From: a virus | Lineage: Duplodnaviria; Caudoviricetes | IMG/VR virus record: IMGVR_UViG_3300033153_010346 | Span: 1-54,294 of that record | Length of the DNA: 54,294 nt | Direction: 5' to 3' (one strand) | Shown here: piece after piece, positions 1 to 54,294 of the stretch | Numbering within the stretch: position 1 is the first letter of the stretch | Layout: every line of letters starts with the position of its first letter | Translations under genes and position numbers: made by a program | Notes under the pieces: generated by a model | What the model was told of the DNA's origin: nothing | What the model saw: the letters and a program-made list of their open reading frames with translations, nothing else | Databases searched by the model: none

Positions 1-141
1 AAATCATGCTTTTGTTCGAATCACTTCATATAATAACCACTATCTTTATAGAGGACAAAGAGATTTCCTTATGACAACGATGACAAAAATATCTGCCGTT
101 ATGGCACTCTTCTTGGCGGTTACTCTAATGAACGTAGATGA

Positions 142-618
142 TTGGGACGTAGAGTACAAATTAAGGCACAGGCTATGAATATGGAAATGAGAGAAGTAGA
201 TCATTGGGTTGTAGAAGAATATGAAAGAGAGGAAATGTTGGAGGATTGGTTTAAAGATCTTCCAAGAATGTACAAAGGACGTAATACACTTCCTAGGTGG
301 GTGACTATTCCTGCTGAAGACTTTACAGCAAAAGAATTGATGGTACTTTTTGGGTTGTCCAAGAAGAAAGCAGAAGATGTGGTTTGGGGAGGAGACACAA
401 ATAGACATGGTGGTAGAATAGCAAAAGAGTTACCATATCGGATTAAGGTAGGGAATAGTTGGAAATCTCCTAACTCTTGCTATATTGACGAAATGACAAT
501 ATTTGCAGGAAGATCGACCTTCCTTCTGTTCTTGATGTATTTTGGCTTTTGTGAGGATTGGGCTCCATCAAAATTTTACAAAAGAGCTGAATTGAGGGCT
601 AAAAAATGTCGGAAATAA
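142..618 (+). CDS. hypothetical protein with C-terminal hydrophobic helix (paralog family)
   Basis: ORF in co-directional overlapping chain; motif GRSTFLLFLMYFGF; start uncertain. Confidence 0.6.
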   Translation: MGRRVQIKAQAMNMEMREVDHWVVEEYEREEMLEDWFKDLPRMYKGRNTLPRWVTIPAEDFTAKELMVLFGLSKKKAEDVVWGGDTNRHGGRIAKELPYRIKVGNSWKSPNSCYIDEMTIFAGRSTFLLFLMYFGFCEDWAPSKFYKRAELRAKKCRK

Positions 619-809
619 AACTTTACCAGTTAGGAAATTTTGTTATTCTCCAAATGGGTCAGGCAAGCAGGGCGGTAAAAGTATGGAAGATAACTAATTG
701 TTACTTTGGGTTGCTTTTCTTGTTGTTAAATTTAGGGGATTCAAAATGTAATCAAGCGTTGTTAAGCTATGCTGATAACGCAGAGGTTAGGGGACTAATT
801 GAAGGATAA
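606..809 (+). CDS. small hypothetical protein (paralog family)
   Basis: ATG overlaps previous gene; NCYFGLLFLLL. Confidence 0.55.
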   Translation: MSEIKLYQLGNFVILQMGQASRAVKVWKITNCYFGLLFLLLNLGDSKCNQALLSYADNAEVRGLIEG

Positions 810-1042
810 TGCCAAGAAATATGAACTTGGTATTGACGGAAGGCCTAATGCAAATAATTGATCTTGAAGATATAAATTATAGGTGGGTGTCAGTCATAGG
901 TGGGAATACTACGTTCTATCTCTTCTGTGTGGGTATAACCAGACTTCAAGGCTATAAGAAAGACAATGATGACATCCCTTATACTGCTGTGGCTTTTTGG
1001 GCTAAGACCTTGGATCGGTTGGAAGCAGGGAAATTACCTTGA
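809..1042 (+). CDS. small hypothetical protein (paralog family)
   Basis: TAATG coupling, GAAGGA RBS; GNTTFYLFCVG. Confidence 0.6.
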   Translation: MPRNMNLVLTEGLMQIIDLEDINYRWVSVIGGNTTFYLFCVGITRLQGYKKDNDDIPYTAVAFWAKTLDRLEAGKLP

Positions 1043-1335
1043 TATACAAATCCTTAATCACGCTCTTATTCTTGGTTTCCTGTTCTGACCCTAAACCAGT
1101 AATAGTAGAATATTACAATTGTGCGGACAGTACAAAATTTGTTCTAACCAAGCAAACTACTTATGCTGGAGTTAGAAAACGGGTAGGTGGATCTAAATTT
1201 GGGTATTTTTATGTATCTGCAGGAATTGAGATTGAGAAATGGCCGGATTCCTTTTGGTTGCCAGAGACAGAAAGGGGATATGAATTTGAGGACTCTATTT
1301 TGATTATTGTGAGGTGGCATTGTGAGACTCGTTGA
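1039..1335 (+). CDS. putative lipoprotein
   Basis: N-terminal hydrophobic stretch ending LVSC (lipobox-like). Confidence 0.5.
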   Translation: MIYKSLITLLFLVSCSDPKPVIVEYYNCADSTKFVLTKQTTYAGVRKRVGGSKFGYFYVSAGIEIEKWPDSFWLPETERGYEFEDSILIIVRWHCETR

Positions 1336-1561
1336 ATTTGTAGTAGATGAAGATAACAAAGAGTGGATTAATTTCTATGTCAGGGAATTTAAAGCAGGTC
1401 ACAAAGGAAGAGTAACTTTTATCGGAGGAAGACATGTGGCAAATCTTCAGAATCCCCTATTTACGATATTTGTCTTTTTACGCTGCCATGAAGAATACAA
1501 TAAAATGCCGTTTGGGAAAGCACAAGTGGAGACAACGCGTAGACTTCAAAGTTACGTTTAA
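1322..1561 (+). CDS. small hypothetical protein (paralog family)
   Basis: GAGGTGG RBS, GTG start; NPLFTIFVFLR. Confidence 0.6.
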   Translation: MRLVEFVVDEDNKEWINFYVREFKAGHKGRVTFIGGRHVANLQNPLFTIFVFLRCHEEYNKMPFGKAQVETTRRLQSYV

Positions 1562-1626
1562 TCCAGATAAGGTGGAAAGAATTGGATCAAAGACGTTCTG
1601 TAAGTATTGTGGGACACCAAAAAAGG

Positions 1627-1893
1627 ATGGAGATTAAAGAACAAGAAAAGAAGGATGGCACGAAAGTCCCTGGTCAATATGTTCTTTCTGTAGACCACCC
1701 TTTGCATATGCCCGATGAAATGAAAAAACTTGCCGGTAAGAAAGGGTTTCAAATTGAGATATTGACCCCTTTACCCCATGTTCGTAGAATGAGAAATATG
1801 AGTATTGTAGGTTGTGTGCTCTTAGCTCTTATGGGTTATTGGACTAACCAGGGGACGGTCAAGAGATTTTTGGCGACAGGGAAATTAATATGA
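1627..1893 (+). CDS. small hypothetical protein (paralog family)
   Basis: in-frame ATG at 1627; hydrophobic C-terminal helix; ATGA overlap with next gene. Confidence 0.55.
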   Translation: MEIKEQEKKDGTKVPGQYVLSVDHPLHMPDEMKKLAGKKGFQIEILTPLPHVRRMRNMSIVGCVLLALMGYWTNQGTVKRFLATGKLI

Positions 1894-2105
1894 GATTTGG
1901 AGATAGGATTGTGATATACACCAGAAAAACAAGAGGCAAAGGAATTCTTACAGCTTTGTACGGACCTTATCTTGGAAATATGGGATTTTGGAAGGATTCT
2001 TTACCACTTCTGCTTTTCGTGATGTCTGAACTCAGAAAAAACAGGCCCCTTAGTGACAAGTTGAATACTCTTGTTTATTATAAGGGGAGATATAAGCCAG
2101 AGTAG
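1890..2105 (+). CDS. small hypothetical protein (paralog family)
   Basis: ATGA coupling; DSLPLLLFVMS. Confidence 0.55.
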   Translation: MRFGDRIVIYTRKTRGKGILTALYGPYLGNMGFWKDSLPLLLFVMSELRKNRPLSDKLNTLVYYKGRYKPE

Positions 2106-2241
2106 TATATATTACATTTAGTCTATTTTCCCTTGCGGCTAATACCTTATCGATTATTTGTCTAGAAATTGGATGGTGGCGCTGAAAATAGTTTAAAAAA
2201 GTTGTAACCCCTAGAGAGACAAGGAAAACGAGGTTTAAAAA

Positions 2242-2502
2242 ATGCCTTCATTTAGAGTTTCAACATACAACAAAGACTATATGCGATTCGAGCACCATGA
2301 AAAAGTGGCTTTTGGAGTTCGTAGTCGCGAGCTAACTGATAAAATGATCTGGCATACCCATGTTCAATACAATTGGCTGTCAGGGCTGAATAGGGCCTTT
2401 TCTGTTTTCGTAATCCTGATGGCAGGGCCAGTGACGAGATTTGATGTAAAAAATGCAAGTTATTTTTGGAGAAAACGACTTTTTGAGAGAACAAAATCCT
2501 GA
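2242..2502 (+). CDS. small hypothetical protein (paralog family)
   Basis: GAGG RBS; NRAFSVFVILMAG. Confidence 0.6.
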   Translation: MPSFRVSTYNKDYMRFEHHEKVAFGVRSRELTDKMIWHTHVQYNWLSGLNRAFSVFVILMAGPVTRFDVKNASYFWRKRLFERTKS

Positions 2503-2515
2503 TTTCTGTGTTATA
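2489..2515 (+). promoter_or_regulatory. putative promoter class A (GAAC-N16-TGTTATA)
   Basis: exact motif and spacing shared with 6748, 20768(-), 31846(-); followed by AGGAGG RBS. Confidence 0.65.
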
Positions 2516-2531
2516 TATACAGGAGGTTGTG

Positions 2532-2810
2532 ATGCTGGATTTAACGAAAGACGAAAGACGGATATTAGAAAAAATCTCTATGCGGCCGGTTTACAGACAG
2601 GCGAATGAATTTAAGGTACAACTTGGACCTATTAAAACGTCCGATATCCAAGGGGAAAATATTAATATTGTTCTTTATGAACCTTTAGACCCTGATATCT
2701 GTAAATCATTGATTAATAAAAAGTTGTTAAATGAGGTAAAGGAAGATGAGTTTGGTTGGGTCTATGAAGCAGATAAAAGACTCTTTGCCCCTAAATATGA
2801 GATCGAGTAA
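2532..2810 (+). CDS. hypothetical protein
   Basis: AGGAGG RBS at 2521 before ATG 2532. Confidence 0.7.
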   Translation: MLDLTKDERRILEKISMRPVYRQANEFKVQLGPIKTSDIQGENINIVLYEPLDPDICKSLINKKLLNEVKEDEFGWVYEADKRLFAPKYEIE

Positions 2811-3112
2811 TGAGATACGAGTATAATATTACATTTGACACAACGAGTGATCAGCTAGTAATACTCATTACTCATACGGTCAGGCAAACTTATGAGGTTC
2901 GTACTTTAGGTAGCTCTGAAGTAATATATGAAGAAGGAGTCCCCGATATTGAAGCAACCTATATTCCCGGTCCCCATGGAATGCATCTTCGATATTTCGG
3001 AAACCCTGTCGGCCTTTTCTTTTGCATGGTTATGGGGTGTTTCAGAGATATAGACCTAGAAATTAAGGCGATCAACAAATTAAGGAAATTATATGGGACC
3101 ATATCACATTAA
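2810..3112 (+). CDS. hypothetical protein (paralog family)
   Basis: TAATG coupling; NPVGLFFCMVMGCFRDIDLE. Confidence 0.65.
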   Translation: MRYEYNITFDTTSDQLVILITHTVRQTYEVRTLGSSEVIYEEGVPDIEATYIPGPHGMHLRYFGNPVGLFFCMVMGCFRDIDLEIKAINKLRKLYGTISH

Positions 3113-3587
3113 ACCCCCTGTAGCGCTTCATCTTAGGAAACCTTCTACAGGCTATGTTCAAGGCTATGCTACGGCCTCAACTATGGGTTATGCAGGGGCA
3201 ACTTCTATGGGTACGGTTACTGGGTTTCCTTATACAAATCCTTATCCAACATTGGAAGCGAAGTTAAGGGAGTTTAGAGCATTACGATTAGACTTAGCAA
3301 ATGTCCAAACTTCGGGTGAGCTGACAGATCGCATCTTTACTGATAGTACTTTCCATCAAAGAATTTGCTATCCAGTGGTTCAAGAAGAAACAGCTTTGAC
3401 TGAGACTCGTTACTGGTCGAAGCCACCTATTTTGGGTCCCGATGTAAATGAACTAAATTACATAGAGAACAATATGTTTGCTACTTTATTGATCCTTTTG
3501 GGTTATTTTGAGGATATGGAGTTGAAAAATAAGACAGTGTCGAAAATAATTGACAAAAAAGTAGGAGAAGCACTACAAAATATATGA
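3093..3587 (+). CDS. hypothetical protein (paralog family)
   Basis: AAGGA RBS; NNMFATLLILLGYFEDMELK resembles C-terminus of previous ORF. Confidence 0.65.
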   Translation: MGPYHIKPPVALHLRKPSTGYVQGYATASTMGYAGATSMGTVTGFPYTNPYPTLEAKLREFRALRLDLANVQTSGELTDRIFTDSTFHQRICYPVVQEETALTETRYWSKPPILGPDVNELNYIENNMFATLLILLGYFEDMELKNKTVSKIIDKKVGEALQNI

Positions 3588-3600
3588 TAAGACACGATAA
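3576..3600 (+). promoter_or_regulatory. putative promoter class B (CAAAAW-N13-CGATAA), start of tRNA array
   Basis: CAAAAT-N13-CGATAA ending 12 nt before first tRNA; same motif at 17492(-), 31509, 31901, 48704. Confidence 0.65.
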
Positions 3601-3612
3601 AAAGAAATAGAT

Positions 3613-3695
3613 GCTCCCGTGGCGGAATTGGCAGACGCGCTAGTCTTAGGAACTAGTCTTTCGGGGTGTAGGTTCGAGTCCTACCGGGAGTACCA
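3613..3695 (+). tRNA. tRNA-Leu(TAG)
   Basis: cloverleaf, loop CT-TAG-GA, variable arm, GTTCGAGTC, CCA. Confidence 0.95.
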
Positions 3696-3713
3696 AAAAT
3701 TTAAGGCAAGGTT

Positions 3714-3941
3714 ATGGAAGAGAAAAAAGAACGTAAGGACTTAAGACCCCTTTGGCTTTCAGCAACAGTTATGAGTTATTTGTTGGCCGGATGGATTTTA
3801 ATTGATGCTATTGTATCCCTCTCTTTATTTACAGGGTTTTTTGTGATTCCTCTTCTTGGTTTGGCTGTTTGGTGTAATAGAATTGCCGTTAATGAATGTG
3901 ATTATTGGTATAACAAAAGTAGCAGTAACAAATATTGGTAA
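3714..3941 (+). CDS. small membrane protein
   Basis: two hydrophobic segments. Confidence 0.6.
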   Translation: MEEKKERKDLRPLWLSATVMSYLLAGWILIDAIVSLSLFTGFFVIPLLGLAVWCNRIAVNECDYWYNKSSSNKYW

Positions 3942-3944
3942 GGA

Positions 3945-4289
3945 GTGGTTGTGAGGATTGATAAGGATTATGTCAATGAAATGTGTCGAAGAGAAAAGTT
4001 TGATGCTTCTTATGGCGATTATGTAGTTTATCAACATCCAGATGGTTATTACATTGCCAGATTAGATATTGATACATTCCATCCTTTAGGTAATTTGGTT
4101 TGGCCTACTGATGAACTTGTAAACCATGGTATAAATGATGCGATGCCAAATAGTTGTTATGTTGAACGAAAAGGTGGAACTTGGGATGAAGCTAATGACA
4201 AAATGTGTGAAGTTCTTCAAAAACTAACAATACAAAATTATCAAGAATATGTGACTTATAAACCTGTAGACCGTAAACCATACAGATGA
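3945..4289 (+). CDS. hypothetical protein
   Basis: 114-aa ORF after AAGGAG; exact start uncertain. Confidence 0.6.
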   Translation: MVVRIDKDYVNEMCRREKFDASYGDYVVYQHPDGYYIARLDIDTFHPLGNLVWPTDELVNHGINDAMPNSCYVERKGGTWDEANDKMCEVLQKLTIQNYQEYVTYKPVDRKPYR

Positions 4290-4292
4290 TAA

Positions 4293-4367
4293 GGAAGCGT
4301 GAAGGGAATTGGTATACCTCTTTGTTTCAAACACAAAGGCTTGGTGGTTCGACTCCACCCGCTTCTA
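4293..4367 (+). tRNA. tRNA-Leu(CAA), short variable loop, no encoded CCA
   Basis: GGAAGCG/CGCTTCT acceptor, TTTGT-TTCAAAC-ACAAA arm, canonical T arm. Confidence 0.85.
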
Positions 4368-4376
4368 TAAGATTAC

Positions 4377-4789
4377 AGGTGTACATAGCTAGGTAGGAAG
4401 TGAGATTAGTTATGTATCTTAAGATTATAGACAATCTAGGTAATATCAAAATGTATGAAGGGAAGGAGATTTATTTTTATCGTTATGAATCCCAATTTGG
4501 GAGTGACCCCATAACGGAAGAAGTAACTGATAGTGATGAATGGTATTTAGTATTATCCATTGAAATAGACGGTAAAACACTAAAACCTATTCAAACTAAC
4601 CAACGTGTTACAAAATGGAGTAGTGAGATAGAAAGTGTTTTAAATGGACGTGTTGTTGAAGAGAAATGTTCAAAGTGTGAATACACATGCGACCCATCAG
4701 TAAAACAATCGCGTGTTTTCATAATGAATGACGACGGCAACACAATAGAAAAAATAATGTAGCCTAAAATAACTTGGCTATGTACACCT
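4377..4789. repeat. 18-bp inverted repeat (4377-4394 / 4772-4789) bracketing ORF 4400-4762
   Basis: AGGTGTACATAGCTAGGT pairs with ACTTGGCTATGTACACCT (two G-U). Confidence 0.85.
4400..4762 (+). CDS. hypothetical protein
   Basis: ORF between two tRNAs; GTG 4400 or ATG 4412 start. Confidence 0.65.
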   Translation: MRLVMYLKIIDNLGNIKMYEGKEIYFYRYESQFGSDPITEEVTDSDEWYLVLSIEIDGKTLKPIQTNQRVTKWSSEIESVLNGRVVEEKCSKCEYTCDPSVKQSRVFIMNDDGNTIEKIM

Positions 4790-4797
4790 AAAATTAT

Positions 4798-4872
4798 GAG
4801 CCAGTAGCCAAATGGCAAGGCAGGTGGTTGCAACCCATCGATGTGGGGGTTCAAGTCCCTCCTGGCTCTCCA
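4798..4872 (+). tRNA. tRNA-Cys(GCA)
   Basis: loop TT-GCA-AC, U73, CCA. Confidence 0.93.
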
Positions 4873-4877
4873 AACTT

Positions 4878-4952
4878 GGGACTGTGACGGGAATTGGTAT
4901 ACCTACTTGGCTTAAAACCAAGTGTCTCTGAGTTCGACTCTCAGCGGTCCTA
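4878..4952 (+). tRNA. tRNA-Leu(TAA), short variable loop, no encoded CCA
   Basis: CTTGG-CTTAAAA-CCAAG arm; D arm nearly identical to Leu(CAA). Confidence 0.85.
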
Positions 4953-4965
4953 TTAAACAGAGGTT

Positions 4966-5235
4966 ATGGGAATGAGGCAAAACGAGAAAACATTTGAGAA
5001 GTTGTTTGAAACCGAAACACGTTATCAAATATACCCTCGAAACTGGTACTGCTTTGACCTAGGTATAGGGGACCATACTCTACTAATGCCAAGAGTTTCC
5101 CATAACCCCTTATTTATGTTGTTTATCGCGGCATCGGCATTTAAAGGTTGGGGGAGGTTCATAAGCATGGGCTCAAACCTTACTAGAAAATTTGCCCTCG
5201 TATCGGCTCTGGCTTCTAACCAGGAGAAACCGTAA
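4966..5235 (+). CDS. small hypothetical protein (paralog family), 3' end overlaps atypical tRNA
   Basis: GAGG RBS; NPLFMLFIAAS. Confidence 0.5.
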   Translation: MGMRQNEKTFEKLFETETRYQIYPRNWYCFDLGIGDHTLLMPRVSHNPLFMLFIAASAFKGWGRFISMGSNLTRKFALVSALASNQEKP

Positions 5236-5273
5236 CTGGACACATGTGGGTTCGACTCCTACCGAGGGTACCA
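5194..5273 (+). tRNA. atypical tRNA-Arg(TCT)-like RNA lacking a normal D arm
   Basis: GCCCTCG/CGAGGGT-A-CCA, T arm GTGGG-TTCGACT-CCTAC, TCTGG-CTTCTAA-CCAGG arm only 7 nt after the acceptor strand. Confidence 0.75.
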
Positions 5274-5289
5274 AATTTAGGAATTCTTC

Positions 5290-5469
5290 GTGGAACAAAA
5301 AGAACGAACGAAAGCCTTAAAACAACGTATTAAGTCTCTTGAGAGGACACTGGCACATACCACTAATCTGTTAGCAATCTTCAATGTTGACGAACCTGAT
5401 GCAAAAAAACATAGTGCCGTGGATTTTCAAGTGGAGAAAAACAGGTCTTTACTAGACCGTAAGATATAG
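5290..5469 (+). CDS. small hypothetical protein (59 aa, not in ORF track)
   Basis: AGGA RBS, GTG start, open to TAG at 5469. Confidence 0.45.
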   Translation: MEQKERTKALKQRIKSLERTLAHTTNLLAIFNVDEPDAKKHSAVDFQVEKNRSLLDRKI

Positions 5470-5541
5470 CCAGATCGTCCAATGTTAGGACATTGGGCTT
5501 TGAACCCAAGAATGTAGGTTAGACTCCTGCTCTGGCTGCCA
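5468..5541 (+). tRNA. tRNA-Gln(TTG)
   Basis: loop CT-TTG-AA, CCA; D-loop GT and T-loop TTAGACT variant. Confidence 0.9.
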
Positions 5542-5594
5542 AATATTTGTTTGTAACCCTTCGTGGTTACTTTACACGGTCTAAGAAATCGTGA

Positions 5595-5670
5595 GGCGCA
5601 ATCGTATAATGGTTTATTATACCCGGTTGTCTCCCGGAAGATCAGGGTTCGATTCCCTGTTGTGCCGCCA
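5595..5670 (+). tRNA. tRNA-Asp(GTC)
   Basis: loop TT-GTC-TC, G73, CCA. Confidence 0.9.
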
Positions 5671-5751
5671 AATTGCTCTTGCATGATCAACTTATGGATA
5701 CTTGCTATATTTAGCACGCTTTGAGCATAGATAGTTCTATAAACGAACAAT

Positions 5752-5824
5752 GGTCTCGTAGCTCAATTGGCAGAGCACCTGTGTTACATACAGGATGTTG
5801 ATGGTTCGATTCCATCCGAGACTA
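5752..5824 (+). tRNA. tRNA-Val(TAC), no encoded CCA
   Basis: CCTGT-GTTACAT-ACAGG arm. Confidence 0.9.
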
Positions 5825-5827
5825 TAT

Positions 5828-5903
5828 GGCTCTGTAGCTCAGACAGTAGAGCATGCGGTTGAAGCCCGCAGTGTCGTGGGTGCAATTCCTACCGGGGCCA
5901 CCA
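5828..5903 (+). tRNA. tRNA-Phe(GAA)
   Basis: loop TT-GAA-GC, CCA; T-loop TGCAATT. Confidence 0.9.
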
Positions 5904-5911
5904 TAAATTTA

Positions 5912-5996
5912 GGAAGGTCGCATTGGTGTGCTTATCTGGTTTGAACCCAGTGATGTCCTCACGGATGTGGGGGTTCGACTCCCTCACCTTCCTCCA
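5912..5996 (+). tRNA. tRNA-Ser(TGA)
   Basis: loop TT-TGA-AC, long variable arm, compact D arm, U73, CCA. Confidence 0.85.
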
Positions 5997-6017
5997 AATC
6001 ACTCAGAGGGTATAAAT

Positions 6018-6242
6018 ATGAGTTTTTGTACATGTGATCTAAAAGTTGGTGTCACAACATGTGATGTTTGTCATGGAGATATAACTTTATCAAAACCGTG
6101 TATTTTTTGTGAAAACTCAGTAACAGTTGCAAGGGGTATCATGTTTCATGGTGTAGGCATAACAAAAGAATCTGCACAGACATATTTATGTTCCCATATT
6201 ACTTGTTACAAAAACTATAGTAAAAATCACTCAGAAGGTTGA
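6018..6242 (+). CDS. small Cys-rich (putative Zn-binding) protein
   Basis: GAGGG RBS, ATG 6018, CxC/CxxC motifs; stop lies inside next tRNA. Confidence 0.6.
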   Translation: MSFCTCDLKVGVTTCDVCHGDITLSKPCIFCENSVTVARGIMFHGVGITKESAQTYLCSHITCYKNYSKNHSEG

Positions 6243-6320
6243 CAGAGTGGCAATGTGCTGGGTTGCTAACCCAAGGCCGTCCTCACGGATGCATTGGTTC
6301 AATCCCAATACCTTCTGCCA
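6233..6320 (+). tRNA. tRNA-Ser(GCT)
   Basis: loop TT-GCT-AA, long variable arm, G73, CCA. Confidence 0.9.
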
Positions 6321-6335
6321 AATTAGGTATTAACT

Positions 6336-6743
6336 ATGTTGGAAAAACTCATGAAACGATGGAAAGAAATAATTTTCATATTTTCGGTTGTAGCTATAGC
6401 CTTTACATTTAATGGTTATCGGATAGAAGCTGAGGAAACTGCCACTAAGGTAAAGAAGTTTGAAGAGACATTTGACAAAATTGCGCAGATTGCAGATGAC
6501 CTCAAGAATCCAAATATATGGCTTCGAAATTATTTGGTAAATCATGGTGTAGATTCTGTAGTTGCGAAGTCTTGGAGTAATATCCCAAGAGGGCCTGTTA
6601 TGACTAAGAGTGATACAACGGTTAATATCCCCTACCTCGAAGCTGATGTTTTGCCAGACATAGGGGTCCAAAAGGTGCGCAAATCAAACGGCGCTACCAA
6701 AATCATGGACACCCTGTGGAATTTCTCAAAAAAGGCGAAATAA
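6336..6743 (+). CDS. N-terminally membrane-anchored hypothetical protein
   Basis: IIFIFSVVAIAFTF segment. Confidence 0.65.
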   Translation: MLEKLMKRWKEIIFIFSVVAIAFTFNGYRIEAEETATKVKKFEETFDKIAQIADDLKNPNIWLRNYLVNHGVDSVVAKSWSNIPRGPVMTKSDTTVNIPYLEADVLPDIGVQKVRKSNGATKIMDTLWNFSKKAK

Positions 6744-6747
6744 CTCA

Positions 6748-6774
6748 GAACCTTTTTCGATTTCCGGTGTTATA
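6748..6774 (+). promoter_or_regulatory. putative promoter class A (GAAC-N16-TGTTATA)
   Basis: intergenic, 13 nt before tRNA-Met. Confidence 0.65.
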
Positions 6775-6787
6775 CATATACAGATCA

Positions 6788-6863
6788 TGCGGGTAGCAGG
6801 GCTGGTGTCCTGGTCGGTCTCATAAGCCGATGGCGAAGGGTTCGATTCCCTTGCCCGCAACCA
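6788..6863 (+). tRNA. tRNA-Met(CAT), initiator-like
   Basis: TGCGGG...CCCGCAACCA ends and TCGGT-CTCATAA-GCCGA arm resemble tRNA-fMet. Confidence 0.88.
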
Positions 6864-6881
6864 AATTTAGAGGAGAAAGAA

Positions 6882-7208
6882 ATGGAAGCAACTGTAAACG
6901 AACTATTGGTATTGAAAAACACTTTACAAACCCGTAAAGCCGAAGTGCAGTCTTTGCTACGTTTGTGTGTTGCTCGTCGTGTTAACGAAGTAAGATACGA
7001 AGAAGAAGTTCGTAAAACTATTGATGAAAGCCGTTACGACCCTAATGATCTAGAGATTCGTAACACTGAGCTAAGCACTGCACTTTTCGAGCTAGATCGG
7101 GCAATCAAAGTGGCTAATGCCAAAACTGTTGTCAACGTAGAAAACGTAGACATTGCTACTTTGCTAGCACCTGTAAAACCCCGTCCTTGGGTTGAAACTC
7201 AAGAATAA
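6882..7208 (+). CDS. DUF6847/DIP1984-like coiled-coil protein
   Basis: N-terminal TVNELLVLKNTL and C-terminal ELDRAIKVANAKTVV pattern; GAGGAG RBS. Confidence 0.6.
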   Translation: MEATVNELLVLKNTLQTRKAEVQSLLRLCVARRVNEVRYEEEVRKTIDESRYDPNDLEIRNTELSTALFELDRAIKVANAKTVVNVENVDIATLLAPVKPRPWVETQE

Positions 7209-7217
7209 GGGGAGCAT

Positions 7218-7481
7218 GAGTAAATAGCTAGCCGAAAGCTTTGGCTGTTAACAGTTCGGGGCGAGTAGGCGAAAAGGAAAAAACTTGTTGAGTATATTGG
7301 TATCCCCAATATGACACTAGCTGTGTTGTTACAGCCTCCTTTAATAAGGTAAACTATAGTGCCCGTAAACCCATACTTAATAACCATTAAGGTTATTGGT
7401 AGTTGAATAAGACGGGTCAAGTCATGTTGTTTGTTTTTGTTAGTTGTTGTTCTTCAACAAATTTTTCTCTGCTATTTGCTC
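7218..7481 (+). ncRNA. putative structured ncRNA downstream of DUF6847-like gene
   Basis: 11-bp closing stem 7218-7228/7471-7481 with several nested helices; no credible ORF. Confidence 0.65.
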
Positions 7482-7488
7482 TTTATAT

Positions 7489-7561
7489 TCCTTCGTCGTC
7501 TAATTGGAGAGGACATTTGGCTACGAACCAAAAAATGCGGGTTCGATTCCTGTCGAGGGGA
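7489..7561 (+). tRNA. tRNA-Arg(ACG), no encoded CCA
   Basis: TTTGG-CTACGAA-CCAAA arm. Confidence 0.88.
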
Positions 7562-7580
7562 TTTACATAAAGGGTAATAT

Positions 7581-7892
7581 ATGACCACAGTAAATAAAAG
7601 GAAATATTGGCGGGAGATAAAGAGAAAGAATCGGGCGCGGAATCGTAAGTTTATTTTTGAATATCTAAGTGATCATCCATGTGTTGATTGCCCAGAAGCT
7701 GACCCAATAGTATTAGAATTTGATCACGTAAGAGGTGAAAAGCTAGATACAATAAGTAACCTAGCAGTAAGATACACAGCAAGTCTGAAAAAGATTAAAG
7801 AAGAGATAGAGAAGTGTGAGGTTCGATGTGCGAATTGTCACAGACGCAGACATGCTAAGTTGTTGAAAGAAAAGAATAGATCGATGGTGTAG
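7581..7892 (+). CDS. HNH endonuclease
   Basis: CVDC...FDHVRG...CEVRCANCHRRRH. Confidence 0.85.
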   Translation: MTTVNKRKYWREIKRKNRARNRKFIFEYLSDHPCVDCPEADPIVLEFDHVRGEKLDTISNLAVRYTASLKKIKEEIEKCEVRCANCHRRRHAKLLKEKNRSMV

Positions 7893-7951
7893 TGACAACA
7901 TCTCTGGCTCCAAACCAGAGGACCAGGGTTTGATTCCTTGTCGGTCTGCCA
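7878..7951 (+). tRNA. tRNA-Trp(CCA)
   Basis: loop CT-CCA-AA, G73, CCA; T-loop TTTGATT. Confidence 0.9.
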
Positions 7952-7955
7952 AATT

Positions 7956-8159
7956 ATGAGCTACATTGGACCTGAAGGTATTAGGAGAAAAAGTGTTACT
8001 CCTTTGAATGTAAAGAGATTAACCTTTTCCAAGTATATGTACAAAGCCGAGTGTGGTAGTTGTTGTACAGTCCACAAGTTTAATCCAAGTGGAATAACCC
8101 CCTCATTTGTGTGTGATATATGCGGGACAAAAAATGTAGCAAACTTTACAATCATGTAA
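7956..8159 (+). CDS. small Zn-ribbon protein
   Basis: CGSC...CDICG. Confidence 0.55.
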   Translation: MSYIGPEGIRRKSVTPLNVKRLTFSKYMYKAECGSCCTVHKFNPSGITPSFVCDICGTKNVANFTIM

Positions 8160-8160
8160 T

Positions 8161-8232
8161 GGGGTGCGTACTGGGGTACAGGAAGCTTTTGCAAGGCATC
8201 CCGGCTGGGTTCGATTCCCAGGCCCTCCACCA
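8161..8232 (+). tRNA. tRNA-Ala(TGC)
   Basis: G3:U70, loop TT-TGC-AA, CCA; compact D arm and some mismatches. Confidence 0.85.
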
Positions 8233-8237
8233 AATAT

Positions 8238-8310
8238 GAGGTGCGGATTGAAGTCCGAGAATCTCTTAACAGGGAACTCTTGCTGGGTTCGACTCCCAGG
8301 CACCTCCCCA
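8238..8310 (+). ncRNA. tRNA-like RNA without assignable anticodon
   Basis: perfect GAGGTGC/GCACCTC acceptor, C73-CCA, canonical T arm; mini D hairpin and irregular anticodon arm. Confidence 0.7.
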
Positions 8311-8314
8311 AATG

Positions 8315-8385
8315 GGCCTATTCGTCTAGTGGAAGGATATCTGACTTTCTATCAGATGGCGAGGGTTCGATTCCCTCATAGGCTA
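8315..8385 (+). tRNA. tRNA-Glu(TTC), no encoded CCA
   Basis: TCTGA-CTTTCTA-TCAGA arm. Confidence 0.9.
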
Positions 8386-8394
8386 CAAAGATTT

Positions 8395-8469
8395 GCCTCC
8401 ATAGCTCAATGGTAGAGCCAGAGTTTTGTAAACTCTAGGTTGTGGGTTCGACTCCTACTGGGGGCTCCA
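8395..8469 (+). tRNA. tRNA-Thr(TGT)
   Basis: AGAGT-TTTGTAA-ACTCT arm, CCA. Confidence 0.9.
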
Positions 8470-8473
8470 AGGA

Positions 8474-8708
8474 GTGGCGGGCGGAAAGACCGTGTAAAGG
8501 GTGAAAATCCCTACCGTCACACAGAATGGAACTGCGTTATGGACCAGAAAGACTGTGCATTGGGTGCAAATCCCTGCTATGACGCGGTTTATAAATGGTA
8601 GGTAGGAAAGACCGTGGACGGAGTTGACGTTTTAACTCGTATAACGGGTTAGTCAGAACTTGGCGATCCCAAGAAGTCTTCTGGAGTGGTGAGAATCCAC
8701 ACCTACCA
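8474..8708 (+). ncRNA. three tandem copies of a structured RNA motif (GAAAGAC hairpin + T-loop hairpin in a closing stem)
   Basis: copies 8474-8520, 8530-8589, 8596-8708 share RGAAAGACYGTG and GG-TGMRAAT-CC; closing stems differ in sequence but all pair. Confidence 0.75.
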
Positions 8709-8718
8709 CCGACAATTA

Positions 8719-8793
8719 GCTAGGATAGTGTTAGCAGTAGCACGTCTGGTTGTGGGCCAGAAAGGCTTGGTGCAAGTCCAGGTCCTAGTACCA
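8719..8793 (+). tRNA. tRNA-His(GTG), A73, no genomic G-1
   Basis: TCTGG-TTGTGGG-CCAGA arm, CCA; T-loop TGCAAGT. Confidence 0.85.
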
Positions 8794-8818
8794 ATAAATG
8801 TAGTAAGGAGAAAACAGA

Positions 8819-9361
8819 ATGAATGTAATGGTGGATTTGGAAACCATGGGAGTAGACGATTCAGCGGCTATTGTTTCAATCGGGGCTGTTGAATTTAACA
8901 AGGATAAGATAGGTTCGGAGTTTTATCGTAACATCACCTTGTACTCTAATCAAAGTCGAGGTAGAACGTACACACCTAGTACAATCGAATGGTGGCTTAA
9001 ACAAGACAAGGCGGCTCAGGAAGGTTTGTTCAATCCTACACCTGTTGATCTCTTAACTGCTTTGAAAGACTTCCAGAAGTATGTAACTGGGGTGTTAAGT
9101 AAGAATGATGGTATGTGGGCAAATGGAGTAACATTTGATCTAATTATCCTAAGCCATGCCTTTAAAGCCATGAATGTGAAAAAACCTTGGCATTTCCGAA
9201 ATGAGTGTTGCGTTAGACCACTACGTAAGATTGGTTACTTGGTTGGCCTGAAATATGAAGATTATTATGGAGAAGGTGTAGCTCACAACGCTTTGGACGA
9301 TGCGAAGCTACAAGCGAAATTTGTTCAAGATTTTATTCGTAAAATGGAGAGCAATAAATAA
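8819..9361 (+). CDS. DEDDh 3'-5' exonuclease (Rv2179c/ExoVIII-like)
   Basis: VMVDLETMG, WANGVTFD, AHNALDDA motifs. Confidence 0.85.
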   Translation: MNVMVDLETMGVDDSAAIVSIGAVEFNKDKIGSEFYRNITLYSNQSRGRTYTPSTIEWWLKQDKAAQEGLFNPTPVDLLTALKDFQKYVTGVLSKNDGMWANGVTFDLIILSHAFKAMNVKKPWHFRNECCVRPLRKIGYLVGLKYEDYYGEGVAHNALDDAKLQAKFVQDFIRKMESNK

Positions 9362-9370
9362 GGAGTTTTT

Positions 9371-9760
9371 ATGAAGACATTGTTAACCCTTCTGGCCGCT
9401 CTGATTCTCATTGGTGGAGTTTTTAGTGAGTCAGTTCAAGCACAATTTTATGACTTGGATGGTCAGCTTAGTTTGACATGGACAGCCCCGAACCCGGCTA
9501 CCAATCCACCTCTGAAAGATTACATTGTGACTTATTACACGTTTGATTATGGCACTAGTGTGTATGATACATCCCAAGTAGCTACTACAAACGTATTTGA
9601 TTCAACAGTTAATCTCGTGAGTCAAGGAAGCTGGTGTTATGCTGAATTGCAATCAAGAGATTATCTGGATAGGGTTTCATCTGTAGTTGTTAGTGATACG
9701 GCTTATTACGACGCAGGTATTGGCATTGACCCCCCGACGGGGCCAACTTGGACACAATAG
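9371..9760 (+). CDS. secreted fibronectin type III-like protein
   Basis: signal peptide (..VQA/Q), LTWTAP...YIVTY. Confidence 0.7.
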   Translation: MKTLLTLLAALILIGGVFSESVQAQFYDLDGQLSLTWTAPNPATNPPLKDYIVTYYTFDYGTSVYDTSQVATTNVFDSTVNLVSQGSWCYAELQSRDYLDRVSSVVVSDTAYYDAGIGIDPPTGPTWTQ

Positions 9761-10008
9761 GCCTTTTCCTACAAGTTGTGCCCAATCCTAACGATGGCGG
9801 ATTTAAGTTATATGTCAATCTCCCTTTCAAAGAGAGTTATCAAATAACTTTCTACAATATAATAGGGGCAGTAAGATTAGAAGAATTTATAAAAGGAAAA
9901 GGTCGTCATGTTATCAACTACAAACTTTCTTGGCCTTCGGGCATTTACCTTGCTTGTGTGCAGAATTCTTATATGCATGTTTGTACTAAGTTCGTTCTCG
10001 TTCAGTGA
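9748..10008 (+). CDS. T9SS type-A C-terminal sorting domain, possibly fused to upstream ORF by -1 frameshift
   Basis: VPNP...ITFYNIIG...PSGIYL...TKFVLVQ pattern; TTG start without RBS. Confidence 0.65.
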   Translation: MDTIGLFLQVVPNPNDGGFKLYVNLPFKESYQITFYNIIGAVRLEEFIKGKGRHVINYKLSWPSGIYLACVQNSYMHVCTKFVLVQ

Positions 10009-10321
10009 GGTAGTTATTGAAGGTGATTATCTAAAATGGATAGCTGTAGGAGATGACGATAATTATGGAACCGCGACGAAGTATGACATAAGGTATTCTA
10101 CAGAGAACCTTGCGAACTGGGAGTTGGGAGATGTACTACTGACCGCCCCAACCCCCTCGCAGTCAGGAATGAGGGACAGTGCTTACATTGATCTTATTCC
10201 TGGTGCTTATTACTTTTGTATCAGGGTTAGAGACGAAGTGTGGAACTGGTCACTATGGTCTAACGTTGTGATGAAAGATTCAAGACAAATTGAACCGCCT
10301 TATTTAGTGGAGTGGGAATAA
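9908..10321 (+). CDS. FN3-like domain protein
   Basis: WIAVGDD...GTATKYDIRYS...YYFCIRVRDEVWNWSLWSNV; start uncertain. Confidence 0.65.
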   Translation: MLSTTNFLGLRAFTLLVCRILICMFVLSSFSFSEVVIEGDYLKWIAVGDDDNYGTATKYDIRYSTENLANWELGDVLLTAPTPSQSGMRDSAYIDLIPGAYYFCIRVRDEVWNWSLWSNVVMKDSRQIEPPYLVEWE

Positions 10322-10566
10322 TGGCTAAGAAAATCAGACAAAGTGTAAATCGTGATATGGCTACTAAAGCTAAGTCTATGATACTTACTATTTGGTGTGG
10401 TTATCTTGAGAAAGAAGTAACTGTTGAAGTTGATACTAATTATAGCGTTTTTGGTGGGATTTCAGTAAGAGGCCATATATGTGAGTGTACCTGTGACTAT
10501 GCTGTAAACTTTGAATTCACATGCGAGTGTGGACACAAACACGAAATAAGACTGTATGAATCCTAG
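10321..10566 (+). CDS. small Cys-rich protein
   Basis: TAATG coupling; CECTC, CECGHKH. Confidence 0.55.
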   Translation: MAKKIRQSVNRDMATKAKSMILTIWCGYLEKEVTVEVDTNYSVFGGISVRGHICECTCDYAVNFEFTCECGHKHEIRLYES

Positions 10567-10639
10567 GCTCTTTAGCTCAATGGTAGAGCGATTGGCTGTT
10601 AACCATTTGACAAAGGTTCGATTCCTTTAGGAGCCTCCA
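10566..10639 (+). tRNA. tRNA-Asn(GTT)
   Basis: loop CT-GTT-AA, CCA; G1-C72, U73. Confidence 0.9.
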
Positions 10640-10644
10640 AATTT

Positions 10645-10721
10645 GCGCCTATAACTCAACTAGGTAGAGTAGCAGGCTTTTAACCTGAAAGTTCAAGGTT
10701 CGATTCCTTGTGGGCGCACCA
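10645..10721 (+). tRNA. tRNA-Lys(TTT)
   Basis: loop CT-TTT-AA, CCA. Confidence 0.93.
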
Positions 10722-10727
10722 AATTAA

Positions 10728-10815
10728 GGGTTGGTAAGCATAGTGGCGAATGCCCCTGACTGTAGATCAGGTACCCAAGCGGTGAACATCGTAGGTTCGA
10801 CTCCTACCCAACCCA
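10728..10815 (+). tRNA. tRNA-Tyr(GTA), no encoded CCA
   Basis: CCTGA-CTGTAGA-TCAGG arm, long variable region. Confidence 0.9.
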
Positions 10816-10831
10816 TTAAATAGGAGAATAT

Positions 10832-11377
10832 ATGGCAGCGGAACGACAATTTGAGCTTGATTCACACCATTTGCTTAGATACAACTTTGCTATGTCACAT
10901 TGTTTTGGTAGTGTGTTAGACATTGCTTGTGGCTATGGGGAAGGTTCTAACATGTTGTCTACATCAACTAAGATAACAAACGTTGTTGGTGTAGATATAG
11001 CACAAGATGTAGTAGATGTTGCAAGTAAACGATATCCTAATATCATTTTTGAATGTGCTAACTTATTAAACTATAAAGGACAATTTGACTCAGTAGTTAG
11101 CTTTGAAACAGTTGAGCATATTAAAGATTTCAAAAAAACAAAGCAACAATTAAAAAGTCTACTTAAACCAAAAGGGTTATTAATTTTTTCAGTGCCCGCT
11201 AACGAATCAGAAGGAACCAACCCGCATCATGTTGTGTGGGATCTAACACAAAATGATTTTGAGGAATTTTCCGAATGTCATTTTTTTCATCAAACCTCAA
11301 ATTTTCTTATAAAAGAAACGTTTGATGAAGTAAGCAGTGTAATTTATAACCTTATTGGAATATATATTAACAAGTAA
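10832..11377 (+). CDS. class I SAM-dependent methyltransferase
   Basis: VLDIACGYGEG, FDSVVSFETVEH, LKPKG. Confidence 0.85.
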   Translation: MAAERQFELDSHHLLRYNFAMSHCFGSVLDIACGYGEGSNMLSTSTKITNVVGVDIAQDVVDVASKRYPNIIFECANLLNYKGQFDSVVSFETVEHIKDFKKTKQQLKSLLKPKGLLIFSVPANESEGTNPHHVVWDLTQNDFEEFSECHFFHQTSNFLIKETFDEVSSVIYNLIGIYINK

Positions 11378-11453
11378 CGTGCAGTAGCTCAGTGAGTAGA
11401 GCACTTGTCTGATACACAAGCGGCCGGTGGTGCAAATCCATCCTGCACGACCA
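11378..11453 (+). tRNA. tRNA-Ile(GAT)
   Basis: loop CT-GAT-AC, CCA; T-loop TGCAAAT. Confidence 0.9.
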
Positions 11454-11458
11454 AATAA

Positions 11459-11534
11459 GCCCCAGTGGTGTTAATGATTAGCATGACAGCCTTCCAAGCT
11501 GACGGTCAGGGTTTGAATCCCTGTTGGGGCTCCA
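11459..11534 (+). tRNA. tRNA-Gly(TCC)
   Basis: loop CT-TCC-AA, U73, CCA; T-loop TTTGAAT. Confidence 0.9.
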
Positions 11535-11625
11535 AAATTATTAGTTAATCCCCTCTGTCTGAGGACTTTGGGCGTCCATCAAGTTGGTGCACTTACTAGG
11601 TGGACACTAAAATTAGAGGTAGGAA

Positions 11626-11823
11626 ATGCCTAAACCAAAACCTGACGAAAAACGGGATGAATTTCTACCTAGATGTATGGATAGTCCTGAAATGAAGAGT
11701 GAGTACCCAACCAACACTAAACAACGGTATGCGGTTTGTGTTGGTATTTGGAAAACCCATTTGAAAAGAAAGCGTAAAAGTGATATCGAGGAAGAGACTA
11801 GAGAGGGCAAATCAAATAGCTGA
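11626..11823 (+). CDS. small phage protein (PKP..E...F..RCM...QR.AVC..W)
   Basis: pattern recalled from phage head-associated proteins; GAGG RBS. Confidence 0.6.
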   Translation: MPKPKPDEKRDEFLPRCMDSPEMKSEYPTNTKQRYAVCVGIWKTHLKRKRKSDIEEETREGKSNS

Positions 11824-12094
11824 ACGTACATACACTCAATACCATTATGGTAACTTTTATCGATACAACCATGACAACCCTAATGTCATTCATGATATTT
11901 TTGGATTCAGGCATGAATTGGTGGATCTTAAATCGTTGGGGATGTATCGTAAAACCAGGGTATATCGTTGGCAGACAAGGAGTAAGGAATGGTACAAGGC
12001 CAATTGGGCTACAGCTTGGGGAACGAAAACACGCCAACAGTTACGTGCAGATGAAAATTTACGGGAACAAATTCGAGAAACTGGTGTTATATAA
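11780..12094 (+). CDS. hypothetical protein
   Basis: ORF in chain, GTG start. Confidence 0.5.
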   Translation: MISRKRLERANQIAERTYTQYHYGNFYRYNHDNPNVIHDIFGFRHELVDLKSLGMYRKTRVYRWQTRSKEWYKANWATAWGTKTRQQLRADENLREQIRETGVI

Positions 12095-12106
12095 GTAGGA
12101 GGATTT

Positions 12107-12430
12107 ATGCATAGGCTCTGGCTGATTGTGCTGATTGTTATGGTTTGCGCCATTATAGCTTTAGCTACACCAGAAAGAGAAGTAGACCTCTCAAAGGCAG
12201 ATATTCATTACCTGCAGATTGAACTAGCAGACAGCACTAAGATCAACCTAGCGACCCTTCTGAGCTTAGAAATGCCGGAAGGTGATACAATTACCCTTAT
12301 GATAGCTGTTGATGAAAACGGTGATTGTGAAGTAGCTGATATTATATCAACGCGAGAAACCAGTGCTGTAGAAGTCTGGTGTGATTTCCTTGATGAATTA
12401 ACACGAATTATAAAAGAATGTAAAAAATAA
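12107..12430 (+). CDS. exported/membrane-anchored hypothetical protein
   Basis: AGGAGG RBS, signal-like N-terminus. Confidence 0.7.
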   Translation: MHRLWLIVLIVMVCAIIALATPEREVDLSKADIHYLQIELADSTKINLATLLSLEMPEGDTITLMIAVDENGDCEVADIISTRETSAVEVWCDFLDELTRIIKECKK

Positions 12431-12506
12431 CGGAGTGTAGGAAAGAGGATATCCACTTGGTTTGGGACCAAGTATAACGCTGGTTCGAATCCAGCCACTC
12501 CGACCA
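12431..12506 (+). tRNA. tRNA-Pro(TGG)
   Basis: C1-G72, loop TT-TGG-GA, CCA. Confidence 0.92.
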
Positions 12507-12606
12507 AATTAGGGGTTGTTATGCTAATTATCAAACTCGAAAAATGGGAAGACGGACAACTTCTTCCTGTGAGTCAACAAGAGATCGATAAGCTTATAGA
12601 AGCTAT

Positions 12607-12682
12607 TGGGCAGTAACTCAAGTGGTAGAGACCGTGCCTTATATGCACGTAGTTACAGGTTCGAGTCCTGTCTGCCCAACCA
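12607..12682 (+). tRNA. tRNA-Ile(TAT)
   Basis: CGTGC-CTTATAT-GCACG arm, A73, CCA. Confidence 0.88.
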
Positions 12683-12693
12683 AATAGGACACA

Positions 12694-12900
12694 ATGAAGA
12701 AACTGAAATTGAAGGTATATAAGGGTACCCTGTTTATCAATGACTGTACTATTATGATGACAGAGGCTAGATATTTCGGATCTCCATTGTGTCTTTTTTT
12801 AGGTGCAATGTTTGCACAGAGTCCATTCTCTAGTGTTCGTGGACCGTTATATTGGAGAGATGCATCAAAACGCTATAACAGACGAGGGTTCTATGTTTGA
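12694..12900 (+). CDS. small hypothetical protein (paralog family)
   Basis: AGGA RBS; RYFGSPLCLFLGAMF resembles RYFGNPVGLFFCMVM of 2810-3112. Confidence 0.55.
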   Translation: MKKLKLKVYKGTLFINDCTIMMTEARYFGSPLCLFLGAMFAQSPFSSVRGPLYWRDASKRYNRRGFYV

Positions 12901-13171
12901 TAAGACTAGATTTATCTTCAACATGCATAAGTTAAATCAGTTGAGTGTAACCAAATTTGCTACAAAACTAGAGGAGCTATTAGAAGGGAAACATTTATAT
13001 CGAACAATAGATGGCAGAATATTAGATTTTCGAGAGGGTATTGAACACGCACCAAAAAAACAAAGGTTTAGCATACGTCAAACAAGACTAGAACCCCTGC
13101 ATACAAAACCAAGCGTAAAACCGAAAGACAGTACTTATAGGCACATAAACCGTAAAAGGAAAAAGAAATGA
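12893..13171 (+). CDS. basic hypothetical protein
   Basis: GAGGG RBS before ATG 12893. Confidence 0.55.
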   Translation: MFDKTRFIFNMHKLNQLSVTKFATKLEELLEGKHLYRTIDGRILDFREGIEHAPKKQRFSIRQTRLEPLHTKPSVKPKDSTYRHINRKRKKK

Positions 13172-13184
13172 CGGACAATCAGTA

Positions 13185-13439
13185 ATGCCTTACATCGAAA
13201 AGAAAAGACGTACAAATCTAATGCCAACAGCCAGTGTAGAAACTGCAGGCGAGTTAAATTACGTGATTACAATGGTTGCTATCCGGTATATCAGGGATCA
13301 TGGTTTAAGCTACCAAACAATCAATGATGTAATGGGGGCGTTTATTTCGGCTAGTCAAGAGTTCTATAGGCGAGTTGCTGTACCCTATGAAGAAAAGAAG
13401 AGAAAGAAGAATGGGGACATCCCTTATCCTAAACCCTAA
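13185..13439 (+). CDS. DUF6899-like phage protein
   Basis: MPYI...GELNY.IT...EFYRRVAVPYE..K...NGD. Confidence 0.7.
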   Translation: MPYIEKKRRTNLMPTASVETAGELNYVITMVAIRYIRDHGLSYQTINDVMGAFISASQEFYRRVAVPYEEKKRKKNGDIPYPKP

Positions 13440-13456
13440 ACAAAGGAGACTGTATA

Positions 13457-13681
13457 GTGTCCAAAGAACGCAACATTAAATCCATGGCGAATCAAGTAAC
13501 CATCCTGTCCGAATTGATGGGTGGGCTAGGTTACAAGTGTGATCACCCTGGTGGGAATACGTTGAAGATGTTCAGACGTATCCTTGGTTGTAACGCATAC
13601 AGCGAGATCTCAAGTGGAAAGCGTGTATCAATGCCGAAGTCTCACTGGATGAAGGTTTCCGTTAACCGAAGCCGTAAATAG
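13457..13681 (+). CDS. hypothetical protein
   Basis: AAGGAG RBS, GTG start, followed by terminator. Confidence 0.6.
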   Translation: MSKERNIKSMANQVTILSELMGGLGYKCDHPGGNTLKMFRRILGCNAYSEISSGKRVSMPKSHWMKVSVNRSRK

Positions 13682-13691
13682 CGGACAAAAG

Positions 13692-13717
13692 AAAGGCCCC
13701 ATAAAGGGGCCTTTTTT
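13692..13717. terminator. bidirectional intrinsic terminator
   Basis: AAAGGCCCC-ATAAA-GGGGCCTTTTTT between convergent operons. Confidence 0.85.
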
Positions 13718-13731
13718 AATGCGGCGAACTC

Positions 13732-14016
13732 CTATACTTTGTGTAATAGGATATCTTCGGCTTGTCGTTGTGTGAGCTTAAATTTTTGTCGAAGTCGTTT
13801 AACTATGGTGTCCACGTCCAATCCTTGATCCAGCATCCTCTCAGCAGCTCTCCAAGGGACATATGCTTGCTGGTCGTGTTGGATGTCATCCCAAGCATCA
13901 GGTGGGATTGCTTTGTTCCGAATTTTTCCGTGTTTCTCTTTTTCAATTAACGCTTTTTTTCTCCCCCTTGGGCTACGCATGACTCCTTCTGGAAGTCGTT
14001 TGTAGGTCTTTCCCAT
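13732..14016 (-). CDS. hypothetical protein
   Basis: last ORF of minus operon, AGGAG RBS. Confidence 0.65.
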   Translation of the reverse strand: MGKTYKRLPEGVMRSPRGRKKALIEKEKHGKIRNKAIPPDAWDDIQHDQQAYVPWRAAERMLDQGLDVDTIVKRLRQKFKLTQRQAEDILLHKV

Positions 14017-14499
14017 TTACAAAACTCCTTCTATACTCATGAAAGCCATAGCTATCGCATCAGCCTCATGATCGTTTCTTGGTAAAATCCCTCTGTTTTC
14101 ACATGCCTTTATCATATCTGTCTTTGTAGCTGCCCCGTTATGGGCAAAGAACTTTTTAATAGCTGTTGGTGAAGGTAAAAACATCTTGTTAACTGGTAAT
14201 TTCAGATGGTATAAAGCAGTTAGATACACCCCCTTCAATTCTCCTAGTTTTCTTCCATGTCCAAGCATGATACCGGCTGGTTCTTCCATAACAACTGTGC
14301 CGGTTATTGAGTTATTTGTGAAATACCCTGTAAAATGATCGTAATATGCCCCGTAGCGAGTGCAAGGGTGGGCTTTTACATAACGCTTTAGTTGCTTTTG
14401 CCACTCGTAACCAAATTGTGTTTTGTGTAAGAGTTTGCCGCCGTCATCCAAAGTCACTAGGGCGGTAACTCTAAGTCCTAAATCTATTCCTGTGTGCAT
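14017..14499 (-). CDS. RuvC-like Holliday junction resolvase
   Basis: GIDLG, VVMEE, IKK..A.K.DM, DHEADAIAMA. Confidence 0.8.
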   Translation of the reverse strand: MHTGIDLGLRVTALVTLDDGGKLLHKTQFGYEWQKQLKRYVKAHPCTRYGAYYDHFTGYFTNNSITGTVVMEEPAGIMLGHGRKLGELKGVYLTALYHLKLPVNKMFLPSPTAIKKFFAHNGAATKTDMIKACENRGILPRNDHEADAIAMAFMSIEGVL

Positions 14500-14868
14500 T
14501 TATTCCAACATGATATCATCTATGTCATTTTCTTCCTTATCCGGTTCCTCTAATTGTATCTTCCCTAAATCCTCTTTAAACTTAGTTGAATACCTGAGCC
14601 TGGGTATCAACCTATCAGGTTTCCATATTGTCTCACCTTCAGGCATAGAATATGCTCTTCCTTTGTATATTGATAGGAAGAATACTCCGAACCTAACAAC
14701 ATCAACTTGTTTCTGGTGGTAAAGGAAGTCTTTGATAGCCGAAAAGGTTTCCCTAATAAATTCATCAGCCTTTCCTTTTGATACTCCCATTCTGTGGGCA
14801 ACCTCTGTTACAAGTCCATCAAAATGTACCTTATCCCCTACGATGTGTTGTGATTGTTTTCCCTTCAT
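14500..14868 (-). CDS. HU/IHF-family DNA-binding protein
   Basis: LVTEVAHRMGVSK..AD, VVRFGVF, GRAYSMPEGETI. Confidence 0.75.
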   Translation of the reverse strand: MKGKQSQHIVGDKVHFDGLVTEVAHRMGVSKGKADEFIRETFSAIKDFLYHQKQVDVVRFGVFFLSIYKGRAYSMPEGETIWKPDRLIPRLRYSTKFKEDLGKIQLEEPDKEENDIDDIMLE

Positions 14869-14925
14869 AATATTAAAGGGGGCCCCCTTAAACAGGGCCC
14901 CATTCCCATTCTTAAGTGTAATTGG

Positions 14926-15441
14926 TTAGAATGTGAACAAATCTAATCTAGCCCCTACATAATAAAGGTCTTTTTGGCCACCGCTGAGAATAACTACCAT
15001 GTTTTCATTTGAAAGCATGAAGTTCCATAAGCTAATACCAAAAGAAGCCTTAAAACTAGGTAGTGTTGTGTTTCCTTCCACGGAGTTGACTACTTGCCAT
15101 CCACCAATACCAAATTCTGCAAACGCTCGATCAAAAATCCAAGCACCCGTCGAGTCCCCTAATTTACGATGTAGAACACCGTACAAAGTAAGAGCTTGTA
15201 AGTCTTGAATTTCTTCAAACCCACGGTCACTAAATAAGATACCAGGGACAGTCATAAAAATTGACTTGTCATCTTTAGAAGTAACTGTAGGTACATTCAG
15301 CACCATATGGAAAGCCAGCTCAGTAGAGTGGCCTTTTTGCATCAAGACACCGGCACCCAAGCCATAAATTGATTCGGCTTGGGCTGATGTTACGATTAGT
15401 CCTGTCATAACGATAAGAGTTATAAGTAGTTTCTTAAACAT
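14926..15441 (-). CDS. putative small outer-membrane beta-barrel protein
   Basis: signal peptide (AQA/E), amphipathic strands, terminal Phe. Confidence 0.6.
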   Translation of the reverse strand: MFKKLLITLIVMTGLIVTSAQAESIYGLGAGVLMQKGHSTELAFHMVLNVPTVTSKDDKSIFMTVPGILFSDRGFEEIQDLQALTLYGVLHRKLGDSTGAWIFDRAFAEFGIGGWQVVNSVEGNTTLPSFKASFGISLWNFMLSNENMVVILSGGQKDLYYVGARLDLFTF

Positions 15442-15451
15442 ATTGTATTCC

Positions 15452-16183
15452 TCATATTCGGTTCATAATAGCGGCCTGTCTAAATAACGCATCAGGTCGT
15501 TTCCAAATGTCCCCAGGTCGATGGTTGTCTTCTCCCCTATTTCGGAAACGTAGATTCATTTGGCCGTCAAATTGCTTATCAGGAAGATTAACTCCTTTGA
15601 GCTTCTGTCTGAGCTTCTCCCATTCTGGTTTCTTAATATTTGCCCAATTTACGAAGTCATAATTAGTGTATCTTATAAAGTTACGATCCTCCTTTAGCAT
15701 TTTTGGTTCTAGCGGCTTTATACCATGCCCTTGTGGTTGAATATACACTTGTCTGTCACTGTGTCGTTTAAATATGAACGAACTGTGGTGCACTGTACAG
15801 ATTCCTATGCCTCTTCTACCAAACAAGGGTCTTGATCTTTCTATCCGCAATAAGATCGATTCTGTATCATGCCTGTGAGAATCCATCTTGCGAATAAAGC
15901 CTATTGGGTGGTCTGACCAATCCCAAGGATGATATACCACATAACAAATATACCACCAGTATTGATCTTCCATTGCTTTATAGTATAGAGTTGGTTTCTT
16001 AATTTCCTCTATGATATCAAGTAGTTGTTGTCTTTCATCAGTTAGTATTGACTCTCCATTTACAGTCTTAAACATCAAAGGGGTTAAAAAATCACGTATA
16101 TCTTGCCATTCTTGGTATATGATTGGTTTATACGTTTTAGCTAGTGTTAGCGACTCTTCGTTATCTGTAATTACTCTAAGCAT
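15452..16183 (-). CDS. NPP1/Vps62-like domain protein
   Basis: AKTYKPIIYQ, Y.VY...DW, HRHDTE similar to NLP GHRHDWE. Confidence 0.5.
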   Translation of the reverse strand: MLRVITDNEESLTLAKTYKPIIYQEWQDIRDFLTPLMFKTVNGESILTDERQQLLDIIEEIKKPTLYYKAMEDQYWWYICYVVYHPWDWSDHPIGFIRKMDSHRHDTESILLRIERSRPLFGRRGIGICTVHHSSFIFKRHSDRQVYIQPQGHGIKPLEPKMLKEDRNFIRYTNYDFVNWANIKKPEWEKLRQKLKGVNLPDKQFDGQMNLRFRNRGEDNHRPGDIWKRPDALFRQAAIMNRI

Positions 16184-16184
16184 A

Positions 16185-16514
16185 CTATTTCTTTGCTAAT
16201 GGTGCAGTTAGTTTCACCCCAGTACGAAGTCCGGCCCAGCCTAACACCGAGTATAGAGCTTCCGGTGGTAAGTCTGGAAATACTGAATTAACTACAGCAT
16301 AAACAATCGTAGCCCAAAATTCAGATGTTTGGTAACTTGGTTTACCTGTCTTCGGATCTGTTATTCCAAAGAACTTTTGTGTTGATCTCAGGCCCGCCCA
16401 ACCAAGAATAGCCACGAATGACTCCTTTGGGAATTCAGGCCATAAAGAAGCTACAATGGTCGACGCAACCACAAGCCAAAATTCAACTGTCTTGAATCCG
16501 TCTTTTATATTCAT
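16185..16514 (-). CDS. holin-like membrane protein with internal duplication
   Basis: two T.EFW...P.E....LGWAGLR repeats. Confidence 0.55.
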   Translation of the reverse strand: MNIKDGFKTVEFWLVVASTIVASLWPEFPKESFVAILGWAGLRSTQKFFGITDPKTGKPSYQTSEFWATIVYAVVNSVFPDLPPEALYSVLGWAGLRTGVKLTAPLAKK

Positions 16515-17194
16515 TGCGTTTCCTCCTTTAAAATACGTTTATCTATTAGTAAACTTTGTAGTTTTACTATTCCCTCCCTTTTCATCCTATACACCCAACC
16601 TGTATCGGGGCTAAACCCCAATTCTTTTGACAACTCTTTGATAGATTTATTCATCACATAATACCCAAGGATTATGTAGATTCTTGTATCTGGTAATGAT
16701 GCTAAAGAATCGAAGATCTCGTAAGAATCCGAATTGTCAGAAATATCCAGAAGGATGTCTTGGATTACATCATTGGATATATTTAATTGGTCTAGTCTAA
16801 TGGTTGCTTGTTCTCTGTTTAACGAGAGTACTTCATCAATTTCACAACACACAAAATCCAAGGTGATGTCCAAATAATCTGTTTGTCTTAACGCCCGTGC
16901 TTTGGCCTGTTTCTTTAATTGGTCTTTGAAAAATCCTTGTAGTCGAGGATTAAGATAAGTGGTTAGTTTGACTCCCCGTTTGCTATCATACCTATCTACA
17001 GCCTTTATCATTTCAACAACACAATCTTGTTTCATATCGGCCAAGTCGTCTGGTGACAGATACTTGTATAATTGATATTTGTTTACAAAGATGGCGTGTA
17101 CTTTCTCTACTAGTTTGTAACCTTCGAGAATTAGTGTTTTACGCTTAATCTGAGTCTTCGTGGATGCGCGTTTGTGTGGTTCCATTTGAGTCAT
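16511..17194 (-). CDS. RNA polymerase sigma-70 family factor (FliA/SigF-like)
   Basis: DMKQD...MIKAVDRYDSKRGVKLTTY (region 2); SIKELSKELGFS...VYRMKREG (region 4 HTH). Confidence 0.85.
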   Translation of the reverse strand: MTQMEPHKRASTKTQIKRKTLILEGYKLVEKVHAIFVNKYQLYKYLSPDDLADMKQDCVVEMIKAVDRYDSKRGVKLTTYLNPRLQGFFKDQLKKQAKARALRQTDYLDITLDFVCCEIDEVLSLNREQATIRLDQLNISNDVIQDILLDISDNSDSYEIFDSLASLPDTRIYIILGYYVMNKSIKELSKELGFSPDTGWVYRMKREGIVKLQSLLIDKRILKEETQ

Positions 17195-17486
17195 ATACCC
17201 TAATTTCAGATGTTTGGTCCATAAACAAAACCTTATCAGTAGGGGATAAAATGTAATTACACTGATCCAAAAGTATATCTCTTAAAAGTTCATTTCTCTC
17301 ATTTAACGCTTCGGTTAATTCTTTCTTGGCAGTATTTAACATCATAACTGATATTGTGACTTCGGTGCCTAACTGTGCGAGCTGTTTGGCTTCCGGTAAA
17401 GTTTTGTCTAGTTGAAATGCTTTTTTTAGTTTAACGGCCATAATATAGGGCTCCTTTGTCACTCTTATTATCGTCTTTTCCTCCAT
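17145..17486 (-). CDS. hypothetical protein
   Basis: ORF in chain; start uncertain. Confidence 0.55.
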   Translation of the reverse strand: MEEKTIIRVTKEPYIMAVKLKKAFQLDKTLPEAKQLAQLGTEVTISVMMLNTAKKELTEALNERNELLRDILLDQCNYILSPTDKVLFMDQTSEIRVYDSNGTTQTRIHEDSD

Positions 17487-17492
17487 ATTTTG
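17468..17492 (-). promoter_or_regulatory. putative promoter class B upstream of sigma gene
   Basis: CAAAAT-N13-CGATAA on minus strand. Confidence 0.5.
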
Positions 17493-17494
17493 GT

Positions 17495-18013
17495 CTATGG
17501 ATCTCTAGGAATTGGAATAAATTTTGCATCTCTTTTGCCCAGTTCATGTGCTACTCCTTGAGAAATAGCCTCATAGCAACGATCACAGAACTTTCCACCA
17601 AAATCAGGTGTTAGACCCCTGGTGAGTCCACAACTGTCACATTCTGTGTTATATTTCAAAAACCGCTCTGCATCGCTGTAACCATACAGAATAGGAATTT
17701 GATGTTCAAAGGCATAGTCGTGTTCTATTTTGGCCCCTTGTGAATTTTTCCAGTTGGGTATCATAAAGAGAGCATCTACATAATTGATCATCTCCAACTC
17801 ACCCTCTAAGATATCTTCAAAAGTTACTGCAATACGTTTATCGGACTCAAATTTGGATGAATTGCTGTGTGGGCAAATTACAGCAAATCCCATATTCCAG
17901 AGGTTGATTGCATGTGATCTGGCTAGTTCAATGTTTTCATCTCTAGTCTCTAGTTCAGTATGTCCATTTGCATATTTACCGGAGACATATATAACATGCT
18001 TATTTCTTTTCAT
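17495..18013 (-). CDS. DUF4406/DUF1937-like (nucleoside deoxyribosyltransferase fold) protein
   Basis: IYVSGKY, ICPH, DALFMIPNWKNSQGAKIE. Confidence 0.7.
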   Translation of the reverse strand: MKRNKHVIYVSGKYANGHTELETRDENIELARSHAINLWNMGFAVICPHSNSSKFESDKRIAVTFEDILEGELEMINYVDALFMIPNWKNSQGAKIEHDYAFEHQIPILYGYSDAERFLKYNTECDSCGLTRGLTPDFGGKFCDRCYEAISQGVAHELGKRDAKFIPIPRDP

Positions 18014-19891
18014 CTATACAGCCTTTGCAAAACTATTTTTTACAACCAGATCGACAGGTAAGGCGACACCTTCAATTGTGGTTTCCATGCAGTTAAGGAT
18101 AATTTCACTGGCTTCGTCTGGTTGTGAGGTTTCAACTATTACTGAATCATGCGTGGTGCTCAACAGAGAAGCATCCAAGCCCTTCTCGGCAAATTGGTTG
18201 GTCATATCAACCATTGCTAATTTTAATAGGTCAGCCGACGTTCCTTGTATTATATGGTTAATTAGTTCTCTAATAGCCGCGTAGTAACGGAATTTTGCTT
18301 GCATACTTGGGAATACCCCAAAAGGTAAGTAGCGTTTGCGGCCGTAGAATGTCTCTGTAAAACCATATTCTTTAATCTGTTTCTCTACTCTGTTCTTCCA
18401 TTTTTTAATTCCTGGATACGTTTGAAAGAATAAAGTCAAATACTTCTTAGCTTCTTCTTTGGTACAATTCAGGGTCTTAGAAATGCTCCATTCGGTAGCA
18501 CCATACAAAATGGAAAAATTGATTGTTTTCCCAATATACCTCTCTTGACTAGAAACGTTGGTCTTCTTGAAGATACTTTGTGCTGTTAGTGTGTGTAAAT
18601 CAGCGTTTAATGGATCATCCTTAAACGCTTTTAACATTTTAGCTTCTTGTGAGTCTATAGTAACAATCCTAAGCTCCATGCCTTTCCAATCAGCCTCAAT
18701 AAATTTCTTACCTCTTCTGGCTATGAACCCTCGACGTACGCTTATAACCTCGTTGTCCCGTGTTATGTTTTGTATATTTGGAGATGACGACATTCTTCCA
18801 CTATTTTTGATTTGATCAAACACTGTATGCAAAATGTATTCGACCTCACCGTTTGTAAAATTCTGGTGACACACTGCTGGGTATTTGTCGATGTAGGTAG
18901 TTAGGGCTTTGTTTATACCCCTGAAAAACAGTATGTGTTTTACAAACTTGTATAGAGAGTCAGTTTTCTTGTAACATCGACCAATGTTATGTAATGCTTC
19001 AACATCTGTCACTACACTTTGAGTTTTAGGGCTTAGTTGTAGTTGTGTATTAGGGTAAATTTTTTTGAGGTGATTCCCTACCTGTAATGGTGATCCAATA
19101 CTAATCTTGTACTTGTCCTCATAGGCCTTCTTAATTTTATCACGACACTTTTCAAGAGGAACCCGTATGTTCTTGTAATATTGTTGATCAATGCGGACAC
19201 CCATCATTTCCATGTGGGCCAAGATTGGTATTAAGGGTGCTTCTGCTTCATAATACAGTTTTTTATACTGTTTATCAATCTTGGGTTTCAATTCCTCATA
19301 TAAGTAATAAGTGAAGATAGTGTCATTAGTTGCATAGATACAAAAATCTATAGGGTCAACTTCAGCTGCATTTCCTCCTGATGCTTCTGTGAAAGTTTGA
19401 ACAATTTTATGGGGTATCTCAATGTAATGACCAATAATGGCTTTAAGTCCTGACCTGCGCTTGGCATCCCCATTCAGAAGTCTTACAGCCGTCATAGTAC
19501 ACCAAAATTGAGGGTAAAGTTGAATACCCGATTTCCATAAGACCTTGTAATCAAACTTCATGTTGTGACCTAACCACAGCCCACCAGAGGACATGATTGG
19601 GTTGAATTCTTTTACGAATTCTTTAAGGTCAGGTTGGTTTTCTCGTAGTTCTCCATCAACAGTGTGATTGAACGGTATATAGTACCCTTCCTCTGTATTA
19701 ACACAAAAACTTAATCCGAGTAACCAGCCATGATATATATCTAAGCCAGACGAGGGGAGTGCGCCTGTAGTTTCAACGTCAACTGCAATTGGTACGTTGT
19801 TTTTAATTGCAGTCTGCAGTACTTGTTTTAGTTCATCTAATTGGTCTCTCGTTGTGACTAAATTGTACTTTGGTTCTTTCCAAATTTCCAT
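18014..19891 (-). CDS. polA: DNA polymerase family A with 3'-5' exonuclease
   Basis: DVETTG, HNMKFD; motif A DWKGMELR, B KTINFSILYG, C THDS. Confidence 0.95.
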   Translation of the reverse strand: MEIWKEPKYNLVTTRDQLDELKQVLQTAIKNNVPIAVDVETTGALPSSGLDIYHGWLLGLSFCVNTEEGYYIPFNHTVDGELRENQPDLKEFVKEFNPIMSSGGLWLGHNMKFDYKVLWKSGIQLYPQFWCTMTAVRLLNGDAKRRSGLKAIIGHYIEIPHKIVQTFTEASGGNAAEVDPIDFCIYATNDTIFTYYLYEELKPKIDKQYKKLYYEAEAPLIPILAHMEMMGVRIDQQYYKNIRVPLEKCRDKIKKAYEDKYKISIGSPLQVGNHLKKIYPNTQLQLSPKTQSVVTDVEALHNIGRCYKKTDSLYKFVKHILFFRGINKALTTYIDKYPAVCHQNFTNGEVEYILHTVFDQIKNSGRMSSSPNIQNITRDNEVISVRRGFIARRGKKFIEADWKGMELRIVTIDSQEAKMLKAFKDDPLNADLHTLTAQSIFKKTNVSSQERYIGKTINFSILYGATEWSISKTLNCTKEEAKKYLTLFFQTYPGIKKWKNRVEKQIKEYGFTETFYGRKRYLPFGVFPSMQAKFRYYAAIRELINHIIQGTSADLLKLAMVDMTNQFAEKGLDASLLSTTHDSVIVETSQPDEASEIILNCMETTIEGVALPVDLVVKNSFAKAV

Positions 19892-19908
19892 GATACCCTT
19901 TTAATAAC

Positions 19909-19942
19909 TTGCCCCAAGCCCTTTGAACTGAGTTTGGGGCAA
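19909..19942 (-). terminator. hairpin after ssb
   Basis: TTGCCCCAAGC / GTTTGGGGCAA inverted repeat. Confidence 0.5.
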
Positions 19943-19948
19943 TTTGTT

Positions 19949-20359
19949 TTAGAACGGCAAATCTTCATCTGAAGTGGTTGCAGCAACTTCTGGTGTTGCT
20001 TCAGTAGAGACATCAACAGTGTTGGTTGGGGCTGAAACCTCTTGTTGTTTGCGGGCAGGTTTTTGAACTAGCTGTACTTTGCTGGCTACGATTTGAGTTC
20101 TTCGTTTGCCTTCATACTCACTTGAGTCAAGTTTTCCCATGATCAAAACGCCATCGCCTTTGCTGATGTCCTGTTTTGTGATTTTGTCACGAACAGGGCC
20201 GAATGCTACAACATCAACCCAAGTGGTTTTGTCTGTCCATTCTGTTTGATCCTTTGCTTTGTACGATTCGTTTATGGCAATTGCCATATACGTATGCCTA
20301 TCACCGACTTGTAATGTGCCGATATTTCCCATGAATCGTACTTCGTTAAATCTTTCCAT
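19949..20359 (-). CDS. ssb: single-stranded DNA-binding protein
   Basis: OB-fold pattern and acidic DEDLPF tail. Confidence 0.92.
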   Translation of the reverse strand: MERFNEVRFMGNIGTLQVGDRHTYMAIAINESYKAKDQTEWTDKTTWVDVVAFGPVRDKITKQDISKGDGVLIMGKLDSSEYEGKRRTQIVASKVQLVQKPARKQQEVSAPTNTVDVSTEATPEVAATTSDEDLPF

Positions 20360-20408
20360 TAAGGAATCCTCACTAAATTAAAGGTTAAAAACAACGAATG
20401 GATACCCG

Positions 20409-20738
20409 TTAAGGCTTAGGGGACAAGGGGCTGTCAATATTGATATAATCCTCGTCTCCAGGAACCTCACCAAAAGGAATACCACCGTCAAGCGATTGTT
20501 TACCTGTTTTTGCCCATTTATGCTTTTCCATCATTTGGGGCATTTCTAATGTTTTTGAGCTCTTGGTACCACAACAAGGAGAAGAAGTAGTTCGCCTGTC
20601 TTTGGGTCCGAATTGCTCAAATTCTTTTTTGCATTTTGGACATTTGAACGAACTTGATTTCCACTGGATTTCCGGTGGTCCACTTGTTTGTTCCCATTGC
20701 TTAGTTTTTACATTCCAAGAATACTTTCTATTTGCCAT
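20409..20738 (-). CDS. FmdB-like Zn-ribbon protein
   Basis: FKCPKCKKEFE...PCCG. Confidence 0.55.
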   Translation of the reverse strand: MANRKYSWNVKTKQWEQTSGPPEIQWKSSSFKCPKCKKEFEQFGPKDRRTTSSPCCGTKSSKTLEMPQMMEKHKWAKTGKQSLDGGIPFGEVPGDEDYINIDSPLSPKP

Positions 20739-20741
20739 ATA

Positions 20742-20768
20742 TATAACACACTATTTCGATTTTTGTTC
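20742..20768 (-). promoter_or_regulatory. putative promoter class A upstream of Zn-ribbon/ssb/polA
   Basis: GAAC-N16-TGTTATA occupying the intergenic gap. Confidence 0.65.
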
Positions 20769-20774
20769 CGATTT

Positions 20775-21623
20775 TTATAGATTTTCTTCCCATGTCCTGT
20801 ATCGTTTGTATCTGTCATAAGGGTCTATATCCATATAATTGGCTAACTGTCCTATCATCTCATCATACCCTGGTACAGCGGCTGATAAAACAGAGTTACT
20901 GGTTAAGCTTCTATCGTTGACTGGTTTTTCTGCACGAGCTATAGGAATGTCCATGTTGAAATGTTTTTGGAGTAAGAGCAGAAGGTGATATTTGCTGATA
21001 GGCGAGGAGTTTGTAACTTGGTGCAAGCCTGTCAAGTTTTTGTCTATAGCTAAGTCTATGACTCTGGCTAACTCAAAGGTTGTTATTCCACCCCACATTG
21101 ATTGCGCCCAACCTGTGATAGTTTCTTCTTGTCTTAAAACCCAATCAAATAAGCCAATCCCTTCTTTTAGTTCTGGTCCAATGATTGAAGTACGAATTGT
21201 CAGGTCTTTCTTGTTATCTAGTTCTCCTAGCGATTTGGATTGTCCGTATGCGTCTCGTGGGTCCTTAGAAGCTGATTCATCGTAGGGCCCGTTCAACCCT
21301 GAGAAAACACAATCTGTACTTAACTGAATCACCTTGATTGGAAACTCTGAAAGATAATGAGGGAGTAATGCATTAAGATAGATAGTTTCAGACTGATGTT
21401 TAGGGTTGTTGGCTTTTTGGTTTAGGATACCAACGCAATTGATAATAACATCGGGTAATACAGTCTTGTAAATTGAGTCAAATACATCCAACCGATCAGT
21501 ATTGAAATCATATTGGTCCCTTGTCATCCCTATTAGTTCATATTTACCCGTAGGCATTAGATAGTCATGTATCATATGCCCAGCCATACCATTTGCTCCC
21601 AATAACAAAATCCTTACCGCCAT
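20775..21623 (-). CDS. RmlD-like NDP-4-keto-6-deoxysugar reductase
   Basis: GANGMAG, STDCVFSG, YGQSK. Confidence 0.88.
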   Translation of the reverse strand: MAVRILLLGANGMAGHMIHDYLMPTGKYELIGMTRDQYDFNTDRLDVFDSIYKTVLPDVIINCVGILNQKANNPKHQSETIYLNALLPHYLSEFPIKVIQLSTDCVFSGLNGPYDESASKDPRDAYGQSKSLGELDNKKDLTIRTSIIGPELKEGIGLFDWVLRQEETITGWAQSMWGGITTFELARVIDLAIDKNLTGLHQVTNSSPISKYHLLLLLQKHFNMDIPIARAEKPVNDRSLTSNSVLSAAVPGYDEMIGQLANYMDIDPYDRYKRYRTWEENL

Positions 21624-22036
21624 TTAATGCTCCAGTCATAAAGATTTGCATCAAAACGTATATCGTCATCAATACTTTCATGCATAGGACTGTTAGAAAA
21701 TACCATTATTGTGGAATCTGGTTTTAACGATTGCCAGCCGTGTGCCATTGCGGGGGGAACAACGATGCTGTTATTTGAGCTATCAGACAAATACCACACT
21801 TTAAAATCAAACAACGAACCCTTTTCAGCATTCATCATTGCTGTCACTAGTTTAATGGCTCCATGGATACATGTTATCGCTTTATATTCTTTTTGGTGTC
21901 CATGAAAAGCCCTAACCATCCCAGTCTCAAAATTTTTACAAACGTAAACACGAGCGGGATCAAACTGACCTACTGGTACATTGATAAATGACCCACGATC
22001 ATCAAACGCAGTAAAATTAGTCCATTCTACAACCAT
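21614..22036 (-). CDS. RmlC/WxcM-like cupin sugar epimerase
   Basis: DDRG, RAFHGH, VPPAMAHG. Confidence 0.82.
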   Translation of the reverse strand: MVVEWTNFTAFDDRGSFINVPVGQFDPARVYVCKNFETGMVRAFHGHQKEYKAITCIHGAIKLVTAMMNAEKGSLFDFKVWYLSDSSNNSIVVPPAMAHGWQSLKPDSTIMVFSNSPMHESIDDDIRFDANLYDWSIKWR

Positions 22037-22968
22037 TATATCTTAAACTCCACTCTCCCTACGTTTGAGTATTTGATATCCGACAAATTCTTTACACGAC
22101 CATTCTGGTAGAGGCAGATTATGTCATGTATGGTGCTTTGTAAGTCTAATTTGTCAAAATGGTTTAGGGTTGCTTTGATCTTACTATTGTCAGCTTTGTA
22201 GTTACGCTGGTCCTCAAACAGCATTTCGGTTACATTCAACTTAACATGGGGTAGGCGATCCACAATAGTTCTAGCTATATCTACAATCTTAGAATTTGTA
22301 CTCATGAGGTTATAAGTACCAAATTTGGTTGTTCTCATGTTAGCACACATGGTATTTGCAACATCTTGTACATGAACTAATGGTCGCCATTGATTTCCAC
22401 CAAAGACTGATATTTCCCCACGAACCAAGGCTCGAAGAGTTAATGTGTTGACAACCAAATCATTTCTGAATCTACCAGAGATACCATGAAGAGTACCTAA
22501 GCGGTATATGAGTGTATTTGGGCGATCCGCGAGTATCTCTTCTGCCTCAATTTTGTTTTGGGCATAAAATGACAATGGGTCTAAAGTACTCTCCTCAGTC
22601 GACAGTTTTTTACCAGAGCCATAGACTGAACAAGAACTAGGGAAAACAAGTATACCATCAAACATTTCCATTAACATCCTAACAGATTCTACATTTACTG
22701 CATACGCTGTTTGATGGTGAATTCGACATGCTTCATCTCCAACAATTCCAGCCATGTGGAAGACTACATCAAATTTGTGTTGATTGAAAAAGTTTTTCAT
22801 CTCTTGTGTATCTGTAACATCTAGGTTTTGGAACTTGATGTTTTTAAGATACTCTTTTTCATACAACAAGTTATCAATCACATAGACAGTGTGGTGGTTG
22901 TACCTGTGTAAAGTATCCACAATTGCGCTACCTATGTACCCTGCTCCCCCTGTAACTAGTATATTCAT
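22036..22968 (-). CDS. NAD-dependent sugar epimerase/dehydratase
   Basis: ATGA-coupled start MNILVTGGAGYIG; SSCSVYG, YAQNK. Confidence 0.9.
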   Translation of the reverse strand: MNILVTGGAGYIGSAIVDTLHRYNHHTVYVIDNLLYEKEYLKNIKFQNLDVTDTQEMKNFFNQHKFDVVFHMAGIVGDEACRIHHQTAYAVNVESVRMLMEMFDGILVFPSSCSVYGSGKKLSTEESTLDPLSFYAQNKIEAEEILADRPNTLIYRLGTLHGISGRFRNDLVVNTLTLRALVRGEISVFGGNQWRPLVHVQDVANTMCANMRTTKFGTYNLMSTNSKIVDIARTIVDRLPHVKLNVTEMLFEDQRNYKADNSKIKATLNHFDKLDLQSTIHDIICLYQNGRVKNLSDIKYSNVGRVEFKI

Positions 22969-24086
22969 AATTGATTTCCTATTAAGAATTGAACTACTTT
23001 GTCTGACACTAATAAATCTCCATATCCCGTAGGAAGTTCCCAACTTGAGTTGGCCATAATATGAAGTGTGTGGTGAAAGTTTAGTACGAGTTTAGAACAA
23101 TGAAGAATATTTACAGCATTAACCCCAGCTACTATCGAACCCCCAGTTTCAATTACTTCTTGTCTTTCCATACTGTCTCGGAGTATAACAGAAGGGATAT
23201 TGAAGATGCATGCTTCCTCTTGAACTGTTCCGCTGTCAGTTAAAATCACTCTGGCAAACATCTCTAAAGAACCAAAGTCTATAAATCCTAGTGGTTCTGT
23301 GACAATAACTGTCTCTTGGAGTTCTTTGTACAGGTCTGGATGATGTTCTTTTGCTTTTTGTTTGGCTCTAGGGTGCATGGGGTATACAATAGGGAGTTTT
23401 GTTTCCTCTGTAAAATCAATTAATGCCATTAAGATATGTTCAAATCTTTCAGGTTTATCAACTGTTTCAGCTCTATGGCAAGTTACTAATGCATAGTTAT
23501 TCCAAGTAATACCAAGCTGCTTAAAGATAGTTGACTCCGCCATTTTACTATCATGTAATTGCAATACCTCAAAAATAGGATTACCTGTGACAAAGATTTT
23601 TTCCTTAGGAATGCCGGCCGCCAACAGATTTTGTTTACTCATTTCGGTGTATGGTAGATTGTAACTAGACACGGCATCAATTGCCCTTCTGTTTATCTCT
23701 TCTGGGACTCGTTTATCATAACATCGATTCCCTGCTTCCATGTGGTATACGGGATATCCCATTCGTTCAACTAACAAGGCACAGAGGCTGGTATTTGTGT
23801 CGCCTAGGATTAAAACTTTGTCAGGGTTCTCAATTTTAAGTATCTCCTCAATATCAATAAATGTATTCCCTATTTGGTGACCTAATTTTTTGGTTGGTGG
23901 TTTACTAACTCTGTAGTTCGGTTCTCTTATTCCTAACTCTTGATAGAACACATCGGACATCATATGTTGATCGTTTTGTTGGGTGTCTACTAAAATATGG
24001 TCACAGTGTGTATCCAATTTCCTTATAATCTCAGACAACCGAATTAGCTCTGGTCTTGTACCAACAATTGTAAGTATCTTAGTCAA
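22965..24086 (-). CDS. UDP-N-acetylhexosamine 2-epimerase (WecB/FnlC-type)
   Basis: GTRPELIRL, GDTN, HMEAGNR, PEEINRR, TDSGTVQEEA. Confidence 0.92.
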   Translation of the reverse strand: MTKILTIVGTRPELIRLSEIIRKLDTHCDHILVDTQQNDQHMMSDVFYQELGIREPNYRVSKPPTKKLGHQIGNTFIDIEEILKIENPDKVLILGDTNTSLCALLVERMGYPVYHMEAGNRCYDKRVPEEINRRAIDAVSSYNLPYTEMSKQNLLAAGIPKEKIFVTGNPIFEVLQLHDSKMAESTIFKQLGITWNNYALVTCHRAETVDKPERFEHILMALIDFTEETKLPIVYPMHPRAKQKAKEHHPDLYKELQETVIVTEPLGFIDFGSLEMFARVILTDSGTVQEEACIFNIPSVILRDSMERQEVIETGGSIVAGVNAVNILHCSKLVLNFHHTLHIMANSSWELPTGYGDLLVSDKVVQFLIGNQL

Positions 24087-24897
24087 TGTACCCTTCTTCC
24101 CTTAAAACTTTCTTGTCTACAGCTGGGTGTAAAATTGGTTGTAATTCATCCATCCATTTCAGTTTAATAATTGCATATTCTATTGACCGTCGATATCTCT
24201 CATTGAGCACTTTGTCATTTGCAAAGAATTTCTTAGCTTGGTTGCTATGAATACGTCTGCTCATAAGAGGTAGAGGAACGCCCAAAACTTTGTGTTTGTC
24301 GGCTATCTGTAGCCAAAGATCATAATCTTGTTTGTACCGTAATCGTTTGTCGTAACCCGCAACTGAATTATACACTTCTTTGGACATGATAACTGCGGCT
24401 CCGTTTATGAAATTATTACCAAAGTCTTGTTCCACTAACTTCTTCCAAATTTCTTTGCCATCGTTATCTGGTACGTTCGCAACATCGTGCATTTTAACAC
24501 CTTGGAGAACATAGCTGGGGTCAAAAAACAACTCGCGATAGCCTGAATATGAGAATTGGGCTTTAGTATGTTTCATATAGGTGAGTTGTACTTCGGTTTT
24601 GTCAGGGTGAAAAAAATCATCACAGGCCATAGGACAAATCCAATCACCAGTAGCTTGTTGTATTCCGAAGTCCCAAGCTACGGCTACTCCTTGGTTGGTC
24701 CCCAATTGGAAGAATTTGATGCGTTCGTCAGACCTGTCCACCTCATTGTACCATTTAATAGGAAGATCTGTGCCGTCGTCAACCAAAATAATTTCCATTT
24801 CTACTGGCCCTGTTTGGAATAGGCAAGAGTCAATGGCATCTTGTACCAGCTTGGATTGTGGATTGTACACTGGGATTATTACGCTAACTTTATTCAT
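24079..24897 (-). CDS. glycosyltransferase family 2
   Basis: VSVIIPVYN, VDDG, CDD, QDYDLW. Confidence 0.92.
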   Translation of the reverse strand: MNKVSVIIPVYNPQSKLVQDAIDSCLFQTGPVEMEIILVDDGTDLPIKWYNEVDRSDERIKFFQLGTNQGVAVAWDFGIQQATGDWICPMACDDFFHPDKTEVQLTYMKHTKAQFSYSGYRELFFDPSYVLQGVKMHDVANVPDNDGKEIWKKLVEQDFGNNFINGAAVIMSKEVYNSVAGYDKRLRYKQDYDLWLQIADKHKVLGVPLPLMSRRIHSNQAKKFFANDKVLNERYRRSIEYAIIKLKWMDELQPILHPAVDKKVLREEGYID

Positions 24898-25534
24898 TTC
24901 TTTCCAATATCATTAGTCCATGGCTGTATGCATGGAGTTCTTTTATTTTCCATGTTTTGGTATGTGCCAAGAAGTCATTTGTGGATTGAGTAGACCCAGG
25001 ATGATCCAAATAGTCATGGATCATAATCCACTTTCTTACTTTATGCTCATTTTTGAAATATAATGCTAGTGAATGATCATAGCCCTTATCTGAATCCATA
25101 TGAACTAAATCTACTGTTCCTATATCAACATCTAAATCATCACCATAGGTAAATTTAAATTCAATATTATTTTTTTCACAAATAAGTTTTAGCTCTTTCG
25201 CTACACACTTAGTATCAGGATGTTTGTCAGTACAATGAATACTTTTAGGTCGACCACTTATTAGGGCCCTGGCCGACAAACCTCCCGCTAATCCTAAATC
25301 TACAACTTCTTGGCATTGTGAAGCATACCACCTGTACACCGGAGCCAAGGAGCTGTTATCTTGAAAGTATAGCCCACTACATATTTGTTTGTACGATTCC
25401 TCTAAATTATACGTAAGGTTTAAGTCTCCTCCTTCCCTATCAAACTTATGATTCATAGCTACAGCCCTGTCGACATAGTTGAATGGACAATTGGGTAGAC
25501 CCGCATAATTGGGTGGTTCTTTAATTATTAGCAA
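24890..25534 (-). CDS. putative class I methyltransferase (Methyltransf_24-like)
   Basis: VDLGLAGG.S, DLVHMD, IMIHDY, GLMIL. Confidence 0.6.
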   Translation of the reverse strand: MLIIKEPPNYAGLPNCPFNYVDRAVAMNHKFDREGGDLNLTYNLEESYKQICSGLYFQDNSSLAPVYRWYASQCQEVVDLGLAGGLSARALISGRPKSIHCTDKHPDTKCVAKELKLICEKNNIEFKFTYGDDLDVDIGTVDLVHMDSDKGYDHSLALYFKNEHKVRKWIMIHDYLDHPGSTQSTNDFLAHTKTWKIKELHAYSHGLMILERNE

Positions 25535-26615
25535 GGTAGACCTCTATTCTTTCAATTAACTGACTAGCATTGGCTTTTGAAGATGTAACATTCATACTAC
25601 CACACATAAAGGCTGTTTTAATTGCATTGTCTGCTACTGATTGGCCGGCTGGTTTGGCTAATTCTTCATCAACTTTATCAGCCATTTCATCTATTTGGTC
25701 ATGTTGAAAAATTGGATAGAATGTAGTTTGATAGTTGTCCTTTTTGAACCCGTGATTGTATCGCATAAACTTATCAAATTCAGGTAGATCATCAGTGGGT
25801 GGGTTTTCTATTACAATTGGAAATGTTCCTAGTAAAGCTGCTTCAAGAGGAGGCATTCCACCCATAGCATAAATCATAAGTTTGGATGTCATAATTTCAT
25901 AGTATCTTTCCCATCCCCAAACACCACCCCTAATATCTAGCTTAACTTTAGGGTTGGTCACACCTTGTTTGAGTACTTCAAGCATTGTCCCATCACCAAT
26001 AACTGTCCAAGTTACTTTAGATTTGATTTTGTTCATCACCTGCATTAAAAGATCGTACCGTTTGATAGGCATAGCCCGTGATACTGTGATAACTTTATCA
26101 TCTTGTCTTTTTGGGCTGTACATTCTCTGTGCTGTTTCAATTGAGACTACGTCAACAGAAGGGTAGCGGATTAACAAGTCATCAACCTTGCCTAAGAGTT
26201 TGTGATGAAAATCTACTCTGCAATGGTTACTTACACTCTTCATGTGAGCGTTTTTCCACGCTTTTCCTACCATCATATAGTGGGGAATAGTGCTGGCTAA
26301 CCTTTCAGATGCAATCTCTGGATCATCCCTACTCAAACCATAGTTGGCAAAGTCAATGTTTTCCTTTACTCTCCAAGGGGGTAATACTTCTACATGGGAG
26401 TAATGCGGGATATTAAGCTTTTTAGATATAGCATCACCCACAAGTGTTACAGATTCATATGGACTGAACACTACATCTGCTTTTGTAATGGGGAGATAAT
26501 CCAAACTTTCTACCCACAATACTTTATGCCCTAATTTTTCTAGTTCTCTGGCAACAGCATCAGAAGGAGTTGAAACCCAGTCGTAGCCTCTCATTCGGGC
26601 ATAAATAATTACCAT
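25521..26615 (-). CDS. GT4-like glycosyltransferase
   Basis: VSR...KRYD, IGDG, GMPPLEAALLG. Confidence 0.75.
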   Translation of the reverse strand: MVIIYARMRGYDWVSTPSDAVARELEKLGHKVLWVESLDYLPITKADVVFSPYESVTLVGDAISKKLNIPHYSHVEVLPPWRVKENIDFANYGLSRDDPEIASERLASTIPHYMMVGKAWKNAHMKSVSNHCRVDFHHKLLGKVDDLLIRYPSVDVVSIETAQRMYSPKRQDDKVITVSRAMPIKRYDLLMQVMNKIKSKVTWTVIGDGTMLEVLKQGVTNPKVKLDIRGGVWGWERYYEIMTSKLMIYAMGGMPPLEAALLGTFPIVIENPPTDDLPEFDKFMRYNHGFKKDNYQTTFYPIFQHDQIDEMADKVDEELAKPAGQSVADNAIKTAFMCGSMNVTSSKANASQLIERIEVYLANN

Positions 26616-26827
26616 TAATATGTTCCTTCTTTAATTCGTTGTATGGAGTCTATATTGATATTTTCTTTAGCAAAAGGTAGAAAAAATACTCCGTCCAATT
26701 GCAAAAAATATCTCATAATAGTTGAGTATCTTTCATCCCTACTCTTTGGGGTGTCAAATGATTCAACTAAAAGAGTCCCATCTTTAAGCATCATACTTAT
26801 TTTGTAGTCCAAGATAAGATCAGTCAT
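26615..26827 (-). CDS. hypothetical protein
   Basis: coupled ORF. Confidence 0.55.
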   Translation of the reverse strand: MTDLILDYKISMMLKDGTLLVESFDTPKSRDERYSTIMRYFLQLDGVFFLPFAKENINIDSIQRIKEGTY

Positions 26828-27113
26828 TTTCCATTCTTTCCCTGTGATAGATCATCATAGCGTAATTAGCTACGTCTACCATGCGTTTTTCGTTCATAGC
26901 AACTTGCATACTTTGTCTGAATCTCTCAATTTCATTTTCTGTATTATTAGAAGGATCAATACTCCCAGGCATATGCCAATTTGCTTTTCCTTGTTTTGCG
27001 CATTCATCCAATCTTTCTTGCATTGCCGCAGAAAAAGATACCACACCTAGAATAGTGGCTTGCTCGTTTGACATATTCGATGTAATTTTTTGTGGTTGTA
27101 CTTTGTTGTCCAT
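26820..27113 (-). CDS. hypothetical phage protein
   Basis: AMQERL...KG..W...VDVANYAMM pattern; GGAG RBS. Confidence 0.6.
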   Translation of the reverse strand: MDNKVQPQKITSNMSNEQATILGVVSFSAAMQERLDECAKQGKANWHMPGSIDPSNNTENEIERFRQSMQVAMNEKRMVDVANYAMMIYHRERMEND

Positions 27114-27114
27114 T

Positions 27115-29178
27115 TTAATTCTCCACTCCTTGAAACATTTGGGTTAGCATGTGTTTTAACGTATATTTCTCTTTGTATAGTTTGTAGCCCTCTTCGGAAA
27201 TATGTTCACGTTTTTTATCATCGGCTAGAAGCTCTTGAATTTTCTTCAAACACTCTTCTTGGTTCTTATAAAACACCATATGTTTCCCATCTTCAAACAT
27301 ATCCTCTAATTTAGGGACGTAAATATTTAGACCAACAGTTTTGGTTGCCATTGGTTGAAAATATCTGTCGGAGAAGTATAAAGGAACATCGTTTATGATA
27401 TTGATATTAAGAACAATTTTGGCTTTGTTGAGGGTCTTAACAAATTCCTTATCAAAAATTCCAGGTTTGACATAAGATTTCAAACTCTCTGGCCAAGCAC
27501 CATTTCCGTAGATTTGAAGTTTGACCCCATTTTGAACGAGGTATTCCAAAAGGCCTACTCTATGTGCACTATGTGGAGTTCCAATAAACAAAACATCAAT
27601 TGTCTTTTCCTCGTCCATAGGTTTGAAGGTTTTATCGTCTGGTGTGATAGGAAGAAATTGACAAGGCTTCTGTGTTTGGGAAAATACTTTTGACAACAGG
27701 TGCGGGTCGCCGGTAGACCAGAAGGATGTATGACAAACGTTACTTAGAGATGCAAACCATGGTTCCACTTCTTTGCGGTTGTCTACATACCAGTTTAACA
27801 TCTTGGTTTTAGGGCTGAGTAAACCAACGTAAGACAAGAAACCAGGTACAATAGTATGACCGCCACATATAAGCACATATTCTGGTTCATGATGGACAAT
27901 TGTGTTGAGCAACTCATATGTAGCATTGAGGTGGTTGCTTGTTTTAGCTTTAGCTCTATAATCAAAGGGGATAACTTTATGACCAAAACTTTTCTCCAGA
28001 GTTCGTCTGATATAAATTTCATTCCTTAGGGCACCCCCTGAAAAATCCCCAACCAAGATTGTTTTGGGTTTAGGCTTAATAGTATCAGGGAAAAACACAG
28101 CATTATACACTTCATCAACTTTGTGATCGCTCAAGCAATCACACGTACTAAACTTTTCTGTGTATTGACATGGTGAGCATGGTGGTCGTTTATTGAGTAT
28201 TGTAACATTCGTTCCAAGGGGTTTGTTCTTTGATACCATGGTCGGAGCAAAAATAGCAAACGTTTTCGTTCCCACAGCTGCAGCAATATGGGTCGGCCCC
28301 GTATCGTTGCCAATGTATATGTCGGCCATGGACAGTAAAGAGGCAAGTTGAGGAATATTCAATTTGTCCATAAAGTTGAGTGTCACATTCTGTGACCACG
28401 TTTTTTCCTTTGCTTCTTCTTTGTCCTCTTCGTCTCCTATGGGTACGATTTTGTATTCTGGAAATTTCTTTCCTATTACCTCTGCCAATTCTGCGTAATA
28501 TGGCCAACGTTTAACCTCCCATCCTGGGATACGTAAGGCGGTATCACCAAAGACGATAAATTTTTCAAGACCCTCTTTCGCCATCAATTTTTTAACGTGT
28601 TCTAACTCCGCTCCTTCTGCTTGTTGGCAATGAGTAGTGGGAACTTCGTTTGTTGCACCCAAAAATTCAGATACAGACATATGTTGAATTGATTCATGGA
28701 ATGTTTTAAGGTCTGCCTTCAAAGCTGTTTTGGTATAATGGTGTAAAAGATTTAGGTGGTTTTTCTCAATCTCATGTCCCCAAATAGAAACAAAACAGAG
28801 ATCATAGTAGTTTTCATCAAACTCTGTTATTACATTATCAACTACGTCCCATCCCCTGATTACTTGAGCGGCTGATTCTTTGCACCAAACAGTTAGGTTA
28901 ATTCTAGGATGGTTATGCTTCAGGGCTTTGAGGGCGGGAGTAAGCATGACCATATTGCCTATCCCCTGCCCCATAATAATTAGTACTTTTTGTACACGAG
29001 TAGAATCAATAATAGGCAAAAGATGTTCGTAAATAAACGAGCCTAAATTAATACCCTGTTGTTCTAGTTTTTGTCTTTTATCCGTATCAACAGAGGCATA
29101 CTTTTGTAAAGATTGTCCTACTGCTTTCTTGATTTCTTCTTGTATGATAAATGCAAGTCTAGTTGGTTGGTTGCCCAT
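27115..29178 (-). CDS. fused GT9 (heptosyltransferase-like) + CgeB-like glycosyltransferase
   Basis: GIGNMVM.TP, KRWPY, GNDTGPTHIAAA, CSPC; C-terminal DVLFIG, AKIVLN, F.DG. Confidence 0.85.
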   Translation of the reverse strand: MGNQPTRLAFIIQEEIKKAVGQSLQKYASVDTDKRQKLEQQGINLGSFIYEHLLPIIDSTRVQKVLIIMGQGIGNMVMLTPALKALKHNHPRINLTVWCKESAAQVIRGWDVVDNVITEFDENYYDLCFVSIWGHEIEKNHLNLLHHYTKTALKADLKTFHESIQHMSVSEFLGATNEVPTTHCQQAEGAELEHVKKLMAKEGLEKFIVFGDTALRIPGWEVKRWPYYAELAEVIGKKFPEYKIVPIGDEEDKEEAKEKTWSQNVTLNFMDKLNIPQLASLLSMADIYIGNDTGPTHIAAAVGTKTFAIFAPTMVSKNKPLGTNVTILNKRPPCSPCQYTEKFSTCDCLSDHKVDEVYNAVFFPDTIKPKPKTILVGDFSGGALRNEIYIRRTLEKSFGHKVIPFDYRAKAKTSNHLNATYELLNTIVHHEPEYVLICGGHTIVPGFLSYVGLLSPKTKMLNWYVDNRKEVEPWFASLSNVCHTSFWSTGDPHLLSKVFSQTQKPCQFLPITPDDKTFKPMDEEKTIDVLFIGTPHSAHRVGLLEYLVQNGVKLQIYGNGAWPESLKSYVKPGIFDKEFVKTLNKAKIVLNINIINDVPLYFSDRYFQPMATKTVGLNIYVPKLEDMFEDGKHMVFYKNQEECLKKIQELLADDKKREHISEEGYKLYKEKYTLKHMLTQMFQGVEN

Positions 29179-29461
29179 ATTTTTTCCTAAGGTTTACTCG
29201 ATTCAAATGCCAATTCAACGAGGGTTGCCATCTGAAATCTGGTTGTTTGAAAAGTTGGGTTAAGATCTTTATTATTGATATTTTATTTTCAGTTACTAAT
29301 TTGTGGTGGTAAGAACAAAGTGTTATCAAGTTCCAAAGTTCTGATGGGCCTCTTTGGCTTTTGGGTATTATATGATGTACCTCAACTCGGAAATAACTAC
29401 CACAGGCCCTTACTCGACATCGATGTTTATCTAACTCTAGTGCTTGTTCATATACATTCAC
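29159..29461 (-). CDS. HNH endonuclease
   Basis: CR..CG...EVHHIIPKSQ.G...NLITLC..HH. Confidence 0.85.
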   Translation of the reverse strand: MNVYEQALELDKHRCRVRACGSYFRVEVHHIIPKSQRGPSELWNLITLCSYHHKLVTENKISIIKILTQLFKQPDFRWQPSLNWHLNRVNLRKKYGQPTN

Positions 29462-30264
29462 TAATGTTCATCCAAATTGATTTTGAATTTGTCCATATCT
29501 TCGGATGTGAAAAACCCTTGGTCTCTAAATTTTCTTACCATGTTAGATGAAGCCAAAACTAAACGTTCTCTCCAGTCAGCTTTGTGCTCGTTTACAACCT
29601 TGAAGTCCCAGTCAATTATGTTATCTAAATCTATTTCGGATTGATGATTGGCCCCAGCTTCAATGTCTGGATTGTCAACTCTGAATATTTTAACAGTTCT
29701 ACCACAATTGAGAGCGTGAAGCATGTTATATTCGTTTTTGAACCTAGTATCAGGAATTATATACACTTGGTCTTTATCCTGTATTTGGGAGAGAAGAATA
29801 TTGATCCATATATCTTTGGGATCTCTAGTTGGAGAATGTTGAACTATATAATCAAACTCATCAATTTTATCGTACCACATATTGGACAAACCATCTAAGA
29901 CAGTACGAAGATACTTCAGCTTGCGTTTTAAGTCGGCTGTTTCAATTGCAAATTCAGAGATAGCTAATTTTTCAACCCAAAGAGGATAATCTGATACTCC
30001 CATTGTTGGGCTATCTTCTTCCATCCAATTATGTATATGTTTCAGGTTGTTTCGGGCAGAGAGACCTATGCCCTGTAGAATTTGGCGCGAATTTTTGGTT
30101 TTCTTATCTGTTACTTCTTCTTTTGACAAACCAAAGTATTCTATGCCTAGATTTCGTAGATAGTCAGCGAAGGCTATACGTTTAAACCCATAGAGTTTGC
30201 ATAGTATTTGACAAAACTCATCTTTACCTGACCTAGCTTTCCCGTGAATTCCAATTAACCGCAT
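29461..30264 (-). CDS. deoxynucleoside monophosphate kinase
   Basis: GKARSGKD, FAD.LR, RQILQ.IG, DTRFKNE, HQSE. Confidence 0.85.
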   Translation of the reverse strand: MRLIGIHGKARSGKDEFCQILCKLYGFKRIAFADYLRNLGIEYFGLSKEEVTDKKTKNSRQILQGIGLSARNNLKHIHNWMEEDSPTMGVSDYPLWVEKLAISEFAIETADLKRKLKYLRTVLDGLSNMWYDKIDEFDYIVQHSPTRDPKDIWINILLSQIQDKDQVYIIPDTRFKNEYNMLHALNCGRTVKIFRVDNPDIEAGANHQSEIDLDNIIDWDFKVVNEHKADWRERLVLASSNMVRKFRDQGFFTSEDMDKFKINLDEH

Positions 30265-30437
30265 TCATCATCCTCTATTTTTTCTAGTGTACAATACTTT
30301 TTAAGAGAGTCTATTGAGCCTTCGGTTGGAGCATCCTTAATACAATTAGGACAAAAGTTAGGCATCAAAGGAAACCCTTCTGGAAGCTCTGGTGAGTTAG
30401 TGATACAGTCACATTTAGTGCATTTATATTTTGGCAT
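30255..30437 (-). CDS. small Zn-ribbon protein
   Basis: TAATG-coupled start MPKYKCTKC...CPNC. Confidence 0.55.
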   Translation of the reverse strand: MPKYKCTKCDCITNSPELPEGFPLMPNFCPNCIKDAPTEGSIDSLKKYCTLEKIEDDECG

Positions 30438-30817
30438 TAAGCTACACCTAAATGATAACCCAAACGTAAACATTCTTCACACCAATTATCATTGTTGATA
30501 ACCATACTTTCAGTTACTCTATACTTTTCTTGACATGGACCAACTCTTGGTGTATCTGGTTTATCACATAAAGGGCCTAAGACTGTAATGTTTACTCGAT
30601 TAGATTGAAGATAGATATGTAACGTACCATTTATGTTAGAGCAATAAGGTATAACCGAACGAGCAAATTCAGCCAATAGAAATTCCCTACGATTTATAAA
30701 CGTCGTTGTTTCATGACTAAGTTCAGGTGTTCCTCCCTTTATTGCTACAGCTATCTCTATTGGTGGTGGAGCAGGTGGCGTTACATTTGGTATGTGAGGC
30801 TCAAGTCTTTTTTTCAT
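30437..30817 (-). CDS. hypothetical protein
   Basis: coupled ORF. Confidence 0.55.
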   Translation of the reverse strand: MKKRLEPHIPNVTPPAPPPIEIAVAIKGGTPELSHETTTFINRREFLLAEFARSVIPYCSNINGTLHIYLQSNRVNITVLGPLCDKPDTPRVGPCQEKYRVTESMVINNDNWCEECLRLGYHLGVA

Positions 30818-31173
30818 TATCTTCCCTTTTCTTTCACTGGGGATTTAATAAACGTAACATTTTTCTTAGGCTTCTGTTCTTTGGCCCTACGTTCCCGCAA
30901 AAGTTCTTTGTCCAAATTGACAGGTATAATTTGTGGGTGTCCTAGCGCAACTACATACTTTGTCACATCTGTCAATTCACAAGTAGGCTCATCATAATAT
31001 AGAGAATCGTATATTTTACCTTTATGTTTGGCTTTTAATTTTGTCCCCATTTTGATCACATCTATTTTCCAAACGTCTGGATGTTTGGCTAAGATAGGAT
31101 ACTTCGTGATAAGTTTTTTGTGATAATCTTTGCAAGTCATACCCGTGTTGTGAATAGCTAGGATTTTAATCAT
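30817..31173 (-). CDS. hypothetical protein
   Basis: coupled ORF. Confidence 0.6.
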   Translation of the reverse strand: MIKILAIHNTGMTCKDYHKKLITKYPILAKHPDVWKIDVIKMGTKLKAKHKGKIYDSLYYDEPTCELTDVTKYVVALGHPQIIPVNLDKELLRERRAKEQKPKKNVTFIKSPVKEKGR

Positions 31174-31646
31174 CCTATATTCTCCTTTTGGCCTCTAGAA
31201 GTTTCAGCTTTTAATATACTTTGGAGCACGGTAATTTTCTTCTCCATTTTTTCTTCTGCATTGGACAATTTTAGCACTAAGTTATTTGGTATCAACGACT
31301 TAGTGTTTGTATATAATTTGCGGTCGGCTTCAGAGTACTTCTGTTTCTTTGGGCTGTAATGAAGAATTGAATAAATTTGAAGATAAGTTTTGGCATCTGC
31401 AACACATTGACCAACCGAGTAGTAAATTGACATATGAGAAATAAGCGCATCCTCAATCAAAACAGGGTCTGTATCTATATTTTTACTTAACTCGCTGTCA
31501 GCCAACGCCAAAATTTGCTTAGATTTTCGATAAAAACTGCTGAACTCTTCCTTTAAAATATCTGCATGCTGTTGAAAATGAGATCTCAAATCAACTAATT
31601 CTTGTTCTTCTGGCTCCATTGGAACTGGTATATTATTGAACTCCAT
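31170..31646 (-). CDS. hypothetical coiled-coil protein
   Basis: AGGAG RBS; first gene of minus operon. Confidence 0.7.
   Translation of the reverse strand: MEFNNIPVPMEPEEQELVDLRSHFQQHADILKEEFSSFYRKSKQILALADSELSKNIDTDPVLIEDALISHMSIYYSVGQCVADAKTYLQIYSILHYSPKKQKYSEADRKLYTNTKSLIPNNLVLKLSNAEEKMEKKITVLQSILKAETSRGQKENIG
31509..31533 (+). promoter_or_regulatory. putative promoter class B, antisense within 31170-31646
   Basis: CAAAAT-N13-CGATAA. Confidence 0.4.
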
Positions 31647-31819
31647 CCGAACTCCTAATTACTATCAATTGATTAAGTACTGTACTAGCATTTCACGTTG
31701 TCATTACACTGTTACTATACTAAGCATTTACAATGATCCAGAAGGTACTGGTGTTGCTCAGTATAGTGGAATACATAGTTAATATGAACTATCAGTTTAT
31801 ACCGAGACTTTTTTATAAG

Positions 31820-31846
31820 TATAACACAGGAAATCGAAAAAAGTTC
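31820..31846 (-). promoter_or_regulatory. putative promoter class A heading the minus operon
   Basis: GAAC-N16-TGTTATA. Confidence 0.7.
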
Positions 31847-31900
31847 CTATTTATTTTCACTTTTCTTCAAGTTTTTTTCAAGTGTGGCTGATTTTTTAAC

Positions 31901-31930
31901 CAAAAAAGAGTTAGATCAACGATAAAAGAT
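31901..31930 (+). promoter_or_regulatory. putative promoter class B heading the packaging/structural operon
   Basis: CAAAAA-N11-AACGATAAAAGAT, conserved blocks identical to 48704-48733. Confidence 0.7.
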
Positions 31931-31967
31931 GTAGGTACTTTATACGTTTGAGGTTAGGAGAATTTCA

Positions 31968-32795
31968 GTGGAAGCAAAAATAGTTTACTTCATAGACGAA
32001 AAAACAGAAGAAAAGTTCCTGGAGGTTCTTAGGAAATATTGGCAGTTTTTTGGAAAGAAGACTCCAACAGAAGCTGACGACATAGCTATTTCAAGTTATG
32101 ACCATCTAATCAGGGGCTTGGACTTTGATGGCAACCCTGTAAAAAATAGTAATTTGGTCTATTTTGATGACGTTCTTTCAGAACTAACAAGTGCTTTCTA
32201 CACCCCAACAGACATTCAGAGATTCAGGTTCAAAAAAGGTGTTAGACCAAAGAAGAAAAACAGCTCGCGAAACAGCCGTAAATCCGCTAATACCAACGGT
32301 TTAGACGGAATCAACCAAGTTGAGGTGGACAGAATTAAGACTAACCTTCTGTCCGAATACCCGTTTCTAGATCGAAAGGATTTAGAAATCAGCATAGAGA
32401 ACTATTGTCGATTGATTGTGAAAATCAGCGACCTAATGACCAGAGATATTGTAGCAAATAACGTAGCCATTAAAAATCTGACCGAGACGATGATTAAGCT
32501 TGGTGGCTTTTTAGGTATAGACGAAGAGAAAAAAGCCAAACAAAAAGCGTTTGAGGACCAACAAAGCGTAGCGGCCCTGAGTATGCAGTTTCAACAGACA
32601 ATAGATGTATATCCCGCTATTATGGACAGAATGCGCTATGAAGAAATCCGAATCCTCCTTGAGAAGTACGACAACAGCTCTATGGGTATTTCCAAGGAGT
32701 TATTTGAAAGCCCCGCCTATTCTGGGATGACAATTGCCAAAGCAAGGGAATTTGTCAAGGAAAGAGAGATGAAATATGAAGAGAAAGACGCTTAA
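31968..32795 (+). CDS. putative terminase small subunit
   Basis: AGGAG RBS; helical protein upstream of TerL (synteny only). Confidence 0.5.
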   Translation: MEAKIVYFIDEKTEEKFLEVLRKYWQFFGKKTPTEADDIAISSYDHLIRGLDFDGNPVKNSNLVYFDDVLSELTSAFYTPTDIQRFRFKKGVRPKKKNSSRNSRKSANTNGLDGINQVEVDRIKTNLLSEYPFLDRKDLEISIENYCRLIVKISDLMTRDIVANNVAIKNLTETMIKLGGFLGIDEEKKAKQKAFEDQQSVAALSMQFQQTIDVYPAIMDRMRYEEIRILLEKYDNSSMGISKELFESPAYSGMTIAKAREFVKEREMKYEEKDA

Positions 32796-32928
32796 TCTAC
32801 CAGACGATGGAGGTCCCCATGAACCTTCACCTGATAATACAAATTGGCGAATACGTAGGGTATAATTGGTTTTGGCTCGATGATACAGCCTTAGCTTTCT
32901 GGTTGTACTGTCTTAAATAAGGAAATAT

Positions 32929-34734
32929 ATGAGAGTTCAATATACTGTAAGAGAAACTGTTGACAAATACTTCCCGATTTATTTCTATCGGAAACATCTT
33001 GATATAGCAGCTAGAGATCTTTTAGGCTTGGATTTATGCCCACATCACAGGATGATTCTAAGGGATTGGTCGCAGGGAAAGCCTATCAATATGCTATTTT
33101 CCAGTCGTGGTATGGGTAAATCCGTTCTCCTGGCCATTTATTATGTTTTAATGTCTATGTTATACCCTAAATTAAAGTCCATTGCCGTTGCCGGACAGGG
33201 TTTTAGAGGCTCAAAAATGGTACTCATGGAATGCGAACGTATAATCAATGGATATTTGAGTGGTCAAAGGCAATATGGGTATGCGAAAAGATGCCTACCC
33301 GATCCTAGACGCGTAATTTCTAAGGACCCCGCATATTGGTCAATAACATTTTCTAATGGGTCCATAATTTACGGTATTCCTTTAGGGGCTACGTCCGATG
33401 GAAATACAATCCGTGGTTTGAGATCACACTTACTAGGTCAAGATGAAGCTTTTATGATTCCTACTAAGTTGTATCAGGCTGTGTTAGACCCCATGCAGAA
33501 CGTGCTGTATGATCCAAATAAGCCAGCATCGGAGCAGGCTGTTAAGAATATGTCTATTTCAATTTCAACGTGCGACTTTGACTTCAGGGATTTTTATCGA
33601 CAGTACCTCTATTATAAAGCCGTGCTGGAATCTGACGAGGATAGATCGTCAACAGAGATACAGAAAGAAGACATTTCCTTGTTCAACTTCGATTTGGACG
33701 ACTCCTATTATACACTCGACGGCGAGAAGCAAATGAAGTGGGGTGTTGACTATGATCGGATTATGAAGAAGAAGGCCCTTCCAACAACTGACCCAGCACT
33801 ATGGATGGCTGAGAACAAGAATATTCCCCTTAACTTACAGGGTGGCTATTTCCCCTTTGAAGAAATTGAAAAGGGGATGAACATTATGTTGGATATGAAA
33901 AATGAAACTTATCCAGGGGTTCTTGATTCTTGTAGTGCTCAGTGTATTTTGGGGGTGGACACAGCGGTATCTAAGGACAATACTGCTTTTGTGATTATTA
34001 AGGCCGGTCATTTGATGAATCACACTGATAGAGATGTGGATAAATGTATGTCAGCAAATATGGGTAAAAAGTGCCCATTTCTAGGTGTAGGAAAACGTTG
34101 TAACATAAAAAAATATTCTTCAGTAATATTCGCCTATGAAGAAAACAAAATGAGTCAACAAAAAAGAGTTGATCTAATCTACGAGTTGTTAGAGCGTTAC
34201 AATATAGTTGCGATAGCTATGGATTTTAGGGGTGGTGGTGGAGAACTAGCCGACCTCCTGCGTGACAGTGACTATATCAAAAAAAGAATAGGACCAACTG
34301 TAAAGGCAATCTATGACCCTGATCGTAACCCTAATTCGAAGGGTCTTCCCATGTTGAACCTTTACAGTACCAACCAAGAAACGAACCTAGTGTTCAATGG
34401 GTATATGAAGGGAATCATCTCAAACCAAACCCTTCTTTTTCCCAGACCATTAAGGGATAGACCAGAGAACCCAAGACTTTTGGAAAGTGCTGGTCATGTA
34501 GAATCATTGATAAATCAAATAGCCAGAATTAAAGCATACCCAGCTGGTCGAAATGTCAAATTTGAGATAGAAAGTATAGACTCTGAAACAGGCAGAAAAG
34601 TGCCGGGACGAAAAGATCTTTACTCAGCCCTAATGATGGCTGTAGGTAGAATGCGGGAAATGGTAGAGGAACAAGAAAATACCGAAGTCTTTGATCCCAA
34701 TAATTTAGCATTGCCTGTTGCGTTTAACATGTAG
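32929..34734 (+). CDS. terL: terminase large subunit
   Basis: Walker A SRGMGKS, IRGLR, Walker B QDEAF, nuclease GVDTA...D, KDLYSA. Confidence 0.9.
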   Translation: MRVQYTVRETVDKYFPIYFYRKHLDIAARDLLGLDLCPHHRMILRDWSQGKPINMLFSSRGMGKSVLLAIYYVLMSMLYPKLKSIAVAGQGFRGSKMVLMECERIINGYLSGQRQYGYAKRCLPDPRRVISKDPAYWSITFSNGSIIYGIPLGATSDGNTIRGLRSHLLGQDEAFMIPTKLYQAVLDPMQNVLYDPNKPASEQAVKNMSISISTCDFDFRDFYRQYLYYKAVLESDEDRSSTEIQKEDISLFNFDLDDSYYTLDGEKQMKWGVDYDRIMKKKALPTTDPALWMAENKNIPLNLQGGYFPFEEIEKGMNIMLDMKNETYPGVLDSCSAQCILGVDTAVSKDNTAFVIIKAGHLMNHTDRDVDKCMSANMGKKCPFLGVGKRCNIKKYSSVIFAYEENKMSQQKRVDLIYELLERYNIVAIAMDFRGGGGELADLLRDSDYIKKRIGPTVKAIYDPDRNPNSKGLPMLNLYSTNQETNLVFNGYMKGIISNQTLLFPRPLRDRPENPRLLESAGHVESLINQIARIKAYPAGRNVKFEIESIDSETGRKVPGRKDLYSALMMAVGRMREMVEEQENTEVFDPNNLALPVAFNM

Positions 34735-34777
34735 ACAAGAAGATAATATAACTTGAAATCAACATGAGGTTATAATC

Positions 34778-36961
34778 ATGGCACTTTACGCTCATAACAA
34801 GCGTAGCAGAAAAAGGTACACAAACAATCGCAAAAAAGCTTACAAAAACAAACAAGTAGACACGTTGGTTGACCAAGCAATAGGTCAAATGAAAGCAGCA
34901 CAAGACCAACAGAAGTTTTTTGCACAGGGTATTGCTGTACACACAAATGTAAACAGAAGAACTAGTACAAACGTTCTGGAGAATGTAAATGATCTGCAGA
35001 ACCCTGATTTAGAAGATCGACTTAAGATGGTTGATCTATGTCGTAAGCTAAGACAATCAGAGGGTATTTGTGGCTCAGTAGCAGATCTTCTGGTGGATTT
35101 CGGTATTACACGAGGTTCATTTTATTCTGATAATACAGAGTTGAAAAGTATTCTAAACAAATGGGCCGCTTTTGTAAACTCGACGGTAGAACTATCTAAG
35201 TATAAGGGTTTGGTTTTTCCAACACCAGGATTGAGGGCTCTTTCTAGGAAGATCTTTGATGATTATGTTGTAGATGGAGACTCTATTTTTACCTTGTACT
35301 GGCAGAATGGGGTTAAGATGAGTATAGATGGCGATGCCTTATTTTTGCCTACTTCTATCCGGGTGTTAGATACCCTTGCATTAGAGATTGATCCTGATCT
35401 TGCTAGATTTGGGGTTGAACGAATTACATTGAAACTCGATGACAAGGTGATTGAGCGTATTACTAAACCAGAAAATGAGGCTGACAAGTTCTTAAAGGAC
35501 AACCTACCCAAAGAATGGTTGAAATTTATAGCCGCAGGCGACGATATTGTACTTGATCCAAACGTGACCTTTCATGTTAGTAGAAACGACAAGGACTATG
35601 AAGCTTGGGGACAGTCTTATTTTATTAAGGCCTTCAGCGCAGTAGCTGCTAAGCGTCGTTTGCAGGCCGTTGATGATGCTACTATTGATGGTTTGATTAA
35701 TCGTTTCACAATCTTTAAGCTGGGGCTAGAAGACAGAGAAAAGAACCCAGCTTACCACATCCCCTCTTCTGCTAGAGTGGCTGCTTTGGTAAATATCTTG
35801 ACTGATCCAAAACGGAGTAATGCTGCTGTCTGGCCAGGACCTGATTTGGATTATATTGATATTGGACCTGATGGGAAAGTGCTAGAGTTTGATCAGAAAT
35901 ACAAGCAAGCTGACAAGGATATTCTACGTTCCTTACATGTATCCCCCCTCTTGATTGATGGAACTACAACGGGTGCGGCAGCTGACGACTTTATCTCATT
36001 CCTTTCGACGGAGGTAGGGTTAGATGCTGTTCGTAGTGAGCTTGAAGCTACCTTTGGTATTATAGGTAGGGAGATAGCTATAGCTAACAATTTACAGTAT
36101 GAAGAATTATACTATCGATTTGACACTCAACTCTTGAATGACCAAGAGCGTGTAAAGAACTTTGCTATTAAGGTCTTTGAGCTTGGTGGTTTGTCTGTTG
36201 AAACATTTGTCAAAACTATGGGATATAACTTCGACACTGAAAAACAGCTGAAGGAACAAGAGGAATCGGATGGTACTACAGAGTTATTTGTGAATCCAAA
36301 TATTCCTGGGTTTACTGGAGTAGCCCCTACTGGTACTCCTGAAGGTGACGATCCAGAACAACCAGCAGATAAAGATGGAAGACCAAAGAATGAGCCAGAA
36401 GAGGCTGCCCAGAATCCATTGGATAACGTAACCCTATACTACTCAACGTATAGGCAAACTTTTGATCGGATTAAACATGACATAGAATTGAAGTATAAAC
36501 TCCGTCCTGACGACATAGGTTCTATGCAGATGACTCTTGTGAGTGGTTTTTCTCAGTTTCGAATGCTGGTTGAAGCCCAATTGAGGGACATATATAGCAA
36601 AGAATCAGGTGGTAATGTGACGGCTGATTTACAAGCATTAATTGCTTGGAACGATAAATACATAGATAATTTCTATACACAACTAAGAGATGAACTTAGC
36701 AGTAATCCTGCTGAGATTGCCAAGATATTTGAAAGCAATGAATATCGGGTATATTTGTATGCAACTGAAAGCTATCGAAAAGCCACTTGGGTGGGCCGAA
36801 TTACAAGAGCCAGACTTGAGGGATTTTCAAGAGGTATTTGGGTGTGTAAGAACGAGGATTCTCCTTGTTTTATAAACGATGGAATTGCATTTGACTTTGA
36901 GTATTTGGTAGAAAACTTCCCAGGTCATCCTAATTGTGAATGTGTATTGGAATTTCAATAG
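34778..36961 (+). CDS. portal protein with C-terminal MuF-like extension
   Basis: position after TerL, size, acidic linker, C-terminal PGHPNCEC. Confidence 0.75.
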   Translation: MALYAHNKRSRKRYTNNRKKAYKNKQVDTLVDQAIGQMKAAQDQQKFFAQGIAVHTNVNRRTSTNVLENVNDLQNPDLEDRLKMVDLCRKLRQSEGICGSVADLLVDFGITRGSFYSDNTELKSILNKWAAFVNSTVELSKYKGLVFPTPGLRALSRKIFDDYVVDGDSIFTLYWQNGVKMSIDGDALFLPTSIRVLDTLALEIDPDLARFGVERITLKLDDKVIERITKPENEADKFLKDNLPKEWLKFIAAGDDIVLDPNVTFHVSRNDKDYEAWGQSYFIKAFSAVAAKRRLQAVDDATIDGLINRFTIFKLGLEDREKNPAYHIPSSARVAALVNILTDPKRSNAAVWPGPDLDYIDIGPDGKVLEFDQKYKQADKDILRSLHVSPLLIDGTTTGAAADDFISFLSTEVGLDAVRSELEATFGIIGREIAIANNLQYEELYYRFDTQLLNDQERVKNFAIKVFELGGLSVETFVKTMGYNFDTEKQLKEQEESDGTTELFVNPNIPGFTGVAPTGTPEGDDPEQPADKDGRPKNEPEEAAQNPLDNVTLYYSTYRQTFDRIKHDIELKYKLRPDDIGSMQMTLVSGFSQFRMLVEAQLRDIYSKESGGNVTADLQALIAWNDKYIDNFYTQLRDELSSNPAEIAKIFESNEYRVYLYATESYRKATWVGRITRARLEGFSRGIWVCKNEDSPCFINDGIAFDFEYLVENFPGHPNCECVLEFQ

Positions 36962-36969
36962 GGGTTGCG

Positions 36970-37401
36970 ATGATATTACAAAAACATGCTAAAAAACATG
37001 AGCAAATAGACCGCCGCCTAGAAGTTTTGAATGAAGAATTGGAAGGTATGGAAGAAGAAATAGAACTGCAGGCCGCAGTTGTACAGAATTTGGGTGAAGG
37101 GATTATGTTGGTAGAAACAAAGAACGGTCTTATCGCTTACGCGAATCCCCAGTTGGGAGAAATGTTTGGCTATGAAGCTACAGAGCTAAAAGGGAAACAC
37201 ATAAGTCTTCTGGCACTTGAAAAAGAAGCCGAGGAAGTGATGGAAGCTTTGAAGGCTAAAAGAACACACCAAATATTACGCACAGACGTAACATGTACCA
37301 AAAAGGATGGTACAGCATTTGTGTGTGAAGTATCCATATCGACTTTCAATCATAAATCGTATGGAGAGGTTTGGGTGGGTCTTCATAAAGTCAAAACCTA
37401 G
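36970..37401 (+). CDS. stand-alone PAS-domain protein with N-terminal coiled coil
   Basis: EGIMLVE..G.I.YANP...MFGY...EL.GK...KKDG..F..EVS. Confidence 0.85.
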   Translation: MILQKHAKKHEQIDRRLEVLNEELEGMEEEIELQAAVVQNLGEGIMLVETKNGLIAYANPQLGEMFGYEATELKGKHISLLALEKEAEEVMEALKAKRTHQILRTDVTCTKKDGTAFVCEVSISTFNHKSYGEVWVGLHKVKT

Positions 37402-37418
37402 GGGAAAGGGAACTCAAT

Positions 37419-37682
37419 ATGAGCGACCGATTTAACAACGGGCAATTTAGCGAATGGCGAAGACTTATTTTGGATAAACTCCGAACGAATACAGAGTCCA
37501 TAAAAGACCTTGAAAATAATCAGCATACATTTGAGATTCGAACCATAAAAGATATAAAGGATCTTGAAGCTGACATCAAGGTAGCAAAGAAATCAGCAAT
37601 AATTTGGTCATCCATAGGAGCTTCTATAACTACTGGGGTGATCGGCTTAATATACTTAATACTAACGTTAGTAAAAAACTAA
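37419..37682 (+). CDS. XhlA/holin-like protein
   Basis: coiled coil followed by single C-terminal TM helix. Confidence 0.5.
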   Translation: MSDRFNNGQFSEWRRLILDKLRTNTESIKDLENNQHTFEIRTIKDIKDLEADIKVAKKSAIIWSSIGASITTGVIGLIYLILTLVKN

Positions 37683-37705
37683 GAAGAGATTTGAGGAGAT
37701 AAATC

Positions 37706-38254
37706 ATGGCTATTACAGCAACTCAGATTCAATTTAGATTGTCAATTCCAGGTGAAACAGGCGGGAATACTGCCGCTCAGCCTGATGCTAATGACTCTCT
37801 TGGGGGTTGGGTATCTACTACAACCATCCAAGCTGCAACATTGAACAATCTATTTGATGATGTTTCAGGTGACGAGAATGCTGCAAGTGATATTGAATAC
37901 AGAGGCTTTTTCGTTTATAACTCAAACATAACTCTTGGATGGGAATCAACTGTGATGTGGTTGAGTGCTACTGTTACTGGTGGTGCTTTAGCATCTATCG
38001 CTGTAGATGGAACAGCTGCTAGTACAGTAGGTTATTCTGCTGCTAGCCAGATGTTGGAGATTCCAGATGAGAGCACTGAACCGACTGGTCCCCCAACTTG
38101 GCTCGCACCTACGTCTAAGGGTACAGGAATTTCTCTGGGAACTATCCCGCTAAATTCCGTAAGAGGTGTTTGGGTTCAAAGATTAGCACAAAATAGTGCT
38201 GCTCTTAACAACGACGGTATCACTATCAGCTTTGAAGGTGACACTGCTGCGTAA
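37706..38254 (+). CDS. putative virion structural protein
   Basis: GAGGAG RBS; SLGG..S, NNLFDDVSG.E...YR pattern; followed by hairpin. Confidence 0.65.
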   Translation: MAITATQIQFRLSIPGETGGNTAAQPDANDSLGGWVSTTTIQAATLNNLFDDVSGDENAASDIEYRGFFVYNSNITLGWESTVMWLSATVTGGALASIAVDGTAASTVGYSAASQMLEIPDESTEPTGPPTWLAPTSKGTGISLGTIPLNSVRGVWVQRLAQNSAALNNDGITISFEGDTAA

Positions 38255-38258
38255 ATAT

Positions 38259-38279
38259 GGGACCCCTTTATGGGGTCCT
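38259..38279 (+). terminator. hairpin after structural gene
   Basis: GGGACCCC-TTTAT-GGGGTCCT. Confidence 0.5.
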
Positions 38280-38303
38280 ATACCTTTATTCAAAGAGGTA
38301 ATT

Positions 38304-38687
38304 ATGTGTGAAATACTTATAAGAGCAAAGGAGCATTCTTTGGTACTTGCAAAGGAGGCCGATTTGACAGAAAGACAAATAGAAGCTAGGAAAGTGATAC
38401 CTAGAAAAGGGTCCCCAATTGTGGTGCGTGGAGATGGGCATACTTGGGGTAAAAAAGAAGGACCACCCAACCACGTAATAGTAAAAATACCTGGTTTAGA
38501 TCCAGGGAAGGTACAGGATCTACTTATAGAAGATGACGCGAATGATGGTGAAGGGAAACAGATTTTGTACAACATACGTAAGTATAAAATAACTGGGACC
38601 CTTATGAATTCAATGATAGCTAGTGGTGGTATTATTACTATCTCTGAAAATAACCTACGCCAAGGTATTAAGCAATGGCAGATCTAA
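38304..38687 (+). CDS. hypothetical protein
   Basis: GAGG RBS before ATG 38304. Confidence 0.65.
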   Translation: MCEILIRAKEHSLVLAKEADLTERQIEARKVIPRKGSPIVVRGDGHTWGKKEGPPNHVIVKIPGLDPGKVQDLLIEDDANDGEGKQILYNIRKYKITGTLMNSMIASGGIITISENNLRQGIKQWQI

Positions 38688-41600
38688 CATTTGAAGTCAG
38701 ATTAGATGGTGCTGGAGACTATACTTCACTCAATGCAGCCTTGACTACCGAAGAAACTGATCTAACTACCGCTGAGGATACTCACACTTTTGAAATTACA
38801 GGTGCTTGGGGTACCCTAGAAGAGGGGCAAATAAACTCTAATGGTTATACCACCAATCCAACCTATTACTTGAAGGTTATTGCTCTTGGTACTGCTAGGC
38901 ATAATGGTTTTTGGACTGAGGGGGCTTATGCTGTTGGGTCGGGTTCAACTGGGCATAGTTTGATTATAAGTGGCGACCACACGGAAGTACACAATCTACA
39001 ATTTACCCATGACCAAACAGCTGTCGCGCAAAGAGCTGCCATGGTGTTTTCAAATGCCGGAGGCGGGATTATTGATGGGTGTATAATTCGAAAGCGTAAT
39101 GATTGTGATGGTGAAGCTTTTGGTATTTATTTGTGGCCGAGTGCTGGGAATACTAAATGTGTTGTATCTAACAACATAATATACGGATATAATAACTCCA
39201 CCGCTCCAAATAGCGCGATGTTTGTACACTGTACAGGGTCTGATGCTAATAGCGTTTATAATAACACCATTTTTGATTGTTACCGTGGTATGATGTCTTA
39301 CCCAGAGAAAGGGGTAATAGTTAATAACGTATTTGCTTCTTGCAAAATACCCACCGCCGCCGTTTTATTCAGCGATGGTACTAACTATAATGCTACAGAT
39401 ACTTTGTCAATAGGTTATACTAATACACCTACTAATGATGTGGTTGGTGCTACAATCATTTTTGCTTCTATCTTAGATAAAGACTTTCATATTAGACCTT
39501 GTCCTATGGTGGACACAGGATTAGACTTATCTGATGATAGTAGATATGCTTTTTCAAATGATATTGATGGTGCAACTAGATCTGGCAATTGGGATAGAGG
39601 TGCTGATGAATGGCTAACAGACCTAGTGTTCAGTGTCAGACTAGACGGTAGTGGAGACTATACAGCGTTGCATACAGCCATGGTCACTGAACTAAAGGAT
39701 TTAACAGGCAGTCTTCAAACACACACATTTGACATTACAGGTGCTTGGGGTACTGCGGAGGGTGGTGTCTCTGTTACTGGTTATACTACAAACCCAACTT
39801 ACTTTTTTACGGTTCGATGTTTGGGTACATCTTTACACACTGGCAAATGGACACCAGGAGCTTTTATAGCGGGAACTAACTATAACTCTAACTCTGTAAC
39901 ATTTTATAGCACTAATTATTGTGAAGTATATGGTTTACAGATTAGAATGGATAATGATGATGCATCATCTCGCGGCGGCCTTGTCCTGGGTAACAACGGT
40001 GGTGGCATTATAGAGAACTGTATTGTCAAAAAAACAGGAGCCTCAGTAAGTGGCTCAGAAGGTATTTATGTATGGCCCGACCCCGGCGGCGGCGGCACTG
40101 GTACAACTTATGCTAGGGTAGTTAATAACATAGTATACGATTTTATTGGTGGCGTTACTGATGTTGGTATTTTGGCGGCCAGCATTGCCGATGGTGGTTC
40201 TTATGTTTTGAACAACACAATCTTTAATTGTGGTATAGGTATAAGAGCGTTTAATCAAGATTGTATAGCTATAAATAATGTGCTTGCTTCTTGTTTGAAC
40301 CCCGCCGCCGACTATTCTTTTTCTACAGATTCAGACTATAACATTACTTCAAGTGTGTCTATGGGTTATAATCAAACGCCCCCAGCTAACGATATTCTCT
40401 CAGCTCCAATTGTTTTTGCTTCAATCGGTGGGGAGGATTTTAGATTGCGTCCGTCAGCTATCGCCAGCATTGGAATTGATACAGGGTTCAATCTATCAGC
40501 ATACCCAACTTACTCTTTCTCTGATACCATAACTGGGTCTATTAGGGGAACTGTTTGGGATAGAGGAGCGCACGAATGGACAAAGAATATTATATTCAGT
40601 ATCCGCAACGATGGTAGTGGGGATTATACAACATTAGCGGCAGGCGTTAATACCGAAGCTAAAGATATAACAGCCAGTCTTCAGTCACACACATATGAAA
40701 TTACGGGTACTTGGCCTGAGGCAGAAGGTGGTATTTATGATGCAGCATATCACGCTAGCCCAACTTACTTTTTGAAGTTTGTAGCTTTGGGCTCTTCTCG
40801 TCATACTGGGAAATGGACAGATAGTGCATATGCTTGTGGGTCTGCGGCAAGTAACGGTTTTAAATTTGGTGATCCTGGTTGGATATACGTTTATGGTTTG
40901 CAAGTAATGCTTGAGAGCGGAAGTACAGGAGCAAGATATGGTATAGAGATTCAGAATAATGCCGGAGGAGTTATCGACGGGTGTATTGTTAAGCTAGAAT
41001 TAGATCCCGGTGGTGCTAAGTATGGGATGATCATATACCCTGCGGGTGGCGGTACATTTTTTAATATCACCAACTCTGTTGTCTATGGCTTTAAAAACGA
41101 AGACCCTATTGCCGGGGGTATTTATGCTGGCTCAGGATCGGGTAAACCAGGGGCTGCATATATCTCTAACACTACGTTTTACAATTGTCATCAAGGTCTA
41201 TTTGTTGGTACAGACGATGTGATATTAAGAAACTGTGTGTTTGCGTCTGTTAAGATACCAGCAAGAACAGGGTATCATTTTCAGTATGCTAGCAACAACG
41301 CTACCGATACATTGGCTATGGGTTATACCAATACAGGTACCGAAGATATTCTTAGTGCTACTCTTGTTTTTGCATCAATATTAGATCGTGATTTTCATCT
41401 TATGGACGGGTCTGATTGTATTGGTGCTGGTACAGTTTTAGCAGCAGCTCCTACAATAGCTTTTACAAATGATATAGATGGTCAAACTAGGGTGGCCCCT
41501 TGGGATATTGGAGCTGATGCTTATTTTGCTATTCTTGGTGGAGGCACAATAAGTATTGTATCTCAACTAATTTGGGACACGATAGGTTACCAACTTATTT

Positions 41601-41815
41601 ACCCAACATCAACAGTAGGTGCGGGCGATTGGCTCCCCTCTGATACGACATTAGCCGGTGATACTAGTGATCAAAACATAACAACGTATGCGTATCTCGA
41701 TGATGCAGCTTCTGGCTCTGCCATGACTTTAAATTTTCAGCAACATACTAGACCTTATTCCAACTCACCAGGGGCAACCTTAACCATCACATGGCAACAA
41801 ACGGAGGGTGGATAA
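38675..41815 (+). CDS. large virion protein with three tandem parallel beta-helix modules
   Basis: three ~310-aa repeats starting F..R.DG.GDYT.L and ending WD.GA; NNII/NNTI ladders. Confidence 0.8.
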   Translation: MADLTFEVRLDGAGDYTSLNAALTTEETDLTTAEDTHTFEITGAWGTLEEGQINSNGYTTNPTYYLKVIALGTARHNGFWTEGAYAVGSGSTGHSLIISGDHTEVHNLQFTHDQTAVAQRAAMVFSNAGGGIIDGCIIRKRNDCDGEAFGIYLWPSAGNTKCVVSNNIIYGYNNSTAPNSAMFVHCTGSDANSVYNNTIFDCYRGMMSYPEKGVIVNNVFASCKIPTAAVLFSDGTNYNATDTLSIGYTNTPTNDVVGATIIFASILDKDFHIRPCPMVDTGLDLSDDSRYAFSNDIDGATRSGNWDRGADEWLTDLVFSVRLDGSGDYTALHTAMVTELKDLTGSLQTHTFDITGAWGTAEGGVSVTGYTTNPTYFFTVRCLGTSLHTGKWTPGAFIAGTNYNSNSVTFYSTNYCEVYGLQIRMDNDDASSRGGLVLGNNGGGIIENCIVKKTGASVSGSEGIYVWPDPGGGGTGTTYARVVNNIVYDFIGGVTDVGILAASIADGGSYVLNNTIFNCGIGIRAFNQDCIAINNVLASCLNPAADYSFSTDSDYNITSSVSMGYNQTPPANDILSAPIVFASIGGEDFRLRPSAIASIGIDTGFNLSAYPTYSFSDTITGSIRGTVWDRGAHEWTKNIIFSIRNDGSGDYTTLAAGVNTEAKDITASLQSHTYEITGTWPEAEGGIYDAAYHASPTYFLKFVALGSSRHTGKWTDSAYACGSAASNGFKFGDPGWIYVYGLQVMLESGSTGARYGIEIQNNAGGVIDGCIVKLELDPGGAKYGMIIYPAGGGTFFNITNSVVYGFKNEDPIAGGIYAGSGSGKPGAAYISNTTFYNCHQGLFVGTDDVILRNCVFASVKIPARTGYHFQYASNNATDTLAMGYTNTGTEDILSATLVFASILDRDFHLMDGSDCIGAGTVLAAAPTIAFTNDIDGQTRVAPWDIGADAYFAILGGGTISIVSQLIWDTIGYQLIYPTSTVGAGDWLPSDTTLAGDTSDQNITTYAYLDDAASGSAMTLNFQQHTRPYSNSPGATLTITWQQTEGG

Positions 41816-42150
41816 TGGATGAATATCCTTATAAAATAGTTGGGTGGAAAATATGGTATTGCAACGAGACCCTTGAAGAGTTTATGTTTACTAACAAAGA
41901 TGGTACATGGGCCGAAGCTCCTGATCAAAATGTACAAGTAGTAATGGCATATGCTGACAAACATGATGGCCAAGGAAGAGCCTGTCGTATGATTTTTAGG
42001 GCAGTTGATTATTACTGGTATAATGGTAAGGTGTTTGACAGTGGGGATGTTTTAACAGAGGCAACAGGCCCTGTGAAATATGGCAAGGAGATATTGTTTT
42101 CTAAATATGAAGAAATTGTTAATCATGCTATGGAAGACTACGAAATCTAA
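41815..42150 (+). CDS. hypothetical protein
   Basis: GGAGG RBS, TAATG coupling on both sides. Confidence 0.7.
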   Translation: MDEYPYKIVGWKIWYCNETLEEFMFTNKDGTWAEAPDQNVQVVMAYADKHDGQGRACRMIFRAVDYYWYNGKVFDSGDVLTEATGPVKYGKEILFSKYEEIVNHAMEDYEI

Positions 42151-45100
42151 TGGCTGTTTATTATCTCTCAAATACAAATTCTGATTTAACTGGTGGAGCT
42201 GATTTTAGTAAAGTTTTAGCTACCGTTACAGAGGCTACCAATACTTTACTTGTGACTGTAGGATCAGGAGCAACCGAAACCTCCTATGGGTTTACAGCAG
42301 TTGGTGACCCTAATAATCCTGACTGGGAAACAGGCGGGATAACAGTAGAGGTTAATGTTACTGTAGCTGATTCAAAAGTATTTATATCAGCGTCTGCTAG
42401 TAGGGTAACTGCTGCTGGGACGGTAGAAGAGACAACGTCGCCAACAAGTGAACAAGCCGCTTCCACCACCGCCGTTTACACTTTTAATATTACATCTATG
42501 GATTGGTCGGCTGGGTCTGCTACGGACAGAATAAGAGTTAACTACATTTTTAGAGAGTCTAATGCTCACGGTGACAGAAGCATTACTATACAGTTTGGCG
42601 ATACTAATACCGAAGTAACCACTTCTATAACAAAACCTGTCCCAGCAGGTCCAGTTGGTGATTCTATACAAACGGTTTGGAATCTTAACAAGCTAACTAC
42701 GGATACATCCCAGTTAATCTGGGATGTTCATGTACCCGTTAATGATACTTCACAATTTATTTGGGATGCTAAAAACACGGTGTCAAGGGACCCTCAACCA
42801 GCATTTATTTGGAATTTACAGGCTCATGTCACGGACACTGTACAACCGATTTGGAATGTAGGGAAAGCAGTAATTGATAGTATTCAAGTTATTTGGGATG
42901 TTAAGGCTACAGTGACAGATGCTGTCCAATTTGTTTGGAATTTAACGTCTCTTGTAACCAACACACCCCAATTTGTATGGAGTGTTGGTCAAGCAATAAC
43001 TGATTCTATTCAGTACATTTGGAATGTTTCTTCAACTGTTGCAGTAAGTAAACTAAACGATTTAGTTTGGGGTGTTAAAACTAATGCAACAGATGTTATG
43101 CAGGGTGTATGGGATGTAAAGACATTCGTTAATAACACATCCCAACTAGTATGGGATGTAAAACAGGCAGCTAGTGATACAATACAGGCTGTTTGGGATG
43201 TAGGTAAAGCAATTTCAAATACTGTGCAGGGTATTTGGAATGTTAGGTCTATCTCGACAGACACTGTACAATTTATTTGGCACGTAGATGCACTTCCTTC
43301 TAGTACTTGTGACATCACAATATTACAAGATTCAACAACCATTGCTACTTTTTACAACCAAGTTATCCCTACCATTTCAACTGCAACTGAATTTGGGTTA
43401 ACTGAAGCTCAACTTGATTTAATCAATTACAACGGCGTACTAGCAACATTACAGATAGCAGTTACCGGTAATATTTCAGATGGGACTGGGGTAACACAGA
43501 TTGAAGTTCAAGAGATAGTATTAAGGCTTCCCTACCCAATAGGCGCTCTTACTGCTGCTAAGTTGGTACAATTAGTGTGGAATCTCCAAGCAGGTGTATT
43601 GGATTCAGCTCAGTTAGTTTGGAATGCTAAAGAAATCACAGCAGATTCGTCCCAGTTTATTTGGGACGTTAAAACAGTTGTATCCAAAGCTAGTCAAAAA
43701 ATATGGAATGTAAAAGAACTAGTAACGAAGGCCTCACAAAAAATATGGAATGTTCGTAAAGCTATAACAGATACTTCTCAATTGGTTTGGAATGTTAAAC
43801 AGGCCGTGACTGATACCTCTAAACTGGTTTGGAATGTGCTGGTTACAGGTGCAGCCCAAGCAGGGATACAGTTTGTTTGGAATTTGAAACAAACCGCTGG
43901 TAATACATCACAGTTGGTCTGGAATGTTAAAGAGCTGTTAACAGACACAACTCAGTTTATTTGGAATGCCAAACAATTAATCTCTGATTCATCTCAATAT
44001 ATTTGGAACATTAAGAAGCTTGCTACTGGTAGTTCGCAATTAATTTGGGATGTAAAACAAGCAGTTATCGACAGCAGCCAGTTGGTTTGGAATGTTAAAT
44101 CACTTGTATCAGACACAGTCCAGGGAATATGGAATGTTCGAGAAGCAATTACTAACACCATCCAAGCCGTATGGAATATTCGAAAAGCAATTACTGATAC
44201 GTCTAAATTTATTTGGAATGTACTTGTAACAGGGCAATTACAGATAGGTACGCAGTTTGTTTGGAATGTCAAAAAGGCCATTAGTGATAGTTCACAGCTA
44301 AAATGGAACATCAAAGGTTTAGTTTCTAGTACTTCACAGTATATTTGGAATATAAAGAAGCTGGTAACTGGTTCTACTCAAGTTGTTTGGAATATTAAGA
44401 AGGCCCTAGCAGATGCATCCCAGTTTGTTTGGCATGTGTTAGTAACCGGTCAAGTACAAGTAGGTACTCAGTTTATTTGGGGTGTAAAGCAAACAACAAC
44501 AGCTCTTTCACAACTTAAATGGAATGTAAAAGGCTTAATATCAGACGCTATACAGTATATCTGGAACATAAAACAGACAGCAGGTAATTCTACACAGCTA
44601 GTTTGGAATCTTAGAAAAGCCATTGTTGATGCAGCAAAGCTAGTCTGGGATGTAGTTGCTGCCACGGGGGCTGTTGCCAAAGTGGTACAGGTAGTTTGGA
44701 ATACTAAGGCTACAGTTTCTGATTCAACACAAATAATTTGGGATATTCGAAAAATTATGTCAGATAGTGTCCAATATTTGTGGAAAATCAAGAAAATAAC
44801 TAGTAACGAGAGTAATTTACTCTGGAGCATAAAAGAAAGCATACAAAATAACCCTCAATTTATCTGGAATGTAAAACAGGTGTTTGGGGATTCGTCTCAG
44901 TTTGCTTGGAATGTTAAGCTTACTCTAGGGAATACAGTCCAGAACGTTTGGAATGTACGACAGCTTATAAGCAATACGAGTCAGTTTGTATGGCATGTAA
45001 CTGGCCCTCTTAAAGCCTCGCTGCAGGCTATTTGGGATGTCAAACAGGTTCTAACTGACTCAACGACAATACGTTGGAACGTTTTAAGCCCACTTAGCTC

Positions 45101-45290
45101 CGCTGTCGAGTTGGTATGGAGCTTGGCCGGATCAACCAGAAATTCAACGCAGTTAATTTGGAACACATTATCACTTATCCCACCCGCTGTGTTGATGTCT
45201 ATTCGGAACATTGTATTTCGATCAGAGTCTACCGTTGATAATGTTGATTTGAAGAAAAATAATACCATAGATGACGAAACAATTATCTAA
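42150..45290 (+). CDS. Trp-repeat fibre-like virion protein
   Basis: about 53 repeats of ~14 aa, consensus D-S/T-x-Q-F/L-V/I-W-N/D-V-K. Confidence 0.8.
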   Translation: MAVYYLSNTNSDLTGGADFSKVLATVTEATNTLLVTVGSGATETSYGFTAVGDPNNPDWETGGITVEVNVTVADSKVFISASASRVTAAGTVEETTSPTSEQAASTTAVYTFNITSMDWSAGSATDRIRVNYIFRESNAHGDRSITIQFGDTNTEVTTSITKPVPAGPVGDSIQTVWNLNKLTTDTSQLIWDVHVPVNDTSQFIWDAKNTVSRDPQPAFIWNLQAHVTDTVQPIWNVGKAVIDSIQVIWDVKATVTDAVQFVWNLTSLVTNTPQFVWSVGQAITDSIQYIWNVSSTVAVSKLNDLVWGVKTNATDVMQGVWDVKTFVNNTSQLVWDVKQAASDTIQAVWDVGKAISNTVQGIWNVRSISTDTVQFIWHVDALPSSTCDITILQDSTTIATFYNQVIPTISTATEFGLTEAQLDLINYNGVLATLQIAVTGNISDGTGVTQIEVQEIVLRLPYPIGALTAAKLVQLVWNLQAGVLDSAQLVWNAKEITADSSQFIWDVKTVVSKASQKIWNVKELVTKASQKIWNVRKAITDTSQLVWNVKQAVTDTSKLVWNVLVTGAAQAGIQFVWNLKQTAGNTSQLVWNVKELLTDTTQFIWNAKQLISDSSQYIWNIKKLATGSSQLIWDVKQAVIDSSQLVWNVKSLVSDTVQGIWNVREAITNTIQAVWNIRKAITDTSKFIWNVLVTGQLQIGTQFVWNVKKAISDSSQLKWNIKGLVSSTSQYIWNIKKLVTGSTQVVWNIKKALADASQFVWHVLVTGQVQVGTQFIWGVKQTTTALSQLKWNVKGLISDAIQYIWNIKQTAGNSTQLVWNLRKAIVDAAKLVWDVVAATGAVAKVVQVVWNTKATVSDSTQIIWDIRKIMSDSVQYLWKIKKITSNESNLLWSIKESIQNNPQFIWNVKQVFGDSSQFAWNVKLTLGNTVQNVWNVRQLISNTSQFVWHVTGPLKASLQAIWDVKQVLTDSTTIRWNVLSPLSSAVELVWSLAGSTRNSTQLIWNTLSLIPPAVLMSIRNIVFRSESTVDNVDLKKNNTIDDETII

Positions 45291-45302
45291 GCGAGATGAA
45301 AA

Positions 45303-45686
45303 ATGTCTTCTACTTATCATTTGGATGAAAATAACTCGTATAAATTGACCTTTAATCTAGTTGATGGGACAACAGGGAATTCTATTGCCCTACAGCAGCT
45401 AGGAACTTTGCTTTGCACGCAGTATTACTATAATCAGGAATTGACCGATGGAGACGCAAACCACCTGGCAACAATTAATAATCGATTCAATCAAAACGTG
45501 TTGAATACGAATAATTTCACCGTTGGCACAACTGGAAATGTAACTTGGTTGGTTCAACCAGAGGATACTGAGAAATTGGACGATGGGGCTGAGGAACTAC
45601 ATATAGCATTACTTACTTGGCTCTACAGTGGCAAACAAAACTCTCACGAGTTTCACTTTTACATAAAACAGGTGGAATATGCCTAA
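45303..45686 (+). CDS. hypothetical (Ig-like) structural protein
   Basis: beta-rich ORF after fibre gene. Confidence 0.6.
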   Translation: MSSTYHLDENNSYKLTFNLVDGTTGNSIALQQLGTLLCTQYYYNQELTDGDANHLATINNRFNQNVLNTNNFTVGTTGNVTWLVQPEDTEKLDDGAEELHIALLTWLYSGKQNSHEFHFYIKQVEYA

Positions 45687-46056
45687 TTTTGGACAAAAAT
45701 CACAGGACAAGTTGGCTACAGTGCACCCAAAACTACAGCAAATTATGAATGAAGCAATCAAGGAATATGATTTTACTGTACTTTGGGGTTATCGGGACAA
45801 GCAACTACAGAACTCCTTTTACAGACGGGGAACCGGACTGAAGTGGCCAAACAGCAGGCATAACGTTAAACCCTCTCTGGCAGTGGATGTTGCTCCATGG
45901 CCTATAGATTGGTTGGACGAACAACGGTTTGTCATATTGGCGGGACTTATTCTGGCCAAAGCTAGGGAGTTAAAAATTGAGGTTGTGTGGGGTGGGTTAT
46001 GGCTTCGCCGTGACTTAGGACATTTTGAAATAAGGAAAGAGGAAGTGAATGGGTAA
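45679..46056 (+). CDS. endolysin, M15 family (L-Ala-D-Glu) peptidase
   Basis: VHPKL, GYR...Q, SRH...AVD, WGG.W..DLGHFE. Confidence 0.9.
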   Translation: MPNFGQKSQDKLATVHPKLQQIMNEAIKEYDFTVLWGYRDKQLQNSFYRRGTGLKWPNSRHNVKPSLAVDVAPWPIDWLDEQRFVILAGLILAKARELKIEVVWGGLWLRRDLGHFEIRKEEVNG

Positions 46057-47521
46057 ACGCAAAAAGTTTGTTATTACAGCAATTAGTGGCAATGAAGAAC
46101 GTTGGGCTGAGCAGTGGGCAAAATCTATTATGCGTGCAAATCCTGACTTAGTAATCTTTAATCTTACACAATTTGACGACAAAACAGAAGAGCTAATTAG
46201 GCAGCATATCCCAGAAGACAAGCTCATTCTACTTAAAAACGAATGGCAAAAGAGTTTTTCTGCTGCTAGAAATCAAAGTTTAGAGCCAATTCCTAAGGAT
46301 ACTGACTATGTAATGTATGTGGATATGGATGAGATTATCACCGAAACATCCTACACCGAACTAGAAAGCTTTTTGCATTCAGAGTATCCACCGGTTCAGG
46401 TTTTGTGCAATATTTACAATGCCGTTAGTAAGGATTCTATGGTTGCTTCTCTTTACTACCCTAGAATCTGGCCCCATAAAGCCGCTAACGGGGATTTAAT
46501 CAACGAGTATTTTGATGGTGAGGTACACAACCAACTAGTTATGGGCGAAGTGAACGACATCTATGCCCTTCGTTCAAAAATTAGTTTGTATCACTATGGT
46601 TATGCTTTGGACAAGGAATCTATGGCAGCCAAACATAAGCGGTCTGAGGAATTGCTTCAGAACCAGCTCAACGAAAATCAGGAAAATTTCTTTGCACACC
46701 TAAACCTAGCTCAACTATTGAGAGCCAAAGGGAATTATAAGGAAGCACTAGAACATAGCCTGATTGTCTTGAACTTGGTGAGCGATAAAACAGGAGACCC
46801 AGACCAACGTTATCTTTACGCCTATATTATGGCCAAGGACCAAGCAGCAACATGCCTTCTGGCCAAGCAAGATTACGACGAGTCTATTAAGCACAGCGAA
46901 GATGCCCTACGAGTTAAACCAGATCATTTAGACTCGATCATGAATACGGCTCACGCTTATCTCAATATGCAGTCTTTTGATGAGGCTGAATTTTGGTTGA
47001 AGCGGTATCTATTTATTCGAGCCAGGTATGATGAAACAAAAGATAACACTAATTTGATTTTGAATCATTTGAATTCATCTTTTATTGCCTTATATCATTT
47101 GGGTATGATTTATTTGCAGAGAGAAAAGTTTGAGCAAGCAGCAGATTATTATAAGAAAACGTTTGAACAGGACCCAGGTTTTAGAGATGCGTTCGTGAAG
47201 TATATACATTGTTTAAGTAGGTTGGGTAAAAAGAAAGAAGTAAACGATGAAGTAAATAGATTTATGAGAACCAAACCAGATAAGGCGTATCAGATATATG
47301 AATACTTTGGGGATATTGAGTTAGAACAGGCAAATGTTGAAAATTCTAAGTTCAATTTTTATCAGGCCTTATATATCAACAAGTTCCCAGAGGATTCGCC
47401 TGACCAATTTCGTATCAAGCAGAAGTTTGAATGCTTGTCACAGAGGTTTGGTGAGGTTTCTCATAACTACTTTGATACAACAGAAAAAAGAGAGGCCTTG
47501 GTTAATCGAACCAATGGTTAA
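46049..47521 (+). CDS. GT2 glycosyltransferase with TPR repeats
   Basis: W..SFSAARN.SL, DMDE, F.G.VHNQL, HYGY, then TPR helices. Confidence 0.85.
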   Translation: MGKRKKFVITAISGNEERWAEQWAKSIMRANPDLVIFNLTQFDDKTEELIRQHIPEDKLILLKNEWQKSFSAARNQSLEPIPKDTDYVMYVDMDEIITETSYTELESFLHSEYPPVQVLCNIYNAVSKDSMVASLYYPRIWPHKAANGDLINEYFDGEVHNQLVMGEVNDIYALRSKISLYHYGYALDKESMAAKHKRSEELLQNQLNENQENFFAHLNLAQLLRAKGNYKEALEHSLIVLNLVSDKTGDPDQRYLYAYIMAKDQAATCLLAKQDYDESIKHSEDALRVKPDHLDSIMNTAHAYLNMQSFDEAEFWLKRYLFIRARYDETKDNTNLILNHLNSSFIALYHLGMIYLQREKFEQAADYYKKTFEQDPGFRDAFVKYIHCLSRLGKKKEVNDEVNRFMRTKPDKAYQIYEYFGDIELEQANVENSKFNFYQALYINKFPEDSPDQFRIKQKFECLSQRFGEVSHNYFDTTEKREALVNRTNG

Positions 47522-47535
47522 ACTAGGAGAACGTT

Positions 47536-49434
47536 ATGACCGTTCCAGTTATAACAGATAAATACATTATTATTCGAGTGGCCGGACCTGAGCAATTTGA
47601 TCAGGACTCTTTTAGAACTCTGTGGGTTGACAAAGATAATGGCATTCAAGAGATAATGGGCAAACATTTAAAGCATGAAAGCACAGAAGTACAGGCCTAC
47701 GTTTTCGATAAAAATCGGTATACGATTGAGGAAGCAAAACAGTGGGTCAAAGAGAAATATGAACAGAAAAAAGAGACTCAAGCAGAGCTCTTCGTTGGTA
47801 AGAAAGCATTTGTAACAGCCAATATGACGCTGTGTACTTCTAAACCCAACCTAGCTGTTGGGGCTGTGGAGGGTCTTACAATGACCCCAGATAGCTATGC
47901 GAAAATGCAAGCTCAAGCAGCTTTAAATGATCGCTACTATTTCTATGTTGAGGGTGTCCACGAAGGGATGAATGGAAATGGGGACTTCTTTTCACAAGAA
48001 GAATTGACACAAAATTATAAGTCAGCGACTCACCAATTGATTGACTGGGAACATGCGAGGGACCAAATTATTGGCTTCTCTCTGGATTCTGAGTTATTGT
48101 CAAGACCGGAGGAGCCTGTTGCACTAGCCTTTACGGGGGTTTTGAACCGCTTGTCTCCTCATATGCAAGCAGAAGAACGATATGATGAAGACAAAATTGC
48201 AAAAAGGGATGACTTAATTCGTCAAAGGTATTTTGAAGGCAAATTAGCCGTGAGCATGGAATGCTATTTTGATAGTATGAAATGCATGGAATGTGGATAT
48301 GAGACTGCCGATCCATTGGATTTTGAGTTTCATAAGATGCTCACACATAAAAGTATGATAGAAGCAGGTGAGAAAGTTCCACGAGGCTTAATTGGTGTAG
48401 ACTTTGTTGGGTGGGGAGTAGTTGGACAGCCCGCAGATCGAGAAGCTTTTGTACCCTCTTTGAGAACATCTGATGATGGCACAATTGAGGATATATTAGT
48501 TTCGTCAGAAGAGAAAAAACGTTATGGTTGCTTTGCTGAAAACATAGCGTTTGCTAACATGGTTGCTAAAACCGATCCCACTGACACCTTTTGGGGAACC
48601 TTGGTGTTAGCTGATGAAAGTGTACAACGATATGTATTTGCTTCAGATATGATGAAAACTAATATTGATTCTACTGTTGCAAATAAAAATCGGACTGATA
48701 GTACAAAAACTAAGAATAAAAACGATAAAAGATTAGAGAAGAGTTCCAAAGGAGGATTCGAGATGTTTAATCTGAGCGAGAAAATTACTTCTTCCACTAA
48801 TATCAACGATGCGCTTGTAATTGCTATGAGAACTCTCAAAGATTTTCAAGGCGACAAACCGCTACAAGCGGAAGAAGTTGAGGCCTTTGCTGCCGAGTTT
48901 GCCGAAGCAGTGAAGCCCCTATTGAATCAGGCAAATTTCAGAATTTCTGAGATTTATACATTGACTGATGCAGATAAACTTACGGCAATTGAAGCCGCAA
49001 GGGAAGAAGAAAAGGCTAGAGCAGCCACAGAATTGGCAGAACTTCAAACCAAGTTTGACAACTTGGAAGTCACAAAGGTAGAGCTGGAAGCTACAGTTTC
49101 TTCGAAGGACGAAGAAATTAATACTTTGAAGAATGCCGAAGCAGATAGAGTTAAAGCTAACAAGGTTGACACATTTATCAAAGAAGTAAAAGAAGCTGGT
49201 GTGGAGCTTACTGAAACCTTTGAAGCTGATGTTCGCACTTTGGCCGAGGCTAAGCTGGACGACGAAGATGCGTTGAAAAGCCTAAAGGGAGACATCGTAG
49301 CGTCCGTTAAAAGATCCGTTCTAGCTAATGCTTCTGATTTAATGGGAGCTAATTCAGCTGGTAGCGGTGGCAACGATGCTACAAGCCTTTCTGCAAAACT
49401 TGATAAAGCCCAGGAAGATTCTTCCAAGGGTTAA
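47536..49434 (+). CDS. prohead protease-scaffold fusion
   Basis: N.NGD.F, DWEH..IIG, VSMEC, F.G.GVV..PAD; C-terminal acidic coiled coil. Confidence 0.75.
   Translation: MTVPVITDKYIIIRVAGPEQFDQDSFRTLWVDKDNGIQEIMGKHLKHESTEVQAYVFDKNRYTIEEAKQWVKEKYEQKKETQAELFVGKKAFVTANMTLCTSKPNLAVGAVEGLTMTPDSYAKMQAQAALNDRYYFYVEGVHEGMNGNGDFFSQEELTQNYKSATHQLIDWEHARDQIIGFSLDSELLSRPEEPVALAFTGVLNRLSPHMQAEERYDEDKIAKRDDLIRQRYFEGKLAVSMECYFDSMKCMECGYETADPLDFEFHKMLTHKSMIEAGEKVPRGLIGVDFVGWGVVGQPADREAFVPSLRTSDDGTIEDILVSSEEKKRYGCFAENIAFANMVAKTDPTDTFWGTLVLADESVQRYVFASDMMKTNIDSTVANKNRTDSTKTKNKNDKRLEKSSKGGFEMFNLSEKITSSTNINDALVIAMRTLKDFQGDKPLQAEEVEAFAAEFAEAVKPLLNQANFRISEIYTLTDADKLTAIEAAREEEKARAATELAELQTKFDNLEVTKVELEATVSSKDEEINTLKNAEADRVKANKVDTFIKEVKEAGVELTETFEADVRTLAEAKLDDEDALKSLKGDIVASVKRSVLANASDLMGANSAGSGGNDATSLSAKLDKAQEDSSKG
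48704..48733 (+). promoter_or_regulatory. putative internal promoter class B
   Basis: CAAAAA-N11-AACGATAAAAGAT upstream of GGAGGA RBS. Confidence 0.7.
48763..49434 (+). CDS. nested in-frame scaffold protein
   Basis: AAAGGAGG RBS before in-frame ATG 48763; Glu/Ala-rich coiled coil. Confidence 0.7.
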   Translation: MFNLSEKITSSTNINDALVIAMRTLKDFQGDKPLQAEEVEAFAAEFAEAVKPLLNQANFRISEIYTLTDADKLTAIEAAREEEKARAATELAELQTKFDNLEVTKVELEATVSSKDEEINTLKNAEADRVKANKVDTFIKEVKEAGVELTETFEADVRTLAEAKLDDEDALKSLKGDIVASVKRSVLANASDLMGANSAGSGGNDATSLSAKLDKAQEDSSKG

Positions 49435-49472
49435 GACAGATAATTACGAACACTTAACGGAGGATTTGATCG

Positions 49473-49958
49473 ATGCTAAAGTTTAGACCGATCACTTACG
49501 CCGATACAGATCTTCGCGCTTTTCATTTTTCAGGAGCCTCTGGGGTACAGGAAGGACAGTTCTGTCAAGTACTAGCCTCCACTGACCTTAACACATTCAT
49601 TTGTGGTGCTTTCAGTGGAACAGCTCCGCCTACTATCATGGGCGGACCGACGGCTACGATCTTTGATCCGAAACGTTATTTCCCTATCTATCTAGAGAAT
49701 CCTGATGTAGAAGATGTTAGTGCAACCATTAATAATGGTGTATCTGTAGTTGGCTTTGCTATGAAATCCGGTAACGAGTTCGAAATTCATAAATCCCAAA
49801 CCGAGACAGGTTTTGCCACTTCATTCTCTGATTTAGGTCAGGTTTGTTTGGGCAGCAACGGTAAACTCACTCACTATATAGGTACTAACAGTACCTCGTT
49901 GGTGCTTGGTGTTTGCCTTGGAACCTACAACGGATGGGTTCGTATACGAGCAATCTAG
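49473..49958 (+). CDS. putative head decoration protein
   Basis: GGAGG RBS; between scaffold and capsid. Confidence 0.6.
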   Translation: MLKFRPITYADTDLRAFHFSGASGVQEGQFCQVLASTDLNTFICGAFSGTAPPTIMGGPTATIFDPKRYFPIYLENPDVEDVSATINNGVSVVGFAMKSGNEFEIHKSQTETGFATSFSDLGQVCLGSNGKLTHYIGTNSTSLVLGVCLGTYNGWVRIRAI

Positions 49959-49972
49959 AAAGGGTATAACAG

Positions 49973-50974
49973 ATGCTTAACAAAACATCAAGTGTCGGCT
50001 ATATTTCTCCTGCTGGGATTTCTCGTGCTGCGGATTCTACCAACTCTAAGTACGCTCTGTACAAAAATGAGAAGGAAATCATTCGCGACGAATTTAAATC
50101 CCTTGGGAAGAATTTCGACTGGACCGACCCTAACGTAGCTGGCAAATTGAAAGAATTTGCCCGTCAGGTAATCAAGAGAACTGGTCAAACAATCCATGGT
50201 CCCGGCGATGCCGGACAGGATTTGACTTCTCTGTGTTTACCCACAGAGACTATTGAGCCTGGCGACACCTTTATACTCCGTGAATTGCACGGTGTGAACA
50301 TCTATTACGGTTCCTATGGAGCCGCAGTTCGTATGTCACGTCCGCAGTTCACTCAGTACACACAGACAACTAACGTAAAAGAAGTTGGCTTGAAGCTTGA
50401 ATTGTCTCAAATTCGTAGTGGTAAATACTCGCCTTCCGAGTTGGCCGCTTACACTTCAAGTCTTATTACAGCTTGGCGTAACCGCCTTCTATTCGTTACT
50501 ACTCTTGCTGGCATGACCGCATACCAGTCAGGTGGAGACCAATATCAAGCGGGTACCGCACTCGCTTTTGGTACAATGAATGCGGCTATCAACAAGCTGA
50601 CCGATGAGGCCGAGATCAAATTGATTGTTGGTCGTCGTCAAGCTATTCACTCATTGTCAAATATGAGTGGATGGGGAGAAACAGGAATTGATCAATTCCA
50701 AGCCGCCGGACAGGTTGGTAAATATGCTGGAATCCCGGTTCATAAGGTTAACTCCTTTACTGACCCTGATTACGGTACTCTTTACCCAATGCCCGAAGAC
50801 GAGCTATGGGTCTTTTCTGACCTCCCAGCCGGACGTATGGTAATTGCGGATTCATTGCGTACAGCAGATGAAACCCTATTGCAGACTGAAACCATGAACA
50901 TCTACTTTAGATGGGATGATGGTATTGGTATTTTCTATCCTAATCGGATCGTACGTGTTGCAGCTGTTACTTAA
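49973..50974 (+). CDS. major capsid protein (HK97 fold, putative)
   Basis: synteny, 333 aa, G.VGKYAGIPV, followed by strong hairpin. Confidence 0.8.
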   Translation: MLNKTSSVGYISPAGISRAADSTNSKYALYKNEKEIIRDEFKSLGKNFDWTDPNVAGKLKEFARQVIKRTGQTIHGPGDAGQDLTSLCLPTETIEPGDTFILRELHGVNIYYGSYGAAVRMSRPQFTQYTQTTNVKEVGLKLELSQIRSGKYSPSELAAYTSSLITAWRNRLLFVTTLAGMTAYQSGGDQYQAGTALAFGTMNAAINKLTDEAEIKLIVGRRQAIHSLSNMSGWGETGIDQFQAAGQVGKYAGIPVHKVNSFTDPDYGTLYPMPEDELWVFSDLPAGRMVIADSLRTADETLLQTETMNIYFRWDDGIGIFYPNRIVRVAAVT

Positions 50975-50985
50975 TAGGTAAGTAA

Positions 50986-51013
50986 GAGGAGGGGTGTAAC
51001 AGCCCCTCCTTTA
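50986..51013 (+). terminator. intrinsic terminator after capsid gene
   Basis: AGGAGGGG...CCCCTCCT-TT. Confidence 0.7.
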
Positions 51014-51052
51014 AAAAAGAAGAAATAGAAATTAGAACAAAGGAAATAGAAA

Positions 51053-51766
51053 ATGGCTAAAGTAATTAAAGATGCCGTTGAGAAGACGGGTGTGGAACAA
51101 CAGGCCGTTCCCATCGAAATATTCAATAAACTACAAGACCAACTCAGAGAAGTAAATGCTGAGCTTGAAACGTACAGACAACGGAGTCCTATTGTAGGTG
51201 TTCGCTGGTATGGAGGAGGTGGATTTGGAATTGGATTGTCCCATCCTGTTAATGGGATTGGAAGAATTGCTTTGAATGGATACGGTGATAAAGCCGTTAT
51301 TGACTATGCAACTTGGGTTAGAATTAAGAATACCGAGCATGCTAGATTTGGCCTTCTGGTAAGAGATGATGATGTAATAGATGAAATGCATATTACAGGC
51401 GTAAAAGCTAAAGCAGATGTAGACAAAGGGCCGAACTCATTCAATGACAAAGAGGTTAAGGAATTGTTGAAGATTCCTCAGACTAAACTACAACACGCAC
51501 TAAACGATATGGATTCTCATTGGGGTCCTATTCATTTATTGAAAGCGGCTGCCGAGTTAGGAATTACGGGAGTTGCCAAGATAGCCGCAATTAAGCGTAG
51601 ACGAGACGAGTTGTCTTGTGAATTTAGATGGTCATTACTCCATCCTCATGATCTAAAACTTGCTTGTGAACAATATAAGATACCAGGTTGGGAGAATATG
51701 ATTGAGGATGAAATGGTAAAGGTTCTGGCAAAAATTGAGCTGGAACAAAACAACGAATTTGAATAA
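51053..51766 (+). CDS. hypothetical protein
   Basis: AAGGA RBS; post-capsid position. Confidence 0.7.
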   Translation: MAKVIKDAVEKTGVEQQAVPIEIFNKLQDQLREVNAELETYRQRSPIVGVRWYGGGGFGIGLSHPVNGIGRIALNGYGDKAVIDYATWVRIKNTEHARFGLLVRDDDVIDEMHITGVKAKADVDKGPNSFNDKEVKELLKIPQTKLQHALNDMDSHWGPIHLLKAAAELGITGVAKIAAIKRRRDELSCEFRWSLLHPHDLKLACEQYKIPGWENMIEDEMVKVLAKIELEQNNEFE

Positions 51767-52509
51767 TGAATGCAACCACACAATCTATTCTAAATTGGTC
51801 ACGACTATCAATTCCTGATCCAAAGACTAGACTCAAAACAGTCCGAGGAGAAGAGTTAGGTAGAACACAAGTTGCAACAACTTCGCGTGAGACTTTCTAT
51901 ATCAAGCGTGCAGCTTCAGGTACTGTTAACTTATACATTGAACCGTACGAGTTTTCGGCTACTTCTAGTTTGAGTACTGCTGCAGCTAATACTATGGTGT
52001 TTCAGTATAACGCGACGTTGCAAGAGTGTATAATTCCTAACACGTCTGATCCTTCGATTAGACCAACCCAGTTTAAATCTGTTTTGGCAGATTATAAATA
52101 CACTGAGAGTTTGCCTTATGCTTATTCCGATTATGAGTTGACTGAGTTTTTACCAGCTTCAATTTCGTACTTGAATAACACCTATGGGTTGACTTACACG
52201 TACACAGGAACTATTTCTACTATTGATGTAGCGATAAGCACAGACAGTGATAAGGAGTTGATCTCTAAATCATTGGCTATTATGGTACGTAAGAGTTTTG
52301 TATCAGAACAAATGAGAATGGGTTTTGGTGTTGCCTTCAGAGGACCCATGGCTGCTATTGATTCAAAAGCCCAAATGAAAGAGTATAATGCTCAGACTAA
52401 GGCTTTGGAGTTTGGTATCCAGGCTAAAATTGATGAAGACAAGATTGCGGGTGCTCATGGTGCTGCTCAAGTTGTTGGAGTATACGAAGAGAATGTGGTT
52501 GATCTGTAA
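51766..52509 (+). CDS. putative head-tail adaptor
   Basis: synteny, coupled. Confidence 0.5.
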   Translation: MNATTQSILNWSRLSIPDPKTRLKTVRGEELGRTQVATTSRETFYIKRAASGTVNLYIEPYEFSATSSLSTAAANTMVFQYNATLQECIIPNTSDPSIRPTQFKSVLADYKYTESLPYAYSDYELTEFLPASISYLNNTYGLTYTYTGTISTIDVAISTDSDKELISKSLAIMVRKSFVSEQMRMGFGVAFRGPMAAIDSKAQMKEYNAQTKALEFGIQAKIDEDKIAGAHGAAQVVGVYEENVVDL

Positions 52510-52982
52510 TGGATTACAAATATGTACAGAAACAGTATGATGCTCTTACAGTTGACTTACTTCAAAGTGACTTCTGCATCAATGCAACTATTATTATTTA
52601 TGGGCAGGAAGTACATAGTGATTCTCTAGAGCAGGGGATGGGTGATGCATTAGATGGTAGAATTACAGAGACGGTTCAGACTAACTATCCTCTTGATATG
52701 CCAAAGTTTTTTCGAGTCAAGGTATTCCCACTTGAGAAAGCTTTTACTAGGCGTGAGGGAGATAGGATAGATGAAGGACTTGCAGGAAGGTATGAACCCT
52801 TTGATCGTTGGATATCTTGTGCTAATGCTGATGTGGCTATACGAAATGACGAAACCTATTTTGACATGGCACAAATTGTTAGTATCCAAGGGGTAAATTA
52901 CAAAATAAAAGGAATAGTAAAAGAAAGCTTTGGAACGAAACCAGTTATCCATGTTTTCTTGGTAAAGGATAGTGATGAGTAA
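52509..52982 (+). CDS. putative head closure protein
   Basis: synteny; I.G..YKI.G pattern. Confidence 0.5.
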   Translation: MDYKYVQKQYDALTVDLLQSDFCINATIIIYGQEVHSDSLEQGMGDALDGRITETVQTNYPLDMPKFFRVKVFPLEKAFTRREGDRIDEGLAGRYEPFDRWISCANADVAIRNDETYFDMAQIVSIQGVNYKIKGIVKESFGTKPVIHVFLVKDSDE

Positions 52983-53241
52983 CGTAACTGCACGGATAGA
53001 AATTAGAAAGCTTCCTAGAAAAATTCTCAGTCGAGTCGAGAATGAATTTTTAGTGTTAAAAGATAATCATCCAGAACTTATTCGGAACCTTGATGATGTT
53101 TACAGAAGGTTACGAAAAGGTATCTTAGACGATATTGGTGATACTGAAAGGGAGATAAGTGGCAACCCAATGTTTGAAATTGGTAATGATGTGCCATTAG
53201 AAGGTAAACCTGATGAGAATACGGTTCGGGACCAACCCTAA
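52975..53241 (+). CDS. hypothetical protein
   Basis: AAGGA RBS, overlapping start. Confidence 0.55.
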   Translation: MSNVTARIEIRKLPRKILSRVENEFLVLKDNHPELIRNLDDVYRRLRKGILDDIGDTEREISGNPMFEIGNDVPLEGKPDENTVRDQP

Positions 53242-53923
53242 ATTAGCTATTGCTAACATTCGAACGATGAAAAAACGGTTCCTGCGTGGACCAGCCCTTG
53301 TAGGTGCTGCACGCCGGGCCAGTGAAGAGATCAAACAGATTATTGCTGCTAAGTTACAGGATGATAAATACTCGACTAGAGATCCTCAAGCTACAAAAAA
53401 GGGTTTTGGTTTTTCAACAGGACAAATAATTGCTGCCATTACAGCGGAAGCATATAGAAAAAAATTGATAATTATAGGTGGCGTTGGAAGAATTGAAAAG
53501 CTGGATGCCAATGACCCCCTGTTGAAACTTAATAATCCACCGAGAGTTTTGAGGCCCACAGATAGGTTATGGCGTATATTAGAATCAGGAGCTATAAAGC
53601 ACCCGATCACAGCCCATAATTTATCTATCGCTCCAACCTCTAAGGTAACGCACAAAGGACCTGGGCTGAAGAGGAAGTTCAGTCAGGAGTTAACCGAGAA
53701 AGGTAGTAAGGCGCGTAGGCCTTCTGGCAAATCGCAGGTCCCACAATTGAGGTTCTTCTGGAGGAAGAGAAATATACCTTTCCGGGGTCCTTTTGTTATG
53801 CACCCCGGTCAAAAAGGAAGAGGTATTTGGAGAGCAACGGCAGAGTATGAAGCAAGGTTATTGTTCCAACGTGCCATATTTACTGAACTTAAACGGATAG
53901 TGAAAGAGCACTCGAATAAATGA
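53213..53923 (+). CDS. putative neck/tail-completion protein (HK97 gp10-like)
   Basis: basic; LESGA..H.I, V.HPG. Confidence 0.55.
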   Translation: MRIRFGTNPKLAIANIRTMKKRFLRGPALVGAARRASEEIKQIIAAKLQDDKYSTRDPQATKKGFGFSTGQIIAAITAEAYRKKLIIIGGVGRIEKLDANDPLLKLNNPPRVLRPTDRLWRILESGAIKHPITAHNLSIAPTSKVTHKGPGLKRKFSQELTEKGSKARRPSGKSQVPQLRFFWRKRNIPFRGPFVMHPGQKGRGIWRATAEYEARLLFQRAIFTELKRIVKEHSNK

Positions 53924-54294
53924 CGTACATTGATAACACAACTCTAACTTTACTTTCGTTGAAAAAAAGCTTAGAGACTTATCTAGATGACCAAGGTTGG
54001 AAAAGGCTCTATCACGTATTCTTGTTTGGTGATTCAAAAATCAAGAATTACGAATTTGTTTTAGATGACCCAGGAAGAAATCAACTTGAGTTACCAGTTG
54101 TCATAATTGATACTGGAACTGTACGTACTGAAGTTCAACAAATAGGTGACGAGTTTGGTAGAGATGTAATAACTGTAAGTTTAGTGCTGATGGCTAAGGA
54201 TGAAAATCAACTAAGGACTTTAGCCAATGTGATAAGAAGAAGAATAGATAATTTGGTCTTCACGATCAATAATTACAGTTCTACCAGAAGAGAG
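53920..54294 (+). CDS. partial putative tail terminator protein (runs off window)
   Basis: ATGA-coupled start, open to window end, LPVVII motif. Confidence 0.55.
   Translation, partial: MTYIDNTTLTLLSLKKSLETYLDDQGWKRLYHVFLFGDSKIKNYEFVLDDPGRNQLELPVVIIDTGTVRTEVQQIGDEFGRDVITVSLVLMAKDENQLRTLANVIRRRIDNLVFTINNYSSTRRE

What the first reader, a model, noticed from the sequence alone, without database searches (positions are those of the whole stretch)
5194..5273. Topologically rearranged tRNA-Arg(UCU): D-loop-like segment lies 3' of the anticodon arm
Seen: intact acceptor stem, A73-CCA, canonical T arm and a 7-nt CT-TCT-AA loop, but only TATCGGC where the D arm should be. After the anticodon arm comes CCG (5230-5232), which can pair with CGG (5204-5206), followed by TAACTGGACA, a typical D-loop sequence with the GG dinucleotide. 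It is the only AGR decoder in an otherwise complete set, which argues for function. Inference: an alternative wiring of the L-shape that standard tRNA finders would miss or miscall. I cannot confirm whether it has been described.
Basis: partly seen in the sequence, partly recalled or inferred. Interest (0 to 1): 0.8.

Follow-up and report, generated by a model that had tools for sequence, protein, structure and literature searches.

The report
Rewired arginine tRNA family in phages
This phage gene encodes an arginine tRNA whose core is wired differently from the textbook cloverleaf, and it belongs to a large, conserved and almost entirely unannotated family of arginine and isoleucine tRNAs in phages.

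Summary
Window 5194-5273 has a normal acceptor stem, anticodon arm (UCU), T arm and A73-CCA, but no D hairpin. A 3-bp stem (5204-5206 with 5230-5232) encloses the anticodon arm, and a D-loop-like segment with GG follows it.

I found 306 instances of this layout in 300 held loci.
- The enclosing stem is paired in all 84 Arg-type and all 140 Ile-type unique sequences, with compensatory changes at every pair.
- Anticodons are only Arg, Ile or CAU.
- The base after GG is A in Arg types and U in Ile types, as the bacterial ArgRS and IleRS identity rules predict for position 20.
- A pair equivalent to 15:48 covaries (A:U 65, G:C 62).
- A model built from Ile-type sequences only scores the window copy 77 bits; the window's normal tRNAs score 22.5 or less.
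- ARAGORN finds 4 of 306.
- GenBank phage records mostly leave these genes unannotated or mislabel them.

I found no published description.

Best reading: a working elongator tRNA with a strand-swapped D domain that keeps the L-shape. Expression and charging are untested.

An earlier scan note (e1-5382765) may concern the same family.

The parts
5194..5200 (+). Acceptor stem, 5' strand (positions 1-7)
   Evidence: Pairs with 5263-5269. In the family the 7 pairs are 98% paired, and every pair shows changes on both sides.
5201..5203 (+). UAU connector, read as U8, A9 and a U that may sit opposite the U at 5233
   Evidence: TAT in 84 of 84 Arg-type sequences, although the search pattern did not fix it. 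TAT in 237 of 244 in the relaxed structural search. The roles of the three bases are inferred.
5204..5206 (+). 5' strand of the enclosing 3-bp stem; by strand polarity it is the equivalent of D-stem positions 23-25
   Evidence: 100% paired with the partner strand in 84 and in 140 sequences. Both-side changes occur in 42, 21 and 12 of 84 sequences.
5207..5207 (+). C at the place of position 26
   Evidence: C in 84 of 84 sequences, not fixed by the pattern.
5208..5224 (+). Anticodon arm: stem 5208-5212 with 5220-5224, loop 5213-5219, anticodon UCU at 5215-5217
   Evidence: The four inner pairs covary. The outer pair is U.G here and a non-standard pair in 65 of 84 Arg-type sequences (U.U in the rows); in the Ile-type set it is non-standard in 140 of 140.
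5225..5229 (+). Linker: one base opposite C26, then GAAA, bulged between the anticodon stem and the enclosing stem
   Evidence: The linker is N+GAAA in 235 of 244 sequences of the relaxed search. Divergent members carry linkers of 3 to 12 nt without GAAA. Its role is unknown.
5230..5232 (+). 3' strand of the enclosing stem; equivalent of D-stem positions 10-12
   Evidence: Same evidence as 5204-5206.
5233..5245 (+). D-loop-like single strand that runs on into the T stem. It holds U, A14- and A15-like bases, GG (5238-5239), an A20-like base (5240) and a U48-like base (5245)
   Evidence: GG is conserved. The base after GG is A in 71 of 71 Arg types and U in 132 of 135 Ile types. The third base covaries with the last base: A:U 65, G:C 62, G:U 3, other 10 of 140.
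5246..5262 (+). T arm: stem 5246-5250 with 5258-5262, loop 5251-5257 of the usual TTCGA type
5263..5273 (+). Acceptor stem 3' strand (5263-5269), discriminator A (5270), encoded CCA (5271-5273)
   Evidence: CCA is encoded in 47 of 84 Arg-type sequences. The discriminator is G in 40, A in 37 and U in 7.

Best explanation
Window 5194-5273 is a working elongator tRNA-Arg(UCU) of a tailed phage, built on a non-cloverleaf scaffold.

Secondary structure: a three-way junction.
- The acceptor stem and T arm are canonical.
- The anticodon arm is extended by a 3-bp stem that encloses it. This stem takes the place of the D stem.
- The strand that would be D-stem positions 10-12 plus the D loop (14-21) lies after the anticodon arm and runs directly into the T stem.

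In canonical numbering the chain goes 9 to 22-25 to 26, then the anticodon arm, 44, a GAAA bulge, 10-13, 14-21, about 48, then 49.

Inferred three-dimensional picture:
- The enclosing stem stacks on the anticodon stem. That gives about ten layers, as in a normal D-stem plus anticodon-stem stack.
- U8 meets A14.
- Base 15 pairs with base 48.
- GG docks on the T loop.
- Base 20 sits in the variable pocket.

If so, ArgRS (A20, C35, U36, A73), EF-Tu and the ribosome would see a normal L-shape.

The same scaffold is used in many phages for other Arg anticodons and, with U at position 20 and A73, for Ile (UAU, GAU) and CAU tRNAs.

Shown: the helices, the covariation, the link between identity bases and anticodon, and the family's breadth. 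Inferred: the 3D arrangement, expression, charging and decoding. Why phages keep this wiring is unknown.
For: Anatomy.

The enclosing stem is real.
- It has 3 of 3 pairs in 84 of 84 unique Arg-type sequences, with 16 different 3-bp combinations.
- It is 100% paired with both-side changes at each pair in the 84-row and 140-row alignments. Slid controls give 35-49% pairing for the whole structure.
- RNAalifold predicts it de novo.
- It is part of the single-sequence minimum-energy fold.

Family membership is independent of the window: the Ile-only model scores it 77.1 bits against 22.5 or less for the window's canonical tRNAs. With the Arg-type model, members score 37.6-96 bits and ordinary tRNAs 31.6 or less over 804 kb.

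The anticodons point to decoding. In a relaxed structural search of all held loci, 244 unique hits carry only Arg (106), Ile (130) or CAT (8) anticodons.

Identity bases sit where the D-loop reading predicts.
- The base after GG is A in 71 of 71 Arg types. It is U in 132 of 135 Ile types and in 8 of 8 CAT types.
- The discriminator is A in 143 of 143 Ile and CAT types, and G, A or U in Arg types.
- In the subset fetched by a pattern that fixed none of these positions (76 unique), all 64 Ile types have U and A73, and all 9 Arg types have A.
- These match the bacterial identity sets in Table 1 of Giege and Eriani 2023: Arg is A20, C35, U/G36, A/G/U73; Ile is U20, A73, A35, U36 (PMC9976931, passages read).

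The 15:48-like pair covaries: A:U 65, G:C 62, G:U 3, other 10 of 140.

The gene fills a slot rather than duplicating one. No ARAGORN tRNA with the same anticodon lies in the same locus for 0 of 117 Arg-type instances.

In the window it is the only AGR reader, while AGA plus AGG make up 179 of 334 Arg codons in the 16 largest ORFs.

Conservation stops at the tRNA ends.
Against: - There are no RNA data. No sequencing run was listed for the window, so expression, end processing, modification and charging are all untested.
- The 3D model rests on analogy and covariation. No RNA 3D tool was available.
- The single-sequence fold is no more stable than shuffles (z -0.09).
- The outer anticodon-stem pair is usually U.U, which leaves 4 standard pairs.
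- The conserved GAAA has no assigned role, and divergent members lack it.
- Most sequences were collected with patterns that fixed some motifs. Conservation of GAAA, UA and GG is therefore partly by design. The stem, anticodon, position 20, position 48 and position 73 were free in the third scan.
- One Ile-anticodon member (L006) has A after GG, and 10 of 140 sequences break the 15:48-like pair.
- Microbacterium phage Zooman has a normal Arg(ACG) next to its rewired ACG copy, so redundancy does occur.
- The window record is only about 46% complete, so a normal Arg(UCU) could lie elsewhere in the phage.
Confidence: 0.75

Rival explanations
1. A D-armless tRNA with a long, floppy variable region. 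It works in translation but has no D-loop/T-loop core and takes a Y or boomerang shape, like mammalian mitochondrial tRNA-Ser(GCU).
For: - Rfam aligns it this way, with the D arm deleted and an 18-nt insert.
Against: - The mitochondrial tRNA has lost G19:C56 and the T-loop motif. This family keeps GG and a canonical TTCRA T loop.
- The 15:48-like pair covaries.
- The base after GG tracks Arg versus Ile identity, as position 20 of a docked D loop should.
Confidence: 0.1
2. A tRNA-shaped RNA that does not decode, for example a decoy for host tRNA-cutting enzymes, a regulator or a processing signal.
For: - Standard finders miss it.
- Nothing shows charging.
- Phages are known to carry non-decoding tRNA look-alikes (earlier scan note e1-6013091, unchecked).
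Against: - Anticodons are limited to Arg, Ile and CAU, with matching identity bases and discriminators.
- The loop is 7 nt with U33 and A37.
- CCA is encoded in 47 of 84.
- It occupies anticodon slots that the surrounding arrays otherwise lack.
Confidence: 0.07
3. A precursor that is cut and rejoined into a normal cloverleaf, as with permuted or split tRNA genes.
For: The order of the segments differs from the canonical order, as it does in permuted tRNA genes of a red alga (PMC3728597, search listing only).
Against: - The two acceptor strands are in normal order, and no bulge-helix-bulge motif is evident.
- Making a cloverleaf would need an internal segment to be moved, and I know of no mechanism for that (recalled).
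- The junction bases (UAU, C26, the linker) are conserved as if used as they stand.
Confidence: 0.02
4. A decayed tRNA pseudogene, with the complementarity arising by chance.
For: The Rfam score is marginal (31.6 against 29) and ARAGORN makes no call.
Against: There are hundreds of conserved homologues with compensatory changes in all four helices, found in phages of unrelated hosts.
Confidence: 0.01

Closest known systems
Canonical class I bacterial and phage tRNA-Arg (Rfam RF00005 cloverleaf)
   Same: 7-bp acceptor stem, 5-bp T stem with a TTCRA loop, 7-nt anticodon loop, U8, A14-like base, GG, the Arg identity bases A20, C35, U36 and A/G73, and an encoded CCA.
   Different: There is no D hairpin. 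The two D-stem strands are separated by the whole anticodon arm, and the D-loop equivalent leads into the T stem instead of back to the D stem. The result is a three-way rather than a four-way junction.
Mammalian mitochondrial D-armless tRNA-Ser(GCU) (PMC9427863)
   Same: No D hairpin; nucleotides at the D position extend the anticodon helix.
   Different: That tRNA has no tertiary core, a remodelled T loop and no G19:C56. The phage family keeps all elbow and core signatures and adds a D-loop-like strand after the anticodon arm. It is also encoded by phages of bacteria, not by an organelle.
Synthetic D-arm-less 'mini HisT' used by evolved E. coli (PMC11551756)
   Same: It shows that bacterial synthetase, EF-Tu and ribosome can use a tRNA without a D hairpin.
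   Different: It is artificial, lacks D-loop functions altogether and needed a pnp mutation to persist. The phage family is natural, and its D-loop functions appear to be kept.
allo-tRNAs and 8/4 or 9/3 tRNAs of bacteria and phages (Mukai et al. 2017, PMC5389517)
   Same: Non-standard tRNA architectures found in metagenomes and phages, some with Arg or Ile anticodons.
   Different: Those keep a four-arm cloverleaf with changed stem lengths and a long variable arm. This family is 7/5, with no variable hairpin and a rewired D domain.
Permuted tRNA genes of Cyanidioschyzon merolae (PMC3728597, search listing only)
   Same: The gene order of tRNA segments differs from the canonical order.
   Different: There the whole gene is circularly permuted and processing restores a normal tRNA. 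Here an internal segment is displaced and the ends are normal.

Membership tests
tRNA (Rfam RF00005, cloverleaf) | 7-bp acceptor stem with discriminator base and 3' CCA | tested here: met
   5194-5200 with 5263-5269, A at 5270, CCA at 5271-5273. The stem covaries in the family.
tRNA (Rfam RF00005, cloverleaf) | T arm: 5-bp stem and 7-nt loop of TTCRA type | tested here: met
   5246-5262.
tRNA (Rfam RF00005, cloverleaf) | Anticodon arm: 5-bp stem and 7-nt loop with U33 and purine 37 | tested here: met
   5208-5224. The outer pair is U.G here and non-standard in 65 of 84 relatives (U.U in the rows).
tRNA (Rfam RF00005, cloverleaf) | D arm: a hairpin between positions 10 and 25 | tested here: not met
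   Only 7 nt lie between the acceptor and anticodon stems. Rfam's alignment deletes the D arm.
tRNA (Rfam RF00005, cloverleaf) | Score at or above Rfam's gathering cut-off | tested here: met
   31.6 bits against 29, so marginal.
tRNA (functional definition) | Aminoacylated and used by the ribosome | not testable with these tools
   No RNA or biochemical data are available. This is inferred from the anticodon and identity-base pattern.
Bacterial tRNA-Arg identity set (Giege and Eriani 2023, Table 1) | A20, C35, U/G36, A/G/U73 | tested here: met
   A at 5240 directly after GG, C at 5216, U at 5217, A at 5270. A occupies that place in 71 of 71 Arg types. That this A is structurally position 20 is inferred.
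D-armless mitochondrial tRNA-Ser(GCU) type | Loss of the tertiary core (no G18G19 to T-loop contact, remodelled T loop) | tested here: not met
   GG and a canonical T loop are conserved and the 15:48-like pair covaries. For the mitochondrial case.
allo-tRNA / tRNA-Sec-like (8/4, 9/3) | Acceptor stem of 8-9 bp with T stem of 4-3 bp, and a long variable hairpin | tested here: not met
   The acceptor/T configuration is 7/5. The 21 nt between the anticodon and T stems form no hairpin of their own in the consensus.
Permuted or split tRNA genes | 3' half encoded upstream of the 5' half, joined after processing | tested here: not met
   Both acceptor strands are in normal order on one strand.

The most novel reading that the evidence does not exclude
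Phages of many hosts use a previously undescribed, naturally rewired tRNA fold for arginine and isoleucine. The fold works on ordinary bacterial ribosomes. The rewiring would be an adaptation that hides these tRNAs from factors that read the canonical D arm or core, such as host tRNA-cutting defence nucleases, decay pathways, or a phage's own attack on host tRNAs. ArgRS or IleRS, EF-Tu and the ribosome would still be satisfied.
Probability: 0.25. Interest if true: 0.95.

Novelty: new variant of a known kind. Interest (0 to 1): 0.88.

Why it matters
- A 2024 paper states that all known bacterial tRNAs adopt it, and that arm length is the whole extent of structural diversity in cytosolic tRNAs (PMC11551756, abstract and introduction read).
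- A natural, widespread family that keeps the elbow and identity signals but threads the chain differently through the D domain would show that the L-shape can be reached by another topology.

Practical consequences:
- It gives an evolutionary test of which tertiary contacts matter: U8-A14, 15-48, G18G19 with the T loop, and position 20.
- It exposes a blind spot in tRNA annotation. ARAGORN finds 4 of 306 instances, and GenBank phage records are mostly silent or wrong, so phage Arg and Ile decoding capacity is undercounted.
- It offers a new scaffold for engineered or orthogonal tRNAs.
- It raises a testable question: why do phages prefer this wiring for exactly these two amino acids?

Tried and rejected
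- Sequencing runs: none was listed for window 4700-6400, and no RNA holder was listed.
- Earlier scan notes by sequence: nothing.
- blastn of the window tRNA against all complete E. coli genomes and against PLSDB plasmids: no match.
- Linked genes: the Rv2179c-like exoribonuclease, the methyltransferase and the two small ORFs beside the tRNA were sought by tblastn in all held loci. They were found only in the window, so I saw no conserved protein partner.
- Pfam on nine small ORFs of the array: hits for only two, the two enzymes just named.
- Single-sequence folding: it recovers the enclosing stem, but the energy is no better than shuffles, so it carries no weight.
- Other identities: a relaxed structural search of all held loci found no member with an anticodon outside Arg, Ile or CAU. 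One 'CTT' instance did not recur and I treat it as a register artefact.
- Literature: nine full-text searches found no description of this fold. Passages of PMC7609411, PMC5389517, PMC13092985, PMC8450103 and PMC7824862 did not mention it either. Subscription journals and supplementary files were not visible, so a description could exist there.
- Tree: on a FastTree of 223 sequences with identity columns masked, the Arg/Ile/CAU label changes 13 times, against about 75 in the five shuffles printed of 200 run. The alignment is short and the tree has no support values, so I use it only to say that the classes cluster.

Full report
**What is in the window.**

Reading 5194-5273 on the + strand gives the following elements.
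- A 7-bp acceptor stem: 5194-5200 with 5263-5269, with G.U as the first pair.
- Three bases, UAU (5201-5203).
- CGG (5204-5206), then C (5207).
- A 5-bp anticodon stem (5208-5212 with 5220-5224) around a 7-nt loop with anticodon UCU (5215-5217).
- A 5-nt linker ending in GAAA (5225-5229).
- CCG (5230-5232).
- A 13-nt single strand with GG at 5238-5239 (5233-5245).
- A standard T arm (5246-5262).
- Discriminator A (5270) and CCA.

ARAGORN reports 23 tRNAs between 3613 and 12682 but not this one. Rfam's tRNA model matches at 31.6 bits against a cut-off of 29. It does so only by deleting the D arm and inserting 18 nt in the variable region.

**Context.**

The record is an IMG/VR virus contig of 54,294 bases, estimated 46% complete. 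Its G+C content is about 39%. It carries a DNA polymerase, a large terminase, a portal and tail genes.

The tRNA lies inside a same-strand tRNA array. The 23 ARAGORN tRNAs, a tRNA-His(GTG) at 8719-8790 seen only by Rfam and this gene together cover all 20 amino acids. The only other Arg tRNA is ACG.

AGA and AGG make up 179 of 334 Arg codons in the 16 largest ORFs. The phage therefore uses AGR heavily, and this is its only own reader for those codons within the fragment.

**It is a family, not a one-off.**

blastn against GenBank phages found the same layout in Streptomyces and Microbacterium phages. A five-way alignment showed different Arg anticodons (UCU, UCG, CCU, ACG) and compensatory changes in the CGG/CCG stem.

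Three pattern scans of IMG/VR returned 96, at least 118 and at least 119 stretches. In total I hold 306 instances in 300 loci.

The first pattern was also run over one genome from each of 185,579 prokaryote species and gave only 8 stretches.
- Four of the six that I checked are dense tRNA arrays on MAG contigs, with 13 to 27 tRNAs in a few kilobases.
- One is an isolate contig of Mesorhizobium sp. Root552.

The family is therefore overwhelmingly viral.

Cultured carriers:
- many Streptomyces phages of the Stanwilliamsviridae;
- Microbacterium phages;
- Rhodococcus phage Peregrin;
- Vibrio phage 424E50-1, which carries a variant with a 12-nt linker.

**The enclosing stem.**

In 84 unique Arg-type sequences the 3-bp stem has 3 of 3 pairs in every case, with 16 different combinations.

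Pair counting gives these results.
- The stem is 100% paired, with both-side changes in 42, 21 and 12 of 84 sequences.
- The whole structure is 95% paired, against 62% in shuffles and 36-48% when partners are slid.
- The 140 Ile-type sequences give the same picture: the stem is 100% paired and the whole structure 93.3%.
- RNAalifold predicts the stem on its own.

Search models separate the family cleanly from ordinary tRNAs.
- A model built from the Arg-type set scores members 37.6-96 bits and ordinary tRNAs 31.6 or less over 804 kb.
- A model built only from Ile-type sequences still scores the window copy 77.1 bits, against 22.5 or less for the window's other tRNAs.

**The strand after the stem acts as a D loop.**

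Three observations support this. All concern positions that the third scan left free.

1. The base after GG is A in 71 of 71 Arg types, U in 132 of 135 Ile types and U in 8 of 8 CAU types. In the 76 unique sequences first fetched by that scan, all 64 Ile types have U and all 9 Arg types have A.
2. The discriminator is A in 143 of 143 Ile and CAU types, and G (44), A (23) or U (4) in Arg types.

   Both observations match the bacterial identity sets in Table 1 of Giege and Eriani 2023. These are A20, C35, U/G36 and A/G/U73 for Arg, and U20, A73, A35 and U36 for Ile (PMC9976931).
3. The third base of the strand covaries with the base just before the T stem: A:U 65, G:C 62, G:U 3, other 10 of 140. 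This is the behaviour of the R15:Y48 pair.

U8, the A14-like base, GG and the T-loop motif are constant. Some of these were fixed by the search patterns.

**How I think it is built (inference).**

The 5' strand of the enclosing stem continues directly into the 5' strand of the anticodon stem. It must therefore play the part of D-stem positions 23-25, and the 3' strand the part of positions 10-12.

Consistent with this, the pair next to the anticodon stem is mostly C on the 5' strand and G on the 3' strand. That is the arrangement of C25 and G10, and it holds in 72 of 84 and 123 of 140 sequences. The window copy has the reverse orientation.

Counting layers gives 5 for the anticodon stem, 1 for C26 opposite the first linker base, 3 for the enclosing stem and a possible U.U. 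The total is about ten, as in a normal D-stem plus anticodon-stem stack.

The chain would then leave the top of this stack as the D loop does. It would meet U8 and the T loop, and enter the T stem through a 48-like base.

In short, the canonical joins 9-10, 21-22 and 48-49 are replaced by 9-22, 44-(GAAA)-10 and 21-(2 nt)-48-49.

The role of GAAA is open. Divergent members replace it with 3 to 12 other bases.

**Evidence that it decodes.**
- Anticodons are restricted to Arg (106), Ile (130) and CAU (8) among 244 unique hits of a relaxed structural search. The same loci hold 2,271 ARAGORN tRNAs of all kinds.
- The rewired genes fill gaps. No ARAGORN tRNA with the same anticodon lies in the same locus for 0 of 117 Arg-type instances. 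The figures for the others are 1 of 135 for UAU, 4 of 45 for GAU and 3 of 8 for CAU.
- These loci are partial views, and Zooman is an exception.
- UCU (Arg) and UAU (Ile) differ by one base. With the A/U switch after GG, that gives a short path between the two identities.
- On a rough tree the classes cluster: 13 changes against about 75 in shuffles.

**Rivals.**
- A floppy D-armless tRNA like mt-tRNA-Ser(GCU) is the main alternative. That tRNA has lost the elbow contacts (PMC9427863), whereas this family keeps their signatures.
- A non-decoding mimic, a permuted precursor and a pseudogene each fit the data poorly. The rivals section gives the reasons.

**Annotation and literature.**
- ARAGORN finds 4 of 306 instances.
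- In GenBank, 47 of 48 rows for an Arg-type query show no feature under the match, and the 48th record has no annotation at all.
- Of the 60 rows listed for an Ile-type query, 57 show none.
- The annotated copies are called tRNA-Phe(gaa) in Mildred21 and tRNA-Leu in EGole.
- In the Vibrio phage a hypothetical CDS is drawn across the gene on the other strand.

Nine full-text searches and targeted reading of the reviews on non-canonical tRNAs found no description. A 2024 paper states that all known bacterial tRNAs are cloverleaves. I could not see subscription-only papers or supplementary files.

It may be the same family, and I did not check it.

**Verdict.**

The finding grows from one odd gene to a widespread phage scaffold for Arg and Ile tRNAs. 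Structure in three dimensions, expression, charging and the reason for the rewiring remain to be tested.

Noticed in passing
loci L109-L318 (for example L131:4779-4855, minus strand): The same rewired scaffold carries Ile anticodons (UAU 97, GAU 33) and CAU (8) in many phage contigs. These have U instead of A after GG and always A73. Whether the CAU members are Met or lysidine-dependent Ile is open.
   Followed up: yes
window 8719-8790: A tRNA-His(GTG) is missed by ARAGORN but found by Rfam's tRNA model at 43.7 bits. It completes the 20-amino-acid set.
   Followed up: partly
window 8819-9361 and 10832-11377: Two enzyme genes sit inside the tRNA array: an Rv2179c-like 3'-5' exoribonuclease (Pfam E 1.3e-46) and a SAM-dependent methyltransferase. 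Neither recurs in the other held loci.
   Followed up: partly
window 4966-5235: An 89-aa ORF overlaps the first 42 nt of the tRNA, and its stop codon lies in the D-loop-like strand. It has no Pfam match and no relative in the held loci, so it may be spurious.
   Followed up: partly
L001 (Mildred21), L321 (EGole), L319 (Vibrio phage 424E50-1): GenBank annotation errors at family members. They are called tRNA-Phe(gaa) and tRNA-Leu(UUA), and in the Vibrio phage a 'hypothetical protein' CDS is drawn on the opposite strand across the gene.
   Followed up: yes
L001:1-300, L002:1-307: An HNH endonuclease gene (Mildred21) and an endonuclease VII gene (TunaTartare) end right at the start of the rewired tRNA. 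Zooman has an endonuclease VII gene just upstream of the neighbouring canonical Arg tRNA.
   Followed up: no
L101:2737-2811 (Mesorhizobium sp. Root552 contig): A divergent UCU member (UAC connector, AAA linker) lies in an isolate's contig with only one other tRNA within 8 kb. It may be a prophage or a chromosomal copy.
   Followed up: no
A2 and A3, columns 15 and 31: The outer pair of the anticodon stem (27:43) is non-standard in 65 of 84 Arg-type and 140 of 140 Ile-type sequences. In the alignment rows it reads U opposite U. It sits next to an invariant C at position 26.
   Followed up: partly
L106:5003-5093: ARAGORN reports a tRNA of undetermined type with a two-base anticodon in a Bdellovibrionales-labelled MAG contig that is a dense tRNA array.
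   Followed up: no

Follow-up and report, generated by a model that had tools for sequence, protein, structure and literature searches.

A gene for a 108-aa protein and, directly downstream of it on the same strand, a structured RNA were identified in the IMG/VR virus record IMGVR_UViG_3300033153_010346, whose 54,294 nt are referred to here as the window. Gene and RNA are both real, their linkage is conserved in distant relatives, the helices of the RNA covary, and the motif UUGUU is enriched on one strand. These features may define an uncatalogued and widespread phage ribonucleoprotein (RNP), in which a DUF6847/DIP1984-like dimer would sit on the UUGUU sites of a scaffold RNA that is the 3' tail of its own mRNA, the whole traveling as a mobile module. 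We offer this complete reading tentatively, as a possibility somewhat short of an even chance.

A conserved gene and a structured RNA between two tRNAs

The open reading frame (ORF) at 6882-7208 is a real conserved gene (Table 1), and the cassette that it opens lies between a tRNA-Met and a tRNA-Arg gene, in agreement with the first-pass annotation of this DNA. That annotation had also placed the cassette just behind a class A promoter, but no sigma-70-like site was found on the plus strand within 6200-8000. The 3' end of tRNA-Met is 18 nt before the start of the ORF, so that the 5' end of the cassette transcript would result from tRNA 3' processing; a cut by RNase P at the 5' end of tRNA-Arg would leave an RNA 3' end 6 nt past helix P1. 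Cleavage at tRNA ends is established tRNA biology, and the suggested release of the cassette by this route is plausible in the window. It does not extend to the family as a whole, with tRNAs nearby in only 2 of 15 relatives (L012 and L014).

The RNA begins 10 nt past the stop codon, in a 279-nt stretch that reaches to tRNA-Arg and has no credible ORF, holding only a minus-strand ORF of 73 aa and another of 55 aa that extends into tRNA-Arg. This stretch folds as originally described, into an RNA of ~265 nt. All of the pairings named at that time are present, and the hairpins expected near 7229, 7294, 7320, and 7378 were found at 7229-7247, 7293-7313, 7320-7335, and 7377-7399. The A5/U5 extension of P1b is separated from it by a mismatch. 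Folding is modestly beyond chance, with a z-score of -2.3 for 7209-7487 and, for the core at 7218-7481, z-scores of -3.6 on the plus strand and -4.4 on the minus strand; the neighboring ORFs, taken as a comparison, gave values from -1.9 to -2.9. A purine-rich segment is present, but the exact GGCGAAAAG element, suggested to have a counterpart downstream of DIP1984-like genes, is not conserved and is absent from 15 of 15 relatives. A looser GAAAAG-like purine run is found in 9 of 16 5' halves, compared with 4.4 +/- 1.7 in shuffles.

Table 1. Features of the cassette and its flanking tRNAs in the window
Feature	Coordinates	Strand	Basis or remark
tRNA-Met (CAU)	6788..6863	+	ARAGORN; Rfam clan hit
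108-aa protein gene	6882..7208	+	ORF with AGGAG Shine-Dalgarno sequence; homologs; fold match
Structured non-coding RNA, 264 nt, in the gene's 3' UTR	7218..7481	+	Fold z-scores; helix coordinates; architecture shared in 15 homolog loci
P1 closing helix, 5' arm	7218..7228	+	Pairs with 7471-7481; 11 bp, one G-U
Purine-rich run	7268..7284	+	Loosely recurrent in relatives; exact word not conserved
P1b, 5' arm	7285..7292	+	Pairs with 7453-7460; seen in centroid and MEA folds
Stem B, 5' arm (ATGAC)	7311..7315	+	Pairs with 7421-7425; equivalent helix covaries in relatives
Hairpin presenting G/U loop (UUGU)	7320..7335	+	Position of tract T1 of relatives
Stem A, 5' arm (GCCCGT)	7361..7366	+	Pairs with 7412-7417; equivalent helix covaries in relatives; R2 alignment agrees
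T2, degenerate tract (UUAUUG..GUUGAA)	7391..7411	+	Just 5' of stem A 3' arm; alignment to model R2
Stem A, 3' arm (ACGGGT)	7412..7417	+	Pairs with 7361-7366
Stem B, 3' arm (GTCAT)	7421..7425	+	Pairs with 7311-7315
T3, G/U-rich repeat tract	7425..7452	+	TRF; TTGTT counts; folds
P1b, 3' arm	7453..7460	+	Pairs with 7285-7292
P1 closing helix, 3' arm	7471..7481	+	Pairs with 7218-7228
tRNA-Arg (ACG)	7488..7562	+	ARAGORN; Rfam

The repetitive single-stranded TGTT/AGTT tract seen in the first pass is present as tract T3, for which TRF gives a period of 10 and 2.7 copies (27 nt); the centroid and MEA folds leave it unpaired, and the MFE fold pairs part of it. The window RNA carries 7 copies of TTGTT on the plus strand versus 1 on the minus strand in 273 nt and is the densest plus-strand TTGTT spot of the 54-kb window. 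A second TTGTT cluster, at 631-780, lies inside an ORF and was set aside. Pairing of T3 with the start region of its own gene was likewise dropped after the pairing comparison, in which the gene's own translation start was not favored (self pairs, -18.8; internal window, -19.2; cross pairs, -17.9). A search of sequencing runs for the sequence listed one DNA run (0.10 share of words) and no RNA run. A near-identical 181-nt contig of run X1 (depth, 2.6) shows just 4 differences in 7392-7572, all of them inside T3, and the four variant letters jointly approach the wording of T3 in the family; at this depth, the observation is weak evidence for the module. The other cover from sequencing runs consists of tRNA-like pieces from other organisms.

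The gene-RNA pair in distant relatives

Distant homologs of the gene are found at 15 distinct loci, 13 from IMG/VR and 2 from MAG contigs. At all 16 loci, including the window, an ORF-poor stretch directly follows the stop codon on the same strand, and the RNA element starts 5 to 25 nt past that codon. The neighboring genes differ from one locus to another (exonuclease, SbcD, clamp loader, glycosyltransferase, tRNA cluster), which indicates that the gene and the RNA travel as a unit. It had been predicted beforehand that a conserved, covarying RNA would be found downstream of homologs. Such an RNA is present across the 15 loci and is strand-specific, and the gene-RNA linkage is therefore well supported.

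In a swap test for P1, the first 45 nt after each stop codon were compared with the downstream regions of all 16 loci, using the ungapped helix as the score. The self mean of 26.1, versus a cross mean of 19.0 (sd 2.9), was reached in 0 of 20,000 permutations; duplexfold energies were noisier (self, -28.9; cross, -23.1; sd 4.6). Self pairing ranked first in both row and column at 9 of the 16 loci, the window among them, and the test was unremarkable at 4 (L007, L009, L012, and L016). For stem A, tested at 13 loci, the self mean was 14.8 versus a cross mean of 10.7 (sd 2.6), and here, too, it was reached in 0 of 20,000 permutations. In a model-built alignment of 8 RNAs, which was fitted to the structure and is biased toward pairing, 91.3% of the cells of stems A and B are paired, versus 51.7% in shuffled and 35 to 49% in slid alignments, and 10 of 10 pairs show changes on both sides. 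MAFFT followed by RNAalifold over the 16 RNAs gave 0 pairs.

A covariance model of the core, R2 (stem B, T1, stem A with T2, an A-rich linker, and T3), was derived from the relatives. Its match to the window RNA, at 7350-7453, is weak (16.6 bits; E value, 1.4; rank 3 among the matches in the window), and in the alignment to R2, stem A, T2, and T3 fall where the by-eye reading had put them; the window RNA has extra hairpins between stems B and A. Membership of the window RNA in the family rests on architecture judged by eye, on the motif, and on position. In 3 of the 5 whole contigs searched, R2 is found in one copy per contig, at the gene; it has no match at the expected site in 4 of the 15 loci (L005, L012, L014, and L018), and 5 matches with E values of <=5 lie elsewhere. 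A single-sequence model, R1, missed the window RNA. The motif itself is common to the group: TTGTT occurs 63 times in 3,250 nt of these RNAs (19.4 per kb), compared with 1.9 per kb in flanking sequence and, for the RNA's opposite strand, 1.8 per kb. The distances between TTG words peak at 3, 7, 10, 17, and 20, and in predicted ensembles the UUGUU positions are only slightly more unpaired than others (0.44 versus 0.36).

The module appears to be undescribed, judging from database and literature searches. There was no Rfam 15 family match in 7209-7487 at an E value of <=1, and a search of the 15 relatives at Rfam gathering scores returned nothing except tRNAs. Searches of 50,697 phage records by blastn and tblastn, with the region, the window protein, P0038, P0016, and the L012 and L016 proteins as queries, gave no match. 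In IMG/VR and the JGI metagenomes, scans with the window protein and with its close alignments A1 and A3 led to no confirmed locus. The literature search yielded nothing relevant on UUGUU-bearing phage noncoding RNA or on GU-rich structured RNA with a coiled-coil protein.

A family of small helical-hairpin proteins

The 108-aa product is predicted to adopt a helix/beta-hairpin/helix topology with a C-terminal PVKPRPW tail (AF2 pLDDT, 87.3). It has six homologs with 53 to 69% identity (P0002 to P0007), and 45 cluster representatives match its family at E values of <=1e-3. The DUF6847/DIP1984-like label that it received initially is only indirectly supported: a distant likeness is suggested by the fold and by weak family hits, but a direct match in Pfam, NCBIfam, or PHROGs is absent. 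The window protein did not match PF20935 in Pfam at an E value of <=1, NCBIfam at an E value of <=10, or a DUF6847 family in PHROGs. PF20935 is weakly matched by 11 of 49 family members (best E value, 1e-4), and in the protein atlas the window protein adjoins DUF6847 clusters, mostly viral, at 0.94.

A helical-hairpin fold may be shared with the DIP1984/DUF6847 structure 3kdq, a protein of Corynebacterium diphtheriae, with a Foldseek probability of 0.99 (TM, 0.53; E value, 0.35) and a VIA-align Z of 8.0 over 79 residues (rmsd, 2.3) that unrelated helical hairpins equal. Only residues 72-150 of the 152-residue 3kdq chain are aligned, so that the C-terminal half of that chain is the counterpart of the phage protein. 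The family profile search does not recover 3kdq by sequence, and the literature search found no paper mentioning DUF6847 and nothing relevant on DIP1984 or 3kdq. Prefoldin beta subunits share the helix/beta-hairpin/helix topology (VIA-align Z, 7.2 to 7.5; Foldseek probability, 0.85 to 0.98) but have no sequence relation to the window protein, and their Z values tie with those of many helical hairpins, such as the seryl-tRNA synthetase arm and Tsi2. Moreover, prefoldin is a beta-barrel hexamer, whereas the window protein is modeled as a dimer with swapped C-terminal tails. A Z of 8 falls inside the range of generic helical hairpins. Identification as a small terminase was dropped: P22 TerS is the top Foldseek row, yet with a TM of 0.29 and an rmsd of 16, and the large terminase is 25 kb away.

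The protein probably forms a symmetric homodimer. Its dimer model scored 0.54, compared with 0.00 for the best of three controls; among proteins of solved structure, 20 of 30 that are pairs of one chain reached that mark, as did 1 of 23 that are single chains. The model runs showed at least 96% contact agreement and a partner pLDDT of at least 82. Conserved residues lie largely within the modeled interface and may be structural rather than RNA-contacting. The family is acidic, with a median pI of 5.9 and a pI above 8 in only 2 of 49 members. Such acidity is an unusual trait for an RNA binder.

A candidate protein-RNA module and its parallels

We propose a two-part module that would combine a small protein, folded as a helical hairpin and distantly related to DUF6847/DIP1984, with a structured RNA of ~265 nt that is produced as the 3' UTR of the mRNA encoding this protein. 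Within the RNA, P1, P1b, stem B, and stem A would nest into a scaffold, covarying between phages, that displays two or three G/U-rich tracts with UUGUU units 3, 7, and 10 nt apart. Each bipartite tract, with two UUGUU half-sites ~10 nt apart, would take up one protein dimer, and the gene product would thereby assemble on the tail of its own transcript into a stable ribonucleoprotein. In the window phage, the unit would be excised from a polycistronic tRNA-cluster transcript, by tRNA 3' processing after tRNA-Met and by RNase P before tRNA-Arg. The RNA is presumably transcribed and stable, the protein presumably binds it, and tRNA processing would free the unit. Binding of the dimer to the bipartite UUGUU tracts of the RNA that derives from its own 3' UTR has, in our estimate, nearly even prospects of being correct. 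The earlier suggestion that the protein and the noncoding RNA act together thus stands as far as genetic linkage is concerned (15 homolog loci), but joint physical action is conjectural and the acidity of the family speaks against it.

The RNA might instead act alone, as a decoy, sponge, or guide, with the protein merely co-expressed or a chaperone and with no specific RNP; it would use its UUGUU tracts to sequester a host RNA-binding protein or to base-pair with host RNA that contains AACAA. Motif tracts on a covarying scaffold do resemble sponge RNAs, and the acidic protein, with its conserved residues mostly within the dimer interface, also fits. We nevertheless consider this explanation unlikely: the gene and the RNA are adjacent, in fixed order and on the same strand, at 16 of 16 loci with otherwise unrelated neighbors, a linkage too tight to be expected of independent functions, and no copy of the RNA was found away from the gene in five whole contigs. 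An equally doubtful alternative is a cis-acting 3' UTR element (a stabilizer against 3' exonucleases, a terminator or processing platform, or an autoregulatory operator) rather than a free RNA. It would account for the start of the element 5 to 25 nt past the stop codon at all loci and for the terminator-like U-run after the P1 3' arm in L003, L013, L015, and L016, and it has a precedent in T4 gp32 autoregulation, in which a structured nucleation site is combined with repeated A/U words (PMC3014915). However, a multihelix fold of 130 to 270 nt with three conserved tracts exceeds the needs of a stabilizer or terminator, T3 has no preferred pairing with the translation start of the gene, and the window has no terminator-like site.

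Two further readings are highly improbable. One, a type III-like toxin-antitoxin or abortive infection system in which the RNA neutralizes the protein, takes up the toxin-antitoxin-like pair named as an example in the first-pass annotation and agrees with the presence of a protein gene and a repeat-bearing RNA in one transcript that moves between genomes. It is disfavored by the position of the RNA, downstream of the gene and not upstream behind a terminator; by the repeats, with a 27-nt tract of period 10 as the sole tandem repeat and no long tandem-repeat RNA upstream; by the helical-hairpin protein, which has no nuclease-like fold match; by the PADLOC results, in which no family is common to more than 1 of 49 members; and by the occurrence of the module in lytic-type phage genomes. 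The other, with similarly slim chances, is a DNA-level element (an origin, iteron array, or packaging site) in which the TTGTT words are sites for a duplex-DNA protein. The 10-nt spacing equals a DNA helical turn and several relatives lie among replication genes, but the covariation of long-range helices (spanning 127 to 264 nt) and nested helices points to folding as a single strand, the motif keeps strictly to one strand relative to the gene, and the element always lies behind the same small gene, which is not a replication initiator.

If the proposed RNP is real, it would provide the first functional handle on DUF6847, a family with a solved structure (3kdq) since 2009, and would bring a new class of structured RNA into phage biology. 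At ~0.6 kb, the module is compact and self-contained, and it is found in phage contigs of 13 to 202 kb as well as in archaeal and bacterial MAG contigs. Its compactness and recurrence beside unrelated genes suggest that it has probably been selected for an autonomous role, e.g., in taking over the host, in protection, or in the handling of RNA or DNA.

RNAs that display repeats to oligomeric proteins include the (G/U)AG targets of TRAP, the UAG targets of HutP, and CsrB, which presents GGA repeats to CsrA. The module resembles these systems in its short words, regular spacing, single-stranded stretches, and (presumed here) symmetric oligomeric partner. It differs from them in its word, UUGUU, in the distances of 3, 7, and 10 nt between words, and in its covarying scaffold and protein fold, as well as in having its RNA fixed within the 3' UTR of the gene that encodes the partner, with binding being putative.

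Closer parallels come from phage T4. The gene 32 operator and RegA illustrate how phage proteins recognize unstructured A/U- or U/G-rich words beside a structured nucleation element, and the RegA SELEX consensus includes UUGUU (PMC3014915). T4 regA follows the clamp-loader genes, and the L014 homolog likewise follows a clamp-loader gene. The gp32 and RegA operators lie in 5' leaders over ribosome-binding sites, unlike the module RNA, which is 3' of its gene. Pfam and PHROGs gave no RegA match for the window protein, and tblastn with five family proteins against a phage collection that includes T4 gave no match. Within its tRNA gene cluster, T4 also encodes the stable RNAs rnaC and rnaD, of unknown role (PMC3014915). 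Their sequences are without UUGUU tracts, and R2 does not match them (L019, 2909-3172). Like the window RNA, rnaC and rnaD are non-tRNA RNAs that adjoin tRNA-Arg in the tRNA cluster of a phage and have a gene for a homing endonuclease in the vicinity. The module also indicates that some phage tRNA clusters carry putative genes for non-tRNA stable RNAs with candidate protein partners, which bears on the old question of the role of the T4 tRNA-cluster RNAs.

Gene-linked RNAs in the relatives

Searches with A4, a sub-alignment of the ~96-aa relatives of the window protein, recovered 15 IMG/VR loci and 2 GTDB MAG contigs (a Methanosarcinales archaeon and Gallionella), which, with two identical pairs among them, represent 15 distinct loci. 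At none of the 15 does a + strand ORF of at least 45 aa span the stretch after the stop codon, and the gap to the next large + strand ORF is typically 170 to 380 nt; short + strand ORFs of 45 to 69 aa lie within this gap in L006, L013, and L018. By reading, these stretches share a post-stop sequence that pairs with the far end of the stretch, as well as several tracts of UUGUU-type words. The neighboring genes are not the same across the loci (exonuclease, SbcD-like nuclease, clamp loader, glycosyltransferase, and minor tail protein), and tRNAs are found nearby only in L012 and L014. Such tight, ordered linkage beside unrelated neighbors argues that the gene and the RNA form one functional unit. 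The first-pass annotation had made its case for a protein with a cognate RNA depend on a conserved, covarying RNA downstream of homologous genes, and the 15 distinct loci do keep a downstream RNA, with a locus-specific P1 helix and covarying stems.

The specificity of P1 was assessed in a swap test, in which the 45 nt that follow the stop codon at one locus were matched against nt 101 to 300 at every locus, its own included, and the best ungapped helix was scored. The self mean was 26.1 versus a cross mean of 19.0 (sd 2.9) and was reached in none of 20,000 permutations; P1 ranks first in both row and column at 9 of 16 loci and is unremarkable at L007, L009, L012, and L016. On their + strand, the RNAs contain 63 copies of the word TTGTT in 3,250 nt (19.4 per kb), compared with 164 in 86,555 nt of flanks (1.9 per kb) and 1.8 per kb on the opposite strand of the RNA, and TTG-to-TTG distances peak at 3, 7, 10, 17, and 20 nt, at 5 to 19 times the shuffled counts. 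From 5' to 3', the common core begins with the 5' arms of stem B and then stem A, separated by tract T1. Next is a variable loop with the bipartite tract T2 at its end; the 3' arm of stem A, an A-rich linker, and the 3' arm of stem B follow, and then tract T3 and the closing arms. Stem A was tested in 13 loci, aligned with MAFFT and registered by the T2 column (the window, misplaced by MAFFT, was excluded along with L012 and L016). Pairing of the sequence 3' of T2 scored 14.8 with the upstream segment of the same locus versus 10.7 with those of other loci (sd 2.6), a self mean again reached in 0 of 20,000 permutations.

Two covariance models of the core were built. R1, from the single sequence of L017, located the expected site in 9 further loci, with E<0.01 in just 3. 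R2, from four sequences, found it at E<=5 in 11 of the 15 loci, the 4 training loci included, with 5 matches elsewhere, and missed the expected site in L005, L012, L014, and L018. Its 8 best matches all fall at the expected site; in these, 91.3% of stem cells pair versus 51.7% after shuffling and 35 to 49% with the partners slid, and both positions vary in each of the 10 pairs, in an alignment that is model fitted and thereby favors pairing. When five whole contigs were searched, R2 matched three of them once each, in every case at the gene-linked site, and gave no match in the other two.

Two of these loci deserve separate mention. In L012, a complete 202-kb phage contig, the canonical tRNA T-arm word GGTTCGATTCC lies inside the fold (3294+100..130), where ARAGORN calls no tRNA. 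In L003, a perfect TTGACA-17-TATAAT promoter was read at ~3530-3565, after the RNA and before the next gene, which places the RNA of that phage in the upstream transcript.

The RNA of the window and its setting

Every pairing that the first-pass annotation had listed was found where it had been placed.

Features of the gene-RNA cassette and its tRNA neighbors
Feature	Position	Strand	Details
tRNA-Met	6788-6863	+	ARAGORN; 5' neighbor of the cassette
P1	7218-7228 with 7471-7481	+	11 bp, including one G-U
P1b	7285-7292 with 7453-7460	+	pairing present
Stem B (ATGAC/GTCAT)	7311-7315 with 7421-7425	+	pairing present
Stem A (GCCCGT/ACGGGT)	7361-7366 with 7412-7417	+	pairing present
Hairpins	7293-7313, 7320-7335, 7338-7349, 7377-7399	+	pairings present
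tRNA-Arg	7488-7562	+	ARAGORN; 3' neighbor of the cassette

P1, P1b, and stem A are common to the MFE, centroid, and MEA folds, and the G/U tract at 7425-7451 is a period-10 array of 2.7 copies. The fold z is -2.3 for 7209-7487; the RNA core reaches -3.6 (+ strand) and -4.4 (- strand), with neighboring ORFs at -1.9 to -2.9. As the folding energy is only modestly beyond that of shuffles, the single sequence is suggestive and not decisive. This RNA, at 264 nt from P1 to P1, exceeds all others of the set in length. Additional hairpins lie between stems B and A, and one hairpin shows a G/U loop at the T1 position of the relatives. R2 matches 7350-7453, placing stem A, T2, and T3 as expected, at just 16.6 bits (E 1.4), third among the matches in the window. 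Given this weak score, its assignment to the same family rests on position and strand, a P1 at the top of its row and column in the swap test, a + strand TTGTT density unequaled elsewhere in the 54 kb, and an architecture read by eye. One DNA sequencing run (X1) contains a near-identical 181-nt contig over 7392-7572, whose four differences, all within T3, bring the tract nearer to T3 of L017 and L009; at a depth of 2.6, this evidence is weak.

The window (CheckV completeness estimate, 46%) encodes a DNA polymerase, terminase, portal, and tail proteins. The polymerase is at most 31% identical to any counterpart in 50,697 phage records; thus, the phage is uncultured and distant from known phages. 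ARAGORN finds 23 + strand tRNA genes at 3613-12682, Rfam adds two weaker matches, and the cassette sits inside this cluster. The "class A promoter" previously placed upstream of it was not confirmed: 6200-8000 contains no promoter-like site on the + strand and no terminator-like site. A polycistronic transcript is plausible.

The cluster has other features as well. Three T-arm-like words (GGTG-AAATCC type) lie in a second ORF-free stretch, of 249 nt (8470-8718; + strand fold z -2.6), which adjoins a tRNA called by Rfam only (8719-8790, 43.7 bits); the stretch may consist of degenerate or unusual tRNA-like genes. The other Rfam match, at 5194-5270 (31.6 bits, just over the gathering score), has no ARAGORN call. 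In an X1 contig, 5995 is joined to 6224, and the 228 nt between the two tRNA-Ser genes are missing. These contain most of a small cysteine-rich ORF (the part of ORF 5928-6242 from its ATG on); near-identical strains thus differ by insertion or deletion of this ORF. An HNH endonuclease gene (7581-7892; phrog_2255, E 2.9e-26) lies between tRNA-Arg and tRNA-Trp, a layout like that of T4, where the homing endonuclease gene segB adjoins tRNA-Arg within the tRNA cluster. Outside the cluster, two near-tandem ORFs of exactly 1,046 aa each (38675-41815 and 42150-45290) were found, with tail-protein PHROG matches in the second only.

The protein and its predicted dimer

ORF 6882-7208 has a good Shine-Dalgarno sequence and six homologs with 53 to 69% identity and invariant blocks; a full HMMER search yielded 45 cluster representatives at E<=1e-3, mostly of 92 to 112 aa. 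Alignment A2 comprises 49 sequences, with P0015 (5,520 aa) and P0025 (1,072 aa) excluded for length and the 74-aa fragment P0037 also left out. The family is acidic (median pI 5.9; pI >8 in only 2 of 49 members). The window protein matches no Pfam, NCBIfam, or PHROG family. Three indirect lines link it to DUF6847: weak matches to PF20935 in 11 of 49 family members (best E, 1e-4), its placement in a protein atlas beside mostly viral DUF6847 clusters (score 0.94), and an AF2 model (pLDDT 87.3; helix 5-29, beta-hairpin 33-48, helix 54-80) that resembles the DIP1984 structure 3kdq (Foldseek probability 0.99, TM 0.53; VIA-align Z 8.0, rmsd 2.3 over 79 residues). Other helical hairpins, including prefoldin beta, the seryl-tRNA synthetase arm, Tsi2, and many more, score about equally, and the family profile did not retrieve 3kdq by sequence. 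Therefore, "DUF6847/DIP1984-like" is a fair label for a distant relative and does not denote membership.

The two-copy model scores 0.54, versus 0.00 for the best of three controls, and passes the mark of the tool, which is reached by 20 of 30 proteins solved as one-chain pairs and by 1 of 23 single-chain structures. At least 96% of contacts agree between runs, and the partner pLDDT is at least 82. The modeled interface is symmetric, with swapped C-terminal tails, and contains conserved residues.

Possible modes of action and known systems

The gene-linked RNA is a real and uncatalogued feature. That protein and RNA act together, as the first-pass annotation had it, is upheld as far as their linkage in 15 distinct homolog loci goes; their physical association is a proposal. 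The reading that we favor, at a little less than an even chance, has three steps: the RNA would be made as the tail of the mRNA for the protein, the clamped scaffold would protect it and present bipartite UUGUU sites, and a symmetric protein dimer would bind these sites, one dimer per pair of half-sites ~10 nt apart. In the window phage, the unit would be freed by tRNA processing, with 3' processing of tRNA-Met cutting 18 nt before the start codon and RNase P cutting 6 nt after P1; in some relatives, a U-run after P1 suggests that termination may serve instead.

Against binding of the RNA by the dimer stand the acidity of the family and the location of the conserved residues in the modeled interface. 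We consider it unlikely that the RNA works by itself as a decoy or guide, and we give similarly low odds to a cis-acting 3' UTR element; T3 showed no preferred pairing with the start region of its own gene. Far less probable still are a type III-like toxin-antitoxin pair and, at an equally slight chance, a site that functions at the DNA level.

No Rfam 15 family matches the window RNA at E<=1 or the 15 loci at the gathering score, and a literature search on DUF6847, DIP1984, and 3kdq returned no relevant paper. The T4 tRNA-cluster RNAs rnaC and rnaD, whose roles are unknown (PMC3014915), are analogous to the window RNA in location only, as they have neither the UUGUU motif nor this type of fold. 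T4 gp32 and RegA are precedents in phages for the recognition of short unstructured words adjoining structure, and UUGUU is contained in the RegA SELEX consensus (PMC3014915); however, the gp32 and RegA operators are 5' leaders, whereas the RNA described here lies 3' of its gene, and both proteins are unrelated to the window protein.

Follow-up and report, generated by a model that had tools for sequence, protein, structure and literature searches.

How many proteins does a phage gene specify when its reading frame closes just after a run of six cytosines, and a secretion-sorting domain opens in the −1 frame at that same run? The question is raised by a locus in a 54,294-base phage sequence (the window, meaning the whole stretch of DNA analyzed). 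A sequence-only reading had described the locus as a type IX secretion system (T9SS) cargo split at the C6 run, and had named ribosomal frameshifting, DNA-level phase variation, and an assembly indel as the ways in which its two parts might be, or might appear to be, separated and joined.

Organization of the Locus

All features considered here lie on the + strand, and the coordinates and sequences of the first open reading frame (ORF1), the C6 junction, and the −1 frame are as that reading had described them. ORF1 (9371–9760), whose ATG follows the Shine-Dalgarno (SD) sequence AAGGAG (9360–9365) at a distance of 5 nt, encodes the 129-aa 0-frame product, consisting of a predicted signal peptide, an FN3-like beta-sandwich, and the conserved tail GIDPPTGPTWTQ. 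Its C-terminus reads GIGIDPPTGPTWTQ, with the stop 22 nt past the C6 run. The −1 frame is closed by a TGA at 9727–9729, reopens at CCCCCC 9730–9735, and ends with the TGA at 10006–10008; it reads PPDGANLDTIGLFLQVVPNP...SGIYLACV...KFVLVQ. The extension that this frame would add (9736–10008) comprises 90 codons and the TGA, and encodes a linker and a T9SS type A C-terminal sorting domain.

The second FN3-like gene that had been noticed downstream is ORF3 (9908–10321; 137 aa), which lies in the same frame as ORF1 and has a signal-peptide-like N-terminus followed by an FN3-like domain ending EPPYLVEWE. The stretch that codes for the ORF3 N-terminus overlaps the final 101 nt of the sorting-domain ORF, and the SD-like sequence AAGGAAAAGG before its start (9893–9902) lies inside the sorting-domain coding region. 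The FN3-like assignment comes from an Atlas structure search (TM 0.64–0.68 to fn3 clusters); the sole Pfam match was FNIII-A_GpJ, at E 0.2, and a protein search with ORF3 matched only ORF3 itself. Eiseniibacteriota and Zixiibacteriota are the sources of the Atlas clusters closest to ORF3, in which FlgD_ig or Por_Secre_tail is present; this serves as a host lead only. The best explanation of the whole, and one that we hold with modest confidence, is that ORF1, ORF3, and the sorting domain of the −1 frame together make up a phage cassette that has been conserved.

Between 8700 and 10700, no promoter-like site on the + strand and no terminator-like site was found, and comparison of 9300–10400 with Rfam gave no match at E ≤ 1. 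A six-frame scan of the window with custom small HMMs detected no second sorting domain and no further member of the ORF1 family. A genome-level search of the window's own record with TIGR04183 gave no signal there or in the control genomes, and so carries no information. The two 1046-aa ORFs of the window are not paralogues.

A T9SS Sorting Domain in the −1 Frame

The −1 frame encodes a genuine T9SS type A sorting domain. When the proposed comparison with TIGR04183 was run, it scored 29.1 bits (curated cut-off 23), and PF18962 gave 29.2 bits (cut-off 27), bearing out the domain assignment made from the sequence. Profile positions 3–74 of 75 correspond to residues 18–89 of the 92-residue −1 frame, with the stop following, so that the domain lies at the extreme C-terminus. 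An AlphaFold2 model of the domain is all-beta with a pLDDT of 86.2. Among the Foldseek matches to this model, the sixth was 8glk_D, a T9SS-bound substrate chain (TMt 0.72, E 3.3e-3), and the tenth was PorZ; the sole match at E ≤ 1e-3 was a DUF3244 protein.

Only a shift that joins ORF1 to the −1 frame would place the signal peptide and the sorting domain on one polypeptide. As had been anticipated, a −1 shift would yield a signal peptide–FN3–sorting domain protein; its length of about 212 aa (an arithmetic sum, the two parts having been scanned and folded separately) compares with 203 and 211 aa for natural fusions described below. The sorting domain might instead be translated alone from a TTG at 9748, or be the unexpressed relic of an old fusion. 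The extension had been said to have no ribosome-binding site of its own; a GGGG does stand five bases upstream of the TTG, and both are kept in the diverged relative described below, but the TTG lies within a predicted hairpin stem. That conservation speaks for a separate start, whereas burial in the stem and the absence of any such ORF from gene-caller records speak against it. Furthermore, a sorting domain that lacked a signal peptide would have no route to the periplasmic side of the T9SS. A relic should decay, and yet the 90 codons are open, ungapped, and under constraint (omega 0.34, below) at saturated divergence. Taken in either form, a domain that is never joined to ORF1 is improbable. 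A search of the protein collection with the sorting domain alone returned no candidates, the gene callers having recorded no such ORF.

The Short Form Is a Complete Family Member

Cleavage of the predicted 24-aa Sec signal peptide of ORF1 (9371–9442) would occur after VQA, between MKTLLTLLAALILIGGVFSESVQA and QF, as judged by inspection of the sequence and of the family alignment, in which A-x-A followed by Q is conserved. The AlphaFold2 model of ORF1 (pLDDT 88) has a helix at residues 2–17 and a beta-sandwich at residues 25–113. FN3 domains dominate the listed Foldseek PDB matches, with probability near 1; the best E was 6.3e-3, and none reached E ≤ 1e-3. Similarly, phmmer ties ORF1 to multi-fn3 proteins, with PF00041 present in nine of the ten scanned. 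ORF1 itself matched no family at E ≤ 1 in Pfam and NCBIfam, and the protein P0003 likewise matched no Pfam family. The FN3 assignment of ORF1 is thus one of fold and of kinship with fn3 proteins, and not one made by the Pfam PF00041 HMM.

The tail read in the 0 frame after the C run is the family's conserved C-terminal motif, PPxGxxW: all 21 of the short forms have W127, and P121 and P122 are conserved in at least 90%. The Atlas clusters nearest to ORF1 are viral and 118–122 aa long. The short form is not a truncated gene; it is complete in itself and belongs to a large family of short phage proteins, and for this reason the label of a split cargo is misleading. The family also includes two in-frame fusions of FN3 with Por_Secre_tail, P0026 (203 aa, 39.5 bits) and P0027 (211 aa, 35.1 bits), whose fusion junctions align with the start of the window's −1 frame. 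Homologs that are fused and homologs that are split had both been proposed as informative; the former are these two proteins, and the split arrangement occurs in the relative described next.

Conservation and Selection in a Diverged Relative

Comparison at the DNA level rests on two sequences, the window and L002, a 1573-base metagenome contig that is 67% identical in ORF1. In L002, AAGGAG likewise precedes the ATG of the ORF1 counterpart; the sequence GAC CCC CCG is identical (heptamer 792–798), the frames match, and both the 0-frame TAG and the −1 sorting-domain ORF are present. The ORF3 counterpart has a matching ATG and an identical overlap of 101 nt (970–1070). The L002 sorting domain scores 21.2 bits (E 3.5e-4), which is under the Pfam cut-off of 27.

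Synonymous sites are saturated between the two sequences, and the −1 frame aligns over 90 codons without a gap. Over 9760–9906, where the −1 frame alone is coding, pN was 0.258 and pS 0.533 (omega 0.34); the other two frames contain stops there and gave omega values of 0.97 and 2.9. The binomial P for selection on the −1 frame is 0.01–0.02 for 9760–9906 and 0.002 for the whole domain, and in a simulation 94 random substitutions left a frame open in 5.4% of 20,000 trials. Eight of the nine codons for conserved residues in the ORF1 tail do not differ between the two sequences, the corresponding figure for identical codons upstream being 33 of 74 (P = 0.0085). Downstream of the C run, the two reading frames are both conserved and under selection, and the identity of the domain and the conservation of the site are established. 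Since the relative shares the arrangement, the phage probably makes tagged and untagged versions from one gene.

These comparisons bear directly on the assembly. Homopolymers are error-prone and the family includes in-frame fusions, which would favor a true sequence of C7 and a plain in-frame signal peptide–FN3–sorting domain gene. However, an identical C6 occurs in two unrelated assemblies of diverged phages, and under C7 the tail TGPTWTQ would never be read, yet it matches the family end, including the tryptophan found in 21 of 21, and its TAG stop is conserved. With C6 in both sequences and the tail conserved across the family, a sequencing or assembly indel is effectively excluded and can be regarded as extremely unlikely.

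Slipped-strand mispairing that lengthened C6 to C7 in some of the phages, giving fused and short genomes, would be favored by the position of the homopolymer exactly at the frame junction, where one added C fuses the frames; selection on both frames fits any mechanism that mixes the two products. Against such DNA-level phase variation, C6 is found in both sequences despite saturated synonymous divergence, with no C7 allele seen, and the tail that follows in the 0 frame is a motif conserved in the family. Typical contingency tracts are longer than C6. Phase variation is accordingly weakened, and we consider it unlikely.

Searches for further relatives covered several collections. Among metagenome contigs, L002 and the weak match L003 were found. 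Viral contigs searched with ORF1 gave no usable relative with DNA, and a search by slip-site pattern gave no matches; the pattern T-G-I-D-P-P...W occurred at 21 loci, none of them a family member by family hmmsearch (E ≤ 0.01), the scores of 14 and 13 bits for L019 and L016 being treated as chance. DNA searches with a 5-sequence sub-alignment, P0010, P0014, and the ORF3 pair were empty or irrelevant. Among GenBank phages, no useful relative was found by blastn, nor by tblastn with P0002 and P0009. The sole genome-contig match, L001 (43% over 42 residues), received no confirmation from the family HMM and was set aside.

The Proposed Slip Site and Its Surroundings

The heptamer C_CCC_CCG (9730–9736) stands in the X_XXY_YYZ phase relative to ORF1, GA[C CCC CCG], with the 0-frame codons CCC and CCG specifying Pro121 and Pro122; bases and phase are identical in L002. 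The heptamer is thus in phase, and the site and both ORFs are conserved in the one relative for which DNA is available (one of one). The window contains three C6 or G6 runs (9730, 35943, and 21752), fewer than the 7 expected from independent bases or the 14.5 expected from a first-order Markov model, and only the run at 9730 has the slip phase. The slip codons are the two rarest proline codons of the window (CCC 17%, CCG 8%). In E. coli, according to the available part of PMC4066793, C_CC.C_CC.G is one of 18 heptamers at which frameshifting exceeds 0.10% in the absence of stimulators, and C_CCC_CCC ranks with the most efficient; the same text reports that CCN codons shift on average less than UUN or AAN codons, and that CCG, being of the "heterogeneous" type, shifts less well.

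Downstream of the heptamer, an RNA hairpin is predicted at 9740–9783, consisting of an 11-bp stem with one bulge and a 4-bp inner stem containing the 0-frame TAG. Its predicted energy is −17.9 kcal/mol in the window and −20.8 kcal/mol in L002, and all 15 of its 15 pairs are kept in both. Of the four substitutions, two fall in the apical loop and two make up a compensatory pair at 9745/9777 (A-U to G-C), which, with DNA from two sequences only, amounts to a single covariation event. The hairpin is thermodynamically ordinary (z −1.1 and −2.0), and a shuffle control (263 of 500) was uninformative. It begins 3 nt past the heptamer, and its uninterrupted 7-bp core begins 7 nt past; the usual spacer between heptamer and stimulatory structure is 5–9 nt. 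Nucleotide identity between the window and L002 peaks at 0.90–0.93 over 9723–9797, as against 0.59 across all alignment columns. The conservation of 9730–9797 could stem wholly from dual coding and a strongly conserved sorting-domain motif, without an RNA element. If the hairpin is real, tract-length switching leaves this conserved structure and its compensatory pair unexplained, a further point against phase variation. Upstream, an SD-like AGG (9715–9717) lies 12 nt before the heptamer and is, by analogy with dnaX, a possible 5′ stimulator; L002 has AAGGA 11 nt upstream.

The surroundings of the run also bear on whether RNA polymerase, by adding or dropping a C at the C6 run, produces some mRNAs that encode the fusion by standard translation. 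Such transcriptional slippage is known at short C-containing tracts in a helpful context, for example at T5C5 in a Roseiflexus IS element, which has a nascent hairpin just 5′ (PMC5009743, available part). No such hairpin is present just 5′ of the C run here, the 40 nt upstream giving −4.0 and −5.3 kcal/mol (z 0.47 and −0.23). Moreover, in the same source, slippage is efficient at runs of nine A or T and undetectable at T5C5 without the context features. Transcriptional slippage thus appears very unlikely.

Proposed Mechanism

Frameshifting is the best supported of the three mechanisms named at the outset, the site, its phase, both ORFs, and the hairpin all being conserved in L002. On balance, it is probable that part of the protein acquires the sorting domain through programmed −1 ribosomal frameshifting at C_CCC_CCG. 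The majority of ribosomes would stay in the ORF1 frame and produce the 129-aa exported FN3-like protein with its PPxGxxW tail, while a minority would slip back one base at 9730–9736, aided probably by the hairpin and perhaps by the SD-like AGG. Slipped ribosomes would read 90 further codons in the −1 frame, giving a protein of about 212 aa with a signal peptide, an FN3 domain, and a T9SS type A sorting domain. Both forms would be carried by Sec to the periplasm, and the long form alone would pass on to the host T9SS for release or cell-surface display. If only the long form enters the T9SS, one gene would provide a fixed ratio of a periplasmic to a surface-directed form. We infer that the slip is ribosomal and, with it, its efficiency and both destinations; any role, in surface modification or the exclusion of other phages, would likewise be presumptive, as would the earlier suggestion that host secretion is used or jammed by the phage, for instance to mask a receptor. 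The fuller proposal, in which a programmed −1 frameshift sets the secretion address by giving a T9SS sorting domain to a constant share of an exported FN3 protein, whose domain would then act in the periplasm as well as on the host surface, is put forward tentatively, as a possibility somewhat short of probable.

Relation to Known Systems

C-terminal Ig-like domains appended by frameshifting occur in T3 gene 10, Lactobacillus phage A2, and the Listeria phages A118, A500, and PSA (Fraser et al., 2006, as given in the available part of PMC5009743). As in those systems, a C-terminal beta-sandwich would be carried here by a fraction of the product; theirs arises by a −1 or +1 shift, and related genes have the extension in frame or out of frame, as P0026 and P0027 do relative to the window and L002. 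Unlike here, the carriers in the portion of PMC5009743 at hand are virion structural proteins, with the extension decorating the particle; the present carrier has a signal peptide and lies among tRNA and small genes, outside the structural module, and the domain added is a secretion-system sorting signal.

Phage genes with a T9SS type A sorting domain and a presumed use of host secretion are found in "Cryophage" (PMC7468147) and among crAss-like BACON ORFs (PMC6949934). As described in the available parts of these two papers, those genes are ordinary in-frame ORFs, with no recoding mentioned, and their cargos are enzymes or BACON repeats, whereas the cargo here is a small FN3 protein that can also be made in a short form. 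A functional parallel is readthrough-gated peroxisomal targeting in fungi and animals, where translational recoding uncovers a hidden C-terminal signal in some of the protein molecules and results in dual localization (PMC4207609, available part). That case involves stop-codon readthrough and eukaryotic peroxisomes; the present one would involve a frameshift and a bacterial outer-membrane secretion system.

Two further systems resemble the arrangement of the junction itself. The dnaX-type −1 cassette consists of the heptamer A_AAA_AAG, an upstream SD-like element, and a downstream stem-loop, and its shifted product is the shorter one. By analogy, the present locus would share the X_XXY_YYZ heptamer, a stem-loop that begins a few bases after it, and, 11–12 nt before it, an SD-like AGG; unlike in dnaX, the heptamer is C_CCC_CCG, the shifted product is longer, and the elements are predicted. 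Homopolymer contingency loci likewise have a homopolymer where two frames meet in a gene related to the cell surface or to secretion; here, in contrast, the tract is short and of equal length in both diverged relatives, and both downstream frames are conserved.

A full-text literature search found no paper joining "ribosomal frameshifting" with "T9SS," and broader literature searches found nothing similar. To our knowledge, no other secretion-system sorting signal is under frameshift control.

Significance

Phage beta-sandwich domains appended by frameshifting (PMC5009743) and phage-encoded T9SS cargo (PMC7468147) were already known separately, as the available parts of these sources show. Were the proposed mechanism to hold, their combination would put recoding to a use new for bacteria and their viruses, in which a frameshift decides whether an exported protein receives an outer-membrane export tag. 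Gene callers record the 129-aa form only, and since the protein collection lacks the sorting-domain ORF, such tags are invisible in phage protein catalogues. The surface form might remodel or mask structures that competing phages use, and many short members of the ORF1 family may conceal the identical device.

The ORF1 Family and Its Conserved Tail

ORF1 (9371–9760, plus strand) is preceded by a strong AAGGAG ribosome-binding site and encodes 129 amino acids, with a signal-peptide-like N-terminus and the C-terminal end GIGIDPPTGPTWTQ directly before the stop codon. The FN3 assignment made in the sequence-only reading holds at the level of the fold—that is, the AlphaFold2 model is a beta-sandwich (pLDDT 88) whose structural neighbours are mostly FN3 domains among the matches listed, with weak E-values—but no family match was obtained in Pfam or NCBIfam profile searches. 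An exhaustive profile-free protein search yielded 59 proteins matching ORF1 at E ≤ 0.001, the closest being P0003 (67–70% identity), whose gene lies on L002, a metagenome contig of 1573 bases. The 21 family members ending in a short tail (short forms, 114–139 aa) align with ORF1 end to end and share the C-terminal motif TGI-x-PP-x3-W, after which the chain runs on for one to a few residues; in the family alignment, W127 is invariant in 21/21 short forms and P121/P122 are kept in at least 90%. The nearest Atlas clusters of ORF1 are viral proteins of 118–122 aa. Thus, the tail conservation and these viral neighbours indicate that the 129-aa product is a complete family member and that the run of six cytosines (C6) near the end of ORF1 is true. 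A sequencing error or recent break, including the assembly indel considered earlier, was rejected, since L002 repeats both C6 and the layout, and a C7 run would leave the conserved 0-frame tail untranslated.

The conserved tail may be an interaction motif, given that it is predicted to lack structure (mean pLDDT of 54 for the last nine residues of the AlphaFold2 model). A [D/E]PP-x4-W tail ends both the ORF1 family (window 9728–9757) and the downstream ORF3 (10291–10318); we read it as a conserved C-terminal linear motif, resembling the beginning of a following FN3 repeat.

Homologues occur both split, as in L002, and fused: P0026 (203 aa) and P0027 (211 aa) are natural in-frame fusions, with Por_Secre_tail above the cut-off in both, and their points of fusion line up with the opening residues of the window's −1 frame. 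In P0036 and P0039, a Dockerin_1 domain replaces the short tail or sorting domain, as does, in P0040, a CarboxypepD_reg domain with a dockerin-like segment after it. This coupling to dockerin or CarboxypepD_reg domains suggests that the FN3 module of the family is a binding module attached to different anchoring or sorting devices.

The Sorting Domain in the −1 Frame

The junction described in the sequence-only reading was confirmed: a TGA (9727–9729) ends the preceding −1 frame, CCCCCC follows at 9730–9735 with the ORF1 phase GA[C CCC CCG], and the −1 frame is then open from 9730 until the TGA at 10006–10008. The T9SS (type IX secretion system) domain recognized there by its pattern also scored above the curated cut-offs of both TIGR04183 (29.1 bits against 23) and PF18962 (29.2 bits against 27), identifying it as a predicted type A sorting domain. 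AlphaFold2 models it with confidence as a beta-sandwich (pLDDT 86.2), and the top PDB matches include PorZ and, from a T9SS complex, the substrate chain 8glk_D (TMt 0.72), but with just one hit at E ≤ 1e-3.

The sorting domains of the window and L002 align without gaps. Over 9760–9906, coded by the −1 frame alone, the two differ with pN 0.258 and pS 0.533 (omega 0.34); the other two frames contain stops there and give omega values of 0.97 and 2.9. The non-synonymous deficit in the −1 frame has a binomial P of 0.01–0.02 for 9760–9906 and of 0.002 for the whole sorting domain, and the frame stays open in 5.4% of 20,000 simulated sequences with the same 94 substitutions. Judged from these comparisons and from the conservation of the 0-frame tail, both frames downstream of the C run look functional. 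Lacking a signal peptide, a sorting domain could not get to the periplasmic face of the T9SS. Selection on the −1 frame, together with this need for a signal peptide, thus argues that at least some of the product carries the sorting domain fused to ORF1.

The Cassette in L002 and the ORF3 Overlap

In L002, the slip site (GAC CCC CCG) has C6 and a phase identical to that of the window, the 0-frame tail GIDPPTGPTWTQ and its TAG stop are both as in the window, and the −1 frame encodes a 90-codon sorting domain. ORF3 (9908–10321, plus strand), in the frame of ORF1, starts 101 nt before the end of the sorting-domain ORF, with the ATG position and the 101-nt overlap the same in L002. The second FN3-like gene noticed earlier is this ORF3, which is FN3-like by Atlas structure search.

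The overlap (9908–10008; L002 970–1070), with the ORF3 ATG at the matching position in both phages, is dual-coding, and the first 33 codons of ORF3, a signal-peptide-like segment, lie wholly within the final 101 nt of the sorting-domain ORF. With omega values of 0.18 for the sorting-domain frame and 0.69 for the ORF3 frame, the sorting domain is, by this comparison, the more constrained reading there.

In L002, the genes on either side of the cassette (1–438 and 1386–1573) lack homologues anywhere in the window (best tblastn E, about 1), and only 9440–9959 and 10213–10323 of the window align with L002 by blastn. The conserved entity is thus the three-part cassette of ORF1, sorting domain, and ORF3, which seems, from these alignments, to move between different genomic neighbourhoods as a unit. 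Between the window and L002, ORF1 has reached saturation at its synonymous sites (pS 0.81), so that the split-frame arrangement is old.

The Putative Slip Site and the Probable Joining of the Frames

Nucleotide identity between the window and L002 is 0.59 over all alignment columns, but 0.90–0.93 exactly over 9723–9797, and codons for conserved residues are identical in 8/9 cases in the ORF1 tail versus 33/74 upstream (P = 0.0085). Dual coding and a conserved VPNP motif, without any RNA element, could account for this conservation. In the heptamer C_CCC_CCG (9730–9736), the proline codons are the two least used in the window (CCC, 17%; CCG, 8%). Three bases past it, a distance shorter than typical, lies a predicted hairpin (9740–9783, plus strand; window, −17.9 kcal/mol; L002, −20.8 kcal/mol), all 15 pairs of which are kept despite four substitutions, two in the apical loop and two (9745 and 9777) turning an A-U pair into G-C. 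This covariation is a single event in the only two family members with available DNA, for which the shuffle control was non-discriminating (263/500), and the stability is unexceptional for the composition (z −1.1 and −2.0). Located 11–12 nt upstream of the heptamer on the plus strand is an SD-like AGG (AAGGA in L002), reminiscent of the dnaX arrangement. In E. coli, according to the available part of PMC4066793, C_CC.C_CC.G belongs to a group of 18 heptamers, under-represented in genes, that shift at more than 0.10% without stimulators; C_CCC_CCC ranks with the most efficient shift motifs, and CCG-ending heptamers are modest shifters.

Taken together, the nucleotide conservation, rare-codon heptamer, hairpin, SD-like AGG, and E. 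coli shift data lead us to lean slightly toward a programmed −1 ribosomal frameshift joining ORF1 to the sorting domain. A −1 slip at the heptamer would give a product of about 212 aa, with 122 in-frame and 90 post-shift residues by our arithmetic. Phase variation, with the DNA tract length changing at the C run, is possible, but the tract is C6 in both the window and L002; transcriptional slippage at the run is likewise possible, but no hairpin lies 5′ of it. That both forms are produced through some kind of slippage at the C run is quite probable.

The only other C6/G6 runs of the window are at 35943–35948, in the portal gene, and at 21752–21757, as CCCCCCG on the minus strand in ORF 21614–22036; by our arithmetic, neither is in X_XXY_YYZ phase. 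A tRNA-Pro(UGG) at 12431–12506 would decode the slip-site proline codons.

Genomic Setting and Possible Host

The record is linear, with 54,294 bases and a CheckV completeness estimate of 46%, and contains DNA polymerase, terminase, portal, tail, and endolysin genes. The cassette sits within a tRNA-rich stretch of about 9 kb (3613–12682), in which 23 tRNA genes are interspersed with small ORFs. SD-like cores precede 36/60 window ORFs of at least 100 aa, versus a background of 13.5% at random positions; such heavy SD use is unusual in Bacteroidota. The nearest Atlas clusters of ORF3 are from Eiseniibacteriota and Zixiibacteriota. Together, these features hint, as a lead only, at a host in a T9SS-bearing FCB phylum outside Bacteroidota, perhaps one of these two.

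Elsewhere in the window, a minus-strand block adjoining the replication genes (20775–26615) contains two nucleotide-sugar epimerase-like ORFs and a GtrB-like glycosyltransferase, and is another possible module for altering the host surface or phage DNA. The 1046-aa ORF at 42150–45290 has tail-protein PHROG matches and many SQL[IV]W[DN]-type short motif copies along its length; a paralogous relationship with the equally long neighbouring ORF (38675–41815) was rejected on comparison.

Functional Implications

The long form would have what makes up a T9SS cargo, namely a signal peptide, passenger domain, and type A sorting domain, and the short form, without the export tag, would remain in the periplasm. 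Since mutated gliding-motility and T9SS genes are linked, in the source text available, with resistance to Flavobacterium phages, a role in changing the surface of the infected cell is plausible, though entirely inferred.

Phage-encoded T9SS cargo has already been reported (PMC7468147 and PMC6949934, in their available parts), and so has the addition of Ig-like domains to phage structural proteins by frameshifting, the domain lying in frame or out of frame depending on the relative (PMC5009743, available part). In searches of the literature on ribosomal frameshifting together with T9SS, and in broader ones, no frameshift gating a secretion-system sorting signal was found; the nearest analogue in logic, from the text available, is readthrough-gated peroxisomal targeting (PMC4207609). 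Thus, phage T9SS cargo and frameshift-appended domains are known separately, and a frameshift gating a secretion-system sorting signal would, if true, be new.
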